64,000 nucleotides of DNA, taken from IMG/VR virus record IMGVR_UViG_3300008262_000001; one strand, given 5' to 3'. Positions 1 to 64,000 of the stretch are shown here, piece by piece. A program made the translations under genes and the position numbers. This DNA is from a virus. Its lineage: Duplodnaviria; Caudoviricetes. The notes under the pieces were generated by a model. That model saw only the letters and a program-made list of their open reading frames with translations. It had not been told where the DNA came from and ran no database searches. Within the stretch, counting starts at the first letter, position 1; each line of letters starts with the position of its first letter.

Positions 1-39
1 ATGCAGTGCAGTATTTTGAGATTGGTTTAAAAGCATTTT

Positions 40-762
40 TTATTCCTCGTCTTCGTCTTCTATTTCGTCACCGTAGGTGTATTCAGAATTTGGATCTTCA
101 TATTCATCTTCGTCCTCAAAATCATCAGATTCTTCAGTATCCTCATAGTGCTCGTCCCAAACTGGCTGTAGTTTACAAGAAAGATACTTTACAAAAACTT
201 CACCCTCTTTTCTATCCTCAATCTTAGCCATTCTAGGACCATTGATCTCATCCAATTCTATACTCTCAATGAATAGTTTTGATTCCTCAAGGTTCATAAA
301 AGGACCGAAAGTGTAAGAACCTAAATCTGGTGTGGTTTTAATCTTCAAAGGGGCAGAAGCCATATCTGTAGAATATTTCACCATTTGGCCATCCTTCTCG
401 AAGAAGTAGTCATCGCACATACTAACAAAGAAGTAATTAGGCTCACCACCATCACCAACCATCTGCTTGGCAAGTTCTAATGCTTTAGACTCATTAACCT
501 TCTTTTTGAAATCAAACTTCTTATCTTGCTTGATTTTAATTCCCTTCTTTTCTTTGTGCTCTTCCCAAGCCTTAGAAAGACCTTCCATATAATCTTGTTG
601 AGCTTTCTTGTCTCCTTTAAACTTCTTATCAAAAGGACCAGAAACACCATGCTCTTTGTGATACTTCTTAGAAAAATCTAAATAAAGATTTCTTTCACTA
701 ACCAACTGGCTTTCTGCTAGCTCTTGTTTTTTCTTTTCTACAATAGAAGAAAACTTTTTCAT
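40..762 (-). CDS. Hypothetical protein with highly acidic C-terminus; possible internal head/core protein
   Basis: 240-aa ORF; N-term MKKFSSIVE...ELAES resembles T4 capsid-targeting leaders; C-term DTEESDDFEDEDEYED...EDEDEE. Confidence 0.6.
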   Translation of the reverse strand: MKKFSSIVEKKKQELAESQLVSERNLYLDFSKKYHKEHGVSGPFDKKFKGDKKAQQDYMEGLSKAWEEHKEKKGIKIKQDKKFDFKKKVNESKALELAKQMVGDGGEPNYFFVSMCDDYFFEKDGQMVKYSTDMASAPLKIKTTPDLGSYTFGPFMNLEESKLFIESIELDEINGPRMAKIEDRKEGEVFVKYLSCKLQPVWDEHYEDTEESDDFEDEDEYEDPNSEYTYGDEIEDEDEE

Positions 763-776
763 TTTATTAATTTATT

Positions 777-1355
777 TTATTTAAAAATCGGTTGATTAGG
801 ATTCTTTTCTCTGGTATAGTAAAGATTAGCACGGTTTCTAGCTATATCATCTAAAACCGGACTTTGTCCTCTTTTAACTCCACCTTTTTGATAAAGATCT
901 GCTACGTTATCTTCCAATTGCTTTTCACTTCTAATATTAGGAAGATCTTTTTTGGCGAACTCCTCATTAGTGTGTCTCATAAACTCCAAATCAACAGAAT
1001 CGTCCTTTGGAGTACTTTTAGAAAAGGAGTAATTTGTTGGACCGAATACCCTTTTAAGAACATTTGGAACAACAGAGAAAACTCCAAAGAGTGTTTCTAC
1101 ACCAGTGTCTGGACCTCCACCTCTTGAAGCTCTGTTTGATTTAACCAAGCTTGATCCCTCTCTTGCCATGTTGTTGATTCTAGTTTCAACTTTTTGGAAG
1201 AAGTCACGGGTTTTTTGGAGAATTGTTGGATCATCTGAAAGTCCGTAGCTTTCTTTAGATCTTTTTTTGTACGTATCTCCCTGATTGTGTCTTTTAAAAA
1301 ACAATTTTTCACTCTCGTTAATACAAAAAGATTCGTATACTTGAAGATTTTTCAT
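777..1355 (-). CDS. Hypothetical protein, possible head-packaged protein
   Basis: 192-aa ORF starting MKNLQVYESFCINES; preceded by GATATATA motif and an AGGAAAGG purine tract. Confidence 0.6.
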   Translation of the reverse strand: MKNLQVYESFCINESEKLFFKRHNQGDTYKKRSKESYGLSDDPTILQKTRDFFQKVETRINNMAREGSSLVKSNRASRGGGPDTGVETLFGVFSVVPNVLKRVFGPTNYSFSKSTPKDDSVDLEFMRHTNEEFAKKDLPNIRSEKQLEDNVADLYQKGGVKRGQSPVLDDIARNRANLYYTREKNPNQPIFK

Positions 1356-1376
1356 TACCTTTCCTTTCTTTCTTTT

Positions 1377-1384
1377 TATATATC
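1377..1384 (-). promoter_or_regulatory. GATATATA motif (putative late promoter)
   Basis: 21 nt upstream of ATG 1355. Confidence 0.55.
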
Positions 1385-1390
1385 CAAAAT

Positions 1391-2917
1391 CTAAAATTTG
1401 ATCTCATAGACCTTGTAATCGAAGTGTTCTCTTTTGTAGATTTCTATTCTTTCTTTGGAGTGTTTCATAAGATAATTGTCTTTGCTATTGCAACTGAAAT
1501 CATCAACAAAGTCTATTATGTTAACTTTCTCCTTACCTTCAAAAAGTCTCATTCCTCTCCCAAGACTTTGTTTGATCAAAACCTCGGATTTATAGGACTC
1601 GGTTAAAAAGATATTATGAATATTTTTTATGCTTACTCCTGTTGAAAGAGTACCGAAAGAAGCTACTAAAATCTTATTGGTTCCCTCTTCCATTCTCTTA
1701 GTGAAAATATCTCGCTTCTCAGGATCAGTATCACCGTCTATATAGTATACCTCGTGTTCAGAACTCTTTTCTCTGATTCCATCGTAGATTCTTTTTCCGT
1801 ATCCCTCTCCTACTGACTGGAATAGTACCAACGAATTTTTAGAAGTTTTCAGAATGAAATTAATCACATAATCAAGTCTTTTATCTGAGTTAATTACAAG
1901 CTTCCTTTCTATATTGAAAATCTCATTTCCTTCTATCTCTTTCTTGTTCTCTTTTAGATTTGAAAGTTTTTCTTTGACCTCCTCATCAAGCCAATCCATT
2001 TTGACTATCTTAATAGAAACCGGTGTAGCATATTTGTTATCAAACAAAAACTTAGGAGATATCTCCATTATCAAAGGTCCAAGAAATTGCTGGATAGTAA
2101 GATATTCAGCGCTGCTTTTGTTTGTCAATGTTCCAGAAAGTCCGAACCTCCATCTAGAATCCCGACACAAAGAGACAACCTTTTTGATGGAAGCACTTGA
2201 TCCTTGATGGCATTCATCAACAAAAACCGCTTCTACCCCATCAAAAAATTCAGGCTCCATCTTCACTAAAGATTGGTATGTCCCTATCATTAGCCCACTA
2301 GAAATTTTCTTCTTATTAGATCCATGGATTTGCTGAAGCTCACAGTTTTCTAATTCTTCTAAACCATACTCCTCGAAATCCTCAGATCCTTGAAGAACTA
2401 GATTACTATTAGGAACAACCATCAAGAATTTCTGGACGTTGTGAACTTTCTTCAGATATGCTAAGACTATGAAAGCAATAAGGGTTTTACCAGAACTTGT
2501 AGCAACTTCAGAAACTGAAAGTTTAAACCTGATGATTTTCCATGCAGTTTCTATTTGGTAATCCCTCGGCTTAAAAGATTTGTTTTCAAAAAAATCATCA
2601 CACCATTTTGTAAATTCTTCAAGAGTAAAGCCAGAATCTATTATTCTTTCAAGTCCCTCTATTCTGACCTCAATTTTGTATTTTTGCCCTATTTGATAAA
2701 GCTCAGACCAAAGACCAATTGGGACTCTCCAAATTGGAAGTCTTTTATCTATAAAACATATAGATCCATCCCACACTTTTTTCTTGACTAAGGGATGGAA
2801 GAAGTGATTATGAATTTTTTTAGTTAATGATATTTCAATTTGCTTTTTTTCAAACTCCTCATCATGATCCACTAAAGTCAGCCAATTATTATCATCACTT
2901 ACTACGAACTTTATCAT
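1391..2917 (-). CDS. uvsW: UvsW-like SF2 DNA helicase
   Basis: PRDYQ Q-motif, Walker A VATSSGKT, DECH box, motif III SGT, QSLGRGMR motif VI; adjacent to UvsY-like gene. Confidence 0.92.
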   Translation of the reverse strand: MIKFVVSDDNNWLTLVDHDEEFEKKQIEISLTKKIHNHFFHPLVKKKVWDGSICFIDKRLPIWRVPIGLWSELYQIGQKYKIEVRIEGLERIIDSGFTLEEFTKWCDDFFENKSFKPRDYQIETAWKIIRFKLSVSEVATSSGKTLIAFIVLAYLKKVHNVQKFLMVVPNSNLVLQGSEDFEEYGLEELENCELQQIHGSNKKKISSGLMIGTYQSLVKMEPEFFDGVEAVFVDECHQGSSASIKKVVSLCRDSRWRFGLSGTLTNKSSAEYLTIQQFLGPLIMEISPKFLFDNKYATPVSIKIVKMDWLDEEVKEKLSNLKENKKEIEGNEIFNIERKLVINSDKRLDYVINFILKTSKNSLVLFQSVGEGYGKRIYDGIREKSSEHEVYYIDGDTDPEKRDIFTKRMEEGTNKILVASFGTLSTGVSIKNIHNIFLTESYKSEVLIKQSLGRGMRLFEGKEKVNIIDFVDDFSCNSKDNYLMKHSKERIEIYKREHFDYKVYEIKF

Positions 2918-2920
2918 CCA

Positions 2921-3391
2921 TTAATAGTTATTTTTAACAGCTCCTGATCTTAAATACTCCTCCAAAGCTATGCGGCTCTTTATACCATAAAGGCAGTGGT
3001 CAACAGTTTTAATTGTCTCATTTACAAATGAAATCTGATTTTCAACTATATCCATTCTTTCTTTGAGGTCAGAAAGGTCTCCTTCAATAAGTGGGGTTTT
3101 TTCATTAGCACCATATTTTATCTGGCTGTTTTCAGAATAAAATTTTAACCTATCGCCTCTATCTTTTCTGTGCTTAGAATTCAACTTCGTCATTACTTGT
3201 CCAAGTTTAGCAGAATATTCCAACAGAATTTGTCTACTAGAATAAAGCTCAACCTGAACCTCACTCAGTTCCCTGATATTTTTCATTCGGATAGAAAGCG
3301 TTCTTATTTTTTCAGTCCACTCAGATCGCTCTTCACTGAATTTTTTGTCGAAATCTATTTTGCTTTCTATATTAGTTTGTTGCTCTGACAT
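2921..3391 (-). CDS. uvsY: UvsY-like recombination mediator
   Basis: 156-aa helical protein next to UvsW; C-terminal ...IKTVDHCLYGIKSRIALEEY pattern resembles UvsY. Confidence 0.7.
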   Translation of the reverse strand: MSEQQTNIESKIDFDKKFSEERSEWTEKIRTLSIRMKNIRELSEVQVELYSSRQILLEYSAKLGQVMTKLNSKHRKDRGDRLKFYSENSQIKYGANEKTPLIEGDLSDLKERMDIVENQISFVNETIKTVDHCLYGIKSRIALEEYLRSGAVKNNY

Positions 3392-3558
3392 TTTTGTTTT
3401 TTTCTTTTAATTGATTCTACCTCTTTCACTTCGGAGCTAATCTTAGCTTTCAGAGGCGGACTTTGGTAATTCATAGAAAGATCTAGATCTGGGAAATCCG
3501 TATCGCCTTTGATGTCCAATGGAAATTTAACCTTTCCATCATTAGTTTTAGCTTTCAT
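3367..3558 (-). CDS. Small hypothetical protein
   Basis: ATG at 3558 overlaps the primase TGA (ATGA coupling) and the ORF fills an otherwise empty gap; its 3' end overlaps the UvsY start. Confidence 0.35.
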   Translation of the reverse strand: MKAKTNDGKVKFPLDIKGDTDFPDLDLSMNYQSPPLKAKISSEVKEVESIKRKKQKCQSNKLI

Positions 3559-4625
3559 ATTTCTATAATATCCCATTTGTCAGCTGAAAAATAGTTATCC
3601 AATCTTTTAATTTTATTACCAGTAGATCTAAGATAATTCACCACGTCATTTAAGTCCCATTTGTCCCTTTCTGGAAAAGAGTTTTCTTTAAGAAATTTTC
3701 CCCAAAGAAAAACCTGTTCACCCTTATCTAAGAGTTCTCTAGATTTTCTTCTACCTGCCTCATCTCCATCTAAAAACCATCTCTTGTTAGTAACATCAAA
3801 AGGAAACTGGTTGTTGATAGAACAAAGTGCAATAGAGTTAGGACAAAGCCAAGCATCCATTGGTCCTTCAAAAGTGGTGATCATAGCATCCAAGTCAACA
3901 GTTGAAAATCCGAACACACTGGATATCGGGTCTACTTCCTCTGCCTTAGAAATTATATCTGGATTTTTTTCATTGAACAGATTTTTGTAAATACCACTAA
4001 GTTTGTATGTGAAGTATTTACTGCTGCTTTTTTTTACAATAGGTCTTATCTGAATTCCAAGAATGAAATTGTCATCACCAGTTAAATTTAAAAGATATAG
4101 ATTTTTTCTTTTTGGATCCCACAAGAATTTAGAATCTGGAGAGTGATTTCTGTTTAGAATCCATTTCTCTGCAAAAGTTCCCTTAACTTCTTGTAGCTCA
4201 AGTCTTTCTTTGAAAAGATCTCTTGGAATGAGTACATCTTTATAGTTTTCGGTAAAGAAGAAATCAATTGAATTTCTGATTTTTTTTCTTGCAACAGATG
4301 ATCTGGAGATCTCAGCTATTTCAGAAACCTCTTCCATCGACAACAAACTATGAGTATCAAAATCTCTTAGGAATTGGTTTAGATTTCTGAAAACACCACA
4401 ACCTCCATTGTAACACTTATAAGTGAGAGTGTCTAGATATAGGTTACCTCTCTTTTTTCTGGCGTCTTTGGAATCTCCACAAAACGGGCAGCAGAAATTT
4501 AATCTACTGCCCGCTTGGTATATTTTTAACCTTTGTGGATCGTTTCCAAAAAACTTTTGAAGAGATGCTTGTACGACAGCTTTTACTCTGTCAACAGACA
4601 AACCACTGACTTCTCTTGTTTCCAT
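3555..4625 (-). CDS. gp61: DNA primase, T4 gp61-like
   Basis: Zn ribbon CCPFCGDS...KKRGNLY...YKCYNGGC; TOPRIM FEGPMDA and acidic LDGDEAG. Confidence 0.88.
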   Translation of the reverse strand: METREVSGLSVDRVKAVVQASLQKFFGNDPQRLKIYQAGSRLNFCCPFCGDSKDARKKRGNLYLDTLTYKCYNGGCGVFRNLNQFLRDFDTHSLLSMEEVSEIAEISRSSVARKKIRNSIDFFFTENYKDVLIPRDLFKERLELQEVKGTFAEKWILNRNHSPDSKFLWDPKRKNLYLLNLTGDDNFILGIQIRPIVKKSSSKYFTYKLSGIYKNLFNEKNPDIISKAEEVDPISSVFGFSTVDLDAMITTFEGPMDAWLCPNSIALCSINNQFPFDVTNKRWFLDGDEAGRRKSRELLDKGEQVFLWGKFLKENSFPERDKWDLNDVVNYLRSTGNKIKRLDNYFSADKWDIIEI

Positions 4626-4643
4626 TCCGATCCATTATTAAGG

Positions 4644-5615
4644 TTATAGATCGTTATAAAGATCGTCTAGAGATGGTGAAGATTTCTTACCTGCTGGTTT
4701 TGAAGCTTTTGCCTTTTCTTCTTCATCACCAAAGAATTCTGAGTCTGCAGAAGATTGTTTAGTAGGAACTTGATCAAAGAAATTATCTGAAGACGATGAA
4801 GGTGCAGATGAACTTTTAGAATCCGAACCACCTCCAATAATTTCAGAAACCATTCTTCCGTCAGGAATAGTGTTTCTTACAATTCTCATTATCTTTTCAT
4901 TCTCCTCTTCTGACCAATCTTTGAAATCGTATTTTTCGAGATCTAATGGACCAGATTGGAGATATTTTGTGATGATGTCTCTGCTCTTTTCAGTTTTTTC
5001 AACTGCATTGCCTTCGACTAAGAGTGGAGTTTTATCTCCAACAAATTGACAAAGATCATAGTTGTTCCATTCTCCAACCTTTCTAACATGTAAACCGAAG
5101 TTTTTACCTTCAAAAAGATCGTATGGATTTGAAGGATTTCCAAATTCAGGCTTAATTTGTTGCTCGATTAGATCATTTACTTTTCTACCGAACTTCAATA
5201 CCATGATTTTACCCTCGAGATCAGGTCTGTTTGGATCCTTAACTATTTGAATAAGAGAATAGAAATCTTCTTTTCTTGAGAAAGATTTAGAAATCTCTTG
5301 GTCTTTAGCTGATGGTGAATTCTTAAGCTTCCAGAAGATGTCTTTGAGAATAGATTTTTTACCAACTGTAGAAGGACAAAGTGCCTTCATGTTTGTTCCA
5401 TCAACTGGGTCTTTCAACCACACATAGTACTGATGAATTTTAGATTTCTTTGGGTTGGTAACATTGGGAAGAAATCTAATAAGAGATTTGTAAACCCCGT
5501 CTTTTCCAAGTTCTGGATAAGGTTTGTAAAGGGACTCGTCCTCGTCTCTTTTAACTTCCTGTTTTACGAAAGCCTCATTGTCTAAATTAAAAATGTCAAA
5601 ATCCTGATTTTCCAT
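4644..5615 (-). CDS. gp32: Single-stranded DNA-binding protein, T4 gp32-like
   Basis: LIRFLP core motif, DPDRPD-like segment with GKIMVLKFG, Ser-rich linker, acidic tail SLDDLYNDL close to T4 gp32 DLDDLLNDL. Confidence 0.9.
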   Translation of the reverse strand: MENQDFDIFNLDNEAFVKQEVKRDEDESLYKPYPELGKDGVYKSLIRFLPNVTNPKKSKIHQYYVWLKDPVDGTNMKALCPSTVGKKSILKDIFWKLKNSPSAKDQEISKSFSRKEDFYSLIQIVKDPNRPDLEGKIMVLKFGRKVNDLIEQQIKPEFGNPSNPYDLFEGKNFGLHVRKVGEWNNYDLCQFVGDKTPLLVEGNAVEKTEKSRDIITKYLQSGPLDLEKYDFKDWSEEENEKIMRIVRNTIPDGRMVSEIIGGGSDSKSSSAPSSSSDNFFDQVPTKQSSADSEFFGDEEEKAKASKPAGKKSSPSLDDLYNDL

Positions 5616-5650
5616 AATTCTTTAAATTTTTTAAAATTGTTTTATTCAAA

Positions 5651-6340
5651 TTATACCGCTTGCTCTTTCGAAAGTTTCTCTTTGTTTTCCTCAATAAATA
5701 ATGCTATCCAAGTGGCATCCACAAGATCAGAACACGGGTTCTCAACTTTGTTTGCTCCCTTTACCCACTGTGACTTGTACTCTTTTAGTAAATCAATGAA
5801 AGGTTTAAGTCTAAGATCATCTTTTCTTTTTTCGATCAATGCTTCGTAGAGTTCATCTTTTTTCGAATTTCCCTTAAGTGCAAATTTTTTAATAGTTGTT
5901 GGTGAAAAGACAAAGAAGTTATCTGGATTAATCTTTTTGACAATAGCTGATCTGATAAGAGCAGTGGTCATAGAAATATCAATAAGCGAGTTACCAGAAG
6001 AGCCAAATGAAAGTCCCTCCATTGCAACCACAGTATTTTCGTCCAAATAGGGAGTTAAAAGGTCAATTGCAAGATCAGAAAAGTAAATTGCATTTAAAAT
6101 TTTTTGTCTTTCTTTTAAATGATAATCGTCACTAAATTCTTTTCTTGCTATGATATTCACATCTACAAAACTGCTATCATTGAGAATCTTAAAAGGAGAT
6201 CCCTCCTTCTTATACATTTTGTCGATGATATTAGATGTACGATGAAGACTGATCCAACTACATCCAGAAGATGTCAAAATACAGAATCCAGGACTATTTA
6301 AAGAAAAGTCCACACCTACATATTTGGTCTCATTATTCAT
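5651..6340 (-). CDS. RuvC-like Holliday junction resolvase
   Basis: VGVDFSLNSPG, VAMEGLSF, PTTIKKFALKGNSKKDEL and DLVDA RNase H-fold motifs; likely start at ATG 6340 just after the gp3 stop (track start 6355). Confidence 0.8.
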   Translation of the reverse strand: MNNETKYVGVDFSLNSPGFCILTSSGCSWISLHRTSNIIDKMYKKEGSPFKILNDSSFVDVNIIARKEFSDDYHLKERQKILNAIYFSDLAIDLLTPYLDENTVVAMEGLSFGSSGNSLIDISMTTALIRSAIVKKINPDNFFVFSPTTIKKFALKGNSKKDELYEALIEKRKDDLRLKPFIDLLKEYKSQWVKGANKVENPCSDLVDATWIALFIEENKEKLSKEQAV

Positions 6341-6341
6341 A

Positions 6342-6893
6342 TTAGCCAATTTCAAGTTTAACGTTTACATAGTTACACCTGAAACCGATACTAAAAGTGG
6401 AAAATTGTGGAGTGGTACTAGCATAGTTAAGCTGAAGATCTGAAATACTAGTTACTATCGGCTGCTGTAAAATAACAGAAGCCATAATAATACCCTCATT
6501 ATCTAAAAGAAGTAGCCTGAAATCTGGAAGATATTGTTCAGGATTTTGGAAGTCTAAGAATCTAACTATATTTTCATAGAGAACCCAATAATTGATGAAT
6601 CCCTCACCTAGTTTAAAACTAACTGTGAAATCCCTTTGGATTAGATTCTGTAGCGTTGTTGAGCTTTTGTAATTCTGCTTGTAACCACCGGGTCTTATCT
6701 GTTCAACATTATCTATGCTTCTAATTGTTGGAAAATTAACAGATTGTATAGTTGCATTAATAAAATCATTAACCGTGTCATAAGGAATAGGCATTCTTTT
6801 AATGTACCCCTCATACTTCTCTACAACTTCCGGGTATATAAATCCTTTTGGAAAATTAAAAATAAACCCGTTTTGCCTTGCGTTCAGGATCAT
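6342..6893 (-). CDS. gp3: Tail tube terminator, T4 gp3-like
   Basis: 183 aa; F-x-F-N-F start, FTVSFKLGEGFINYWVLYE, LLLLDNEG, ISDLQLNY pattern parallels T4 gp3. Confidence 0.7.
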   Translation of the reverse strand: MILNARQNGFIFNFPKGFIYPEVVEKYEGYIKRMPIPYDTVNDFINATIQSVNFPTIRSIDNVEQIRPGGYKQNYKSSTTLQNLIQRDFTVSFKLGEGFINYWVLYENIVRFLDFQNPEQYLPDFRLLLLDNEGIIMASVILQQPIVTSISDLQLNYASTTPQFSTFSIGFRCNYVNVKLEIG

Positions 6894-9247
6894 CTTGAAG
6901 CAGTGTTATTTGTATTAGAAGAAGTCACAGGTGAGTTTGGATCAGCTACAGGAAGATTTAAGGCATTGCAGTATTGAATATATTTAGCATCAAATTTTCC
7001 ATTGGCAAGTTTAGGGTGCACTTCCAAAGCTGCAGTTAAAAACTGGGATGCTTTTAATCCATTAAACAAACTTGCTCCTGGTGATCCGGGATTAAAATGG
7101 TAGTTGACCACTCTAGCGACAATATAACCCATAGCTTCTAATCCTGCTATTGAGTTAGCAAGAGCAGTGATATTAATATTCGATGCTTGATTTGCACTTT
7201 GAATTGGAGGAGGAACTGCGGAATTTGAGCCAAGCAGTCCTCCTGTTGTGTTCAAAGTCGATGAAGGAACAGTACTTAAAATTGCACTACTGCCTAAAAC
7301 GTAAGTATCACTAGTTTCTGGATTACTGCTTTGAGGAACTCCATTGACTATCTGTGAACCAGTTGTGGTATTTGCAGATCCTGTTGCTGGTTTATTAGCA
7401 GCAGTTGTTGTTGAACTTGCTACTGTTGTTGAGGTAGTAGTGGTAGAAGTAGTTGCAGATGAACTCTGTGTTGTTCCAGTAGCTGATGCAGTTGATGAAG
7501 TAAATTCTGCTTGTGTTTGCCAAGATCCTGAATATAACTTCGTTTCTATTCCATCTGGTGTCTTTGATATAATATAAAATTCTCTGTTAGTGAATCCTAG
7601 CACTTTTTTGGAATTGGTATCAACTAACTTGAATGAAATTTGTCCAGTAGATGGATTTGAAATCGTCGTCTTGTTTTTAATATTCTCAACTCTCACTGTT
7701 TGTCCACTCGCATCTAAGAAAACTAGATAGTAAGTTAAAGAATTTCCTAAATCCAATATTTCAGGGGTTTGTCCTCCAGTCAAATTGTAAACGGTAAACT
7801 TGTAAAAATTGTCAAACGGATCAACCACTATTTTTGCCTTGCCCTGACCATAAACTGTTGAGGCATTTGGTACAGAAGATTCAGATACCAGTGCACCATC
7901 CTTTCCAATAACTATAGTTTCTTGAGTGACCGAAATATTATTGTCCTTATAAAAAACAGGTACCTTCTTTTCCTTTGGGGAACCAACATTTGTATTAACA
8001 CCATAAGGCGAAAGAACATTTGGTGCTTGAACTATCTTGTTGTAGACTTTTTGAGAGTATGCTCCAGTAGTCAAAGTTATCTTATTAACCTCTCTTCCAT
8101 ACTTTGTAGTATCAAACGAACTAAAAGAGGATCTTCTGATTATTTGGTTCTGGTTGGATCTGTTAACCAGTCTCATAGTATAGTTCACAAGAAAAGAAGT
8201 GGTTAATGGATTTTGAAGCACAGGTCTAAAGATGTAAGGAGCATTATAATCCTGTGTTTGTGTGGTTGTGAAATTATAAGTCGTGATATAAGTCAATCCA
8301 ACTTGTTCCTTAACCTCGATCTCATGAACAACATAATATGAATTACCAACTCTACCTTCTGCATTGACAAAGTCTTCCAAGAAGTTACCTTCCCATGTTG
8401 GATAATATTCCAAATAGTTATAGAAAGAATTCTGCTGTATTACAGCTGCTAAGCTTGAATAAACATCTCTTGGAAAAATTCCAAGTTCTGCCTTAACCTG
8501 GGCAATATAATTGTCGTAGCCGTCTTTTAATACAGTTTGTGATATCTCATACAAAGCAAACTCGACTGGTGCATCTTTTTTAAATCCATTACCATCTGAA
8601 GAAATCTTGGCAGCTAAAGTGTTTGCCTGAGATGATGTTCCAGCCAGAATATCATACTCATAAACCATGTTAGCATAAGCAGGAATCTTAACCTCAACAT
8701 AGTGGTCATAGAGAGCACCTCCTAAATAAATAGGATTTGGATTTAAGATAGGTAAAGTTACATCTGACTTGGTCACAAGAAGCTGTAAAATCGTAGCCTT
8801 TTTGCCTGTTCTTTCTTGGAACTGTATCTGTAATATAATTCCATCAATATTGTCGAAGTTGTAACCAGCAACAATGTGAAACTTTACAGTGTCATAATAA
8901 ACTCCTATATTAGAAGGAAATACTACAGGAAGATTTGCTACAGATGTTAATTTGGGATCAAAATTTAAATATTGAACTAAATAGTCCTCATCTAAAGAAA
9001 CGAATCTATTCTTAGCAGTTCTAACAACACTAAGATCTCTGACATTATTGGTTACACTTTGATCTACAGGTTTATTTAAAATTTGAACGGCGTTATCAAA
9101 ATAACCGTTTACTATTTTTTCAAACCCAACTGCAGGAGTTCCGGTGTTGACAAAATATTGCTCAGGATTAGGTGATGAAGTATAATTGTACTCCAACAAG
9201 AGATAATCCGTAAGCTTTACAAACCTTTGTGTAGATGTATAAGACAT
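6890..9247 (-). CDS. Putative virion structural protein with Ser/Thr-rich linker
   Basis: 785 aa, beta-rich; low-complexity S/T tract at about 7355-7501; upstream AATATATA motif. Confidence 0.6.
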   Translation of the reverse strand: MSYTSTQRFVKLTDYLLLEYNYTSSPNPEQYFVNTGTPAVGFEKIVNGYFDNAVQILNKPVDQSVTNNVRDLSVVRTAKNRFVSLDEDYLVQYLNFDPKLTSVANLPVVFPSNIGVYYDTVKFHIVAGYNFDNIDGIILQIQFQERTGKKATILQLLVTKSDVTLPILNPNPIYLGGALYDHYVEVKIPAYANMVYEYDILAGTSSQANTLAAKISSDGNGFKKDAPVEFALYEISQTVLKDGYDNYIAQVKAELGIFPRDVYSSLAAVIQQNSFYNYLEYYPTWEGNFLEDFVNAEGRVGNSYYVVHEIEVKEQVGLTYITTYNFTTTQTQDYNAPYIFRPVLQNPLTTSFLVNYTMRLVNRSNQNQIIRRSSFSSFDTTKYGREVNKITLTTGAYSQKVYNKIVQAPNVLSPYGVNTNVGSPKEKKVPVFYKDNNISVTQETIVIGKDGALVSESSVPNASTVYGQGKAKIVVDPFDNFYKFTVYNLTGGQTPEILDLGNSLTYYLVFLDASGQTVRVENIKNKTTISNPSTGQISFKLVDTNSKKVLGFTNREFYIISKTPDGIETKLYSGSWQTQAEFTSSTASATGTTQSSSATTSTTTTSTTVASSTTTAANKPATGSANTTTGSQIVNGVPQSSNPETSDTYVLGSSAILSTVPSSTLNTTGGLLGSNSAVPPPIQSANQASNINITALANSIAGLEAMGYIVARVVNYHFNPGSPGASLFNGLKASQFLTAALEVHPKLANGKFDAKYIQYCNALNLPVADPNSPVTSSNTNNTASR

Positions 9248-9251
9248 GCTT

Positions 9252-9259
9252 TATATATT
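9252..9259 (-). promoter_or_regulatory. AATATATA motif
   Basis: 4 nt upstream of ATG 9247. Confidence 0.6.
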
Positions 9260-9274
9260 CCCTTTTATTTAGGC

Positions 9275-10048
9275 TTAGAATTTCCACCAGGAATACTGGA
9301 CACCAATACCAATATTAATTACTGGACCAAATGCGGGTTCCCCCAAAACTTTGGCACCTAAACCAACTCCTAGATAAGGCCCAACACTCCATTTCTTTTC
9401 AGGAAACATATTTTTTAAAACATCAGATTTGTGAGGATCAACTATAGCACCTTCTATGTTTGTGATTTTCATATCGGGATATTTTGGAGTTACAAAGATT
9501 TCCAAAGACCCGTCTTTTTCTCTAAGTCCAGTAACGAAAGAAAATCCCATTTCATCCTCGTTTATTCTAGTCTTACCTGGAATTACGTTGTGTGAAGTTG
9601 AATCTATAGCAAAAAAACTATTCCCTGATAATTTTCTATAATTACCCTCTGAGAAAACAGTATCTAACTTGAAATCAAGACTGTAATTTCCATCCGCATA
9701 GACTGTTACAGTATTGTCTACATACTGCGTGTCAACTTTAACTACAGTCTCAACATCATGAATGGTTATGACATCACCTTCAACTTTTTTAAGCTCATCA
9801 TATAACTTCTTGTTTAACTCCTCAAGATTATTCTTGGTTGCTAAAAGTGTTTTTTTGACATACATGTCCTCACCAGCCTTGTTCTTCTGGACCCTTACTG
9901 TGTCTTGTAAAGCTGCTAGATTTTGATTTTGATAATCTATTTTGGCTTGGAGATCTCTGTTGCCATTGCATTGTTTGAGCAATAAAAGGATAATTATGAC
10001 AATAATTGTCAAGTAAAATAGATCCTTTCTTTTATTTTCGCTCTTCAT
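9275..10048 (-). CDS. Membrane-anchored coiled-coil protein, spanin-like
   Basis: Basic N-term, hydrophobic LFYLTIIVIIILLLL ending KQC, coiled-coil segments, C-terminal amphipathic strands ending GVQYSWWKF. Confidence 0.5.
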   Translation of the reverse strand: MKSENKRKDLFYLTIIVIIILLLLKQCNGNRDLQAKIDYQNQNLAALQDTVRVQKNKAGEDMYVKKTLLATKNNLEELNKKLYDELKKVEGDVITIHDVETVVKVDTQYVDNTVTVYADGNYSLDFKLDTVFSEGNYRKLSGNSFFAIDSTSHNVIPGKTRINEDEMGFSFVTGLREKDGSLEIFVTPKYPDMKITNIEGAIVDPHKSDVLKNMFPEKKWSVGPYLGVGLGAKVLGEPAFGPVINIGIGVQYSWWKF

Positions 10049-10062
10049 AGTTCAGTTTTTAT

Positions 10063-12993
10063 TCATGATACACGTCCAAACTCACATACCCTAAATGAGT
10101 AATTTCCAGTACCCTCCAATAATATGTAAAACTGACAATCCGCCGGAACAATTGCTGTCCATGAATTGCCACCGCCATTTGCTCTGCCTAGGATATAGAA
10201 ATTGGAAGCATCAATATCCTCTACATATATGTCTGTCGATGGAGACGTTCCGCTACTAGTCATTCCATAAATTATCACATCCCGTTGATAAGGACCAAGG
10301 TATGTTATCGAAGAAGTAGTGTTAGTAGTATATGATCCGCTACTAAAAGAAGATAGATATCTAACAGAACTAGGCATGCCAGTAACAGTACAATTAAAAC
10401 CGAGTGAATCTCTTATCATTTTGAGAGGTCCTGCTAATGTAATGTTTTGGTTATTAAACATAGACAGTCCACCACTACTGATGTACGTACTGTTTATTAT
10501 AGTTGTTGCACCTTTAGCCTGCTCAGAATATAAATAAATATCATTCGATCTTTGTCTAAACAGAGTATATCCTGTTGGACCCTCAGCCGTAGAATTGAAA
10601 GCTTGGTCTATATTAAATGAAATGCTCCCAGTTACATTTAAATCACCTCCAGTAACATTCACATCACCATTAGTAACATTTAAATTACCACCGGTTACAT
10701 TTACATCTCCATAAGCTAATATAGCATTGCTAATAGCAGCTGCTCCAGAAACTGCAAGTACAGCATCATTATCAATAGTAGTCCCTATGGCTACGTTTTC
10801 TCCAGTATCAGAGACATAGAATCCTGTAGCAGGACACGTTACTCGTTCATTATCCTCAGCTGCTGTGTATTTAGTAGCTCCAATTGCCAACGCAACGCTT
10901 TTGTTTTCGTTGCCCTTTCCAGGAACAGCAGCCTGACTTTTAAATGATGTAATTTCTAAACCATTCGGGTAGTTAAATGGATACGCTCCAGTTATTCCCT
11001 GCCAGTAAGCAGAAGATGGAGGTACATAAACGGAGTTTCCTAAATTTCTGTGAATCTTAAGCATAGAAATTGCTCCAAATTGACCTGTACTTGATTTAGC
11101 TCCCCCCAAAAGAGAAACTGGATCAGTAGTACCAATAGTTTGGACTCCTACTATTGATAAAGCATGGTTTGGCTCGTTCCATCCTCCGGATGTTCCTTGA
11201 AAAGAAATAAGCGAAAGACTAGGAAAAGTAGCAAAAGTACTTAAATTACCAGTAAGACCCTTAGGTTGAACCGAACCAGACATTGCACCAATAACAGTAG
11301 TTCCATACCAAGGATCCGGTGATTGTGGTCCAGGATAAGTTGCAATCGTTCTGTTACCAGAAAATCCCAGAGATATTCTGTTGCTGTCATATTGTCCAGT
11401 AGAATTAGCTTCTAAAATCAAACGCGGATTAGAATTCCTAGTTTGAATTGTTGTATTGTTAACAGAATTGGCGTTATTGTAAACGCCAGCATTCATGTTT
11501 GTTGTTATGGCAAAAACGTTCGCAGTTCCTGTTGTGTTTGAAGAATCTGTAATCTTATGTTGAAAACTTAAAAGAGGTCCTGCAGTAAAAGTGTGTCCGC
11601 TAGAAAAGAATTCCTGTGTAAAATCAGGACCAGTTCCAGAAACTCTTTGAGTGGAGGATGTGATAAAATTAAAATCTATTGTTCCGTCACCAATAACTGA
11701 TCTGCTGGTGAAAGTTGATCCCCCTAATGTTTTTATTTGTAAAGCTGGTCCATAATTAGGAGATGTGACCCAAAGTTGCGGATATAAACCAAGTAATTCA
11801 TTAGGCCCTGTTATATTAACAGAACCACCCTCGTATCCAGTAGGATTTAATCTGCCAAATCCTGCATGACCTTGGACATAAAAAGATCCTTTATTGTGAT
11901 TTAAAGGGAAATTCACGTTCCCCGTAAATAAAGCTGCATTGTGTTCAGAAACTGTTGTGGAAACACTTACATTACCAAGTACTGATAGTCTTCTACGATC
12001 ATCACCTGTGAGCTTAAATCCCCCCGTACCTATACCAAGTCCTAATCCAGTAGAGTTTACGTACAGGAAAGGATATGACTGGTTAGTCCCCCCATTATCA
12101 CTGACCTCGAAGAATCCATATGTTCCTGAGGAAGCATCTACTAAAGTTCCTTTGTTTGAAGATGCTGTGCTTAGAAGTACATTATCAGCAGATGAAACAG
12201 CAGAAATTTCAGCACTTGAACTTAAATTAATTCCACTATTTAGAACAGTACCCGGAGATTTTATTAAAATAGATCCTGTAGGATTTGTGAATTCTATATC
12301 CCAGTATCCCTTGGGTCCAGGAACTGAAGTTCTCCATTGGAAATATGGATTATAATTGCTATTTGAACTTGCAGATCCCCCTGGATCGACATCGAATTCT
12401 GCGTGACTAAAACTTATAAGTTTTGTTCTACTATCCTTAGTTGAAATTTTAAGTTTAGAATTCTCGAAATTTAAATTTTGTATAGGCGTTCCTGCAGGAG
12501 TATAGTCAGAAATAGTAGAATCCGATAAAACCACTGTTGAATCATTTGAAGCACCTGCTATCATTATAGCATTCTGTGTGCCTCCCCCTGCTATTGAGAT
12601 CGGAGCAAGATTCTGAAAAATATCCCCTGCTGCTAATCCAAATCCAGTATCTGCCCACCCGGTGGAAGTGTAAACATATATGTCTTGGTCAGAAGATGCT
12701 GGATCGAGCCAATAATCCCCTAATGTTGGGAAAAGGAAAGGATTAGAACCTGATATTGATCCAAGGGCTGGTGTGACATCTTGAACAAACCATTTGCTTC
12801 CAGATGGTCCTTGGAGGCCTTGAACCCCTTGCGGTCCCTGTGGTCCAACTGGACCAGTGGCTCCAGCAGATCCTTTTTGTCCCTGAGGGCCTCCACCTGC
12901 ACTTAGTATCTGATCAAAGTTGTAATTAATCTTATCAACTATGGTTGATTGATTATCGCCTTGTAATATATTTAATACGTTTATTTGGGGCAT
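10063..12993 (-). CDS. Tail fibre protein with short collagen segment
   Basis: N-term IVDKINYNF trimer/docking motif, 11 G-X-Y triplets, G/S/T-rich body, VNVTGGxLNVT repeats. Confidence 0.75.
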   Translation of the reverse strand: MPQINVLNILQGDNQSTIVDKINYNFDQILSAGGGPQGQKGSAGATGPVGPQGPQGVQGLQGPSGSKWFVQDVTPALGSISGSNPFLFPTLGDYWLDPASSDQDIYVYTSTGWADTGFGLAAGDIFQNLAPISIAGGGTQNAIMIAGASNDSTVVLSDSTISDYTPAGTPIQNLNFENSKLKISTKDSRTKLISFSHAEFDVDPGGSASSNSNYNPYFQWRTSVPGPKGYWDIEFTNPTGSILIKSPGTVLNSGINLSSSAEISAVSSADNVLLSTASSNKGTLVDASSGTYGFFEVSDNGGTNQSYPFLYVNSTGLGLGIGTGGFKLTGDDRRRLSVLGNVSVSTTVSEHNAALFTGNVNFPLNHNKGSFYVQGHAGFGRLNPTGYEGGSVNITGPNELLGLYPQLWVTSPNYGPALQIKTLGGSTFTSRSVIGDGTIDFNFITSSTQRVSGTGPDFTQEFFSSGHTFTAGPLLSFQHKITDSSNTTGTANVFAITTNMNAGVYNNANSVNNTTIQTRNSNPRLILEANSTGQYDSNRISLGFSGNRTIATYPGPQSPDPWYGTTVIGAMSGSVQPKGLTGNLSTFATFPSLSLISFQGTSGGWNEPNHALSIVGVQTIGTTDPVSLLGGAKSSTGQFGAISMLKIHRNLGNSVYVPPSSAYWQGITGAYPFNYPNGLEITSFKSQAAVPGKGNENKSVALAIGATKYTAAEDNERVTCPATGFYVSDTGENVAIGTTIDNDAVLAVSGAAAISNAILAYGDVNVTGGNLNVTNGDVNVTGGDLNVTGSISFNIDQAFNSTAEGPTGYTLFRQRSNDIYLYSEQAKGATTIINSTYISSGGLSMFNNQNITLAGPLKMIRDSLGFNCTVTGMPSSVRYLSSFSSGSYTTNTTSSITYLGPYQRDVIIYGMTSSGTSPSTDIYVEDIDASNFYILGRANGGGNSWTAIVPADCQFYILLEGTGNYSFRVCEFGRVS
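12793..12891 (-). repeat. Collagen-like Gly-X-Y repeat (11 triplets)
   Basis: GPQ GQK GSA GAT GPV GPQ GPQ GVQ GLQ GPS GSK. Confidence 0.9.
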
Positions 12994-13001
12994 CTTTTTA
13001 A

Positions 13002-13778
13002 TTATTTAAACCTTTCCTTGTAATTTTTTTCGTAATCCTTTAGCACCCAAGGATTGCTTGACAAAAAACTTTTCTCCCTCTCTGTTTTAGTTTTGAAAAC
13101 ATTAGAAATAGCTTTCTCAATTTCATCTTTTAAAGATGAATCGAAAGAACTTCCTCTGTATGGAGCGAAGTAATCTATGAATCCAAGTAGTTTAGCAGGG
13201 TGATCTGATTTTTTGGTTGAAATGCTAGGATCATTTAGATTTCTTGTTACCAAGAAAGATCCATATCCTTCTCTAGCTCCATCCACTGGATTGGTATTCC
13301 CTTCTAGCGAACTAAAATTTTTCTCCTGTGGATTAACTGAAAGAACGATTCCAGTGTGGCCTGAACCGGGATATTCACCCTTTTCATTTCTTGTGAGATA
13401 GAAAAAAGCCATCCCTGGCTTAATTAGGTTTGGATTTTTAAGAGCTTGTTCTGCTGTAATTTTTGCTCCTTTTGATTTTTCCCAGTGAATCCTAACTGAA
13501 GGAGTAACTGGAATTTTATTTTTCTCATAAGAACCTATCCCAGACTTACTAAACACATCATAAACGAAAGCTGCACACCAAGGGTTTCCAGGAGTTGTTC
13601 CAGCAGCTTTTTGCATTGCTTCAACTTCTTTCCCTTTATTGCTACCTCTCGGGGATTCCTCGGCCTTTTGTGAAATTTTCAAAGTGTCAACAAATGACTT
13701 GATTAGACCTTTAATAAATTCAACTGAGTAAGGTACACCTTCATTAAGAAAATCATAGTAATCTTTAATCTTCCTCAT
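13002..13778 (-). CDS. CHAP-domain peptidoglycan amidase/peptidase
   Basis: GNPWCAAFV (catalytic Cys), GHTGIV (His), EGNTN and REGYG motifs. Confidence 0.85.
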   Translation of the reverse strand: MRKIKDYYDFLNEGVPYSVEFIKGLIKSFVDTLKISQKAEESPRGSNKGKEVEAMQKAAGTTPGNPWCAAFVYDVFSKSGIGSYEKNKIPVTPSVRIHWEKSKGAKITAEQALKNPNLIKPGMAFFYLTRNEKGEYPGSGHTGIVLSVNPQEKNFSSLEGNTNPVDGAREGYGSFLVTRNLNDPSISTKKSDHPAKLLGFIDYFAPYRGSSFDSSLKDEIEKAISNVFKTKTEREKSFLSSNPWVLKDYEKNYKERFK

Positions 13779-13782
13779 GGTT

Positions 13783-13790
13783 TATATATC
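13783..13790 (-). promoter_or_regulatory. GATATATA motif
   Basis: 4 nt upstream of ATG 13778. Confidence 0.6.
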
Positions 13791-13806
13791 AAAAAATTTC
13801 ATCTCC

Positions 13807-16800
13807 TTATATTTTTGCTATCTGAATTGAGAATGCAATTGAGTAGTCAAAAGATGGATCTTTTGGTAATCTAAACTCATATCTGAGTTCATTGACTTTA
13901 GTGTATTTGACCTCTTGTGAGGGTAAATACCCATTTGAAAGTTTTTGATAATCTGCATAATCTCCAACTACAGAAACCAAATCAAGAGGATCTGCAAGAG
14001 GAATTTTCTTAAGATATGTTCCATTATTTTGCGATTGGAAGATAGGCACAATGTTCAATTCCATATATTCTATGAAATCGTCATTAATATCACTTTCAGT
14101 TCCGAATCCAAATTCTGGTACTATAAATTCTTGGAAAGTTTGCTTGGCACCGTCATTTAAGAAATACCTAATCAACATCCTGTCCATAAGAAGAATCCCT
14201 CTAATTTCTGTAGAGGTTTCTTCCCAAAGAATTTCATAATCTGGATAATTATCATAGTTTAATTCCAAAACATTAGTTAAAGAACTTGGATAGACAAGTT
14301 GCTTCTGGCTATTGATAGAATCAGGTGTTTGCATGACTTTACTTCCAAAGAAGGATTTCTCTTCAAGCATGCTTTTAGTACCTGGCAAACTTTCAAATGT
14401 TGTTGGATCCGTATATTGTCTATAGAACCCTGGATCCCATGAGCTTTCAAAGATTGATAAATTTCTCTTATCAATAGGGGTTTCCCCTATTAAATTGTAA
14501 ACTGGATCATAAGGAGAATCTATGCTAATTCTGAATATCCACTCAGTTGCGTATTTGTAATAATTTACATTTTTGGAAACTCCAAAATTATTTTTATTCG
14601 GGCCAAAACTGCAATAAGAATATTCTATAGCATCAACAAGATTGATTTTTTGTCCCATGTATTTTCCTCCTTGAGCAACGTAATAAACAGAGCTTGGAAA
14701 ATCATATGGCACTTCTAATTCAACGTAAGACCCCGATGATCCTGGTGTTCCTACAAGGGTATAACCTTGGGTCAAAGCATCAGTTGTTAATCCGTTTCCT
14801 CTGTTCGATGTTGAGAAGTAGATTTGATAACCAGTATTACTTGGATCACTTAGATCAAACTGATAAGTAACACCCTTAATAAGAGTAATTTTGTTTTCAA
14901 TGATTCCGTCGATCGAGTAACACAAGGTTGATCCTAGCTCATAATTTGACGAAGATTCAGGCTTCGTCACAACCTTTACATCAAAAGTGTAAACCGAAGG
15001 AATAGTCCAATATGGCAAATCAAATTTTACATTTTCAAAACCTAAAACTTCTCGGAAAGTTGGAATATATTCACCACTATATCTGTAAAGCTCACTTTCT
15101 CCTGGTATTTCATTCAGCACATATCCCACATTGAAAACGTCAAGTTCTTGTGGCTTATCTAGATCTTCTGTTGCTACCACTATTGAATTTTGTTCAAAAG
15201 CAGATGGCTTTAAAAATTCCACAACAAATTGGTTGTTTAAAACCTCTGTTGCTTTAGTAGTAGAATTCCAGATGTAAGTTTTGTACTCAATGTACGGGCT
15301 TTCTGTGTTTACCAACAAAGAGATATTAGCAAAAGATATTTTAGCAAGTATGTTTTCCCAGTATCCTATACCACCTTCTCTTTGGTAAATTGGTATGGCC
15401 AAAGCTTGGTCATAAGATACAATTGATGGAATATCAGTTGGTCCAGGTGCTCCAACATCTGCAAAGTCAAAGATGTAATCAGTTTGAGTGTTAGTGAAAT
15501 TGATGAATCCCTCACCAACTCCTGTTGGGAATGGTAAGGTGTATTGTCCAGAAGGACCTCCAGCAGTTGTTCCAATCACACCGTAGAATGAACCAGGTCC
15601 AGTTGAACTGGTTGGTCCAGGAACAGTACTTATTGGGTATGTGAAATTAATTTCTTCTCTTAAATCCGATTCATATTCTGGATTTGGTATGATATAAACA
15701 GTTCCATCATCTCCTGGAGTTCCTGAGTTAACTACAGATACAACACCCGCAGCATTTGCAGTTGAAGTTACGTTTAAAGCAGATGAAAGTTTAATATCAC
15801 CAACTGCAGGAAGTTCGATTGTTCCTCCTGGAAGCCAAGTAGGAGGTGAAGAAACCGGTCCTTCTTGTCTTTCCAATTTATCTTTCAATGAATAAAGAAG
15901 GAAATAATCCAAATCCAAGTATTGCTGTGGTGGACTAACTATTGTAGGCTCAAAATCATAAACTCTTACATCATCGATCAGTAATTCAATTACGAAGGTT
16001 ATATTTTTGAAAGTTCTGTTTTCAATTACCTTTATTTTAATAGGTGGTTGAATCTCATCCTCAATGTTTTCAACAGGAACAATGACACAAGAGAATTTAT
16101 ATTCATCATAAAATCTGTCATCAGTCAGATATTTGATTGATTCTTGTTGCCCGAAATTTGTAAAGGTTCTTTTAATTCTAACTTTTGCTCCCCTGAATAA
16201 TGTTTCAGAAAATCCATTAGCTGAATTGAAATCAAAAACACTGTATCTTTCTGATAGGTTTATATTTTCAATAGTTGTGCTATCAACATAATATTGTAGA
16301 AGATCTTCACCCTCTATTGAAAAATAGTCCAAGAAATAATCTCTAAGAGAAGGATTAGCATTTATAAGTTTAGCTTGATCTAATTCATCTGCTAAATAGT
16401 TTTTATCTTCTTTAAGAGTTTCCTCAGGTATTGAATATGGAGGTTTCTGAAGTTGGTACCACTCATGAGTAAAGTATTGTGGGTCCTGTGAATTTCTAAA
16501 AAAGCTAGGAGAGAAGTTCAGAGGGCTAAAAGCAATATTTGCATTTAAGCTGTAAGGATTTCCTCTAACATCTGTTCCTCTCTTGTAAGACCACTTTGTA
16601 ATATACGGACTAACTCTACTGATAGTTGCAAAATCTGGATTATAGTTATCCTGAGTGTAATCATATTCGGAGGACAATTTTCCAAAGTTTAATTGGGCTA
16701 ACTTTGTTTGTGATCCAACTTCATCATTCACAAATTTAAGAGCTTGAACTCCGTAAAATCCAGGAAAAGCATCCAAGTCTGGATAATATGCAGTATCAAA

Positions 16801-19428
16801 GTTGGAACCTGTAATTCCACTTGTAACGTTTCCTCTTGAGGAAATCGTGGGATAAATGTTGGCCTCTGCACCAGTAGAAGATGTTACCAGTGTGTAAGCT
16901 GTTTCGTCTACGACCCCCTCAAAGAAATCTGGTCCTGTAATGTTGTTTCCGTCATACGTGATAACTGCTCCAGACGATACAAAATAAGTCTTACCATTAA
17001 CTATTTGTGTTTCTCCTTCCGGTTGCACATCTAAATACTTGTAGTACTCCTTAGTTGGTGTATATCCATATTGACTTTGCCAGAAGTCCATATCAAGTTC
17101 TCTAAGACCGTAGAATGAAAAGATTCCAAGTGGAATTCTATATGGGTTAAAAGTGGAAATTCTGTTAATAGATCCAAGAGATACTTTTGAAGTAAAATCT
17201 TCAACTTCAATAGTAGCATGTGTTTCAAAATCTTTTAAACCTAAAATTTCACCTCCAGAATCTTTAGCATACTGGTCAACAAATCTGAACTTGCCGACAA
17301 CTACTGAAGCTCCCTTGTTTGAATATTCTGGAAATCCTTTATACGTATCAGTTGAAGTGTTCTTAACTGTATCTAGGAAAGTTGTTCCTACCTCTATTTT
17401 GTTGGCATCTTCAAGCAGTACTTTAACCCTTGTATTTGAATAGTTAGATCCTCCTACAAAAGATTGCTTTTGATTTATATCGCAAGCATCAATATCATTA
17501 ATGAATAATATTCCTCTTCTAGAATCCGGCATTCTAGTTTGTGTGGAAAAATTCTGGAAGAAATCCAGATAATACTTATTATTTTCTTGAGCACCTGTTG
17601 CTCTTGTCCTGATTACGAGTTCGTCACCAGATTGGAAAGCTTCAAATGAATTGTAGGTGAAAGAATTAAAAATTCCGGTTAAGGCACTAATAATATCTTC
17701 TGGCGTTCCGAATGGATGAAAATAATAAGCGTTGTCCTGTGCATAATAGCTTCCTGGTCCCCATTCATCAATAACAGAGGACATATCAGAAGCACTAATA
17801 ATGTCGTATTTTGCACCAGGGGTTCCATAAAATCCTAAAGGATTATAGAATATAAAACTATCTTGATTAGTGTTGGTAAGCTCATCGGTTAATCTAATTA
17901 CCTGATAAGCTCTTCCCTTCTCACCAGTCGAAGTTGCTCCGTATTGCTTTTTTGTCGTGACATCACTTCCGGTCAGAACTGAAAGGTCCAATGAGATATT
18001 CTGAAGAACTAATTGATTTTCAGATCCCGAAAGACCGTATCTATATTTTTCTAATCCAGGTGAAGTATCATAGGTATCAGATCTCTTTAGAGATAAGAAA
18101 TCTCCATTTTTGTCCTGAATCCAGAAAACCTTATTAAATTCATTGACATTAACATCCGTTGAATCTGGAATTATTCCCTCTATTTTTTCTGAATCAATGA
18201 AAATTCTAACACCATCATTATTGTATTGGTAATAAGGAAAATCTTGGTAATAATACCCTTTGTCATTTCTTTGAGGAACAGGAGTGTTTCCAGATTGTCC
18301 TTGATCAAGATATAGAGCATTTCCGTCCAACTGGAATGAAGCCATTTCTGCTGCATTCACATAAAGTCCAAAATATCTATTAATTGTGTAGTTTTCAGAA
18401 TCTTTGTCATCGAATAAAAATTCAAGATTAAGCAGTTTATAACTAATAATCCCATTTCTTCTGAATCCATCTGTCATAGATTCTTCGAATCCTATCTGTG
18501 AACTGGGATCTGAAAAGAAATCTAATAAATAATCCCCTTTCTTATCAAAGACACCAACTGAATAGTTAACACCATTATAGGTTGTAAGCTGATTCTCTTC
18601 AAATCTAACGTCTATAAGGGAATCAGTAAAACCTGGCGTTTGTTTAATTTTTCTAAGATATTTTCCTATCTTAGAAGATTCTCCCATATCATAAGTTGCA
18701 ACAACTGTGGATTTAGGAAGAATTTTTTCTGTAAAGTGTGATGCAGTGTTCTCAACATTATTAAGATTGTACAAGGGATCAAGAAGAATAACACTTCCTT
18801 GTCCTTGCAGTACAGTAAAAAATGGACTAATCTGTCCAGTTAAAATGTTTCCATCAGTATAATTCTGTCCAAGATATTGAACAATGAAAGGCAAGTAACC
18901 TGGAGAGTCCACATCTACTGATGGATCTTCAAGAATTTTATAATTTTTACCAGCTTCTAAAGCAGAAACTGGAACCTGATATGGATAATCAATAGGATCA
19001 TTAACTTTGAAAATAACAAAGTAATCGGGAATATCTTCGCCAAGCCAAAAAGGAGCTAAATATGAGAAATCCTCAGGATAACGATCAGAAACTAATGGAG
19101 TAACACCTGCACTGTATGTGAAATTATATTGGCCAGAAAGGTTTTCGATCTGGTTTTGTACAGGGGTTCCTTCACCGGAAAGTCCAAAAACAAATTGCGA
19201 AGGCGTTTGTCCGTTATCAAAGAATGTGTAAAGATCACGATCAAACGATGACTCGGGAGAAATTCTAAAAGCTTTATATGCTCGATTAGACATTTCCGCA
19301 TTAGAATCTATAGAATTAAGCCAAATATCATCTTTTGAATCAACAGTGATTTTAACATTACCACTGATTCTTGGGTTAGCTCTTAAAACTCCAAAAGAAG
19401 CCGTCTGTTTGATTATTTTCCTTGCCAC
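13807..19428 (-). CDS. Large putative virion structural protein (1873 aa)
   Basis: Uninterrupted ORF in the structural operon; contains a small FST...GTPGSSGSYV...P..VYY...MG module seen in phage structural proteins. Confidence 0.6.
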   Translation of the reverse strand: MARKIIKQTASFGVLRANPRISGNVKITVDSKDDIWLNSIDSNAEMSNRAYKAFRISPESSFDRDLYTFFDNGQTPSQFVFGLSGEGTPVQNQIENLSGQYNFTYSAGVTPLVSDRYPEDFSYLAPFWLGEDIPDYFVIFKVNDPIDYPYQVPVSALEAGKNYKILEDPSVDVDSPGYLPFIVQYLGQNYTDGNILTGQISPFFTVLQGQGSVILLDPLYNLNNVENTASHFTEKILPKSTVVATYDMGESSKIGKYLRKIKQTPGFTDSLIDVRFEENQLTTYNGVNYSVGVFDKKGDYLLDFFSDPSSQIGFEESMTDGFRRNGIISYKLLNLEFLFDDKDSENYTINRYFGLYVNAAEMASFQLDGNALYLDQGQSGNTPVPQRNDKGYYYQDFPYYQYNNDGVRIFIDSEKIEGIIPDSTDVNVNEFNKVFWIQDKNGDFLSLKRSDTYDTSPGLEKYRYGLSGSENQLVLQNISLDLSVLTGSDVTTKKQYGATSTGEKGRAYQVIRLTDELTNTNQDSFIFYNPLGFYGTPGAKYDIISASDMSSVIDEWGPGSYYAQDNAYYFHPFGTPEDIISALTGIFNSFTYNSFEAFQSGDELVIRTRATGAQENNKYYLDFFQNFSTQTRMPDSRRGILFINDIDACDINQKQSFVGGSNYSNTRVKVLLEDANKIEVGTTFLDTVKNTSTDTYKGFPEYSNKGASVVVGKFRFVDQYAKDSGGEILGLKDFETHATIEVEDFTSKVSLGSINRISTFNPYRIPLGIFSFYGLRELDMDFWQSQYGYTPTKEYYKYLDVQPEGETQIVNGKTYFVSSGAVITYDGNNITGPDFFEGVVDETAYTLVTSSTGAEANIYPTISSRGNVTSGITGSNFDTAYYPDLDAFPGFYGVQALKFVNDEVGSQTKLAQLNFGKLSSEYDYTQDNYNPDFATISRVSPYITKWSYKRGTDVRGNPYSLNANIAFSPLNFSPSFFRNSQDPQYFTHEWYQLQKPPYSIPEETLKEDKNYLADELDQAKLINANPSLRDYFLDYFSIEGEDLLQYYVDSTTIENINLSERYSVFDFNSANGFSETLFRGAKVRIKRTFTNFGQQESIKYLTDDRFYDEYKFSCVIVPVENIEDEIQPPIKIKVIENRTFKNITFVIELLIDDVRVYDFEPTIVSPPQQYLDLDYFLLYSLKDKLERQEGPVSSPPTWLPGGTIELPAVGDIKLSSALNVTSTANAAGVVSVVNSGTPGDDGTVYIIPNPEYESDLREEINFTYPISTVPGPTSSTGPGSFYGVIGTTAGGPSGQYTLPFPTGVGEGFINFTNTQTDYIFDFADVGAPGPTDIPSIVSYDQALAIPIYQREGGIGYWENILAKISFANISLLVNTESPYIEYKTYIWNSTTKATEVLNNQFVVEFLKPSAFEQNSIVVATEDLDKPQELDVFNVGYVLNEIPGESELYRYSGEYIPTFREVLGFENVKFDLPYWTIPSVYTFDVKVVTKPESSSNYELGSTLCYSIDGIIENKITLIKGVTYQFDLSDPSNTGYQIYFSTSNRGNGLTTDALTQGYTLVGTPGSSGSYVELEVPYDFPSSVYYVAQGGKYMGQKINLVDAIEYSYCSFGPNKNNFGVSKNVNYYKYATEWIFRISIDSPYDPVYNLIGETPIDKRNLSIFESSWDPGFYRQYTDPTTFESLPGTKSMLEEKSFFGSKVMQTPDSINSQKQLVYPSSLTNVLELNYDNYPDYEILWEETSTEIRGILLMDRMLIRYFLNDGAKQTFQEFIVPEFGFGTESDINDDFIEYMELNIVPIFQSQNNGTYLKKIPLADPLDLVSVVGDYADYQKLSNGYLPSQEVKYTKVNELRYEFRLPKDPSFDYSIAFSIQIAKI

Positions 19429-19444
19429 AATCTGTAACTAGTTA

Positions 19445-22400
19445 TTATTTATTTGTGATAACATTTTGTGAGTAAGCTGGAGAAACCAAGGATGTCTTAG
19501 TGTAGCTTCCAGAAACTAAAACGTCAAAGGAAAAAAGATCCTCGTTCTTTACTTGAATATCTATACCTATCTTTTTGGTATAAGTGATATTCTTAAGGTT
19601 ACCAGCAGATCTCCAACCTCCAATATATCCTAATTTGTCCTGTGCTCTAAGTTGGAATATAATTGGAACTGTAATCGCGTTTTCTTGTCCAAATTCGAGT
19701 GTCTTTTTTGCTAACTGTGTTGAACCTTCAACTTGTACTGCCGTGTGATCTGTAGGAGCTAAAAATAAATAAGCTCCACATGAGAACTTACCACATAAGT
19801 ATTCATCAAATTCTACAAATCCTAGCTTATTAGGATAAGAATTATCATCGGTTCCGAATGTTGATCCCGAGTTAGCTCCATAAAATTCCAATTGCTGAAT
19901 TGAAAGATTTTGAGGATTTGCAGTGTCGTATCCAACTGGTTCAGAAGTGATGTTTGTATCAACTTCAAATCCTAAAGCATGTCTAAATGCTGGATATATC
20001 ATTGGACCAGAAGAAGTAACAGAGGGTCTTTCTAAATCAGTAAAACTTAGGGCAGATCCATCATTGATTTGAGGGTGAGAAATATGAATACAGAATTCAT
20101 TTAAGTTTCCTCCCCCTACTGGTGTTGTTCCAGAATAGGTTCCGCTCCAAACTCCTGAGTTTGCTCCCGCACCACCGACTGCTGTTGTATCAGGATCAAA
20201 AGGCATTAGTATACCATAGTTGTTGATCGGATAATTCGCACCTCCAGAAGATGACCCGTTTGAAATAGTCCAGCCTAAAGTTGTACTAGGGGTAAAATAA
20301 AGATTCTGGTCTAGGCCTACACTCTTATACCTTGGATAAATGAATTGCGAATAAGCATTTCCACTTTGGTATCCAAGAGCTTGAATGAAATCACCGGGTG
20401 TTGTGGTATCAACTTGTGAAGCAACCACACCGGATAATTGTACAGGGGTTTCTCCATATTTTCTATTAGTATCATAATCACTACTAACTGCAAATGGGGG
20501 TGGTGAGATAGCAGAGTTAGGCGCTTTAACACCCTGACCTCCAGGAATTAATGAAGTTAGTTCAAGAGGAGTAGCTGCTTCATTTCTTAATTCAACATAA
20601 TAAGTAACAGTGGCTATCTTACCCTTATTATTCGGATTAGAAAGGTCTATAAGCTCATTATAATAACCTGCGAAGAAGTTAACAGTGCTTCCTGGTTTAA
20701 TCTTCGTAGAAGTGTTCCCATTTGTGATATAAACTCCAAGAGTTCCTTTTGCTTTAGCAATTAACGATCTTAAGTTCTGGAGTTCATTGTCTATTTGAGT
20801 AAGCTTCTGGAATAAATCTATTGCCACTCCATTTGGATCGAAAAATCCAGAAGAAATTACTGTTGAATTGTGAGCATAGTACTTATCACCGGATGTAAAT
20901 GAAGTAGACAAGTGTTGGTCTAAACCTTTTGCTTGTAAATCAGCTTGAACCTGAACCAAAGTTTGGTCACTTACATTCTGCTCAATAAATGGAGAGTTAT
21001 CAATCTGTACAGCAAGATCTGGTGGAAACTCAACCACTATTGAGGTTGACCAATCAGACGTTAAAGGATTAGTTGGCCAGCCTGCTTCAGAAATTGCTTG
21101 AACCTGTATTTCTACTTTTTCGCCTTTTGAGATTGCAACGTCCAATTGGTTGATGTTTACTGTGTTGGCATCGCTAACATCTTCAAGCTTCCACACATAT
21201 GTACCTCTTTTTTGGTCATAAACTTTCTTTCTAAGATCGCTCTTAGTTTGTGTCCAGTTCGAGAATTGACCAGGTTTGCTTACTCCATCATTGTCAACAA
21301 AGTCAATTTGAGTTGTACCGTTACTGTTTCCTGTAAGAGAAAGATATCGATATCTGATATTGAATTGAACTATGTTTTGTTCTCCTGTTTTAGGATCAGA
21401 AAGGGGTTCTGGAATTGGCCAAAAACCTCTAACTCTATATTTAGGAGCTTCCTTAAGCTCCGGAGTTGTAGTGGTTAAATTATTTAAGTCAGTTATTGTT
21501 GTGGCTAAGAGATCAGTTTTTGTTGCCTTTTCTTTAGTTAAAGTTGATATTTTGTCGCTCAACTTTTTGAATTCAGCAGTTGGTGCTTTCTTAGTGGCAG
21601 TTGTTGTAAGATCTGAAATCTGTTTTCTTGTTTGATCTATTGCTTTGTCAATAGAAGAGATTTCATTTTTTAAAGAGGTTTTTACCTGTACTTTCTCTTT
21701 GAAAAGTTTATTTTCTTTAGAGTCTGTGATCTGTGTATTAACCTGTACAACTTTGAAATTTTCCTGTGCAACAACAGGTGCAGCAGGAGATAATCCAAAA
21801 ACTGCAGGAATCGTTTTTTCTTTTGCAGCTGCTATGAATGTTTGTCCAAAATCAGAAACTTGGGAATTGTAAAATTCTGCTAAAGTCTTCACACCATCGC
21901 TGGTATTGATCTGAAGCTCATTTGACCAAAATGTGATACCAGGACTGTAAGTGCTTGAAGCTACATTGAAGTCACCATCAATCGATTTGAGAAAAATAGC
22001 CTGTCTTTCATCAAATCCAACATTTACTTCCACTCTTCTGTTTGATAAGACATTCGATGAAATAGCAAGTGAATCATTTCCAATTCTAATCGGTTCAAAT
22101 CCAAATAGTCTTCTTAATACAACTGTCGAATCTGAGTTATCAATCGAGGTAATCTCGTATTTGGTACCACCTGTTGTGATAAGTTGATCACCTTTTGTAA
22201 GGGTTCTCGAATCTGTAGTTGTTGAAAGAGTATCTGTATATCTTAAAGTGGTAAGTTTATATTTCCTTACAGTATTAGTTGAAGTGACTCCGTTTTGTGT
22301 TGTTTGAGTTTCTTCATCAAATATTCTAAGTACACCGAATGAACCTTTGTATCTTAGCGTTCTTAATTCTAAGTCATTAACTTGTTCATCAACAAAATAT

Positions 22401-22978
22401 TGTATGCCTTGACCTTCTAGAGCTGCAATAAAATCTGCATCAGTAAGATCATTTCTGCCTTTAATGTTTGTGTCGAAGTATTGTCTTTGTATGTCAGTCT
22501 GAGTGTTTGCAATTATTCTTTTTAGCTGAACGCTTTCAGAATTGTCAGGAATTTGATTTTCAACATCAACTGTAATATAGAGTAAAGGATTTAAGAAAGA
22601 TTCAAAAAACCAATTATTTCTTGCTCTGAATGTTGCTGGAACTTGAAGACTAGTTGGTGAAGAAGGATCTTTTAAAACAGAAGCTTGATAAATTTTAGAA
22701 ACAGTACCATCAGATTTTCTAATATTTGCAGTGTTATCCTCAAGTCCTGAAAGAGCTAAAATATTCTGATCCAGTCTATTAATCTCAGATTTCAAAAATC
22801 CATAAGATGGAATTTGAATATTTTCTGAAGTGTTATCATCCTTCAGAAATTCAATCTCTACTGAGTCATTAGGAGAAGTTGCAACATCGTTAAGCTTATT
22901 AATAATTTCCAGAGAATTTTTCTGTAATCTTAGAAATTGAGCTATTAAAGATGCAAACGAATTTTTGGTACTCGACAT
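19445..22978 (-). CDS. Putative virion structural protein with coiled coil and FN3-like segment (1177 aa)
   Basis: Central heptad region (SLKNEISSIDKAIDQTRKQISDL) and VEIQVQAISEAG...SDWS FN3-like end. Confidence 0.6.
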   Translation of the reverse strand: MSSTKNSFASLIAQFLRLQKNSLEIINKLNDVATSPNDSVEIEFLKDDNTSENIQIPSYGFLKSEINRLDQNILALSGLEDNTANIRKSDGTVSKIYQASVLKDPSSPTSLQVPATFRARNNWFFESFLNPLLYITVDVENQIPDNSESVQLKRIIANTQTDIQRQYFDTNIKGRNDLTDADFIAALEGQGIQYFVDEQVNDLELRTLRYKGSFGVLRIFDEETQTTQNGVTSTNTVRKYKLTTLRYTDTLSTTTDSRTLTKGDQLITTGGTKYEITSIDNSDSTVVLRRLFGFEPIRIGNDSLAISSNVLSNRRVEVNVGFDERQAIFLKSIDGDFNVASSTYSPGITFWSNELQINTSDGVKTLAEFYNSQVSDFGQTFIAAAKEKTIPAVFGLSPAAPVVAQENFKVVQVNTQITDSKENKLFKEKVQVKTSLKNEISSIDKAIDQTRKQISDLTTTATKKAPTAEFKKLSDKISTLTKEKATKTDLLATTITDLNNLTTTTPELKEAPKYRVRGFWPIPEPLSDPKTGEQNIVQFNIRYRYLSLTGNSNGTTQIDFVDNDGVSKPGQFSNWTQTKSDLRKKVYDQKRGTYVWKLEDVSDANTVNINQLDVAISKGEKVEIQVQAISEAGWPTNPLTSDWSTSIVVEFPPDLAVQIDNSPFIEQNVSDQTLVQVQADLQAKGLDQHLSTSFTSGDKYYAHNSTVISSGFFDPNGVAIDLFQKLTQIDNELQNLRSLIAKAKGTLGVYITNGNTSTKIKPGSTVNFFAGYYNELIDLSNPNNKGKIATVTYYVELRNEAATPLELTSLIPGGQGVKAPNSAISPPPFAVSSDYDTNRKYGETPVQLSGVVASQVDTTTPGDFIQALGYQSGNAYSQFIYPRYKSVGLDQNLYFTPSTTLGWTISNGSSSGGANYPINNYGILMPFDPDTTAVGGAGANSGVWSGTYSGTTPVGGGNLNEFCIHISHPQINDGSALSFTDLERPSVTSSGPMIYPAFRHALGFEVDTNITSEPVGYDTANPQNLSIQQLEFYGANSGSTFGTDDNSYPNKLGFVEFDEYLCGKFSCGAYLFLAPTDHTAVQVEGSTQLAKKTLEFGQENAITVPIIFQLRAQDKLGYIGGWRSAGNLKNITYTKKIGIDIQVKNEDLFSFDVLVSGSYTKTSLVSPAYSQNVITNK

Positions 22979-22983
22979 TTAAA

Positions 22984-25167
22984 TTATTTTATTTGATCAA
23001 CTTCGAATGTTAAATTCACATCGTCAGTACAAACTATATCAAAGATAGGCTTATAAGAAGAAGTACTGAATTGTGTATTTAAGAATCCTGCTACTACTAC
23101 AGAATAAGGAACTCCAGAAGGTGCATTTTTAGGATATTCTCCAAGAGCATCTGTTAATACTACTAAGGAATAATTTCCTAAATCAATCTCATCACTTATC
23201 ACCAATCTCATAACCTGTCCTTTTTTCCATTTGGTAATTGAGTCATCGATTTTGATAACTATATCATTGGTTGCAGTTATTGAAATTCCGTTATTCTTAT
23301 GCTTAAGATAATTTGTATAGATTTCTAATCCTACTGTGTTACCAGCTACAGGATTGATTGTAAATATGGAATTAGGTCCTATATTATAATCCTGTTGTGT
23401 GACATCAACTCTTAAGATATTAGGAATTGTTCTATCTACTTGCGTTCCCTTTCCATCTTTCAATAGATCCAAATTATAGGACATATTAATTGATGTTTGA
23501 TTTTGCAAAATGTCCTGAATATCATCGCTATTTTTCTCAATGAGGAATAAGATATCTTGAGTGTTCTCAAACAGTGCCTGATTTGCCTGTAATGAATTCT
23601 CAACAATAGTTAGTCTATTTTTTATTTCATTACTGTCATCAGTATTGATGATAAGGTCCTTTAAGGCAGCAACTTCATCTTGGAGATTCATGATCTCCAA
23701 AGTTCTGTCGTTCAAATTCTTGGCAGCATCCTGTAACACAGTTGCAGCATCCATGAATATAGAAAGAGAGAAAGAAGAGTAATCGTTAATTGCTTGTTCT
23801 ACACCAGTACTTTCAACATCAGTGTCAAACTTTAAATTGATCTTGAAACCATAGGAATTTCCATTGAGTTTGGTTATTGGATCAGGCTTGAACTTATTGA
23901 AACTTGGAAGTTTAGCAGCATTTCCAGAAACTGGCTCAGGATCATTAAAGAATAAGATTCCGTAAAGATTTGTTTCTGAATCGGTAGGATTATTAGGATC
24001 ATACACATCATAATAAATCAGTGCTGCATTAAATTCAAAAGAAACTGTACTTGGTGTTGAATTCCATTCTTCAATAGTTGTAATTCCAACGTAGTTTTGT
24101 ACTGCCTTGTAAGATGATGGTTCAAAATCAATTTGTACACCATCTAAGTTGCTTCTTTTGTAACTAACTGTAAATCCGCCTAAACCTGTAGCTGCTACAT
24201 ATTTTTCAAGTTCATAGTTTGAGGCATCGAAGAAAGAAGGATCACTGAAATAAGAATTAGCCTCATCTCTTGGAGAGTACCAATTCGAACTGAATGTACC
24301 TGTTGCTGATGTGCCACTTACTCCAGGTTCTCCTAAAACGTCCTGGTCGAAAATAGCTAATTTTGGTAGCCCGTTTGGACCATAAACTCCAGAAGCAGAA
24401 TCTCTTCCTTGAATATACTCTGTATCTAAAGGGTCAGAAGGATTGTGAGTCCATGTTCTATCCGGATAGTAATTTTCATCAGCTACGGTTTTGAAAAGAA
24501 CATAAGGAGTTGCACCATCACTAGTTGGAACGTGAATATAAACCTCAGAATATGCGTTTTCTGAATTTTGTACAGAATTTACAACGTCAATTTCTCCGAT
24601 ATATTGGACTAATCTTTCATATCTTGGAGTAGGAGTTCCATTACCAGTTAAATATGTGTCTTCTTCTACCCATCTTTTGTCTGAGTATGGAAAACCATTA
24701 ACTGTACTTGTTGTTACTTGGTCAAGAGTGGAAACCACTTCGTTTGAATTAGCTGCTCTATAACGGATTCCTCCTAATTCTTTTACCCATTTCCAAAAAA
24801 CTCTTTCCGAAACGTTTCTTTTTAACTCCGCATTATAATTTGCATCAGAAATAACAGTGCTTTCTAAATTCAAACAATAGTTTTGGAAAGAAATTTCTGC
24901 AGACGGACTTAAATTATTCGGGTTTGACAGAATAAAATCTCCATAAGCAGCATCTAAGAATGTCGTATCAATAGCATCGAACTGAAACGAGTTTTCCCCA
25001 TAAGTTGGACTTCCGAATTCAGGAAGTTTAAGAAGAGCATATTTTGAGAACTTAAATTTCTTTAATGAATTATTAAAGGTAAGTGATAAATCCTCTGCAG
25101 CAGAAGAGAAGGTATAAAATGTACCTCCCTGAACTGATATGGGTCTTATAAAAGGGGTTTTTGCCAT
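22984..25167 (-). CDS. Putative virion structural protein (727 aa)
   Basis: ORF in the structural operon; coiled coil near the C-terminus. Confidence 0.6.
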   Translation of the reverse strand: MAKTPFIRPISVQGGTFYTFSSAAEDLSLTFNNSLKKFKFSKYALLKLPEFGSPTYGENSFQFDAIDTTFLDAAYGDFILSNPNNLSPSAEISFQNYCLNLESTVISDANYNAELKRNVSERVFWKWVKELGGIRYRAANSNEVVSTLDQVTTSTVNGFPYSDKRWVEEDTYLTGNGTPTPRYERLVQYIGEIDVVNSVQNSENAYSEVYIHVPTSDGATPYVLFKTVADENYYPDRTWTHNPSDPLDTEYIQGRDSASGVYGPNGLPKLAIFDQDVLGEPGVSGTSATGTFSSNWYSPRDEANSYFSDPSFFDASNYELEKYVAATGLGGFTVSYKRSNLDGVQIDFEPSSYKAVQNYVGITTIEEWNSTPSTVSFEFNAALIYYDVYDPNNPTDSETNLYGILFFNDPEPVSGNAAKLPSFNKFKPDPITKLNGNSYGFKINLKFDTDVESTGVEQAINDYSSFSLSIFMDAATVLQDAAKNLNDRTLEIMNLQDEVAALKDLIINTDDSNEIKNRLTIVENSLQANQALFENTQDILFLIEKNSDDIQDILQNQTSINMSYNLDLLKDGKGTQVDRTIPNILRVDVTQQDYNIGPNSIFTINPVAGNTVGLEIYTNYLKHKNNGISITATNDIVIKIDDSITKWKKGQVMRLVISDEIDLGNYSLVVLTDALGEYPKNAPSGVPYSVVVAGFLNTQFSTSSYKPIFDIVCTDDVNLTFEVDQIK

Positions 25168-25180
25168 TAAATGCTATTAA

Positions 25181-26098
25181 TTAGAAGTTCCAGTTTGATG
25201 TGGCTGATAGAACGACCCATGATCCCTTTTCAGAGGCATCAGATTGAGCTATTCTAGGTTCCCACATGAGGGTAAGTGCAGATTTGTACTGATTTGCAGT
25301 GGTTGTGAATTCTGGCGATGTATATTGTCCATCAGCAGTATTGAATCCAGTATAGTATTGTAAACCTGGTCCAGTAACTCCAGTTGCTATTGAGCCACTT
25401 GAGGTTGCTGTGTCTATTAAAGTAACAGTAAATCCTGCAGGAATATCGGAAGCTGTAGCTCCTGATCCTGTTGTTGCATAAAAGAAAAATCCAGTGGTAA
25501 ATCCTGCATCACCCGGTGCAGATGAAACATAATCGGATTGAATATAAATCACATTTTCAGTCAATGTTAACTGATAAGGATTTGAGTATGTTCCTGTTAC
25601 GCCTGCTCCGGGAGCAGCTGGGAATACTGTTGTAGATCCAACTGAAGCTTTTCTGTTTGTGTTTACTACGCTACCAGAAGCTCCGAAAGTTAGTGCTCCG
25701 TCCATAATTGCTTTTGCCTGGAAGGTAGCAGTTGCACCAAACGTAGCAGAACCTGTTGCTGAAAAGGCATTCGATTGAAGCACATTTGAGAAAATACCAG
25801 TGGCACCAGCAATCGTATTAGAAGCTACCATAAAACCAGCACTTGCTCCAGTTCCATAAATTTGAATAGTTGGAGATCCTGCTGAAGGCATGACCATACT
25901 ATTGGAAAGGAAGGACTTAGCCTTGATTTGACCGCTGGAAGCTGAAGAAACGTCTATCGATCCAGTTAAAACATTAATGTTAAAAGTGTCTTCTAAATCA
26001 TTATAAGCGTTCTCTAATAGTAAAAAATTAGCATTAATTGTAAGTCTTGAACCCGAAATAGAATCGGTTCCAAGGATTTCATTGATTGTTACTGCCAT
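25181..26098 (-). CDS. Short fibre/appendage protein
   Basis: N-term ILGTDSISGSRLTINANF is paralogous to the 10063-12993 fibre N-term; G/S/T/A-rich. Confidence 0.6.
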   Translation of the reverse strand: MAVTINEILGTDSISGSRLTINANFLLLENAYNDLEDTFNINVLTGSIDVSSASSGQIKAKSFLSNSMVMPSAGSPTIQIYGTGASAGFMVASNTIAGATGIFSNVLQSNAFSATGSATFGATATFQAKAIMDGALTFGASGSVVNTNRKASVGSTTVFPAAPGAGVTGTYSNPYQLTLTENVIYIQSDYVSSAPGDAGFTTGFFFYATTGSGATASDIPAGFTVTLIDTATSSGSIATGVTGPGLQYYTGFNTADGQYTSPEFTTTANQYKSALTLMWEPRIAQSDASEKGSWVVLSATSNWNF

Positions 26099-26115
26099 TT
26101 GGGATTTCTTTTTTT

Positions 26116-26125
26116 GATATATATC
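26116..26125. promoter_or_regulatory. Palindromic GATATATATC, motif on both strands
   Basis: In the divergent intergenic region between the fibre gene (26098, -) and phoH (+). Confidence 0.55.
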
Positions 26126-26209
26126 CTGTACTAATCAAGATAGGAAAAGACAGGCATTTTATTAAACAGCAAAATGCTAAGTAGTTTCTTAGAAAAAAAG
26201 AGTTTCTTT

Positions 26210-26884
26210 ATGACAACTGAAAACAACTGGACCCAGAAAAGAAAACCTAAAAATCCTATTAAATTCAAGATCACTCTAAACGACGAACAGAAAGAAGCAA
26301 AAAGAATTATTCTAGAAAATCCTGTAAATGTTCTTAAGGGAGCAGCAGGATCTGGTAAGACACTTTTGGCTGTTCAGATAGCTTTAGACTTGTTATTTAC
26401 TAGAGAGGTAGAAAGAATTGTAATCACCAGACCAACTGTAGCCAAGGAGGATATAGGTTTTTTGCCCGGCGATTTAAAGGAAAAAATGGATCCGTGGTTG
26501 GCTCCAATTTATTCAAATTTAGAGATGCTATACGAAAAGGAGAAAATCCAAAAACTCCTAGCTGAAGGGATAATTGAAATATTGCCATTTCCTTTCATGA
26601 GAGGTAGAACCCTTGTTAATTCATGTGTGGTAGTTGATGAAGCACAAAACGTCACAATGAACCAGATGGAAATGGTTCTAGGTAGATTAGGAGTCGGTTC
26701 TAAGATCATGATTTGTGGGGACACTTCTCAGATAGATCTTAAAAACAAGAAGGAATCGGGATTAGATTTCATGAACACCATCTCTGCAAGAGTAGAAGGA
26801 GTTAAGGTTATTTCACTCAAGCAAAACCATAGACATCCAATCGTTCCTTCTATCTTAGACGTTTACAGGGAGTATACAGTTTAA
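26210..26884 (+). CDS. phoH: PhoH-like ATPase
   Basis: GAAGSGKT, ITRPTV, IGFLPGDLKEKMDPW, MRGRT, DEAQN, GDTSQID, RHPIV; likely start ATG 26210 (track start 26174). Confidence 0.95.
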   Translation: MTTENNWTQKRKPKNPIKFKITLNDEQKEAKRIILENPVNVLKGAAGSGKTLLAVQIALDLLFTREVERIVITRPTVAKEDIGFLPGDLKEKMDPWLAPIYSNLEMLYEKEKIQKLLAEGIIEILPFPFMRGRTLVNSCVVVDEAQNVTMNQMEMVLGRLGVGSKIMICGDTSQIDLKNKKESGLDFMNTISARVEGVKVISLKQNHRHPIVPSILDVYREYTV

Positions 26885-29800
26885 ACCTCTAATTCCTGAG
26901 ATTCTTGTTCAAGATCGAACTTTGATAAAGGTGGAAATCCTAATGTCTTTCTGTTGTCGTAGATTGTACGAATTAGATAGTCGTCTGGATTTACAACTTC
27001 AGGAATTAAGTCTCCCGCAAAAGCTTCTTTGTGGTCTATAACACGAACTTTTCCTTTGTGTTGTGTTTCATAAGTGTTTCCGTTTGCGTCTTGTAATTGA
27101 CAAGAAATGGAATAAAAACCAGGAGTTGTGAATGTCCAAATGAAATATGGAGTTCTTCTAACCTTTACTATTTCTTCACCAGTGTCAGTGTCAGTTAAAA
27201 CCCATGTGTGGTTTTTCTTTCCAGGAATTAAAGAATCAATTGGATTTATGAAAATGGTTGAAGCCAAAGGGATTTCGAATTCTTCTTGATAGAATCTTTC
27301 CTCTTTCCAAGACCAAGAATGTGAACCTAACCAGCTTTGTACAGATCCTATGCTAAGACCTGGATCAAACCTTTCTTTAGGTATTTTCCCAATGAAAGCA
27401 TCGTTAAGTGTTCCTGGAGGAGTTGCGAGGTAGGGGGAGAAATCCGCATTGCCTCTAAATAGTCCAGTGATGTAAACATTTTCTTCGTCGTCAAGAATAA
27501 GATCTGCTCCAGAATCACTATTGACCCCACCTGCAGTTACAATGTCTATCAATAATCCATCCTTGTTGAATTTGGTCAAGTAAATATCAGATCCACCCCT
27601 AGAAACAACAGTATCTGGTGAAAAATATGCTGTAGTTGTGAAGGATCCAGTAATATAAACATTCTCTTGGGAATCACTTTCTATGTCAAAAGCAAAATCC
27701 CCAGAAGCTCCTCCACACATTTTCATCCAAATCAATTTACCAGTTGATAGAAGCTTAATGACAAAAATATCTGATGAAGAAGAGAAAGAAGAAATAGATT
27801 GACCTTCCAATTCAAGTGTTCCTGTAAATGCTCCAGTTACCAAAAGATGTCCATTTGGATCTAATGTGATTGAATTTGTAGAAATCGATGTGGTTGGTGT
27901 TGCAGCCAAAGACTCGGCCCAAAGACACGTTCCACTTCCTGCATCAAATTTTGCAAGGAACATATCAGTAGATCCAACATTTGTAAGTTCGATTCCACCT
28001 AAGTCTATAATTCCTGAAAATATTCCTGAGCAATAAACGTATTCTTCGTTAAGTACTGCGATTTCAAAAACTCTTGATATACTTGATGACTCAATTTGCT
28101 TGACCCAGACATAATCAAAATTGAAGTCAAGTTTAGCGATGAATCCATTAGAATTGGTTGCAGTTAATGTGAATGGCCCAAAGTTAACTGTACCTCTAAA
28201 GCTACCACATATATAAACGTTCTCATATTTGTCAGTTTTAACATCGAAAATAAATCTTGTGCTAGGAACTGATATTGTTAAAGAATTAAGCTGTACACCA
28301 TCCGGACTTATCTTAACTAATTCTAAGGTTGATGATAGTTGATCCTCATATACAACATACAAATTGTTGTAAGCATCTGTTGTTACAGATCTAGAGGTTA
28401 TTAAGTTTCCTGGGCTATTAAGAGAAATTGCCCATTGTAAAACCCCTACCTTATTATACTTAGTGACGTAAACACTTTGCGAGGATTCAGTAAGAGTGAC
28501 TGTGGAAATATTGCTTTTTTCTCCCAAAGTTATTGTTCCTCTGAAATCTCCTATGCCTATAATAAAGCCTTCAGAATCAACTGTAAGTTTAACTCCCTGG
28601 TCATTAAAATTACTTCCAAGTGTTACTACCCATTCGAAATTTTGGAATAAATCATTTGATTTTTTCTGCAGAATTCTTTCTATTTGAGCGTTTCTCCAGT
28701 AACTTTCCTTAGTCGCTTTTCCGCTAATAATATCTCTAAGTGGTGCATATAAGAAGGTATCATTTAAATTTAGAGAAGGGAATTGGTTTTTCAAACTTTC
28801 TAATGAATACCTCTGCCAAGTTGGTTTATACCAAGAATATCTGTCAACAGAAGGAATTTCTGGTCTAACTATATTGGAATCTAAAGTGATGTTGTCATAG
28901 AACGGACCAACTAAGAAATTGAATCCTATTTGGTTGTTTCCTATAGCAGAATTGTAAACATATTTTATTTTAGGAAGGGGCGTCGATGTTTCGTGATAAA
29001 CAAAATCCCAACCATTTGTTCCACTAAACTTAGATGTAGCGTGAATGTGAGGAATAATATAATCTAACTTACCTATTTCTCCAGCTAAAGTTGTAAATAT
29101 TAAATTTCTAGGGAAAGTTGTTTCTCCATTCTTAATAGTTTTCCAGGGTGCTGAAAGAGCAGATTTTCCGTAAACATTTGGACAAGGATCAATAGGAGTT
29201 GATCCATCGTTTCTATATAGAACCTGAGTGAAGAAGTAACCATCAAAGAAATAAAGCTCAGATGAAGAAGGTGCTGTTTCAATAGCAAACCAGATATTTC
29301 CGTTGCCTGTTTCAACTATGTTTGTAAAGTTACCAACAGAAATCTCAGGATTAGTTGAATTGTTCCAAACTGCCCATCTTTCCTCGTCCCAATAAGCTAA
29401 TCCGTTATCAGTTCCTATCCATTTATGATTTAGTGAATCGAGTTCAATTGAATAAACATCATTAGAAGGAATACCAGAACTGGATGTATTGAAGTTTCTG
29501 AAGTTAACCCCATCAAATCTAATAAGTCCAGCATTTTCAGTAGCTATCCATAAATACCATTTAGTGAATGAATAATATTCCAGTCGTAAATCTCTAATAA
29601 TATCATCACCAAGATCTGAATTGGAAGGAGTAAAGAGTTTCCAAGATTTTCCAAATCCATCATAGTAAAGAAGTCCATTATAGGAAGGTGATGTATTTGA
29701 AATAAAAGCTGCAAAAATATCCCCTGATTGTGGATTAATCTCAATAACTTTAATACTTGAGTTAGCATCTGGACAAACCATATTCCCCTGATTGTCTATG

Positions 29801-32800
29801 AATTCTGTTAAATCATAAGCATAATTTTCTTCTGGAGCATTGTCATTTATTTTAACCAGAGGTTTGTCAGTGTTCTCAACACCTATCCATTTAACATCAT
29901 TGCTATCGATTTTGATGCAATTAGTTTGTACCGCTATTCCAGGAATAGGACTGTTAGTACTATTGTATGTTTCGAAATTGGCACCATCAAATCTGATTAA
30001 ATCCTCTCCCGTAACCCAAATATCCCCATCACCGTCCCAAGCAATTCCTGTTGGTTCAATTATAACTGGTGAATATGAAGGAATAGCCCAGAAGTTCGAT
30101 GTCACATTTCTTGGCCCTGGAGTTGTAGTGATATCAGGAGAAATGAGGTTTCCTTCAGGATCTTCTGGTAATTCAGAATATCCTCTTACCACATAATCAA
30201 ATCTTTGTATGTTTTCGTCTTCTGACAAATTCAATTGATTAGCAGCTTCGAAAAGATCTAGGTATGAATTTCCGGGCGAATCAGTCTCAGTAAAGACAAT
30301 ACCATTGGTTTGTTCAGAAACTCTTACTCTATCTCCATATTGCAGAGAATAGAGATCGAATCCGCCCAACCAGTCGTTGTGATAATCATACATGTCCCAA
30401 GTGTGGGCATATGCTTTTGCAAACTCGAAATCTTCGAAGGTGTCCCAGCAAAGTTTTTTCGTTCCCCAATATTTCATTTCTGCTTTCGGAAGTGCCCCGA
30501 AATCATATTCAACATACTCTTCAGTTTGATTAGAACCTCCAGAGAATGTTGTTGATAATGGAGATGCATGGATTGATCCAGAGACCTGCACTACTAAGCT
30601 CTTACCATTCCATAGTGATCCTGAGTCATTAGGAGCTTGTATAACGAATGTTTTATCACCTGAAGTGATTATTGAATCAGTTAAGCTAATGATCTTGTAT
30701 TTGGGCTGTAATACAGAATTATTAATGGCACTGTATATTACACTGGATGTTGATTCAATATCTCCTTGAAAATTACAATCAGCAATCTTAATTGAATCAG
30801 CAAATATTTTTATATTTCCTGGACCAAAAGCAGAGCCACCACTAATGGGAGTTATTACAATTTCTGGAATCTGGAAAGTTGTTGATGAAAGAACATTGAT
30901 TACAAACTGTCCATAGGGATCATCTGAAGAATCTAAAATCCAAACAGTGTCACCTGTTGTGTATCCATGAGCAGATGTTGTTGTAACAACTGCAAGGGAG
31001 TAACCTCCATCAACTAATGTGCTTTCGATTGTTGAAACAGCAACTGAATCCACTCCCATCTCAAAAGTTGTTGTGGCTTTAACTTCTGCTATTTTAGAAA
31101 GTACCTCACAACTTTGACCCTCATTGAAGTTATTTGAATATTCAGGGAAATTTTGGATAAAGTCAGAAATAAGACTTGTTTCGTCCGTGTTTTCAACAGG
31201 CCAGATCCATTGTGATGGATAACTTTCCCATTTCAAAGGCATATTTTCCCAATCGTACTTTTCAGATTGTCTAAACCTAGTTATGGTGTTCAATTCAATC
31301 TCTCTTTTTCCGACAGTGATTACGCTTCTTTTAATGCCTAACGAAATGGAATTTAAAGTGTCCCAAACTCTACACTTGACATTATAATCTCCAGTATAAG
31401 GAAGAAAGTGAACTATTGTTTCTAATTCAGGAAGACCCCCTCTAATTTGGAAATAATAAGGTCTATCATCTTCTTTGTAAATTGTCCACTCAATTTCATA
31501 AAAATCTAAGTAAGGTAACCTTGACCAAGAGTAAAATCCTCCCGAATTTACATAGTTTTGGAAGTAAGTAAAACTATAGGAAGAGAAAGTCAAATTGGTA
31601 GGACTAACATTCCAGCTCGAATAGCTTCCTGATCCTCTGGTGCTTATTACCTGAATAGTTATTAAACCAGTAGCGGTGTCATACCCACCAGGAATAACAT
31701 ATCCCAAACAAAGATTACCAGGGGAAGTATCAGATTCAACTCTAACAAACACATTATCTGAAGAAGCAGAAAACCAATCGTTTCCAGAACCGATATTAAG
31801 TAAAAGAGTTTGTGGAAAGGTATAGCTTAATTCAAAACTTGTGGCTGATGTTACTGTTTGAAAAGGAGTACCAGGATTGCTTTGAATGGTTCCAGTGTAA
31901 CTTGCTATGTCAAATAAATCTGTTGTGATAGTTGGATCTAAAGTTTCCCAAGTAGCACTTATTTCGTCCCAGGCCAGATCAAAAGTTGAATCAGTTATAA
32001 TCACTGGGCAACCAGCAGGCAAAACGTGTTCGGTACCAGACGAGAACAATTGATAACCTGGATAATCATAATCCCCGTCTCCTAAGAATTTAGGCATTGT
32101 TCCTTCTTCAACATCTTGATAGTAAGATTCTATCGCAGTTTTAAACGGTGCAATAGAAGGTACTGGATATTCTTGAAAAAATGAATAAGGATCTACTGTG
32201 TTACCATAATAGCTTATTCCTAGCTCAGTTCCATTGATATTAGGATAAAGAAGAGATTCCTGGTTGGGTTTTGTATAAAAAACTCTTAGGTCCTCGATGT
32301 ATCCCTTTTCTGGAAATACTGTGAAGTCTACCTTTATTCCAGATTTAATTTCACTTATTCCAAGTTGATCAACCCAACCCCTGGTTTTGTAAATGTTAAA
32401 ATAAACACCTTCACCTGTGATGTCTACTATTCTTGCATTGAGAGGTAAATAGTCTCTTTTCAAACGCTCTTTGAGACCGAAAAGTTTTATAAGAACTTCT
32501 TCAGGGCTAAATAAGAAAGCATCCTCAACAACAGGATACCCAAACTCGTCTTCGTCTACTGAATCATTAACTCTATTGATGTCATAAAAAAGTCCAAAAA
32601 GTGAAGTCTTTTTAAATGATTTGGACGGAAATAGTTGTTCATACTGTTTCTTGAGACCAAAAGACCCATCAGGTTTTTTTCCATAGATCTCAACTTGCTT
32701 GAATTTCCCCTCATTTTCGTCTTTCAATAAACTGCTTATGAGAGAAAGAGAATCTTGTCCTTGTAAGTTCTTTGTGGCTAACTGCTTTAAGATTTGTGAA

Positions 32801-33651
32801 TTCTGCTGTAAAGGAGTAAGTACTGAAGCAGAATCTTTCTTAATATTTAGCCAATATTCTTTAATTCTAAGATCATAGTATCCAAAGAACTTAATAGCAT
32901 TAAATAAGGATTTATATGAGCCAAGGTAAGGAAATATACTTTCTCCTGTTAAAAGAAGTTCCTTTCTTTTTTCGTTTATAATTTTAAAATCAGGAAGAGG
33001 TTCTTTAATGTCAGTTTCTCTAACAATAAAAGAATCTTCAGCAATAAAAGACCTTCCAAAATTGTCAAGTAGAACACCTAATCTTGAATCCTCTCCCTCA
33101 ACTTCTCCGTGAAAATTCACTCTAAGAATTGTAACAGGATTATCAGGATCTGTATAGTCTTCTAAAATTAATACTCTATCATATACACCCTCATTATCAG
33201 AATTGAGAGCAATATTGATCTGCATTGAAGAAGAAGTGATTTCGGATGTAACCACTAGTCCTGAAGGAGATGATATCACATCACCAGGAACAACTTCAGG
33301 GAAAAACTCTACATTATCTGCTTCAACTAAAATTGGTGCATCTAAGTTTCCGTCTACACCTAATTCATAAGTGTAGATAATAGAAGAAACATCAACCTTT
33401 CCATCATAATCTGATTCCCATTTAGTTCTCCAAACAGGAGTTCCTGGGCTAACACCATAGCTGTGAGGAAATCCATATTTTGTCTCAGAAAGATTATCCA
33501 GGAATTTTTCGATAACAAAAATGTGTTCGATTTCAAAAAGCTTTTCTGAAACCAAGGGGAATAATACAGATCCTTCCCAATAATCTCCATTCCATTCGAA
33601 ATTATATTGCTCTCCCTGTTTATCGAAAAATAATAGATTCTGATTAACCAT
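26881..33651 (-). CDS. Giant baseplate wedge (gp7/P2 gpI-like) protein with beta-propeller and PKD-like domains (2256 aa)
   Basis: IFPYLGSYKSLFNAIKFFGY wedge-type motif; NSTNSPIP / SGIPSNDVYSIELD...KWIGT propeller repeats; NVYITGSF...SDIYLTKF SBBP-type repeats; downstream of gp25/gp6. Confidence 0.65.
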   Translation of the reverse strand: MVNQNLLFFDKQGEQYNFEWNGDYWEGSVLFPLVSEKLFEIEHIFVIEKFLDNLSETKYGFPHSYGVSPGTPVWRTKWESDYDGKVDVSSIIYTYELGVDGNLDAPILVEADNVEFFPEVVPGDVISSPSGLVVTSEITSSSMQINIALNSDNEGVYDRVLILEDYTDPDNPVTILRVNFHGEVEGEDSRLGVLLDNFGRSFIAEDSFIVRETDIKEPLPDFKIINEKRKELLLTGESIFPYLGSYKSLFNAIKFFGYYDLRIKEYWLNIKKDSASVLTPLQQNSQILKQLATKNLQGQDSLSLISSLLKDENEGKFKQVEIYGKKPDGSFGLKKQYEQLFPSKSFKKTSLFGLFYDINRVNDSVDEDEFGYPVVEDAFLFSPEEVLIKLFGLKERLKRDYLPLNARIVDITGEGVYFNIYKTRGWVDQLGISEIKSGIKVDFTVFPEKGYIEDLRVFYTKPNQESLLYPNINGTELGISYYGNTVDPYSFFQEYPVPSIAPFKTAIESYYQDVEEGTMPKFLGDGDYDYPGYQLFSSGTEHVLPAGCPVIITDSTFDLAWDEISATWETLDPTITTDLFDIASYTGTIQSNPGTPFQTVTSATSFELSYTFPQTLLLNIGSGNDWFSASSDNVFVRVESDTSPGNLCLGYVIPGGYDTATGLITIQVISTRGSGSYSSWNVSPTNLTFSSYSFTYFQNYVNSGGFYSWSRLPYLDFYEIEWTIYKEDDRPYYFQIRGGLPELETIVHFLPYTGDYNVKCRVWDTLNSISLGIKRSVITVGKREIELNTITRFRQSEKYDWENMPLKWESYPSQWIWPVENTDETSLISDFIQNFPEYSNNFNEGQSCEVLSKIAEVKATTTFEMGVDSVAVSTIESTLVDGGYSLAVVTTTSAHGYTTGDTVWILDSSDDPYGQFVINVLSSTTFQIPEIVITPISGGSAFGPGNIKIFADSIKIADCNFQGDIESTSSVIYSAINNSVLQPKYKIISLTDSIITSGDKTFVIQAPNDSGSLWNGKSLVVQVSGSIHASPLSTTFSGGSNQTEEYVEYDFGALPKAEMKYWGTKKLCWDTFEDFEFAKAYAHTWDMYDYHNDWLGGFDLYSLQYGDRVRVSEQTNGIVFTETDSPGNSYLDLFEAANQLNLSEDENIQRFDYVVRGYSELPEDPEGNLISPDITTTPGPRNVTSNFWAIPSYSPVIIEPTGIAWDGDGDIWVTGEDLIRFDGANFETYNSTNSPIPGIAVQTNCIKIDSNDVKWIGVENTDKPLVKINDNAPEENYAYDLTEFIDNQGNMVCPDANSSIKVIEINPQSGDIFAAFISNTSPSYNGLLYYDGFGKSWKLFTPSNSDLGDDIIRDLRLEYYSFTKWYLWIATENAGLIRFDGVNFRNFNTSSSGIPSNDVYSIELDSLNHKWIGTDNGLAYWDEERWAVWNNSTNPEISVGNFTNIVETGNGNIWFAIETAPSSSELYFFDGYFFTQVLYRNDGSTPIDPCPNVYGKSALSAPWKTIKNGETTFPRNLIFTTLAGEIGKLDYIIPHIHATSKFSGTNGWDFVYHETSTPLPKIKYVYNSAIGNNQIGFNFLVGPFYDNITLDSNIVRPEIPSVDRYSWYKPTWQRYSLESLKNQFPSLNLNDTFLYAPLRDIISGKATKESYWRNAQIERILQKKSNDLFQNFEWVVTLGSNFNDQGVKLTVDSEGFIIGIGDFRGTITLGEKSNISTVTLTESSQSVYVTKYNKVGVLQWAISLNSPGNLITSRSVTTDAYNNLYVVYEDQLSSTLELVKISPDGVQLNSLTISVPSTRFIFDVKTDKYENVYICGSFRGTVNFGPFTLTATNSNGFIAKLDFNFDYVWVKQIESSSISRVFEIAVLNEEYVYCSGIFSGIIDLGGIELTNVGSTDMFLAKFDAGSGTCLWAESLAATPTTSISTNSITLDPNGHLLVTGAFTGTLELEGQSISSFSSSSDIFVIKLLSTGKLIWMKMCGGASGDFAFDIESDSQENVYITGSFTTTAYFSPDTVVSRGGSDIYLTKFNKDGLLIDIVTAGGVNSDSGADLILDDEENVYITGLFRGNADFSPYLATPPGTLNDAFIGKIPKERFDPGLSIGSVQSWLGSHSWSWKEERFYQEEFEIPLASTIFINPIDSLIPGKKNHTWVLTDTDTGEEIVKVRRTPYFIWTFTTPGFYSISCQLQDANGNTYETQHKGKVRVIDHKEAFAGDLIPEVVNPDDYLIRTIYDNRKTLGFPPLSKFDLEQESQELEV

Positions 33652-33652
33652 C

Positions 33653-33901
33653 TTACCTTACATACTTATTGTTTTTAGGAACTGTATAATTTATATAGTT
33701 CTTAATATATTTCGTAGATTCAAATAGTTGATGTACTACCCTTTCAATACTGCTTAGTATCAACATTCTGGACTCATCTCCTTGTAGAATTTGATTGGAT
33801 AATGTTTTCTCAAAAATCTTACCCTCATAATCAAATCCAACATTGGATCTAATCTCGTTTTGAGATCTTATAAACTCATACCAGCTGGGTTTGTTTGTCA
33901 T
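33653..33901 (-). CDS. Small baseplate-region hypothetical protein
   Basis: 82-aa ORF tightly packed between the gp6-like and gp7-like genes. Confidence 0.6.
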   Translation of the reverse strand: MTNKPSWYEFIRSQNEIRSNVGFDYEGKIFEKTLSNQILQGDESRMLILSSIERVVHQLFESTKYIKNYINYTVPKNNKYVR

Positions 33902-33903
33902 AG

Positions 33904-35601
33904 TTAGTTAGTTGTTTTTAAAGAGTTTTTAAGTATTGTATTAACTTTAGTGTTGTATGTCACAGGAACTATAGATCTAACATCTACATTGACAGAAGAT
34001 AAAGTTTGCATACTAGCTCCATAATCGTAATAAATACCATTTCTGTCATCCCATCCTCCAGAGATAACCACTATTTCATCTTTACCTATCACAATATCAC
34101 CAAATTCATCGAAACCTATATCAGGTGCATTTGGATTACCTGCTTTTGCTGCTTCATTTCTTTGTCCAACAAAATATAAAGATACTGAGTCTATTCCCTC
34201 TATGCCTTCTATAGCTGCAACAAGGTCAGATCTTGGTATTTTATCTCTTCTTCTTATGTTCAAGAAATAATCACTCAAAACGTTGGTGATTTCTGTCTTG
34301 ATTGTATCTGGATCGTTTCCTTCGAAGATCGTGATTGCAATGTTTACCACGTATTTAATAATTACTGGATCTAAAATCTTAGCTACTGTGGTAACTATTT
34401 TTTGTCCACTTTCATCAAGCAACTGATAGATTCGATCAATTTGTGGTTTTGTTAATTTGAATCTAGTCAATGGAATATCAAAATACGTCTCGTTGCTTTT
34501 GAGTGTTAATTGGATATCTGGTACTAAAATCAAATAGATTATATTGTCATCGTCGATATATTGGTCATTGAAAGTTGTAAATGCTTCAATGATTGAAAAC
34601 TGACCAAACTTTTCAAAGAAAGTAATATAGTTGGTTGGATTGGCAAGAACAAAGCTTCTAGAAGTTTTTGGAGCAATGAGTCTTGTTAAATCTACTGATT
34701 CCTGGTTAGCTCCTAATTGTGGAGCAATCGTGCAAGTTACTCCTAAGAAATCTTGAAGAGTAATTGTTCTTCCGAAAAGATCTGTACCATCGGAGTCAAA
34801 TCTGAAAATGACCTTTGAAGAATCCTCAACAAGGATATTTCCAAATGCACCTGTGGATTCTAAATAATCAACCTCAATAATAGCACCAGCAGGTGGAGGA
34901 AACCCAAAATCTACAGTTCCAAAGAAAATATCTATTCCTGAGATCAAAGAACTCTTTACTAAATAGCCTTTGGCATTTCTTGGAATGTCATATAAGGAAT
35001 CATACTTTTTCCATTCTTCCCCATTCACTCTAACAGCAACCTCAAAATTTTCTATACTTGAAGTACCACGGGAAGAAATGTTGTAACTTTGTAAACGTGT
35101 TCCATCAGCAGTATACTGGTTCGTATTAAGTGTTCCTTCCACCATAGAACAAATAATTTTCGAAGTTGCATCTAAGTTTAATCTTAGGTATTCCTGATTC
35201 AATTTGATGAGATAAGTTTTTCCGTTATTTACACATCTAATCTGGGAGTTATTCGGGAGCAGAATTGCTCCACCTCCTATTTGTTCAAATCCTTTTCCGT
35301 TCCATGTGATAACCACTTCACCCTTTGCAGAAATTGCTCTAGTTGGGTTGTGTCCAGCTAAAGTTGCAAGGCCATAAATTGAAGATTCTCTTGTTGCCTG
35401 ATTGATATTTAATTCAGTAATCGAATCCTCTATAAAAAACAGAATAAGCTGGCTAAGGTTTTCTAAAACGAAAATAATCTGTCCCCAAACTGAAGCAACA
35501 GTAAATAGCTGCTCAGACATTGAATATCTAGCTTGAATAAGGTCGAAGGTTTGACTTAATAAATCACCTATCTTCGCTCTATTTTTCTGTAATAAATCCA
35601 T
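33904..35601 (-). CDS. gp6: Baseplate wedge subunit, T4 gp6-like
   Basis: RESSIYGLATLAGHNPTRAISA motif, V-x-VNGEEW, baseplate-J-like C-terminus; follows gp25. Confidence 0.85.
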   Translation of the reverse strand: MDLLQKNRAKIGDLLSQTFDLIQARYSMSEQLFTVASVWGQIIFVLENLSQLILFFIEDSITELNINQATRESSIYGLATLAGHNPTRAISAKGEVVITWNGKGFEQIGGGAILLPNNSQIRCVNNGKTYLIKLNQEYLRLNLDATSKIICSMVEGTLNTNQYTADGTRLQSYNISSRGTSSIENFEVAVRVNGEEWKKYDSLYDIPRNAKGYLVKSSLISGIDIFFGTVDFGFPPPAGAIIEVDYLESTGAFGNILVEDSSKVIFRFDSDGTDLFGRTITLQDFLGVTCTIAPQLGANQESVDLTRLIAPKTSRSFVLANPTNYITFFEKFGQFSIIEAFTTFNDQYIDDDNIIYLILVPDIQLTLKSNETYFDIPLTRFKLTKPQIDRIYQLLDESGQKIVTTVAKILDPVIIKYVVNIAITIFEGNDPDTIKTEITNVLSDYFLNIRRRDKIPRSDLVAAIEGIEGIDSVSLYFVGQRNEAAKAGNPNAPDIGFDEFGDIVIGKDEIVVISGGWDDRNGIYYDYGASMQTLSSVNVDVRSIVPVTYNTKVNTILKNSLKTTN

Positions 35602-35602
35602 C

Positions 35603-35974
35603 TTAAATTATTTTAATTCCAAGTATTGGGTTGCCTTTTATTGCAAAATCAATCACACATGAGTCTCTGGTGTCTCCCTTAAAGAAACCCACAGTGAAAT
35701 CAACGTCATAGATTGAACCTGCTAAAGGAACATAGGTCATTAAATGTATTCTGATTGCCCTTTCTAAAGTTGCTTGGTCCACACCAAACTCGAAAAGTAA
35801 ACCTTCTAGATCTATCCCAAAATAAGGATCTCCAAGAACCTCTCCTGGAGTAGTCATCATGCACTGTTTAATCATACCAATTAGAATCTCAACAGAGTCA
35901 TCAGTATGGAGTTGTCCAGATTTATAATTAGGATCATCAGGATTTCTAGGATAAATTTCTGAGTACCTTGCCAT
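35603..35974 (-). CDS. gp25: Baseplate wedge subunit, T4 gp25-like
   Basis: IKQCMMTTPGEVLGDPYFGIDLEGLLFE matches the gp25 family motif. Confidence 0.88.
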   Translation of the reverse strand: MARYSEIYPRNPDDPNYKSGQLHTDDSVEILIGMIKQCMMTTPGEVLGDPYFGIDLEGLLFEFGVDQATLERAIRIHLMTYVPLAGSIYDVDFTVGFFKGDTRDSCVIDFAIKGNPILGIKII

Positions 35975-35981
35975 GTTGTTC

Positions 35982-35989
35982 TATATATC
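35982..35989 (-). promoter_or_regulatory. GATATATA motif
   Basis: 7 nt upstream of gp25 ATG 35974. Confidence 0.6.
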
Positions 35990-36008
35990 AGAACTAATTA
36001 AACCAACA

Positions 36009-36368
36009 TTAATTGACATCGGCACCAACTATAAGAATTTTTTTGATTAATTGATCTTTCTTTGTCGCACTCCAGAAATCATAATTATAATTTTCCCAGC
36101 CTGGAAGCTTACTCTTCATACTAAAAATTGTGGCTTTATTCCAGTAAACATTCAGTAAATTTTTATCATTTTTCATCCAGTAATCTCCCTCGGATAGGTT
36201 AAGGACTGAAAGATTTCTAATTTCTAAATTCAAATAGAGCATTTCGGGAAAGGTTAAAAATCTTGCAGAATTTCCAAATTCTCTAATTTTTTTCTCGCTT
36301 TCTTCTAGGTTTAAGAAAAAGTACTCTGGAAATATTTCAAAGCCTCCTAAATTCAGAAAATTACTCAT
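36009..36368 (-). CDS. Hypothetical protein
   Basis: 119-aa ORF with its own upstream AATATATA motif 4 nt before ATG. Confidence 0.55.
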   Translation of the reverse strand: MSNFLNLGGFEIFPEYFFLNLEESEKKIREFGNSARFLTFPEMLYLNLEIRNLSVLNLSEGDYWMKNDKNLLNVYWNKATIFSMKSKLPGWENYNYDFWSATKKDQLIKKILIVGADVN

Positions 36369-36372
36369 TCAT

Positions 36373-36380
36373 TATATATT
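36373..36380 (-). promoter_or_regulatory. AATATATA motif
   Basis: 4 nt upstream of ATG 36368. Confidence 0.55.
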
Positions 36381-36441
36381 CAAAAAATGAAATGGCTATT
36401 TTTATTATATCTCTAGATAAGGAAAATTAATTTCAATATCT

Positions 36442-36449
36442 AATATATA
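36442..36449 (+). promoter_or_regulatory. AATATATA motif
   Basis: 18 nt upstream of endonuclease ATG 36468. Confidence 0.45.
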
Positions 36450-36467
36450 AAGAAAATACACCAAGAT

Positions 36468-37442
36468 ATGGGCATACACAATTTTATAGAGGAAACTAAA
36501 AAAAGAGATTTTAAAGGGCAAGCTTTTGGACAAGTAATATCAATTATTAAAAGGGATCCAAATTTATTAGAAGAAACAATAAAGGAAACGGAATTTTTGG
36601 ATCAAGTATATCAGGATATAAGTTTATCACAAAGATTCTATCATTTGTGGTTTAACATAATGGACATCGAAAAATGCCCATATTGTGATGAACACAAAAA
36701 ATTCTCATTTACTAATAAATTTTCAATAAACCAATATAACAAAAGAGACGCTAATTATTGTGGAACTTGCTGTAAAGATCAATGTAATAAAAAATATAAT
36801 TTGGATAAAGGGAGAGAAAAATTAATTGAAAAATACGGGACTAAAAATGTATGGGAAATAGAAGGATATAGAGAAAAATTCGAGAAAAATAATATAGAAA
36901 AATATGGGGCAAAATATTACACATCAACGGAAGAATTTAAGTTTAAAACTCAGAAAACATTCGAAAAGAAATACGGGGTGCACCCAACAAAATTAGAATC
37001 AACTCAGGATAAAATTAAAAAAACAAATGTAGAAAAATATGGGTATTCTCATAGACTAAAAGATCCAATAAAATATGAGGAATATTCTAGGAAATCGTTT
37101 CAATACAAAGATTATATCTTTCAGTCAGGAAAGAAAGTAAGGATACAAGGATATGAGAATTTAGCTATAGATCTATTATTAAAAATACACGATGAAGCAA
37201 ATATAATAATAGAGGATTCTGAGATTGCTCAAGAAACTGGAAAAATAGAGTATAGTAAAGATAGAATCTATTTTCCTGACATCTTTATAAAAACGGAAAA
37301 TAAGATTATAGAGGTAAAATCTGAATATACCTATGAATGTAATTTAACAGAAAATCTAGAAAAAAAGGATGCTGTATTAGCAAAAAAAATCAATTTTGAA
37401 TTCTGGATCTTCGACGCTAAAGGGAATTTGAGAATTATATAA
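36468..37442 (+). mobile_element. Free-standing PD-(D/E)XK (homing-type) endonuclease with KxxxEKYG repeats
   Basis: YFPDIFIKTENKIIEVKS nuclease motif, Cys pairs (CPYC, CGTCC), repeated EKYG units; opposite orientation and A-rich composition. Confidence 0.7.
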
Positions 37443-37461
37443 CTGATCCGTTATTACCCTT

Positions 37462-38241
37462 TTAATTCCATTGCAGGAACCAAGAACTTGTGTTCTCGTC
37501 TCTAATCATGTTAAGAATTTCTGTTTTTTCAGTTGTTCCTAGCGACTGGATATTGTTGTAATTAACTCTAACACCTCCTGGGAGATTGTATTCGAATGTT
37601 CCCAATAATCTACCAATGTTGATCTTTGCTTCTGCTAAGACATATCTTACAAAAAGCTCATCATCATAAAGACTTTCTTCAGGAATAGCTATGTAAGCTC
37701 TAACCCCTACATCAATACCAGTATAAAGAACTTGGGTTGTTCCTGCTTCAGTTGTGTTAGTTCTAGCAGGATCTCTACCATTAATAGTAAGTTTCTTTGT
37801 GTTTTTATTAAAATTAAAAGCAAAGCTTTCTAAAAGATATGCTTTTGCAAGGTCAAAGAAAGAATATAAAACAGTTCTATAAACAAGGTTGTCTCCAACA
37901 AATGGAGAAAGCATCAATTCTGACCCTAATAATTTGGAATCACCGAAATCCTTATCCGGTGTTCCTATAAGTCCAGATCCGTTAACTTCTCTTACGTCGT
38001 AGACTGAAACCACACAAGAAGGAAGTTGTATTTGTCTTGTTGCTCTAAATGCTGGTGCAGAAAATAATTCCCTACCAAGGACGAATATTCTATCTTCAAC
38101 AGCATATTGATAGTTGTCGTAAAAATAAGCTCTTGCCCTTTTAATGATCCTTTTGATCTCTTGATCATTTAGGTTGTAAGGCAGAGAACAAGAATGAGAA
38201 ATCTCATCTTTAACCTCTTGAATTAGATCCTGTTCAGTCAT
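37462..38241 (-). CDS. gp13: Neck protein, T4 gp13-like
   Basis: RYVLAEAKINIGRLLGTFEYNLPGGVRVNY motif and YFYDNY; likely start ATG 38241 directly after the upstream stop (track start 38292). Confidence 0.8.
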   Translation of the reverse strand: MTEQDLIQEVKDEISHSCSLPYNLNDQEIKRIIKRARAYFYDNYQYAVEDRIFVLGRELFSAPAFRATRQIQLPSCVVSVYDVREVNGSGLIGTPDKDFGDSKLLGSELMLSPFVGDNLVYRTVLYSFFDLAKAYLLESFAFNFNKNTKKLTINGRDPARTNTTEAGTTQVLYTGIDVGVRAYIAIPEESLYDDELFVRYVLAEAKINIGRLLGTFEYNLPGGVRVNYNNIQSLGTTEKTEILNMIRDENTSSWFLQWN

Positions 38242-38242
38242 G

Positions 38243-39682
38243 TTAATTGTTTTGTTTGAAAGATACACCAGGGATTCCAGAAGGTTTAGCATTATTATTA
38301 CTAAATCTTACTGGCTTTGATAAAGACTCACCATCATTTCTGTCAGGAAATAATCTTTTTCTAGAAGATCCTTTAAGTTTTTTGTCATCCTCAGCATCAG
38401 CTACAACTTCTGTTTCTGGAGAAATGGTAGCAAGTTTTCCGATAAATCCAGATCTTATAATTCCTCCGAAGACTTCACAATTTATTTCTTTGTCTTTATT
38501 ATCAATGTAGGTTTCATGAATAGCATTACTAAACATGATATCAGAGTGCATAATTTTTGAATTATAAACCTCGTTACCTGCAATCAAATCACAATCTTCA
38601 AGAGAGCAATTGTTCAACTTAGTAGAAAATAATCTACAGTTGAAAAGGTTGCCTGTGATTTCAGATTCAAGAATATCGTAGTCCTTAAGCAAATAAGCTT
38701 TGGCTGTTTTAATATCCTTGATTTGGAATTTTCCAAGGTTGCTATCGTAGTTCAATTGTCCCTCTTTGATTCCATTTTCAACGATCAAATCATAAAGAAC
38801 ATCCCTTATGTTTAGGAAAAAAGATCTTAGTATTTGAGGATCAGATCTTAAATCAATCATCACCTGTAAGTGTGGATAATTTTTCTGGAAAGCATCCGGA
38901 TTTATGAAGGTTGATGAACTTTTATAAATTTCGTTCAAGAATGTTTTCAATATCTTCAAATCATTCTGAGTGAATATGTTGTTAGATTGTAAAGTCTGTA
39001 TAGTGTAAGTTGCTACATAATCTATGACTTCCTTAATCTGTGTATATTTTCTCTGATAATCTTTTCCTCCTAGGTATCGTACCTCAAAATAGCCATCGCT
39101 TAATTTCAAGAAATTTATTCCCATATTCTTCTCTACTGGGACTTCAAAAAGGTTCTTATCAATAAATGACAGTGTTGATGGATCTACAAATTTATTAGAA
39201 GGAATAACCCTTTTTATAGATTTAGCATAAAGAGAGTTTGCTCTCTCAGCAAACGATTTGTAAACTATATTCTCATCAAATCCCAATACAAATTTAAGTA
39301 TATTGAGTTGGGAAACTGGAGGTATTTCCGGATAAATTGAGGTGTCAATATCGATCCCAAATTGGAAAGCACATTTTTTATCAGTGTAACCATAAAGATC
39401 GATCCACTTCAAAGTTCTGATAAGAATAGGGATAGCTTCGTAGTAAGGAAGTGGACCTGTGATTAGTTCCACCATCTTAGATCCACCAGAATAATCTGGC
39501 TCTAATTTGAAAATATCGGCAGAAGGCTTAAGCTTCGAATGATATTTGTTTAGAACTACTATTTTTTTTCCTAATTCCTTACCCAGATTTTGAGCAATTT
39601 CTTCTCTATTCAAGTTGCTATAGAACTCAAATTCAAAACCAAGCTTCACTGAATAAAAAAAATTGCTTTTATTTAAATCCAT
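38243..39682 (-). CDS. Amidoligase-like protein with C-terminal beta-helix-like region
   Basis: LGFEFEF, LEPDYSGG, VELITGPL, YFEVRYLGG; C-term NCSLEDCDL / NSKIMHSDI short repeats. Confidence 0.55.
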   Translation of the reverse strand: MDLNKSNFFYSVKLGFEFEFYSNLNREEIAQNLGKELGKKIVVLNKYHSKLKPSADIFKLEPDYSGGSKMVELITGPLPYYEAIPILIRTLKWIDLYGYTDKKCAFQFGIDIDTSIYPEIPPVSQLNILKFVLGFDENIVYKSFAERANSLYAKSIKRVIPSNKFVDPSTLSFIDKNLFEVPVEKNMGINFLKLSDGYFEVRYLGGKDYQRKYTQIKEVIDYVATYTIQTLQSNNIFTQNDLKILKTFLNEIYKSSSTFINPDAFQKNYPHLQVMIDLRSDPQILRSFFLNIRDVLYDLIVENGIKEGQLNYDSNLGKFQIKDIKTAKAYLLKDYDILESEITGNLFNCRLFSTKLNNCSLEDCDLIAGNEVYNSKIMHSDIMFSNAIHETYIDNKDKEINCEVFGGIIRSGFIGKLATISPETEVVADAEDDKKLKGSSRKRLFPDRNDGESLSKPVRFSNNNAKPSGIPGVSFKQNN

Positions 39683-39686
39683 GTTT

Positions 39687-39694
39687 TATATATT
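39687..39694 (-). promoter_or_regulatory. AATATATA motif
   Basis: 4 nt upstream of ATG 39682, just downstream of the terminator. Confidence 0.6.
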
Positions 39695-39730
39695 CTTAAA
39701 CTAGAAAATAAAGTTCTAGCACTGGGAACA

Positions 39731-39769
39731 AAAAAAGAGTTTTACTTATTTATCACAAGTAAAACTCTT
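39731..39769 (-). terminator. Rho-independent terminator after the S1 gene
   Basis: Perfect 13-bp inverted repeat AAGAGTTTTACTT (39735-39747) / AAGTAAAACTCTT (39757-39769), 9-nt loop, followed by a T-run on the minus strand. Confidence 0.75.
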
Positions 39770-39794
39770 ATTATAATTTGGAATTATTAAAGGA

Positions 39795-40904
39795 TTAAAC
39801 CTCCGCTAATTGTATTTTGAAGGAGGATAAGTCAACGTTCGAAACCGAGCAGTTCACAAATTGACCAACCTCATACTCTTTAATTGACTTCATTAATCTT
39901 TCTCTTTCGATCAATCCATTGAGACCATTTTCTAGCTTAACAAAAGCACCGAAAGTCTTGATTTTTGTGATTTCAGCTTTATAAGTTTTAAGCTGTGTGT
40001 CATCCCCAACTACTTCAGAAGAAGAATCTTTAAGCTCCTGAATGCTTTTAAGTTTCTCGTTTGGCTCAGTAACCGATAGAGTAATCCTTTGTGGATTCTT
40101 AATGTCAGTTACAAAGAAAGTTACGGGGTCTCCAGTCTTCAGACTTTGGAGTTTAGCAGAGTTAGCTTCGTCAAAAGGAATAATACCAGTGAATATTTCA
40201 TCCCATTCAACAAACACACCGTTACCAGAAGCACCTGTAACTATACCATCATACTTGTTAGAGAAAGAAAGTTTTTGAACCTCCCCGTCAATAATTTTTC
40301 TCAAGTACTTTTTAAATGATACTACGAAAATGTCTCTTTTCTGATCATAAATCTCAACCATTACAGTGAGTTCTTTTCCAACATAATCTGCAAAATTCAT
40401 GATTCTGTTTGCAGCAGCTAAGCTTCCGGGTAAGAAACATTGAATTCCTGAAAGATCGACCATAAATCCACCGTTACAAACTTCTTTTACTTTAACTTTG
40501 AAAGCACAATTATCATCCTTGATTGCTCTATGAAGTTCAGACTTAAGAGCTTTTTCGTATCCTGCTGAAACAGAACCATAAAAAGCACCTGAAGGATCTT
40601 TATGTACAACAACTTCTAAAACCTGTCCCTCTGACATTTCGATCAAAGGATATCCTAATTTCGTAAGACTTTTTTGTTCTTTGTTTGTATCGATAACAAT
40701 GCTTTGACCAAACTGAGTCTCCCCAAGAGCTATGCCTTTTTCTGTGTCGTATCTGCTAATAATAACTCTAGTTGAGGAGTTATTTTTTAAATCCTTACCT
40801 TCTGTTTGGTTGATATCCTGTGGTAATGATTTCTCGTATAGTTTTTCTAGTACATCTCTTTCACTTTCATCGTAATCGAAGTACGTGTAATTGTTCCTTT
40901 TCAT
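39795..40904 (-). CDS. rpsA: Ribosomal protein S1 (bS1) homolog
   Basis: Tandem S1 domains, e.g. VKVKEVCNGGFMVDLSGIQCFLPGS...VGKEL...VVS and AEITKIKTFGAFVKLENGLNGLI. Confidence 0.88.
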   Translation of the reverse strand: MKRNNYTYFDYDESERDVLEKLYEKSLPQDINQTEGKDLKNNSSTRVIISRYDTEKGIALGETQFGQSIVIDTNKEQKSLTKLGYPLIEMSEGQVLEVVVHKDPSGAFYGSVSAGYEKALKSELHRAIKDDNCAFKVKVKEVCNGGFMVDLSGIQCFLPGSLAAANRIMNFADYVGKELTVMVEIYDQKRDIFVVSFKKYLRKIIDGEVQKLSFSNKYDGIVTGASGNGVFVEWDEIFTGIIPFDEANSAKLQSLKTGDPVTFFVTDIKNPQRITLSVTEPNEKLKSIQELKDSSSEVVGDDTQLKTYKAEITKIKTFGAFVKLENGLNGLIERERLMKSIKEYEVGQFVNCSVSNVDLSSFKIQLAEV

Positions 40905-40962
40905 TAATTTTTTGGTTTGTTGATTTTTTTAGTAGATAATTGGATTTAAATTTCCAATTTTT

Positions 40963-43900
40963 TTAATATTTTTTTACATTAAATGCTTTTTGTAATTCGG
41001 AAGGGAGTTCAGGAATTGGATAAACTGGATCAGCTGCACCTAAGAAGAATTTAAATAGTCCAGAAACATCAGCTGCACTTCTTAAAAATTCATCGATATA
41101 GACAACATAATAAGCGTTTTTAAGGCTCATTCTTCTCCATGAGGGATGGTCATCTGATAAGATGATTGGATTAATTAAGTTTATAACATTTCTTCCTAAT
41201 AATACTGTAAGTGGCCATGGAATTTTGGTAAGTATATTCGAAGACAATTCAACTGCAGGATTTACTATATTTCCAAGTAGTGGGGATTTTGGCAAACCCT
41301 TAAAGTATTTCCAGAATAAGCTGTAAACTATTCTTGCAGGAGGGGGTGCACCCATTCCAATTAGGGCTTGTTCTATCATGTCGGTAGGTCGAGCTTTTGG
41401 TATAACTGGAATTTGTGTCAGATTTAAAAAATCAGGGATATTTGGAGACTCTGGATTTAAACTCTCTCTAACTAAATTCCTAGCTATTTTCTGAATATCC
41501 TGCGGATTTAAATTTGTAAACTTAGGAGAATCTATATTATCAATTTCAGGAAGCAGTTGCTCTAATAAACCTCCATCTAATAAGGATGTTACTGTTTCAA
41601 TAATAAAATTCTTAATTATAGTACCAGGTATAGTTACCTGAATTATTCCACCTAAACCTTGTGTTTGTGAAACTTGATCTTGTTTGGGAGGGAAAACTGT
41701 AGGGATTTCAAAAGCTGAGATAGCATTACCAAAACCTCCATTAAGTGATTCCAAGCAACAATACGGACCTTCGGGATGCGGAAAATCAGAAACTAAAGGT
41801 TCTTCAAGGTCCAGAGGTCTTTCGGGATCAAATGGACCCCTTCTAGAAAGTCCTAATTTTTTCGATATTAATTTTTTTAAATCCTTAACTCTTATAACTA
41901 GAATTGGATTTTCTCCATCATACCTAACATATCTTGAGAAGTCCTCTCTTGAATATATTATTTTAGACATACCCTCCATAATCCTTAGGTACATCGCAGT
42001 AAGAAGAGGATTTTTAATTTTAATAATTTTGAGAGGAACAGGTGCAATATTTGAAACTTGAACAGGAGGAAACACAAAAGGTCCTTGTTTTTCACAATCA
42101 TCAATTATTGAAAATGCTCCCTTTCTAACTTTTTTAATTACCGAGAATTTGTTTCCCTTTAGTATAATATGGGTTATTGCAAGAGATGCTGATCTAATTT
42201 CTTTAACTAGATCTTCAAATTCTTCCTTTTCCATAGTTCTTGGATCCTTATCTAATCTCAAGAAAATTTTATTCGGATTCGAAACGTTTAAGTTGTCCAA
42301 AATATATTTGGGTGGAGAAGGTACTTTGATTAATTTAAGAACCTCCCTCATTTCGTCTTTGAAGTTAATACTGTCCCCACACTTTAACGGTACAAAACTA
42401 GCTTTCATATCCTTAAGAATTCTCAAAGACTTAACTATTCCAGGAACGTCGATTTTAAGCTTGTCTTTATCCTGTGGGTAATAAATGGATTTAGGATTAG
42501 GTATCCCTGTTTTTAAATAATCCTTTATTACAGTTTTAAGAGTTTCCTTCCTTTGTGCAATTATTAATTCCAACTGCTCTCTTTCTTCATCCACGTTTGG
42601 CTGAGGAACGTCCAGCAGTGCTGCTTTTTTGTCATACTCTTTCCTTTTTGATAAAATCGAATTCTTAAGGTCTATTTCTCTTTGTTGTGCTTCCCTTAAA
42701 GCTTCAATATTACCAGGAGGAGGAACACTGTCAAAAATTTTTGTCAGATTAGTTTGAAGATCACTAAGAATCCTATTTGGAGAATCCACGTCATCTTGTC
42801 CAAAACCTGGGAGTGGAATAAGTTTATCAGGAATACCAAAAGAAAGAATCTGCTTGATTTTTTCAAGAGGGTCTTTAAGTTCAGGATCAGATTTTCTTGG
42901 GATAAATCTTGGACCTCTGATTCCTGTTAAGAATAAAGAACTTCCAGTTATAAACTCCTTTAAGTACACTAGAGGAGTAGGCATAAAACCTCCAATAAAT
43001 GGAATGAAAATTACGATTACTCCTAAATTAAGTGGAAGTGGAATAATAATAGGATCTACTATTGTCCATATCATAGGCAAAGGGATCCTAATAAAAGGCT
43101 GTCCGTCCACAGGATTAGGTACAGGAATAGGAATAAAAGCAGGTGGTAAATAACCAACCGGCCAATATTTTAAACCAAGTCTCACTGATGGTCCTCCAGA
43201 AAGAAAGAAACTAGTTTTTTCAATTGGAGGCAATCCATTAGGATACGGCAGTAACCCAACTTTAGTTACATCTTTACAAAACTGTTTCCACCAACATCTT
43301 TGAAATATAGTTGGACAGTCCGAACTAGGTGGGGACGATGTTAGATAATTAGCATATTTAAAATCCGATCCAGCTGGACCACAGCATTGCGGTGGACAAT
43401 TAACTGAATTTCCGTTATCAACGTTTCCTCCATCGCCATCTCCAGCACCACCAGCACCCGCACATTTAAGATCAGAAAACTCCTTATCCAAAGCTTCAGG
43501 AGTAAGGGATTGCTCGTTTTCAGTTCTTTTCTGTGCTGCAATGAGCATCAGTTCTTCAATTTGCTCTATCTTTTCTTTGATGTTAGTAAAATTTTCAAAT
43601 ATTCTAATTCCGATAACATCTAATAAAGGCAAAGTGTTTCCTAGTGCATTTCCAGCCTGTCTTGCTAATCCTTTTATTTCATTGAGTTTAGGCTCGACAT
43701 AAACCTGTTTGTTTTGTTGGTATTTAGCATCCCATTTAGGTTTAAAGTTTCCATAGAAATCTGTGAAAACTTCATTAGGTTCGCCATCTGCAGTAAAAGT
43801 ACCAGGTCTAAGCTTGCTTGGATTCCTAGCATCGTTATCTCCTCTTTCCTGTGGAGAAAAGAAAAGCCAATTTGAGGCAGATTTTTCAATAAGCTCACCA

Positions 43901-46212
43901 TAAAGAATTCCCCTGTCCTCGTTAATCTGGTTTATGATAGTCTGTTTGGATTTATTCGTATTCAATACATCTTCAAAAAATCCGAAAAAATCTCCAACAT
44001 CAGGAAATCCAGTTTTAAGGTTCACAATTTCTAAGAATTGGTAAGAAGCCAAATATTCCGTGGAATATTCAGCTAATAAACCACCATTACCTGCGTGTTC
44101 GTTTCCTAGTTTGATTTTTTCTTGGTCTGGTTCAGGAACTTCCTGCAAAGGATTTGATGGCTCCCCAGTCATAGAAATTTTACCAGGTTTTTTGACATTC
44201 TTATAAGGTAAAGGATCTCCTAGATCAGACATGAAAGACACCTTAAATTGAAGTTCAGCCCTGGCCCTGTTAAATTCTGGTCTTGCAAATCGAACAGAAA
44301 ATTCTTGGATCTTGTTTATAAAAGGGTATCCATCTGTGGCATATTCCTCGTTACTGCTAGAATATGCAGAGAAAACCCTCTCATTACGTTCAAGTTGAGC
44401 ACTAGATTGTCCATATAGATCTCCTGAATCACCTGATGTTCCTATGAGCGCAGCTTCTATATCATTAAGGTCTAAATCTCTTCCAGTTCTTGATTGTAGT
44501 GTTTCGATATTAGCATTTTTAAGTGCTGTGAGTTCATTTTTTTGGTTTATTAAAGAGTCAACAAAATCTTTTTTAACCAGTATGTTCCTAATCGATTCAA
44601 TATTAGTTTCAAAAGAAGCTAATCCTTCGTCCAATCGATAAGCTTGTTTTGATTGATCAAAAGCAACCGGAGAGTTTCCTGCTTCGATATTTTCTTTAAA
44701 TAAGTCCTTTAGGTCTTTCCTTTCAAGTTCAGTATCAGCAAAGGAAAGGTCGAACAGTTTTCGCGTGAAAACTGGATTATTAGAAAGGAAGAGATTATAA
44801 ACGTTTTCTATATCAGTAACTTCTTGCTGTACTTGTTGTTCCAGAATTGGTTCTTGGTCAGTAAGGGTTAAAATTGAAATTCCAAGTTCGTAATCACTAA
44901 GAGATCCTCCATTCGAAAACGGAAATCTTAATTGCCAGGCATCTTGCAAAGACTTTTGGTATTCGAATATGATTTCATAGTGATAAAGAATTTCCTCTAG
45001 AAATCTTTCTATAACTTGCCAACGAGCTGTTTCCTTATTTTTTTTATCTATTTTGTTAGACTTTTCTAATGCAGAGTCTATACATGCTTGGATTGCATCA
45101 ACATCTACATTAGCTGCTGGTGGATCCTCCTGATCAACATTGGATCCTGTCAAGTCATTGGATCCTGTCAAGTCATTTATTCCAGAGAAGTCAAAGGCAG
45201 GTGGATCGCAGAATTCTCCAGATATCTCTTCAACATCAGATTTGGTTGATATGATGTCTCCAGTAATTGGATCTTCAGGAAGGCCTGGATCGCAATCATC
45301 ATTAATGATAGGATCATCTCCATCCGGAAAAAAATTAGCATCATATCCATCTTGTCGATTTGATGCGAATCTTCCCAGTCCTGAAAAGTTTCCATCACTG
45401 TCGAATTCCAAACCTGATCCTTCCCTTGAATCATTTTCTGGATCATTCTCTGAATCATTATCAGCATCTCCGTTTAAATCCAGATCTTTAAAATCACATT
45501 TTTTAGAATTTTTAAGCTGATCTCCTAGAACTCTATTAATATCACTGAGGGCTTGGTCATTTGTAATCGAAGGTCCTCCAAGTTTAACATGGACAACTCT
45601 TTTACCTGACATTATAAATTCCAAAGGAATTTTGTATCCAAGAATATTGAGCTCTCTTTTTTTCTTTGCACCTGAATTTGAGGGTTTTCCAAGTACTAGA
45701 GGATCAAGATTGTCGAACAAAGATTCGTTTGTCTTCTCTAAAAATTTGGGGTCCTTTTGTCCAAGAAATTTCACAATACCTGTTGAAGAAATATCCCGTT
45801 CTTTTTTGAAAGTTGGAATATTTGTTTGCACGCCCAAATCATCCACTATAAAGGTCTTTTCGTCTAAACTACCAGAGTTTTTGAGTTCTTCGTATAAGTC
45901 CCTGTTTTCAGTCTTTAATGATTCCAACAGAATTTGAGAATATAAAGAATCACCTTCATATTTACACGCCAGGTCTTCTATTTTAGAAAGAGGAATAGGT
46001 GGTGGTCCTGGCTCAAGACTTTTAATAAGTTCCTCTACTTCTTTTTCAGATTTTTCAAGTTCTTTATTGAATCCTTCCTCTGATTGTAAATCCTCGTAAG
46101 GTAAATCAATTTGTTGACCAGTAATTGTTTGTACTATTTGCTCAGTAGTAAGATTTTCAAAATCTTGACCAAGTAAATCATCTATTCTTGATTCTATACT
46201 TTCAGATGCCAT
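40963..46212 (-). CDS. Large hypothetical virion protein (1749 aa), Pro-rich hydrophobic core
   Basis: Directly downstream of the gp5-like gene; acidic N-region, Cys clusters, PIPVP-rich hydrophobic segments. Confidence 0.6.
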   Translation of the reverse strand: MASESIESRIDDLLGQDFENLTTEQIVQTITGQQIDLPYEDLQSEEGFNKELEKSEKEVEELIKSLEPGPPPIPLSKIEDLACKYEGDSLYSQILLESLKTENRDLYEELKNSGSLDEKTFIVDDLGVQTNIPTFKKERDISSTGIVKFLGQKDPKFLEKTNESLFDNLDPLVLGKPSNSGAKKKRELNILGYKIPLEFIMSGKRVVHVKLGGPSITNDQALSDINRVLGDQLKNSKKCDFKDLDLNGDADNDSENDPENDSREGSGLEFDSDGNFSGLGRFASNRQDGYDANFFPDGDDPIINDDCDPGLPEDPITGDIISTKSDVEEISGEFCDPPAFDFSGINDLTGSNDLTGSNVDQEDPPAANVDVDAIQACIDSALEKSNKIDKKNKETARWQVIERFLEEILYHYEIIFEYQKSLQDAWQLRFPFSNGGSLSDYELGISILTLTDQEPILEQQVQQEVTDIENVYNLFLSNNPVFTRKLFDLSFADTELERKDLKDLFKENIEAGNSPVAFDQSKQAYRLDEGLASFETNIESIRNILVKKDFVDSLINQKNELTALKNANIETLQSRTGRDLDLNDIEAALIGTSGDSGDLYGQSSAQLERNERVFSAYSSSNEEYATDGYPFINKIQEFSVRFARPEFNRARAELQFKVSFMSDLGDPLPYKNVKKPGKISMTGEPSNPLQEVPEPDQEKIKLGNEHAGNGGLLAEYSTEYLASYQFLEIVNLKTGFPDVGDFFGFFEDVLNTNKSKQTIINQINEDRGILYGELIEKSASNWLFFSPQERGDNDARNPSKLRPGTFTADGEPNEVFTDFYGNFKPKWDAKYQQNKQVYVEPKLNEIKGLARQAGNALGNTLPLLDVIGIRIFENFTNIKEKIEQIEELMLIAAQKRTENEQSLTPEALDKEFSDLKCAGAGGAGDGDGGNVDNGNSVNCPPQCCGPAGSDFKYANYLTSSPPSSDCPTIFQRCWWKQFCKDVTKVGLLPYPNGLPPIEKTSFFLSGGPSVRLGLKYWPVGYLPPAFIPIPVPNPVDGQPFIRIPLPMIWTIVDPIIIPLPLNLGVIVIFIPFIGGFMPTPLVYLKEFITGSSLFLTGIRGPRFIPRKSDPELKDPLEKIKQILSFGIPDKLIPLPGFGQDDVDSPNRILSDLQTNLTKIFDSVPPPGNIEALREAQQREIDLKNSILSKRKEYDKKAALLDVPQPNVDEEREQLELIIAQRKETLKTVIKDYLKTGIPNPKSIYYPQDKDKLKIDVPGIVKSLRILKDMKASFVPLKCGDSINFKDEMREVLKLIKVPSPPKYILDNLNVSNPNKIFLRLDKDPRTMEKEEFEDLVKEIRSASLAITHIILKGNKFSVIKKVRKGAFSIIDDCEKQGPFVFPPVQVSNIAPVPLKIIKIKNPLLTAMYLRIMEGMSKIIYSREDFSRYVRYDGENPILVIRVKDLKKLISKKLGLSRRGPFDPERPLDLEEPLVSDFPHPEGPYCCLESLNGGFGNAISAFEIPTVFPPKQDQVSQTQGLGGIIQVTIPGTIIKNFIIETVTSLLDGGLLEQLLPEIDNIDSPKFTNLNPQDIQKIARNLVRESLNPESPNIPDFLNLTQIPVIPKARPTDMIEQALIGMGAPPPARIVYSLFWKYFKGLPKSPLLGNIVNPAVELSSNILTKIPWPLTVLLGRNVINLINPIILSDDHPSWRRMSLKNAYYVVYIDEFLRSAADVSGLFKFFLGAADPVYPIPELPSELQKAFNVKKY
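45138..45173. repeat. Perfect 18-bp tandem duplication (NDLTGS x2)
   Basis: CATTGGATCCTGTCAAGT occurs twice in tandem, in frame. Confidence 0.9.
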
Positions 46213-46214
46213 TG

Positions 46215-47090
46215 TTATCCTCCTGTTGCTCCTGTTCCTCCAGTAGCAGAACTAGGTAAAGATACAGGTTGGCTATTTTGTGCTGGGACTGTAGGAAGGT
46301 CTGGTAAGTTTTCCCTTGTTACCCTTACTGTCTGACTAGTTGCAAGCTGTTCAAAGCTTTGTGCTAATGTGGAACTTACACCAGGTGTTACTGGAAGTTT
46401 AGCATCTACTGCGATGGCTAACTTCTTCAGAAAATCCCAAAGAGGCTCAGCACAAATCGCTGAGAAAACCGGGGAATGTCCGAGGTTGGTAGTTTTTCCG
46501 TCCATCCAAACTTCCTCAGAAGAATGCTTAATTCTAGTAACTGCAGTATTCTCTATCTCTTGGTCAGCATACTTAGTGATTTTACCTCCTTTTAGCTCAA
46601 TAGACGAAGTATCGTCCGCATGAGTGATCAATATCGAGTTATCGTTTCGAATGATGATTTTGGACTCCTTTAGATCGATTACAAGACCTTTCTCTACAGT
46701 GTAATAAATTTTTAATCTCTCGATTCCATCATAAATAAGGGAATGAGCTCCATCGTAACTTGCCCTGATTTCATCGATGAGATCTGGAGAAAGTTCCTGC
46801 ACTGCTTTGTATTCTGGACTGTAATAGTTGCCATTATTGAATTGGACGTGTACAACTGAACCTAATTTAGGAACAGACATTCTTCCAGATCCTCCACCTA
46901 GACCATAACTCATATCAAATCTTTGGTGTGACCAGGGCAAATCCTCATCACCAACCCCATCATAAACTCCGAATATCCTAATTTTTGCTCTGCCTTTAAA
47001 TTCTGGATCTTTGTTGTCAATTACAACACCTAGAAAGTGAGCAACTTCAATATTACTATCAATTAAATGTTCTCTTGATATCAGTGTCAT
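46215..47090 (-). CDS. Baseplate hub/spike protein, gp5 N-terminal OB-fold type (no lysozyme domain)
   Basis: GVVIDNKDPEFKGRAKIRIFG...DLPW...VPKLGSVVHVQFNNG OB-fold motif followed by short beta-helix strands. Confidence 0.8.
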   Translation of the reverse strand: MTLISREHLIDSNIEVAHFLGVVIDNKDPEFKGRAKIRIFGVYDGVGDEDLPWSHQRFDMSYGLGGGSGRMSVPKLGSVVHVQFNNGNYYSPEYKAVQELSPDLIDEIRASYDGAHSLIYDGIERLKIYYTVEKGLVIDLKESKIIIRNDNSILITHADDTSSIELKGGKITKYADQEIENTAVTRIKHSSEEVWMDGKTTNLGHSPVFSAICAEPLWDFLKKLAIAVDAKLPVTPGVSSTLAQSFEQLATSQTVRVTRENLPDLPTVPAQNSQPVSLPSSATGGTGATGG

Positions 47091-47106
47091 ACTAAATTAT
47101 AGAATT

Positions 47107-50064
47107 TTAAATGCTAGGGTTTTCATTGTTATTTGATTTAGGGTAAACTCTTCCAAGGTTTACTGGGGCTGAAGGAGGAACATTATATTCCGCGTTACCA
47201 AAAGCTCTTGGGTAAATTCTGTCAGATCCTCCTAAGAGAGATCCAGGTACATTAGCGTAAACGTCCTCATTTGTTGGTGGATATTGTCTTCCTGGTGCAG
47301 AGAGCGATGATCCAGGTACTGTAGGGAATTCATCGGGAGCTTTTGCTCCGGGATAAGTTCTTGCTGGTGCACCTAAATCTATTCCTGGAACAGTTGGATA
47401 GGAGTCATCGTTGACTGATTCGTACACTCTTCCCAAACCTCCAAGATCCCGACCAGGAACCCCTGTGTATTCATCTTTTGGTGTGACTGGTTTGTATTCT
47501 CTGGTAGGTGCTCCTAAGTCTTTTCCAGGCACATCAGGATAAACATCACCATCTGGAGTTTTGTAAACTCTTGCTAGTGCACCAAGTTCCGAACCAGGTA
47601 CGTTTTTGTATTCATCTTTAGGAGGAGGAGCATTATAAACCCTTTCAGTCCCTCCTAAATCAGGTCCAGGAACTCCCGGGTAAGCATCACCCTTAGGTTC
47701 ATCATAAATTCTTCCCAGTGGACCTGAATCTTTACCAGGAACTTCAGTGTACTCATCTTTTGGTGGAGGTACTTTATATTGCCTATCAGGTGCTCCCAAG
47801 TCGGGTCCAGGAACCCCTGGATATAAGTCACCAGTAGGCTCAGAATATACTCTATCAGGAACACCTAGATCCTTACCAGGAACTCCCTTAAACTCATCAC
47901 CTGCAGGAGGGCCAGGATAGGCTCTTTCTGGTGCTCCAAGATCTGTGCCTGGGACATCCGGATAAACATCACCTTTTGGTTCTGTATAAGCTCTTAAAGG
48001 AACGCCTAAATCTGCACCGGGGACATCTGAATATTCATCATTCCCTTGTACATTTGGATAGAGTCTTTGTGGCGGGCCAAGATCCGATCCAGGTACATTA
48101 TTATAAAGATCATCATTAAGAGTTGGATAAACTCTTTGAGGAACACCAAGATCCGATCCAGGTACATCGCCATATTCATCAGAGTTTACTGGTGGATATT
48201 GTCTATCAGGAACACCTAAATCATTTCCAGGTACGTTTCCGTAAACATCAGAATTTATTGTTGGATAAACTCTCTGTGGAACTCCAAGATCTGGACCAGG
48301 AACGTTATTATATTCGTCTGTAGAGACTGTTGGATATTGTCTTTCTGGAGCGCCTAAATCAGTTCCAGGAACGTTGTTGTAAACATCATCTTGAAGATTG
48401 GTTGTTCCTGCTCCTGAATTGGGTAAAACATTTCCAAGATTTTGTCCAGCTTGTCCGTTAACATCAGGATACACATCCGAATTTATTGTTGGGTATTGTC
48501 TTTCTGTAGGACCTCCAAGTCCTCTAGCTTGTGGCGTGTTGTCCTGGAATGGGTTAGGAACTCCTGCTTGGATAGTGCTCACCAAGCTTTGAACACTGGA
48601 TAAAGCTTGTCCTGCATTTACACCACCTAATCCGTAAATATTTCCAAGTAACGCTCCCTGAACGATGGATACACCTTGATTAGTTAAATCTGCAACAGTA
48701 TTGTTAATAAAGTTAGATGCAAGTTCTGCAGCAAACTGTCCTGCATTTCCCCCGGGATCCACAAAAGCATCACCGAATCCAGTGCTGTTAGCGTAATCTG
48801 AAAAATTGTAATCTGACTTAGGGTTTTCCCAAAGATCAGAAATAACCATGCTTTTGATGTTATCGTTTTTCTGAATGACATCTGCTAACTGATTGAACTG
48901 AATTTTATGATCCCTTACTCTTCCCACGTGTATCTTAAACTTTGTGGAGACTGATTGACCTCCTTTGTTGTCAATTGACGCATAAGAAGGAAATGTTTCA
49001 TCGAAGTCAAATTCACACTGATCAAATTGGTAAATGAAAGCATAAGGTCCTAAAGTATAAGATCCGAATTTGTCATTTCCCGGATCTTCGGCATTTGTAG
49101 ATCTTTGTAAAAGTCCTTCTGTATTATTCAACAAACCAGTTTGGCTATTAAAGCTATCTAAAAAGTTAGCTGCTTGTGCTACAGAAGGAATCTGGAAAGG
49201 GTTCAGAATATCGTTGATTCCATATGTGAGTTGAATATTTCTTATCTCAGTTACTATCAGCCACATTCTGAACTTTCTGAGATTCTCAGGGAGCATAACT
49301 CTGTGGTAAGTGTAGTCATAAATAGCCTTTCGATAAAGTTCTGAAAGACCAAATATTCTCATGTCGATTGATTCTAAACAATCTATGCTTAAAGTTCCTG
49401 CCCTTTTTGGAATACTTCCCTTTTTGTGGTAATTTTTGATATCAGTTTTTAAAAGCTGATCTAATCCACTAACATTTTGGAAGTAGTATGGACAATTTTT
49501 ATTAACGAAATCTAATCCCCTTTTAAAAGCTTCAAGCATTTGCTGTCTTTTCTGAGATCTTTGATATAAAAATTGTTGTGCTCCCATATAGGCAAGAGGG
49601 GAGTTAGCGGGAAAGAATCCATAATTTGCTCTGCTGGGAATTTTTCCCTTTGATCCATAAAAATAATCTTGGGAAGTTCCAAATCCTGAATTTGTAAGAT
49701 TTTGTATATCATTAGATATTCCGGTAATATCTGAAGGATTCTTTCCACTTCTGAGTGCTTCTAATGTTCTTGCCTCAAGATCTCCTGCAGCCGCGTTAAT
49801 GTTACCAACACCATTAGCTGAATAAGATCTAAATAACGGGGAAGGGGCTAAAAAGGTTTCCTCGTCTATTAAGGAATTGTTCCCAAAGTCGAACATAAAC
49901 TTGAAATAGATGTAGGTAGGATCTTCTTTCTTTCCGTGTTTCGTAGATGAAATTCCCTTCAGAAATTTCTCTCTCTGGAAATCTATTTTTCTGTTTAAGA
50001 TATCTCCAGTAGGTAAAACGTTACCAGCTAATCCTGAACCAAAATCCGATATAAAATCTGCCAT
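47107..50064 (-). CDS. Tail tube-like (gp19/gp54-type) protein with a C-terminal tandem repeat array
   Basis: N-half TLSIDCLESID...RKAIYD...IYQFDQCEF tube-fold pattern; 17 C-terminal repeats. Confidence 0.55.
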   Translation of the reverse strand: MADFISDFGSGLAGNVLPTGDILNRKIDFQREKFLKGISSTKHGKKEDPTYIYFKFMFDFGNNSLIDEETFLAPSPLFRSYSANGVGNINAAAGDLEARTLEALRSGKNPSDITGISNDIQNLTNSGFGTSQDYFYGSKGKIPSRANYGFFPANSPLAYMGAQQFLYQRSQKRQQMLEAFKRGLDFVNKNCPYYFQNVSGLDQLLKTDIKNYHKKGSIPKRAGTLSIDCLESIDMRIFGLSELYRKAIYDYTYHRVMLPENLRKFRMWLIVTEIRNIQLTYGINDILNPFQIPSVAQAANFLDSFNSQTGLLNNTEGLLQRSTNAEDPGNDKFGSYTLGPYAFIYQFDQCEFDFDETFPSYASIDNKGGQSVSTKFKIHVGRVRDHKIQFNQLADVIQKNDNIKSMVISDLWENPKSDYNFSDYANSTGFGDAFVDPGGNAGQFAAELASNFINNTVADLTNQGVSIVQGALLGNIYGLGGVNAGQALSSVQSLVSTIQAGVPNPFQDNTPQARGLGGPTERQYPTINSDVYPDVNGQAGQNLGNVLPNSGAGTTNLQDDVYNNVPGTDLGAPERQYPTVSTDEYNNVPGPDLGVPQRVYPTINSDVYGNVPGNDLGVPDRQYPPVNSDEYGDVPGSDLGVPQRVYPTLNDDLYNNVPGSDLGPPQRLYPNVQGNDEYSDVPGADLGVPLRAYTEPKGDVYPDVPGTDLGAPERAYPGPPAGDEFKGVPGKDLGVPDRVYSEPTGDLYPGVPGPDLGAPDRQYKVPPPKDEYTEVPGKDSGPLGRIYDEPKGDAYPGVPGPDLGGTERVYNAPPPKDEYKNVPGSELGALARVYKTPDGDVYPDVPGKDLGAPTREYKPVTPKDEYTGVPGRDLGGLGRVYESVNDDSYPTVPGIDLGAPARTYPGAKAPDEFPTVPGSSLSAPGRQYPPTNEDVYANVPGSLLGGSDRIYPRAFGNAEYNVPPSAPVNLGRVYPKSNNNENPSI
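47194..48387 (-). repeat. Coding tandem repeat, 17 units of 23/24 aa (69/72 bp), consensus DxYxxVPGxDLGxPxRxYxxxxx
   Basis: Units read directly from the translation; 398 aa in total. Confidence 0.95.
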
Positions 50065-50073
50065 TTCTTTCTT

Positions 50074-51699
50074 TTATTTTCCAAATATATCGCTCTTGAT
50101 GCTTCCTATATCTTCCTGCAAAATCGAAGAAGCATTTTCTACAAGATCATTAAAGTTCGGATCATTCTCTTTAGGATTTAAAGGAGAAGGATCAGAAGCA
50201 ATTCCAGGATTGAGTGACCATTGCTTTTTGCCTAAAAGCAAAGTTTGGTGCATTCCATCTTTTTTATTGTATTCAATAGTGAAACCAAGTACAACATAAT
50301 TTCCTGACAAAAAAGTATTCGGTACTCTTTTATCTGGTGGTGGTGCTAATGAGGTTCCGTCACCACCTGCGGCAGTGTATTTTGAATCTCCGGAAATAGT
50401 GCTACTTCCCTCTTGAACTATATTAACAGGAAACGTTTGTCCTCTATAAATAAATGGTGTCCAAGCTCTGTTCTTAACCTTAAGAAGAATTTTATAACTA
50501 TCGTTCCTATTTAAGATATTCTGAACTTGTGCTTGCTGAAAATTTTCATGAACATTATCGAAATAAATTGTTCCAGCGTAAGTGTTTTTAACTTCCTCTT
50601 TATAAAGAGATTCACCTAGTCTTCCTTTGTTCAAAGCGTCTCTTGCCCCTAAATCTCTATTTGTAACAGACTCAATTTTATAGCTAACGAACTTATTTTT
50701 GGGTTTGTCAGATGTCAGATTGGAGTCGTAAAATTGAAGATTTTGAAAATATCCTATATCATTATTAATTTGTCCAGCATTGTGCTGTAATGACATTGCT
50801 GTGATAAATAAAGGGGATTTACTATAGCTCGTTTGGTTTGTTAATAGAATCGGAAACTCAACCTCAGCAGTTTCTGCACCAGGCGCTAAATCTGGAGTGT
50901 AGTCCGCTCCATAAGCCATTCTTATCGTTTCGATTGTGGAATTTTGTTCATCAAACTGTTTTTTTAAATTAACAAGATTCAAGTTGTAATATTGATCAAT
51001 CCAACAATCAAAATAATCTTGTTCTCCTAACCAAGAACTATTGACAATGTGTTTTATTGCGTTTTCGTATTCAGTACTTGGAGAAATCCAAGTCATCGAA
51101 TCATTTGTTTTTGGTTCATTAGAAGCGTATCCTAGATTTAATTCTTCAGCCATTTTAATTAAAACATCAGAACTTGTTCCTTTGTAAGCTGCAGAATTAT
51201 GCCTATATAATTTAGGAATTCTAACTTCGCCCTTGACTGTATAAGTTTGGAATCTTCCAGTAGAGGGTTCAAAGTTATTTTCATCACTCACTGTGTTAGC
51301 TCTAGAAAAAGGGGAAATGACCTCAGTCACAATGAAGTCCATTCTTATAGGCTTAAACATTTCACCTAAAGCCCTGATATAAATTGAAAATATGTCGCCA
51401 TCCTTAGGAAAGGATGTGAAAATAAATCTCTCGTCGATCGTTTGAAATCTGAATATTGCGGTGGGTTTGAATCCTGTCATATCCAATTGAAAATATGATA
51501 GTCCCTTTACAATAACACTATTAATCCGGATCAGTGGCTCTGCCATACCGAACCACTTCTTCTGGATATTATTTGATTTTTCATCATTTACTTGAGTGTT
51601 GCCCTCTTGCGATGAAGTATCAAGCACAGAAAGTTCGTCCAGAAATATATCAGGATTGCGATATTGGAGAATTGCTTTTCTTACATTAAATTCTGCCAT
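50074..51699 (-). CDS. Baseplate hub protein, gp27/GpD-like
   Basis: Position between the gp53-like and gp5-like genes; GTSSDVLIKMAEELNL...WI...CWIDQYYNLNL pattern of hub proteins. Confidence 0.6.
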   Translation of the reverse strand: MAEFNVRKAILQYRNPDIFLDELSVLDTSSQEGNTQVNDEKSNNIQKKWFGMAEPLIRINSVIVKGLSYFQLDMTGFKPTAIFRFQTIDERFIFTSFPKDGDIFSIYIRALGEMFKPIRMDFIVTEVISPFSRANTVSDENNFEPSTGRFQTYTVKGEVRIPKLYRHNSAAYKGTSSDVLIKMAEELNLGYASNEPKTNDSMTWISPSTEYENAIKHIVNSSWLGEQDYFDCWIDQYYNLNLVNLKKQFDEQNSTIETIRMAYGADYTPDLAPGAETAEVEFPILLTNQTSYSKSPLFITAMSLQHNAGQINNDIGYFQNLQFYDSNLTSDKPKNKFVSYKIESVTNRDLGARDALNKGRLGESLYKEEVKNTYAGTIYFDNVHENFQQAQVQNILNRNDSYKILLKVKNRAWTPFIYRGQTFPVNIVQEGSSTISGDSKYTAAGGDGTSLAPPPDKRVPNTFLSGNYVVLGFTIEYNKKDGMHQTLLLGKKQWSLNPGIASDPSPLNPKENDPNFNDLVENASSILQEDIGSIKSDIFGK

Positions 51700-51704
51700 A
51701 AGTT

Positions 51705-52310
51705 TTATCTTCTAAAAATGTTTTTCTGTGCAAGTTTCGTTTTAATATCAGTAACAGATACGTTTTTCTTCGCTTTAGTTTTACATTGACCTATATCTGG
51801 ACCAAATAAAAGTTTTCCATCAGCAACTAGTATTTGTTGTTGACCCTCTTGTAATAAATTAGTCGGAAGTGGAACATCAGCTAAATTCGAAATATTCTTT
51901 GAATTAAGGTATTCCAGTCTTTCTTGACTAACTTGTGAAATCTTCTCTTGTAGCTCCTTTCTGAAAGATTTAGCTTTTTGTTTTTGGTTAGTAACTGCTC
52001 TACCACTATTGAAAAGATCCCTTACCATTGTTTCCCCAGGAACAGCTAGGATTTCTCCAGATTTCACTGTAAGTGGATTAGAGATATTATTAAGTTTTAA
52101 TAAGCTTCCTAATTCTGCAGAATTTCCCATATATGAGAGAGCAACTAAGTCAGCTCTCATTTCCGTTTCCTCTGTTACTATTGCAAGTGTTCGCAGAGAG
52201 TATCTGATATTTTTGGGATCCCATGATGGTGTCAAAAGATCCACAGATTGAACCTTAGTTTTTGGATTAACAAAAAAAGGTTTAGAGTCTATTATATCAA
52301 TTGAAAGCAT
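51705..52310 (-). CDS. Baseplate wedge gp53-like LysM protein
   Basis: EMRADLVALSYMGNSAELGSLLKLNNISNPLTVKSGEILAVP LysM-like motif. Confidence 0.75.
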   Translation of the reverse strand: MLSIDIIDSKPFFVNPKTKVQSVDLLTPSWDPKNIRYSLRTLAIVTEETEMRADLVALSYMGNSAELGSLLKLNNISNPLTVKSGEILAVPGETMVRDLFNSGRAVTNQKQKAKSFRKELQEKISQVSQERLEYLNSKNISNLADVPLPTNLLQEGQQQILVADGKLLFGPDIGQCKTKAKKNVSVTDIKTKLAQKNIFRR

Positions 52311-52320
52311 ATTGTGTTAT

Positions 52321-54174
52321 TTAGTTGCTGGTATTCCCCAGATTGTTATTTGGTGCCCCTTGCAAGATCAAATTGTCTAGGCTTTGTTCATTTACTCTTA
52401 ATCCTGAAGTATTAATGTAAGCCTCTGTAGTTTCTGTGCTTTCAACCAATTGGCCTAAGTATAATCTACCATTACCTCTATTGAACATAGATTCCCAATC
52501 TCCTCTGTGTCTTTGTCTTCCTGGAGAAAGAGTGAAAGATGCTGTTAGTTCTGTTGGAAAATCATCTGGACCTAGATCATCTCCAAAATTGATTTTAACA
52601 TTTGTGCAAACTAAGTTTCCTATCATTGCGATAGGATTCAATGGATTTCCAACAACTAAATGCCATTCACCAACTGGGTATCCACTAAGCATTATGGGTT
52701 GATAATAAACTTTTCTTAAGAACAAATCACTTAGCATTACTGCTATAGAGTTATAGAACTTGCCATCTTTTGGAATACCTTTACTTGGATCTGCGATAAA
52801 CTGTTTGATTTCGTTTGTTGCCTGTTCTATATCACTTTTTAATGATCCCTCAGCAGAAGCTATATTATTGACATTTTGCTCAGAAAGAATATTCGAAACT
52901 TGGTCTTTGATGTATCCAATCGGATCAACAATAGATTTAGCGTATCCTTTTGCGCCTCCAGGGAAACCTAGACCTACACTAGTTTGTTCTAATCGAAGTT
53001 CAGGAGATAGGAATTGTCCGTAATCTGTTCCAATCGACAATAGATTCGTCATTAAATCAAGGAAAAGTAATTTAGAATTTACTGTTCCTACTGATGTTAA
53101 ATTATAATCAAACGTCAAAGTGAAAGACGATTGTTCATCACCACCAGTAAATCCCTGCTTTCTCGTCATCATTTTGTTGACTGTATTGACATTAACAAAA
53201 ATCTTCTTCGAAAGTGGACCATCACCTGATGTGGCTCCATCTAATAGCTTTCTCCTTAGCGCATTTATATTTTTTTGTGGTGACGTAAATGTACCAAGTA
53301 ATTTGTCAAGTCCTTCAACGTCTAAATTATTATTACCACTAGATATGAAGGATTTTATTAGGTCTCCAAAAGGTGAATTCATCAAACCAGGGTCACCAGT
53401 TTGCTCATTTTTTAGAGGCTCTTGTGTGTCATAGCTAAAATTAAGACCTGTGCTTATTCCGAGTATAGGAGTAAGATTATTTCCAGTGCCTTCACCAAAA
53501 TATGTGACTGCCTGTGCAACAGGAAGCGTTGTATTTTCTGAAGCATTGCGATCTTCCAATCGGTCTCTTAAACCACCAATACTAGCTTCTTCCACTGTAA
53601 CTTTCCCATTTGCAAGTTTAATACTTGCTGGTTTGGGTGGTAAAATTCTCAAAGAATCCAAAGTGGGATATGGGAATCTTCTCAGAGTAAGCATTCTATT
53701 GTTTGGAATTATTCCGTAGTGCTTACAAAAAATAAAATCTTTCACGTTATAAACCTGTCCTCGGTATGGACTGTTTGGATCCATAAAAGCAGGTACAGAA
53801 CCTGATGTTGATGTACCTGATACTGTGTCAATAATCATTTTAGCAGTCGGATTTCTTGACACTCTCGGGGTTATCTCTTGGAGGTACTCAGTAGTTTCAG
53901 AAAGATCGTATCTTACCTTTTTACCTTGTGTATTTTTTCCAAGAACATAATATGCAAAAAGACCAGAATAGACTCCATCAGAAGTTGCAGCATCATAAAA
54001 TAAGCTTTTGGGAAGATCATTAAGTTCACTTAACTCATAAGTAGCAAAAGTTTTATCTGCTGCTGAAACATAAATACCAGTAGCGAACCTCTGTACTGTA
54101 GGATCTGCTACACTTCCTCCAGAGGATGCACCACTGATCCCATTTTTGATTGAATCTGTATTAGGAACTCCCAT
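52321..54174 (-). CDS. Baseplate tail-tube initiator (gp48/gp54-like)
   Basis: First gene of the hub operon; FTLTFDY and NLVCTNVKINF...FPTELTASFTL tube-fold C-terminus. Confidence 0.5.
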   Translation of the reverse strand: MGVPNTDSIKNGISGASSGGSVADPTVQRFATGIYVSAADKTFATYELSELNDLPKSLFYDAATSDGVYSGLFAYYVLGKNTQGKKVRYDLSETTEYLQEITPRVSRNPTAKMIIDTVSGTSTSGSVPAFMDPNSPYRGQVYNVKDFIFCKHYGIIPNNRMLTLRRFPYPTLDSLRILPPKPASIKLANGKVTVEEASIGGLRDRLEDRNASENTTLPVAQAVTYFGEGTGNNLTPILGISTGLNFSYDTQEPLKNEQTGDPGLMNSPFGDLIKSFISSGNNNLDVEGLDKLLGTFTSPQKNINALRRKLLDGATSGDGPLSKKIFVNVNTVNKMMTRKQGFTGGDEQSSFTLTFDYNLTSVGTVNSKLLFLDLMTNLLSIGTDYGQFLSPELRLEQTSVGLGFPGGAKGYAKSIVDPIGYIKDQVSNILSEQNVNNIASAEGSLKSDIEQATNEIKQFIADPSKGIPKDGKFYNSIAVMLSDLFLRKVYYQPIMLSGYPVGEWHLVVGNPLNPIAMIGNLVCTNVKINFGDDLGPDDFPTELTASFTLSPGRQRHRGDWESMFNRGNGRLYLGQLVESTETTEAYINTSGLRVNEQSLDNLILQGAPNNNLGNTSN

Positions 54175-54178
54175 ACTG

Positions 54179-54185
54179 TATATAC
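54179..54185 (-). promoter_or_regulatory. GTATATA motif
   Basis: 4 nt upstream of ATG 54174, the first gene of the hub operon. Confidence 0.55.
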
Positions 54186-54194
54186 CCCGATTGG

Positions 54195-54518
54195 TTATTC
54201 CGTTATTAAAACTACCTCACAAAATTCACATTCGAAAATCGTGGATATTTTTTGTTTTAATAAGGAAACAAAAGGGTCAGTGGGAGAATCGTAAACAACA
54301 ACTAAAGAGCAACCAGAAGAAACCTTAGATTTTGAGCTTAATATTTTTTTATGAAGCCATTCTTCAAAAATGTATTGCCTTATTTCATTCATGCTAGAAG
54401 GAGACAAGTTGTTTTGCTTAAACCAAGAATTTACATCAATCGGATAAACATCACAGCTTTGCAATTGGACAGTTTTGACTTTGTCCGCTTTAGTGACTAT
54501 AAATGATTTAGACAGCAC
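54195..54518 (-). CDS. Hypothetical protein
   Basis: 107-aa ORF in tandem with its neighbours. Confidence 0.55.
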   Translation of the reverse strand: MLSKSFIVTKADKVKTVQLQSCDVYPIDVNSWFKQNNLSPSSMNEIRQYIFEEWLHKKILSSKSKVSSGCSLVVVYDSPTDPFVSLLKQKISTIFECEFCEVVLITE

Positions 54519-54527
54519 TAGAAAAAA

Positions 54528-54692
54528 TTAATCTGTTTTTTTATTAAGATTCCTTTGCTCAGTTAAATTTCTCAAATGAATTAACTTACCAAGTGATCCA
54601 GATGAGCCGGATGTTTTTTTGTTGTTTTCTTTCTTCAGAAGACCCATCTCTTTGGCGAGTTTTCTTCTTTCCTTTCTATTAGGTAAGTTCAT
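54528..54692 (-). CDS. Small basic protein (NRKERR motif)
   Basis: MNLPNRKERRKLAKEMG; start at 54692 overlaps the NUDIX end. Confidence 0.55.
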   Translation of the reverse strand: MNLPNRKERRKLAKEMGLLKKENNKKTSGSSGSLGKLIHLRNLTEQRNLNKKTD

Positions 54693-55239
54693 TTTCCTTT
54701 GTTGTTTTATTGAAAAGATTTTTGAATGTTTTGATGAATAGTGTGCTAACCAAAGAATCCTCAAGATCTAATGCCTCATCCACAGAAATTAGTTCAAACT
54801 TTGAATCTTTCTCTGAACTAGATCCATCAGTGGTTTTTTCTTCAGAAACTAATCCCGTTATATTGACTGCAAAACAAGGATTAGAATTAAGGACTAATTT
54901 TGATGTGTATAATGTACCTAAGAAATTCCATCTTTTAAGATCGTCAACAGAAAAACCAGATTCTTCCATGAGCTCTCTTACTGCAGTTTGAAATATATTT
55001 TTGTCATCATCATCTTGCGATCCTGTGATCAACGTCTTAGCCATTCCTCCAGGTCTTTGATCTAAGACCTCACTTAGAACTCCGATTTGATCAGGAACGC
55101 CATCTTTGTCCAAGGTATAAGGCATAATGATAACACCAGGATTTATCTGTCTGATGAAAATTTTACCGTCTATCTCTACACTTTCGGTGTTTTTAGTCTT
55201 CCGAAGGGAGATCGTTTCCGCTTTTTCGAATATTTGCAT
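54679..55239 (-). CDS. NUDIX hydrolase
   Basis: Nudix box GSQDDDDKNIFQTAVRELMEESG. Confidence 0.85.
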   Translation of the reverse strand: MQIFEKAETISLRKTKNTESVEIDGKIFIRQINPGVIIMPYTLDKDGVPDQIGVLSEVLDQRPGGMAKTLITGSQDDDDKNIFQTAVRELMEESGFSVDDLKRWNFLGTLYTSKLVLNSNPCFAVNITGLVSEEKTTDGSSSEKDSKFELISVDEALDLEDSLVSTLFIKTFKNLFNKTTKENELT

Positions 55240-55795
55240 GGTTACCTTTATATATCTCTCGAATATTCTGTCTTAAACTGTCCTTAATGATCTCAATATC
55301 TAAATCATTAACAACAAATTCAATGATTTCTTTATCCGCATCCTCAAAAGACGTAGTGAGGATATTATAAAGGCTTTTAGTTGGAAGATTCAATTTGAGC
55401 TTAATCCCAACCTCTACCCAGTTAGGTTTTTGCTTCTCTAATAATGAAGTAATTGGATTTGAAGAAACAGTTACCACTGACGGTGTTTCAACCACCATGA
55501 CATTTCTTGCTCCAAGCGGTTTGGTTGAATTGATCGTGGGAGTGGTAGATTGTGGTAAAGAATTTAGTGTTTGCGCGGGAACAGGATCTATTTGAATCAT
55601 ATAATCATTCAAAAGAGCGTAGTTGATGCGAGTACCGTCTTTGAAATTGACCCAAATAACACCACTAGTTGGATCTTTGAACACGTCACTATATTCACAA
55701 ACAGTTCCATTATTGTCACCTTTGGTCCATTTATAAGCAAAGGGGCTCAATTCTTTATCAAGATGCTCAACATCAATTTCTTCTATATTTTCCAT
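55193..55795 (-). CDS. Hypothetical protein
   Basis: ORF; likely start ATG 55795 right after the upstream stop at 55797. Confidence 0.6.
   Translation of the reverse strand: MENIEEIDVEHLDKELSPFAYKWTKGDNNGTVCEYSDVFKDPTSGVIWVNFKDGTRINYALLNDYMIQIDPVPAQTLNSLPQSTTPTINSTKPLGARNVMVVETPSVVTVSSNPITSLLEKQKPNWVEVGIKLKLNLPTKSLYNILTTSFEDADKEIIEFVVNDLDIEIIKDSLRQNIREIYKGNHANIRKSGNDLPSED
55249..55256 (-). promoter_or_regulatory. GATATATA motif
   Basis: 9 nt upstream of NUDIX ATG 55239. Confidence 0.5.
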
Positions 55796-55796
55796 C

Positions 55797-56108
55797 TTAG
55801 GATTTTTTCTTATTATTTTTTTCAGAAGATTCCACATCCTCAATTATTTTTGTTTCAGTGTATCCATTAGCTCTTAAATACTCTATCCATGTAGGTAAGT
55901 CTTTTTGAGTTATCCAAGTATTTTTGTAGGTTTTGCCTCCAGAAATGCTGTTGATTACAAGTATATTATCCATCACTGGATCTTTATGCCTTGATATTTC
56001 TAATTTGGCTTTGCCAGTTGCCTTTGATAATACCATCTTATGACCTGATGTTATTTCCATAACTTTTATATTATAGATTACTTCTAGATTTTTGATTCGA
56101 GAATCCAA
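55797..56108 (-). CDS. Hypothetical protein
   Basis: 103-aa ORF; start uncertain (alternative 56060). Confidence 0.55.
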   Translation of the reverse strand: MDSRIKNLEVIYNIKVMEITSGHKMVLSKATGKAKLEISRHKDPVMDNILVINSISGGKTYKNTWITQKDLPTWIEYLRANGYTETKIIEDVESSEKNNKKKS

Positions 56109-56120
56109 GAAAAAGAAGTT

Positions 56121-56828
56121 CTAAAGTAGTCCCCATTTTTCTAAGAATATTGGCTGAGATCCCGTCGTTAGCCTAAACATCTCAGTGTTATCAGATACAA
56201 CAGCCTCTGTTGTTTTACCTATGTTTTTGTCGTGATGTATAACTATGGAGTCAGTAACGAGTGCGTGTTTGAGTCCTTGTTGCATCAATGTCATCGCATA
56301 ATCATTATCGCAAAACCAGTGAAAAAATCTTTCATCCAAGTCACCAATGATATCATAAATTTCTCTTTTATGGACGATACACCATCCGGATAATTCCTTT
56401 CTAATATTGTGACCAAATCTAATTCCAGAGTGAGGATAGATTCCATACATAACTTGTGTCATTGGACAAATGGGAGAGAAAGAAATAACATCTGGATTTT
56501 TTTCGTGGCAATCAAGAATTGTAGAAAACCAGTTTTTTGTAAATTCTAAATCATTATTGCACAAGGCTACCCATTCAGAGGATCCGCTTTTTCTACCAAA
56601 ATTTAAGAATTTGTGATATCCATAAGGTAGAGGTGCAGATAAAGTTTGGATGTTGCAATTTTTATAGTTCCAAGTTACCCCTTCTTGTGATTCCACAACT
56701 ATTACATTGAAAATCTCTGAAGAGTTTTCTTCGGAGGAAAACAAAGTTTCTATACAGCGAGAAGTAAGAGATTTACAATAATCATCCTTAGCATAACTTA
56801 CAATTACAATATCGATTTTACTGTCCAC
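56121..56828 (-). CDS. Glycosyltransferase family 2
   Basis: IDIVIVSY, WVALCNND, DERFFHWFCDNDY GT-A motifs. Confidence 0.88.
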   Translation of the reverse strand: MDSKIDIVIVSYAKDDYCKSLTSRCIETLFSSEENSSEIFNVIVVESQEGVTWNYKNCNIQTLSAPLPYGYHKFLNFGRKSGSSEWVALCNNDLEFTKNWFSTILDCHEKNPDVISFSPICPMTQVMYGIYPHSGIRFGHNIRKELSGWCIVHKREIYDIIGDLDERFFHWFCDNDYAMTLMQQGLKHALVTDSIVIHHDKNIGKTTEAVVSDNTEMFRLTTGSQPIFLEKWGLL

Positions 56829-56875
56829 TTACAAATCAGATTATAAAAACTTTAGAAGTTTTAAGGAGTAAAGTT

Positions 56876-57463
56876 TCAGGATCGGATTTTCGACTTTTCT
56901 CCAAGATATCCTCCATGGTGACGTTTAAAATAATCACAAGTGGTAAATTTTTTAGAACTCATGAGTTCAACTACTATTAAATCAGAAATTACCGACATGC
57001 AAGTAGTCGAAGTTGTTGGAGTTAATCCTAATGGACATATCTCATCAACAACCCCGAATTCAAAAACATCAGAACATTTTGTGTTTAGATACGGATTACT
57101 TTGTCCAGTTATTACAAAAATATGATTTCTGTTTCCGAGTTCGTGTACTAAAGAAATTAACTCTTGTATTTCTCTAGTTTTTCCAGAGTTTGTGAACATG
57201 ATAAGGACATCATTGGGCTGGATTACTCCGAGATCTCCGTGTTGTGCTTCTGAAGGGTGTAGAAAGACAGACGGAGTTCCTGTAGAAGATAGAGTTGTTG
57301 CTAATGTGTTAGAAATTTGTCCAGCTTTTCCCATTCCTGATGTAATTATCTTACTCTCTGGTACGAGCTGCCTTTTGATAGATTCGATGAATTCTGCAAG
57401 TCTATCGACTGGAATCCTTGAGATAGCAGATATTTCTTGCTTCAGTAGGGACTTAAGGTTCAT
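56876..57463 (-). CDS. kdsD: Arabinose-5-phosphate isomerase (KdsD/GutQ SIS domain, no CBS domains)
   Basis: SGMGKAG, STGTPSVFLHPSEAQHGDLG, NSGKT, CPLGLTPTTSTT, HHGGYLG. Confidence 0.88.
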   Translation of the reverse strand: MNLKSLLKQEISAISRIPVDRLAEFIESIKRQLVPESKIITSGMGKAGQISNTLATTLSSTGTPSVFLHPSEAQHGDLGVIQPNDVLIMFTNSGKTREIQELISLVHELGNRNHIFVITGQSNPYLNTKCSDVFEFGVVDEICPLGLTPTTSTTCMSVISDLIVVELMSSKKFTTCDYFKRHHGGYLGEKSKIRS

Positions 57464-58471
57464 TTATTTAATTCTCTCGTTTACCATTTCTCTCAGAATT
57501 TCATCGAGAGACATTGAATATGTCCATCCTAGTTTTTCTTTTGCCTTTGTTGCATCTCCGATGAGCAAATCAACTTCAGATGGTCTAAAATATTTAGGAT
57601 CCACTTTAACCATAATTTCTCCTGTTTCTTTGTTTTTTCCAACTTCGTTTATTCCTGTGCCTTCCCATTCAATGTCAACATTTAGAATTCTTGCTGTAGT
57701 TTCAACAATAGATCGGATTGTATGTGTTTTACCTGTCGCAAGTACAAAATCTTCAGGTTGGTCTTGCTGCAACATTCTCCACATACCTTCTACGTATTCT
57801 TTTGCGTGACCTATATCCCTTTGTGATTCTAAATTTCCTAAAGAGAAACAATCAGTTTTTTTGTGGTACAGGATATCAACCAAGGAGTCAACTATTTTCT
57901 TCTCGACGAAATTTTCACCTCTCCTTGGAGACGTGTGATTGAAAAGAATTCCGTTACAAGCAAAAAGGTTATAAGCCTCTCTGTAATTTTTAATTATCCA
58001 AAATCCATAAAGCTTAGCTACACCATAAGGACTTCTAGGATAAAAAGGTGTTGTTTCTTTCTGAGGAATCTCTTGAACTTTGCCATAAAGTTCGGAGGTT
58101 GAAGCTTGGTACAGTTTGGTTTTTGGTGAGTGAGATCTGATAGCATCAAGTACATTCAAAGTACCTATTGCATCTACCTGACCTGTATAATACGGGATTT
58201 CGAAAGAAATCTTAACATGACTTTGTGCAGCTAAATTATAAAATTCATCAGGTTTGATCTCAGAAATTAATGTGCTTATAGAGACGGGATCAGTCACATC
58301 AGCGTAGTGCCAATAGAAATTGGGTTTATTTCGTAAGTGATCTATTCGTCTTGTGTTGAAAGAAGAAGATCTCCTAATTATTCCATGAACCTCGTAACCT
58401 TTTTCCAACAAAAGCTCTGCAAGGTAAGATCCATCCTGGCCATTGATTCCAGTTATTATAGACTTTTTCAC
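57464..58471 (-). CDS. gmd: GDP-mannose 4,6-dehydratase
   Basis: [58 protein letters not shown]. Confidence 0.97.
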
Positions 58472-59637
58472 TAGAGAATATTTTTTTCGGAGTTTACTAT
58501 TGATGAAATCAATTTAATCTCATCTATGGTGAGATTTTGGTGGTTTGGTAAATAGAAGCCCTTCTCGTGAATTATATCTGAGTTACCAGTTCCAAACTTT
58601 CTGTTTAGATTTGAAGCAAAAGGTTGTTTTGCCATTGATCCCGCTATAAGGGGTCTGACTTCTATATTTTTAGATTTAATCTTAGTGATTATTGAATCTC
58701 TTTCCGAATGTACCACAGGATAGGCAAAGTTTGAAATAAAATCACCAGGTCTTTGTTTGATATTTAGATGGTTTTCAGATATCAATTCAGAATACATTAA
58801 AAAATTTCTGTTCCTTATATCAGAGAAAGGATCGATTTTTCCAATTTGGTCTATCCCTATGAAAGCCTGCAAATCAGTAGATCTCACATTCAATCCAGGG
58901 AAATAAAATGTGTACATGCTTGTGAATGGATCGACGTTGTACTTTTCTCTGTATTCTTGTTTAAGATCGTCGTCCCAATCCCTGTCCCATCCATGATTTC
59001 TAATTGAAACTAAAAGATCGTGTATTTCCTTATCTTTAGTTGTGATCATCCCACCTTCTATTGTGCTGATATGGTGACCGTAATAGAAAGAAAAAAATGA
59101 CATTAAACCAAAAGAACCTAAGTATTGATTCTGAAACTTAGAACCTAAACTTTCGCAAACATCCTCCAATAAAATAACACCATGTTTTTCACACAACTCA
59201 GTTATTTTTTTCATATCAGGGACTAAGCCCAAGACTGAAACTAATATACAAGCTTCAGGTTTTTCTTCTATGAATATCTGTTCCAGTTTTTCTAAATCTA
59301 ATGATAAATCCTCAAGATTACAGTCACATAAAATAGGTTCAATTCCAAGGACTACTGGACTACTAAGATCAGTCGCCCAGGAAACGGAAGGAACCACAAC
59401 TTTTTTAATATTGTTTTTTATCTTAAGTGCAAGAAGTGATAATAAGATTGCAGATGATCCTGAGTTAATGAAACAACTTTTTAAATCATCTCCAAGGAAA
59501 GACGAAAAATTTTCCTGAAATTTAATTGTCAATGGACCTTTGGTTAGCTGTGGAATATCTTCTTGGGAAAGCCAAGCAACAAGATTTTGGATATCTTGTT
59601 TGGATATCGTATCTGAAACTAATTTTATATCTTTCAT
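58471..59637 (-). CDS. colD: PLP/PMP-dependent DegT-family enzyme, ColD-like GDP-4-keto-6-deoxymannose 3-dehydratase
   Basis: EDVCESLG and [14 protein letters not shown] (His at the position that is Lys in aminotransferases); translationally coupled to gmd. Confidence 0.75.
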
Positions 59638-60284
59638 TCTTTTTCTAGTAATATGCCATAGTCGATGTAATTGTTAGTAATTGACATCTTCCAACCCGGT
59701 AAAGAATATCTTACTAGATCATACCAATCTGTGTGATTACGAACACCTTCGACCATGATTATGTATTTGGTGGAAACTTCCCCCATGTTTCTCATCATTT
59801 TCACAGCCTTTTCAGAATTCAAGTGCATAACAACTGCTTGAGAATAAACAAGTTCTACCTTAGGTAGATCTGACACATCACCAGTTAAATCCCTAACAGA
59901 TACGTTTTTTGGGAATTCTAGGTCGTTTGGGATAAACTCTTTACCAAAATCTATTTGAGATTGCAAATAGTCTGCACCTGATACTTTGGTTTTCGGACAC
60001 AAAGTCATTAGATTTCTTAAATGGTAGCAAGCTCCGCATCCAAATTCAAAAACACTCTTAGGATTTTTTGTGTAAATTAAGGAATATAATTCTTTCCAAT
60101 TCGCAACTAAATTATCATGAAAAACTGGGATTCTATCCACTATTTCATAATTTCTTACAAAAAAATCGAACTTATCATTTTGAACCATCTCTTTGAGCTG
60201 GCCTGAGTATTCCGGTGTGTATTTTTCCCAAACGTACTCGTCATTTTGTTTGTCTAAATGCATGGCTTTATTTAATATATCCAA
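59634..60284 (-). CDS. Class I SAM-dependent methyltransferase
   Basis: VFEFGCG motif I, GADYL, VYSQAVVMHL; start may be ATG 60263. Confidence 0.8.
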   Translation of the reverse strand: MDILNKAMHLDKQNDEYVWEKYTPEYSGQLKEMVQNDKFDFFVRNYEIVDRIPVFHDNLVANWKELYSLIYTKNPKSVFEFGCGACYHLRNLMTLCPKTKVSGADYLQSQIDFGKEFIPNDLEFPKNVSVRDLTGDVSDLPKVELVYSQAVVMHLNSEKAVKMMRNMGEVSTKYIIMVEGVRNHTDWYDLVRYSLPGWKMSITNNYIDYGILLEKE

Positions 60285-60300
60285 GAAAATCTAGGAAGTT

Positions 60301-61053
60301 TCAAAGAGATATAAAATCAAGGTCTGGATTTAAGAGCAAAGAAAAATTAGATAAATTAGAATTCATTTTTACTAACAGGTCACACGTGGAAAGAAGATAA
60401 GCATCTATTATGACATCTTCTGCCATTCTGTATTTGTCCGGCATCTTTTTTTTAAAATTTGGTAGATCTTGATCATCAGTAACTGTTGAGCCACTCAAGT
60501 TTATTACATTAGGATATCTCTGTTTAAATAATTCAATGCTTACAGCTTCATCACAAGCTAAGTAGATACAATCAAAATTTGAATGTATTTTGTCAATAAT
60601 TTCAAAATATTTTTGTAATGGTGGACTTTCGTGGTGTGTACCTATGTCTGTTCCCCTTTTATGGACACCTAATATTTTTTTGCCAGCAAACATTTCCAAA
60701 TAAAGAGATAGGATTTTGGTACCAATCTCAGACTTTAATTTCAAATGTGTGTCTATTATTTCCTTTGCAATTTTTCTCTCTGTTTTATTTCCAAAATCAA
60801 AAGAATATCCATAAAAATTCCCACTGTCACCCCAAAATGTCCGTTTACCGTCTGTGATTATATCCTGTAAAAAAAATTCATTCCATTGATTGTCCTTTGA
60901 GTCAGAGTATGAGGAATTTCTCATATCAAAATAAATTTTATAATCTATTCCCAGTGTGAAATAATGTCTATGAACAGAAACAAATTGGATCACGAAAGAA
61001 AAAAAACCTCTCTCGCTTGAAGATTCTCCAGATTCTAAAATTAAAACTTTCAC
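60301..61053 (-). CDS. NodZ-like (GT23/O-fucosyltransferase-like) GDP-deoxyhexose transferase
   Basis: GFFSF, ILGVHKRGTD, IYLACDE, IIDAYLLSTCDLLVKMNSNLS. Confidence 0.75.
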   Translation of the reverse strand: MKVLILESGESSSERGFFSFVIQFVSVHRHYFTLGIDYKIYFDMRNSSYSDSKDNQWNEFFLQDIITDGKRTFWGDSGNFYGYSFDFGNKTERKIAKEIIDTHLKLKSEIGTKILSLYLEMFAGKKILGVHKRGTDIGTHHESPPLQKYFEIIDKIHSNFDCIYLACDEAVSIELFKQRYPNVINLSGSTVTDDQDLPNFKKKMPDKYRMAEDVIIDAYLLSTCDLLVKMNSNLSNFSLLLNPDLDFISL

Positions 61054-61058
61054 CTATT

Positions 61059-61067
61059 TATATATAC
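61059..61067 (-). promoter_or_regulatory. GTATATATA motif
   Basis: 5 nt upstream of the GTG start 61053 of the NodZ-like gene. Confidence 0.5.
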
Positions 61068-61074
61068 TAATGTT

Positions 61075-61695
61075 TTATTCATTGTTGAACAAAAAATCAA
61101 TATTATTATTGATAATAGCAGATCTTATCCCATCTTGGTTTAATAGAGATAACATCTCTATTTTTTTGGCTATATAATTATCTCCTTCATCCAATATGCC
61201 TAATGTGTTATGTATATTGATCCAGTTTTTATTTATTTTTTTATTCTCATCTTCACAATTTATAGATAAAAATAGAGCTTTATCGATATCGGTTCTTCTA
61301 CTTATATGATCAATAAAAGAACACATTATTTCAATATTAGATTTTACTGGGCTAACTCCAAAGTGCGTTATAAAAACTTTGTATTCATTCGATTTTAAAC
61401 TTTCATGAAATCTTTTTGTTCTTCTAATATATTTTTCTTTTATAAAATCTAGATCATTAGGAAAGTCGTGCGGAAACCAGTCACCCCTTATTTTATTTCT
61501 TTTACTTGCATCAAATCCTTCAGAAAAATATTTATTAATATAAGCATCAATATTAGTTATTTCAAGATCAATAATCTCTAACATAGTTTGCGAACTCATT
61601 TGAGCCCAATCAAAAACCATTGTAGGTCTTTCTATTTTCAAGCGTTCCCTTATTATCCCAGCAGGATTACATCTCATACCTAATGATATTAGCAT
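61075..61695 (-). CDS. DUF1796-like putative papain-like protein
   Basis: ISLGMRCNPA...VFDW and FPHD motifs. Confidence 0.65.
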   Translation of the reverse strand: MLISLGMRCNPAGIIRERLKIERPTMVFDWAQMSSQTMLEIIDLEITNIDAYINKYFSEGFDASKRNKIRGDWFPHDFPNDLDFIKEKYIRRTKRFHESLKSNEYKVFITHFGVSPVKSNIEIMCSFIDHISRRTDIDKALFLSINCEDENKKINKNWINIHNTLGILDEGDNYIAKKIEMLSLLNQDGIRSAIINNNIDFLFNNE

Positions 61696-61709
61696 ACTAT
61701 TAATATTTT

Positions 61710-62435
61710 TTAGCCACGATGTAGATATAATCTATCGGAAACTAGGTCCTTTATTAGAACGTATCCCATTGTTGTCAAAATTGAATGAATCTCAGATTCT
61801 ACACAGAATGAACCTTGCCAACCTCGGTTTTGTCCTTTGTTTAAAATAGTTTCGATGAATAATAATTTAGGACGTATCTCGCCAAATCCATTAATAACAT
61901 ATCCCTCCGCCCCTTCAACATCTATATGAGCGACATCAACATGGCCAATTCCTTTCTCGTTACAGAAACTCGAAACAGAAACTGAAGGAACTGTTATAGG
62001 ATAATTCTCTTGTATTATATGAGAATATATTTCTTTATACAAGGAAGTATGTTTCAAAATTGATCCCTGTCCTAAAGCATCACCCTCTACGAATGACTGG
62101 TAAAAATTTGTTTGTCCTGGATTTTCACAAACTGCAACAGGAACAAATTCTATATCAAATTTTGAAATGTATTTTTGTATAGAAATTATCCTAGCAGGAT
62201 CAGCTTCAAAGGAATACACGTTAGATCTTGGATATCTATGTTTGAGTCTAATAGAATCTCCCGCATCATAAGATCCAATATCAAAGATAACTTTAGGATC
62301 TATACCACACTCATCAATCCATTGTGCATTAAAACTGCTGTGCAATAATGGCACAGTAATTTTTGCTTGGTCTAATGCTTCATAAAGATCTTTGTCAAAA
62401 GAATCTCCGTCTATTATAGCGGGCGATATATTCAT
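61710..62435 (-). CDS. FkbM-family methyltransferase
   Basis: IFDIGSYDAG, VYSFEADP, HIDVEGAE. Confidence 0.9.
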   Translation of the reverse strand: MNISPAIIDGDSFDKDLYEALDQAKITVPLLHSSFNAQWIDECGIDPKVIFDIGSYDAGDSIRLKHRYPRSNVYSFEADPARIISIQKYISKFDIEFVPVAVCENPGQTNFYQSFVEGDALGQGSILKHTSLYKEIYSHIIQENYPITVPSVSVSSFCNEKGIGHVDVAHIDVEGAEGYVINGFGEIRPKLLFIETILNKGQNRGWQGSFCVESEIHSILTTMGYVLIKDLVSDRLYLHRG

Positions 62436-64000
62436 TGGATATTTTTTTTCTTTTCGAAAAGATATCCTTCAATCCAAACGTGGTCAATATCAGTATTGTC
62501 TAATATATCAAGAGCTTCGGAAATCGTAGAAAGAATAGATTTTCCTCTATTATTGAAGGATGTGTTTATTAGAATAGGTATTCCTGTTTTCTCAAAGAAT
62601 GATTTAACGAGATTATAACCGAAAGGGTTATCCTTAAAATTTAAAGTTTGTGCTCTTGCTGTCCCGTCAATATGGACTATCTCTTTTACTATATCAGACA
62701 CTTCCGGTCTAACCGTCGGATTGAAACTCATATAAGGAGAGGAAGTGAAGGACGTAAAATATTGGTCAGTGTATTCCTCTAAAATTGCGGGTGCTAAAGG
62801 TCTCCAATTTTCTCTATTTTTTATTTTGTTTAATTTGTCTTTAATCCCAGTGATGGAAGGAGAAGCAACAATACTTCTTCTTAAAAGAGCTCTTTCGCCT
62901 ACTTCGCCTCTTCCGTAAACAATACCTATGATTTTTCCATCACGAATCAATCCAGTAAGGAAATCTATCGAACATTCTTTTGCTGAATATTCAGATATTA
63001 GAGTCGGTAGATTATATCTATCTATTAAATCTATTCCGTTGAAAGCACATTCAATCTTATGTGTTGGGTTATTTTCATTTAACAGAAAACCTAAAGAAAG
63101 TCCGCAATCTCCAGGATTTGGTGGAACGTGCACAGGATATTCTATTTTATTTCTTAAATATTGATTAAATATTATATTCATGGCACCTCCACCAGATAAA
63201 CAAACAGGAACTTTGAATTTTTTTAAATACACCAATATTTTTTTATACACTAACAGGTTAAATACATGCTGAGATGTTGCTGCAACGTCTAGGGAATCTT
63301 CCCAATCTAAACTGTTTATATTTTTCAGCTCTAAGCCTATTTTTACACCTAACTCTTTCCTGTATCTATCGTCACAAGGCCCGTTATAATATTCCTCAAA
63401 AAATTCTATCCAATCTTCCCTAAGTTTACCGTATCCAGAAAGTCCCATAATTTTACCTGCAAGAGTTAAGTATGATTCGCTAATCTGGTAAGTGATTGAT
63501 AAATCATGAATTTCTGATCCTATATCGATTGGTGATATTTTTTTACTTATACAATTCAGGGGAATTGCTAAACATGTATAAGGATCACAGACATTCAAGT
63601 CCAGTTTTTCCAGATGCTTGATCCCATTTTTTCTGTCTGCAATGAAAAAATTGAAAGTTGACACATCACCATTGTCGTGACCTCCTGAATCGTATGTTGC
63701 AATTAACGATTCTGAAAATCCTGATGTATAAAAAGCTGTAGCTGCATGGGATAAATGATGTCCAATTTCTTTGAATTCAGTACAATTAAAGATCTCTTCT
63801 ACTGCACGAATTATTTTTTCACTACACTGACCATAAAGGCAGGTTGTGAATGTTGCAGTATTATTAAAATCATTCAAAAGGATATCCTTTACAGCCAAAA
63901 GAGTATCATAATAATTGGGATCTTTTTCTAACGAAAAATGTCTGATCCCATTGATCTTTTCTAGCTCGTAAGTATAATAGTCTCCAGTTTCTGTGACAAC
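62432..64000 (-). CDS. Carbamoyltransferase (NodU/CmcH family), 5' end beyond the window
   Basis: HHLSHAATAFY, YDSGG, AGKIMGLSGYG, LSGGGAMN, DCGLSLG, EVGERALLRRS, RENWRPLAP, NTSFN; the frame stays open to base 64000 (VVTETGDYYTYELEKINGIRHFS). Confidence 0.92.
   Translation of the reverse strand, partial: VVTETGDYYTYELEKINGIRHFSLEKDPNYYDTLLAVKDILLNDFNNTATFTTCLYGQCSEKIIRAVEEIFNCTEFKEIGHHLSHAATAFYTSGFSESLIATYDSGGHDNGDVSTFNFFIADRKNGIKHLEKLDLNVCDPYTCLAIPLNCISKKISPIDIGSEIHDLSITYQISESYLTLAGKIMGLSGYGKLREDWIEFFEEYYNGPCDDRYRKELGVKIGLELKNINSLDWEDSLDVAATSQHVFNLLVYKKILVYLKKFKVPVCLSGGGAMNIIFNQYLRNKIEYPVHVPPNPGDCGLSLGFLLNENNPTHKIECAFNGIDLIDRYNLPTLISEYSAKECSIDFLTGLIRDGKIIGIVYGRGEVGERALLRRSIVASPSITGIKDKLNKIKNRENWRPLAPAILEEYTDQYFTSFTSSPYMSFNPTVRPEVSDIVKEIVHIDGTARAQTLNFKDNPFGYNLVKSFFEKTGIPILINTSFNNRGKSILSTISEALDILDNTDIDHVWIEGYLFEKKKNIQ

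Follow-up and report, generated by a model that had tools for sequence, protein, structure and literature searches.

Introduction

Tube-initiator rings occupy a mechanically central place in contractile tails, and they are usually compact. Examples are gp54 and gp48 of phage T4, in which a single tail-tube-fold domain carries insertions and whose genes lie in the hub/spike cluster. T4 gp54 comprises 320 aa and lacks a repeat arm. In the present work, we describe a protein with the same predicted plan, that is, a single tail-tube-fold domain with insertions encoded in a hub/spike cluster, but with a further 480 aa of tandem repeats C-terminal to the core. Its gene was found in a 64,000-nucleotide stretch of viral DNA (IMG/VR record IMGVR_UViG_3300008262_000001; referred to below as the window), which originates from a huge, uncultured freshwater phage.

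Results

Organization of the coding sequence and the repeat array

The features of the gene and of its neighbours are listed in Table 1. The initial annotation described the product as a tube-like protein with a 17-unit repeat arm. The array proved to be real and correctly placed: in the stop-free ORF 47107-50064, anchoring on the V-P-G motif gave 17 units with successive spacings of 23, 23, 23, 23, 24, 23, 24, 23, 24, 23, 24, 23, 24, 23, 24, 23 and 23 aa. When the array is cut at the D of D-x-Y, the 17 units span 397 aa (aa 560-956) and not the 398 aa given before. Units 1-4 have 23 aa, as had been stated, and the 24/23 alternation reported as strict for units 5-17 holds for units 5-16, the last unit having 23 aa.

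The consensus of the 23-aa unit is D-x-Y-x-x-V-P-G-x-D-L-G-x-P-x-R-x-Y-P-x-x-x-G. Residues D1, V6, P7, G8, R16 and Y18 are invariant in 17/17 units, and the third position is occupied by Y or F. All even units (8/8) start with D-E-(Y/F), and all nine odd units start with D-x-Y, where x is V (five units), L (two), A (one) or S (one), which is exactly the contrast noticed at first reading. The alternation also extends to the second half of the unit, where odd units read G-A-P...R-Q-Y and even units read G-V-P...R-V-Y from unit 1 on. The array is really built from A-B di-units of 46/47 aa, with the A/B alternation present already at unit 1. The 47-aa higher-order repeat proposed earlier does exist in this form, but it is not confined to the later units.

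An HMM built from the unit matched each of the 17 units with E-values from 1e-9 to 1e-14. It matched aa 507-535 of the lead-in weakly and had no further match anywhere in the six frames of the window. With the 2-3 degenerate units at the array ends, in addition to the 17 clean ones, there are ~19 copies overall. Two invariant residues, N475 and Y477, are located near the helix predicted in the connector (aa 441-473). The identical protein was assembled independently in ENA and JGI samples, so the array is not an assembly artefact.

Table 1. Features of the arm-protein gene and its neighbours in the window
Feature	Position	Strand	Basis or remark
Whole CDS, 985 aa	47107..50064	-	Stop-free frame; tube-fold baseplate protein with C-terminal repeat arm
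Predicted tail-tube (gp19/Hcp) fold core with helical insertions, gp54-like, aa 40-390	48895..49947	-	AF2, VIA, Foldseek, BFVD
Conserved connector, aa 391-506	48547..48894	-	One long predicted helix, aa 441-473; low-confidence model
Degenerate lead-in, aa 507-559	48388..48546	-	Half unit, then a unit split by a Gly/Asn-rich insertion
17 clean units of 23/24 aa, aa 560-956	47197..48387	-	8.5 A-B di-units of 46/47 aa
Degenerate 18th unit and short tail, aa 957-985	47110..47196	-	Tail ends N-L-G-R-x-Y-P, clade-typical
gp5-like OB-fold central spike, 291 aa, next downstream	46215..47090	-	phrog_430, E 1.9e-14; PF04717 weak
Probable baseplate hub (P2 gpD / Mu gp44-like), 541 aa, next upstream	50074..51699	-	phrog_35886; lead only
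LysM-like baseplate protein, 201 aa, same operon	51705..52310	-	phrog_7145 baseplate wedge subunit, weak
Post-spike protein 'X', 1749 aa, separate from the arm	40963..46212	-	Length comparator

Divergence of the units

In pairwise comparisons of the 18-aa core, the units share on average 61% of their amino acids and 62% of their nucleotides. At identical residues, the third codon positions agree at 0.53, which is about what codon usage alone would give (0.34-0.75, depending on the residue type), and synonymous sites between units are saturated. TRF picks up only the first units (period 69/138, 70-78% matches). The earlier remark that residues are conserved while the DNA has diverged was thereby confirmed. 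The motif is kept in relatives down to ~30% N-terminal identity, and purifying selection acts on 14 of the 23 unit positions.

Fold of the N-terminal core

The strands of the N-terminal core were predicted by AF2 with a pLDDT of 60-92. The VIA wide search with this model returned tube/Hcp proteins in all 50 top rows (leading Z-scores 10.5, 9.5, 8.9 and 8.6), which matched model residues 41-392. The best match was 5iv5_BG, a T4 baseplate-tube chain, of which 176 of 192 residues were covered at Z 10.5. Foldseek gave probabilities of 0.90-0.96 to tube-fold chains, the highest being that of 9f4b_BQ; chain BQ of 9f4a/9f4b is a T4 gp54 homologue. The BFVD matches of the core bear names such as baseplate tail tube protein or initiator. 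The designation 'tube-like' is well justified by these results, and the predicted models assign aa 40-390 to the tail-tube (gp19/Hcp) fold, with the T4 gp54-type baseplate-tube junction proteins as the nearest group. This resemblance to gp54 appears at the level of the modelled fold, since hhalign of a 48-sequence N-terminal alignment against T4 gp54 and gp48 (single-sequence templates, which may miss distant homology) detected no profile similarity (probability 0.2, E 0.26-0.37), and PHROGs and Pfam gave no match either. Trimeric hubs of the gp27/VgrG type have two tube-like barrels per chain, which give a pseudo-hexamer. In the arm protein, one tube-fold domain was matched per chain, residues 276-339 and 389-505 were modelled with low confidence, and no gp27 chain occurred in the match lists.

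Gene neighbourhood

The arm-protein gene lies within the central hub/spike cluster, as genes for gp54/gp48-type proteins do, both in the window and in 79 related loci, where the order LysM-like protein, hub-like protein, arm protein and gp5-like spike is kept. The 541-aa upstream gene matches phrog_35886, a PHROG of unknown function, and its Atlas feature neighbours carry Phage_GPD or GpP/Gp44-like families at 0.95. A 183-aa tube candidate is encoded elsewhere in the window (6342-6893). The LysM-like protein has a steady length across loci (186-211 aa). The post-spike protein has 1432-1772 aa in most relatives and is missing from one sub-clade. The conserved C-terminal tail of that sub-clade, considered as a possible fission link, had no match in any frame of the window.

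Distribution of the repeat

The repeat was not recognized at first reading, and the database searches agree with this. At E<=0.1 no Pfam family matched, with only noise at E<=10, and there were 0 matches in NCBIfam and 0 in PHROGs; described repeat families such as RTX, collagen, YD or cell-wall-binding repeats were thus not matched. The whole protein gave only noise against PDB sequences, the ESM Atlas search with the arm returned no usable match, and full-text searches of the literature turned up no relevant record of the motif or of a tube initiator bearing repeats. A search of 1.84 billion proteins with the di-unit profile gave 37 representatives, all but two of which belong to the arm-protein family or are its fragments. 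The two exceptions were rejected as spurious: one is a WD40 protein from a eukaryote whose repeat is unrelated (P0146), and the other, a dehydratase-like protein, contains just one stretch resembling the motif (P0151). The repeat is restricted to the arm-protein family, which comprises at least 420 clusters at 90% identity and at least 344 IMG/VR contigs. All members come from uncultured large phages, with contigs of up to 453 kb.

Homologues without an arm are found in cultured jumbo phages, namely Sphingomonas phage PAU (gp255, 413 aa), Tenacibaculum phage PTm1 (ORF-235, 401 aa), Flavobacterium phage MaF61 and the Prevotella Lak phages. They share the N-terminal core (tblastn E 1e-7 to 4e-14 over aa 150-385; BFVD E 1e-15 to 1e-19), and PTm1 ORF-235 is likewise encoded directly upstream of a gp5-like gene. 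Unlike the arm protein, PAU gp255 and PTm1 ORF-235 stop after ~400 aa, and no tblastn match in the PAU, PTm1, MaF61 and Lak phage records extends into the repeat part of the query. This indicates that a single uncultured clade has added the arm.

Copy number of the units

The number of units in the family ranges from ~5 to ~58, a tenfold variation, and the arm measures from 199 to 1510 aa (7.6-fold, CV 0.57). In comparison, the length of the N-terminal part has a CV of 0.05, and that of the flanking baseplate genes and the long post-spike protein has a CV of 0.02-0.07 (complete genes). The post-spike protein varies 1.24-fold in length and the other conserved neighbours less. The arms of close relatives differ by 47, 48 or 94 aa, which corresponds to whole di-units. 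Near relatives with identical neighbour lengths carry 11 vs 13 units in one case and 40 vs ~58 in another, and relatives in which the post-spike protein has 1690-1772 aa carry 5 to 18 detected units. In the 52 loci compared, the raw rank correlation of arm length with the length of the post-spike protein is rho 0.59. Early points suggested that the arm tracks this 1749-aa protein, but the candidate was rejected, as an irrelevant control gene (gp13-like) does as well (rho 0.61) and the correlation thus reflects clade structure. The 617-aa upstream protein was considered as a proxy for the tape measure; its length is conserved, but its sequence is unlike that of a long helical tape measure. The arm is itself unlike tape measure proteins, being predicted as non-helical and varying 7.6-fold in length while other tail genes stay constant.

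These data bear directly on the function suggested by the initial annotation, a ruler or lacing in which the units bind successive sheath or tube rings and their count is matched to a tail parameter. Such a role would suit the periodicity and strict pitch of the repeat and the predicted nature of the protein as a subunit with the tube fold located at the tube base. As far as neighbour-gene lengths reach, unit number is uncorrelated with a structural parameter: each of the comparisons above, namely the range of the arm against that of its neighbours, the 5-18 units beside a post-spike protein of nearly one size, the two pairs of near relatives and the control gene, speaks against it. In particular, the copy number shifts by whole di-units while the neighbour genes remain constant, which argues against a ruler or ring-by-ring lacing. 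We regard this function as most improbable. The arm is better described as an adjustable appendage. The other role suggested by the initial annotation, a multivalent binder, may still apply.

Discussion

We tentatively propose, with somewhat less than even confidence, that this is a tube-junction protein whose variable-length, acidic, Pro/Gly/Tyr-rich arms serve as a multivalent contact or tether. On this view, an uncultured huge myovirus from fresh water encodes in this gene its baseplate-tube junction protein, a 'tube initiator' like gp54 of T4. Judging from the predicted fold and the gene position, aa 40-390 would assemble into a ring that lies between the central hub/spike and the tail tube. 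The C-terminal 480 aa, with their 23-aa units paired in A-B di-units, are a clade-specific addition. One arm per ring subunit would probably give six arms per virion. The arm may leave the outer face of the ring, like the C-terminal extensions of other tube-fold proteins, in an extended or flexible state, and, through numerous identical Asp/Tyr/Arg sites spaced at a constant pitch, may contact a conserved partner. The most likely partner would be a polymer, either of the host envelope or of the virion's own surface, rather than a set number of sheath or tube rings. In T4, the tube-junction ring is buried in the baseplate and moves with the tube on contraction (10.64898/2026.03.06.709160); an arm anchored outside would consequently have to be released or stretched, which counts against an external location.

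The physical state of the arm may also differ from that of a flexible tether. AlphaFold with a 52-sequence alignment models the arm as coil at a pLDDT of 30-47 and predicts no strands. The arm contains 16.6% P, 13.6% G, 8.1% Y and 10.8% D, has a net charge of -29 and lacks W, C, M and H. The low AlphaFold confidence is, as a property of the model, weak evidence for disorder, as novel or oligomeric repeat folds also score low. On the other hand, the spacing is quantised at 23 aa in ~125 proteins (period-2 variants have 24, 26 or 17 aa), insertions are confined to the inter-unit linker and follow the period-2 pattern, and this strict spacing together with 14/23 constrained positions goes beyond the regularity that disordered motif arrays usually show and is consistent with a regular fold. 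The arm could then be a folded rod, with every 23-aa unit contributing either a coil to a three-sided beta-solenoid or a bead to a fibre shaft. Gly/Pro turn sites number exactly three per unit (P7-G8, G12-x-P14 and P19...G23), and they separate three short segments carrying Y3/V6, L11 and R16/Y18, and fibre shafts tolerate large changes in repeat number. A rod is harder to reconcile with the strandless model, with ~4-6 hydrophobic residues per unit at a high net negative charge, and with the lineage in which every second unit is a 17-mer without the G-x-D-L-G-x-P-x-R core and would hardly fit in a uniform solenoid. We consider the rod doubtful. It might need oligomerisation or bound cations, and the six arms would be rigid pins with a length set by unit number, comparable to the variable shafts of virus fibres.

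Other readings concern the location and the ligand of the arm. It might be stowed round the hub/spike within the baseplate and, upon contraction, carried with the tube tip into the periplasm, where the repeats would bind a periodic envelope polymer such as peptidoglycan. That the arm is covalently part of a tube-junction-type ring protein is in line with this, and the retention of the motif across phages that probably infect different hosts fits a conserved ligand. However, the closest fold match is the gp54-type ring and not the distal-most gp48-type ring, six arms of 1200-1500 aa (L064, L072) would be bulky to stow, and Pfam and NCBIfam reveal no recognisable binding or lytic domain. A stowed arm thus appears unlikely, and so does its consequence that envelope binding would anchor or extend the tube end. 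Still less likely is that each unit is an acceptor site for the phage's own glycan-synthesis island, which would turn the arms into a glycosylated baseplate brush. About 15 kb of sugar-synthesis and transferase genes do lie directly upstream of the operon (Pfam on L003), a 23-unit relative has GT2, GLF and TylF genes just upstream, and the array repeats invariant Tyr, Asp and Arg residues at constant intervals. Yet in other relatives the upstream 10 kb is free of transferase genes, Ser and Thr are sparse in the arm (4-4.5%) and absent from conserved positions, and gene adjacency is no evidence of a substrate relation. Elements of these readings could also be combined: the arm might be a novel type of sequence-encoded, length-tunable baseplate organelle, a regular array of Tyr/Arg/Asp contacts, perhaps modified by the phage's own neighbouring glycan island. 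In the course of infection it would be deployed from the junction ring, either to take hold of a periodic polymer in the envelope or to span the periplasm. We think this improbable; if it were true, host engagement through multivalent arms would be open to tail-tube proteins themselves, without reliance on tail fibres.

Returning to the proposed tube-junction protein with tether-like arms, a clade of abundant uncultured freshwater huge phages appears to have added a strictly periodic, conserved and length-variable arm to its tube-initiator ring. The repeat is described in no database and defines a new, well-delimited protein family, which offers structural studies a concrete target. Either a new repeat fold or a new mode of cell-envelope engagement by a contractile tail may come to light, and the range of 5 to 58 units amounts to a natural experiment on the effect of arm length.

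Two groups of known proteins offer a comparison. Lambda gpV with its Ig-like domain, T5 pb6 and SPP1 gp17.1* are tube-fold subunits with a C-terminal extension that is dispensable for the tube fold. In these proteins the extension is a single folded Ig/FN3 domain present on every tube ring, whereas the arm protein carries a long tandem array, predicted to be on one baseplate ring only. Resilin, the elastin-like V-P-G-x-G repeats and the decapeptides of mussel foot proteins are Pro/Gly/Tyr-rich short tandem repeats with P-G turns. The arm resembles them in composition (P plus G ~30%, Tyr 8%) and in having no predicted fold, but its unit is longer, far more strictly conserved and strongly acidic, and there is no sequence relationship (no Pfam match).

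Anatomy of the Repeat Array

The initial annotation had described a 17-unit array in one ORF, and V-P-G anchoring recovered it in the C-terminal part (the arm) of its product, P0001. The features discussed here are collected in the table. As annotated, units 1–4 are 23 aa long and the following units alternate between 24 and 23 aa; the alternation holds for units 5–16 but does not run through unit 17, which has 23 aa. The alternate unit starts were also confirmed, with D-E-(Y/F) in 8 of 8 even units and D-(V/L/A/S)-Y in 9 of 9 odd ones. Residues D1, V6, P7, G8, R16 and Y18 are unchanged across the units. The sequence alternates from unit 1 onward (G-A-P...R-Q-Y in odd units, G-V-P...R-V-Y in even units), and therefore the real repeat module is an A-B di-unit, 46 aa long in units 1–4 and 47 aa long thereafter. 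An HMM of the unit matched each P0001 unit at E-values of 1e-9 to 1e-14 and showed no match outside the array in all six frames of the window.

Between-unit identity in P0001 is 61% for amino acids and 62% for nucleotides. At identical residues, third-position identity is 0.53, about the value expected from codon usage only. The fixed residues are thus kept in diverged DNA, as originally noted. An amino acid identity as high as that of nucleotides, with third positions at the codon-usage level, points to an old array that is not being homogenised and is kept by selection on the protein.

Features of the arm gene, its neighbourhood and other genes of the window
Feature	Position	Strand	Remark
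Arm-bearing ORF (P0001, 985 aa)	47107-50064	minus	repeats in 3' third of ORF
17 clean units	aa 560-956, nt 47197-48387	minus	anchored on V-P-G, cut at D of D-x-Y
Degenerate flanking units	aa 507-559 and aa 957-985	minus	either side of clean array
LysM-like protein, 201 aa		as arm gene	first in listed order
541-aa protein		as arm gene	directly before arm gene; language-model neighbours carry P2 gpD / Mu gp44 hub families
gp5-like OB-fold spike		as arm gene	directly after arm gene; phrog_430, E 1.9e-14
Post-spike protein, 1749 aa	40963-46212	minus	after spike gene
gp13-like, gp25-like, gp6-like genes		as arm gene	beyond post-spike gene
617-aa protein	52321-54174	minus	heads hub operon
2256-aa protein	26881-33651	minus	SBBP beta-propeller repeats near C-terminus
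258-aa ORF	13002-13778	minus	weak endolysin PHROG matches (E 7e-6); among giant fibre or baseplate genes
976-aa protein	10063-12993	minus	collagen-like stretch at aa 35-70
785-aa ORF	6890-9247	minus	overlaps 183-aa ORF, upstream of it; position and size range of sheath gene
183-aa ORF	6342-6893	minus	weak tail-tube PHROG match (phrog_45, E 8e-6)
Replication block	1391-6355	minus	DnaB-like helicase, primase, SSB, RuvC-like resolvase; immediately next to tail genes

Distribution and Copy Number

A word-indexed search matched the arm in at least 420 clusters (90% identity), each annotated 'hypothetical' and found on contigs of up to 453 kb; IMG/VR holds 344 relatives. A 46-column di-unit profile was then used in an index-free search of 1.84 billion representative proteins. 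All 37 matches, bar two spurious rows, were members of the arm family or shortened pieces of them, which suggests that among these proteins the repeat is confined to a single architecture. For the arm, an undescribed repeat family, neither curated libraries nor the searchable literature offered a counterpart.

The N-terminal part is nearly constant in length (CV 0.05, 64 distinct loci), and arm length spans 199-1510 aa in these loci (CV 0.57, 7.6-fold). About 5 to 54 units were detected per protein; in locus L064 about 58 units in 29 di-units were read by eye. The extreme members are L064:9992-15937 (1981 aa) and L072:9989-14917 (1642 aa). In L064 the 29 di-units of 46 aa are near-perfect, yet the units are just 63-83% alike in DNA.

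Unit spacing across the family is overwhelmingly 23 aa, and lineage-specific variants are always of period 2 (23/24, 23/26, 24/25 and 17/23). The 17/23 lineage has lost the G-x-D-L-G-x-P-x-R core from every second unit. Lag-2 identity clearly exceeded lag-1 identity in about half of the 125 proteins with at least 8 consecutive units, and P0001 differs in length from its close relatives by 47, 48 or 94 aa, that is, by whole di-units. The annotated 47-aa higher-order repeat is thus real as a di-unit, but its length is a local variant of the 46-aa di-unit of the family. The arm family is large and sharply defined, and its anatomy is solid.

Tube-Fold Core and Gene Neighbourhood

P0001 had no match in Pfam, PHROGs, NCBIfam or PDB sequences, in line with the earlier failure to recognise the repeat. 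Two AlphaFold models were used, one of the whole protein and one of aa 1-505 built on a wider alignment, and a confident beta core was found at aa 50-390. The N-terminal model was compared with 48,161 PDB representatives. The best match was 5iv5_BG from the T4 baseplate-tube complex (Z 10.5, 176/192 residues), followed by the phiKp24, phiKZ and P1 tubes and 9mkb_AC, which is a tube-fold chain in the portal-neck-tail complex of T4. The best 50 structural matches listed were all tube/Hcp-fold (50/50) over a common model range, which supports the annotation as tube-like. Foldseek returned 9f4b_BQ (probability 0.96) and 9f4a_BQ (probability 0.80), whose chain BQ was identified by sequence search as a T4 gp54 homologue. 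The named BFVD matches were 'baseplate tail tube protein', 'baseplate tail tube initiator' and gp19. Profile comparison of the N-terminal family with T4 gp54 and gp48 revealed no sequence relationship, so the assignment is based on fold and context and not on sequence family. The core belongs to the known tube-fold baseplate proteins, and P0001 is best described, by fold and a fitting gene context, as a putative gp54-like baseplate-tube junction protein. The 541-aa protein as a P2 gpD / Mu gp44-like hub is a lead only.

In every relative whose gene is complete, the 617-aa protein measures 602-642 aa. It had no match in Pfam, PHROGs or NCBIfam and was rejected as a tape measure: its length is conserved, but it does not have the look of a helical one. 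The post-spike protein measures 1432-1772 aa in most relatives (window compared with L006, L007, L063, L064, L066, L072 and L085). In one sub-clade, which includes the longest arms, its gene is absent or replaced by one of 170-510 aa, and the arm proteins end in a conserved tail, G-N-L-K-x-K-D-K-Y-N-I-S-x-G-G...K-F-E, with no counterpart in the window.

Elsewhere in the window, the 183-aa and 785-aa ORFs sit between fibre genes and replication genes, a long way from the hub operon; the 785-aa ORF had no family match. The 258-aa product may be a virion-associated wall hydrolase, and the 2256-aa and 976-aa proteins are probably fibre or receptor-binding proteins.

Physical State and Proposed Role of the Arm

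AlphaFold returned the whole arm as coil (pLDDT 30-47). The arm is rich in P (16.6%), G (13.6%), D (10.8%) and Y (8.1%), has a net charge of -29 and contains no Trp, Cys, Met or His. We slightly favour an extended flexible chain that would offer Asp/Tyr/Arg contact sites at regular intervals, given the absence of predicted strands and the tolerance of the 17/23 lineage to losing half of every second unit. Both observations count against a regular fold missed by current predictors, which is nevertheless a serious rival: three Gly/Pro turn sites per unit separate three short segments, unit spacing is rigidly quantised, and insertions occur only in the linker.

A ruler or lacing with units matched to rings had been proposed initially. 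Across the family, neighbouring genes vary little in length (CV 0.02 for LysM-like, 0.015 for gp13-like and 0.07 for post-spike), and unit numbers of 11 and 13, or of 40 and about 58, are found in near relatives whose neighbours are identical. As far as a comparison with neighbouring genes reaches, this argues against a match of one unit to each ring. Coupling of arm length to post-spike length was also rejected: the rank correlation (rho 0.59) was equalled by the irrelevant gp13-like control (rho 0.61) and therefore reflects clades.

C-terminal additions of other tube-fold proteins sit on the outer face, and for this reason we propose that six arms per junction ring would emerge from the outside of the ring. 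A conserved polymeric partner would be bound through the many identical sites of the arms, whose length could drift or adapt freely. Even among phages with cores diverged to 30% identity the motif is unchanged, an indication of a conserved partner or self-structure rather than a variable receptor. The arms might be displayed before infection, or stowed until the tube tip takes them into the periplasm. More speculatively, the glycan-synthesis island of roughly 15 kb that lies directly upstream could use the arm as its acceptor, but some relatives have no transferase genes nearby and the arm has few Ser/Thr.

T4 has its tube-initiator rings buried in the centre of the baseplate (10.64898/2026.03.06.709160). 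Among cultured jumbo phages, PAU gp255 and PTm1 ORF-235 are homologues of about 400 aa that lack the arm, and MaF61 and the Lak phages contain shorter matches to the P0001 core. The PTm1 homologue is located directly before a gp5-like gene, as in the window.
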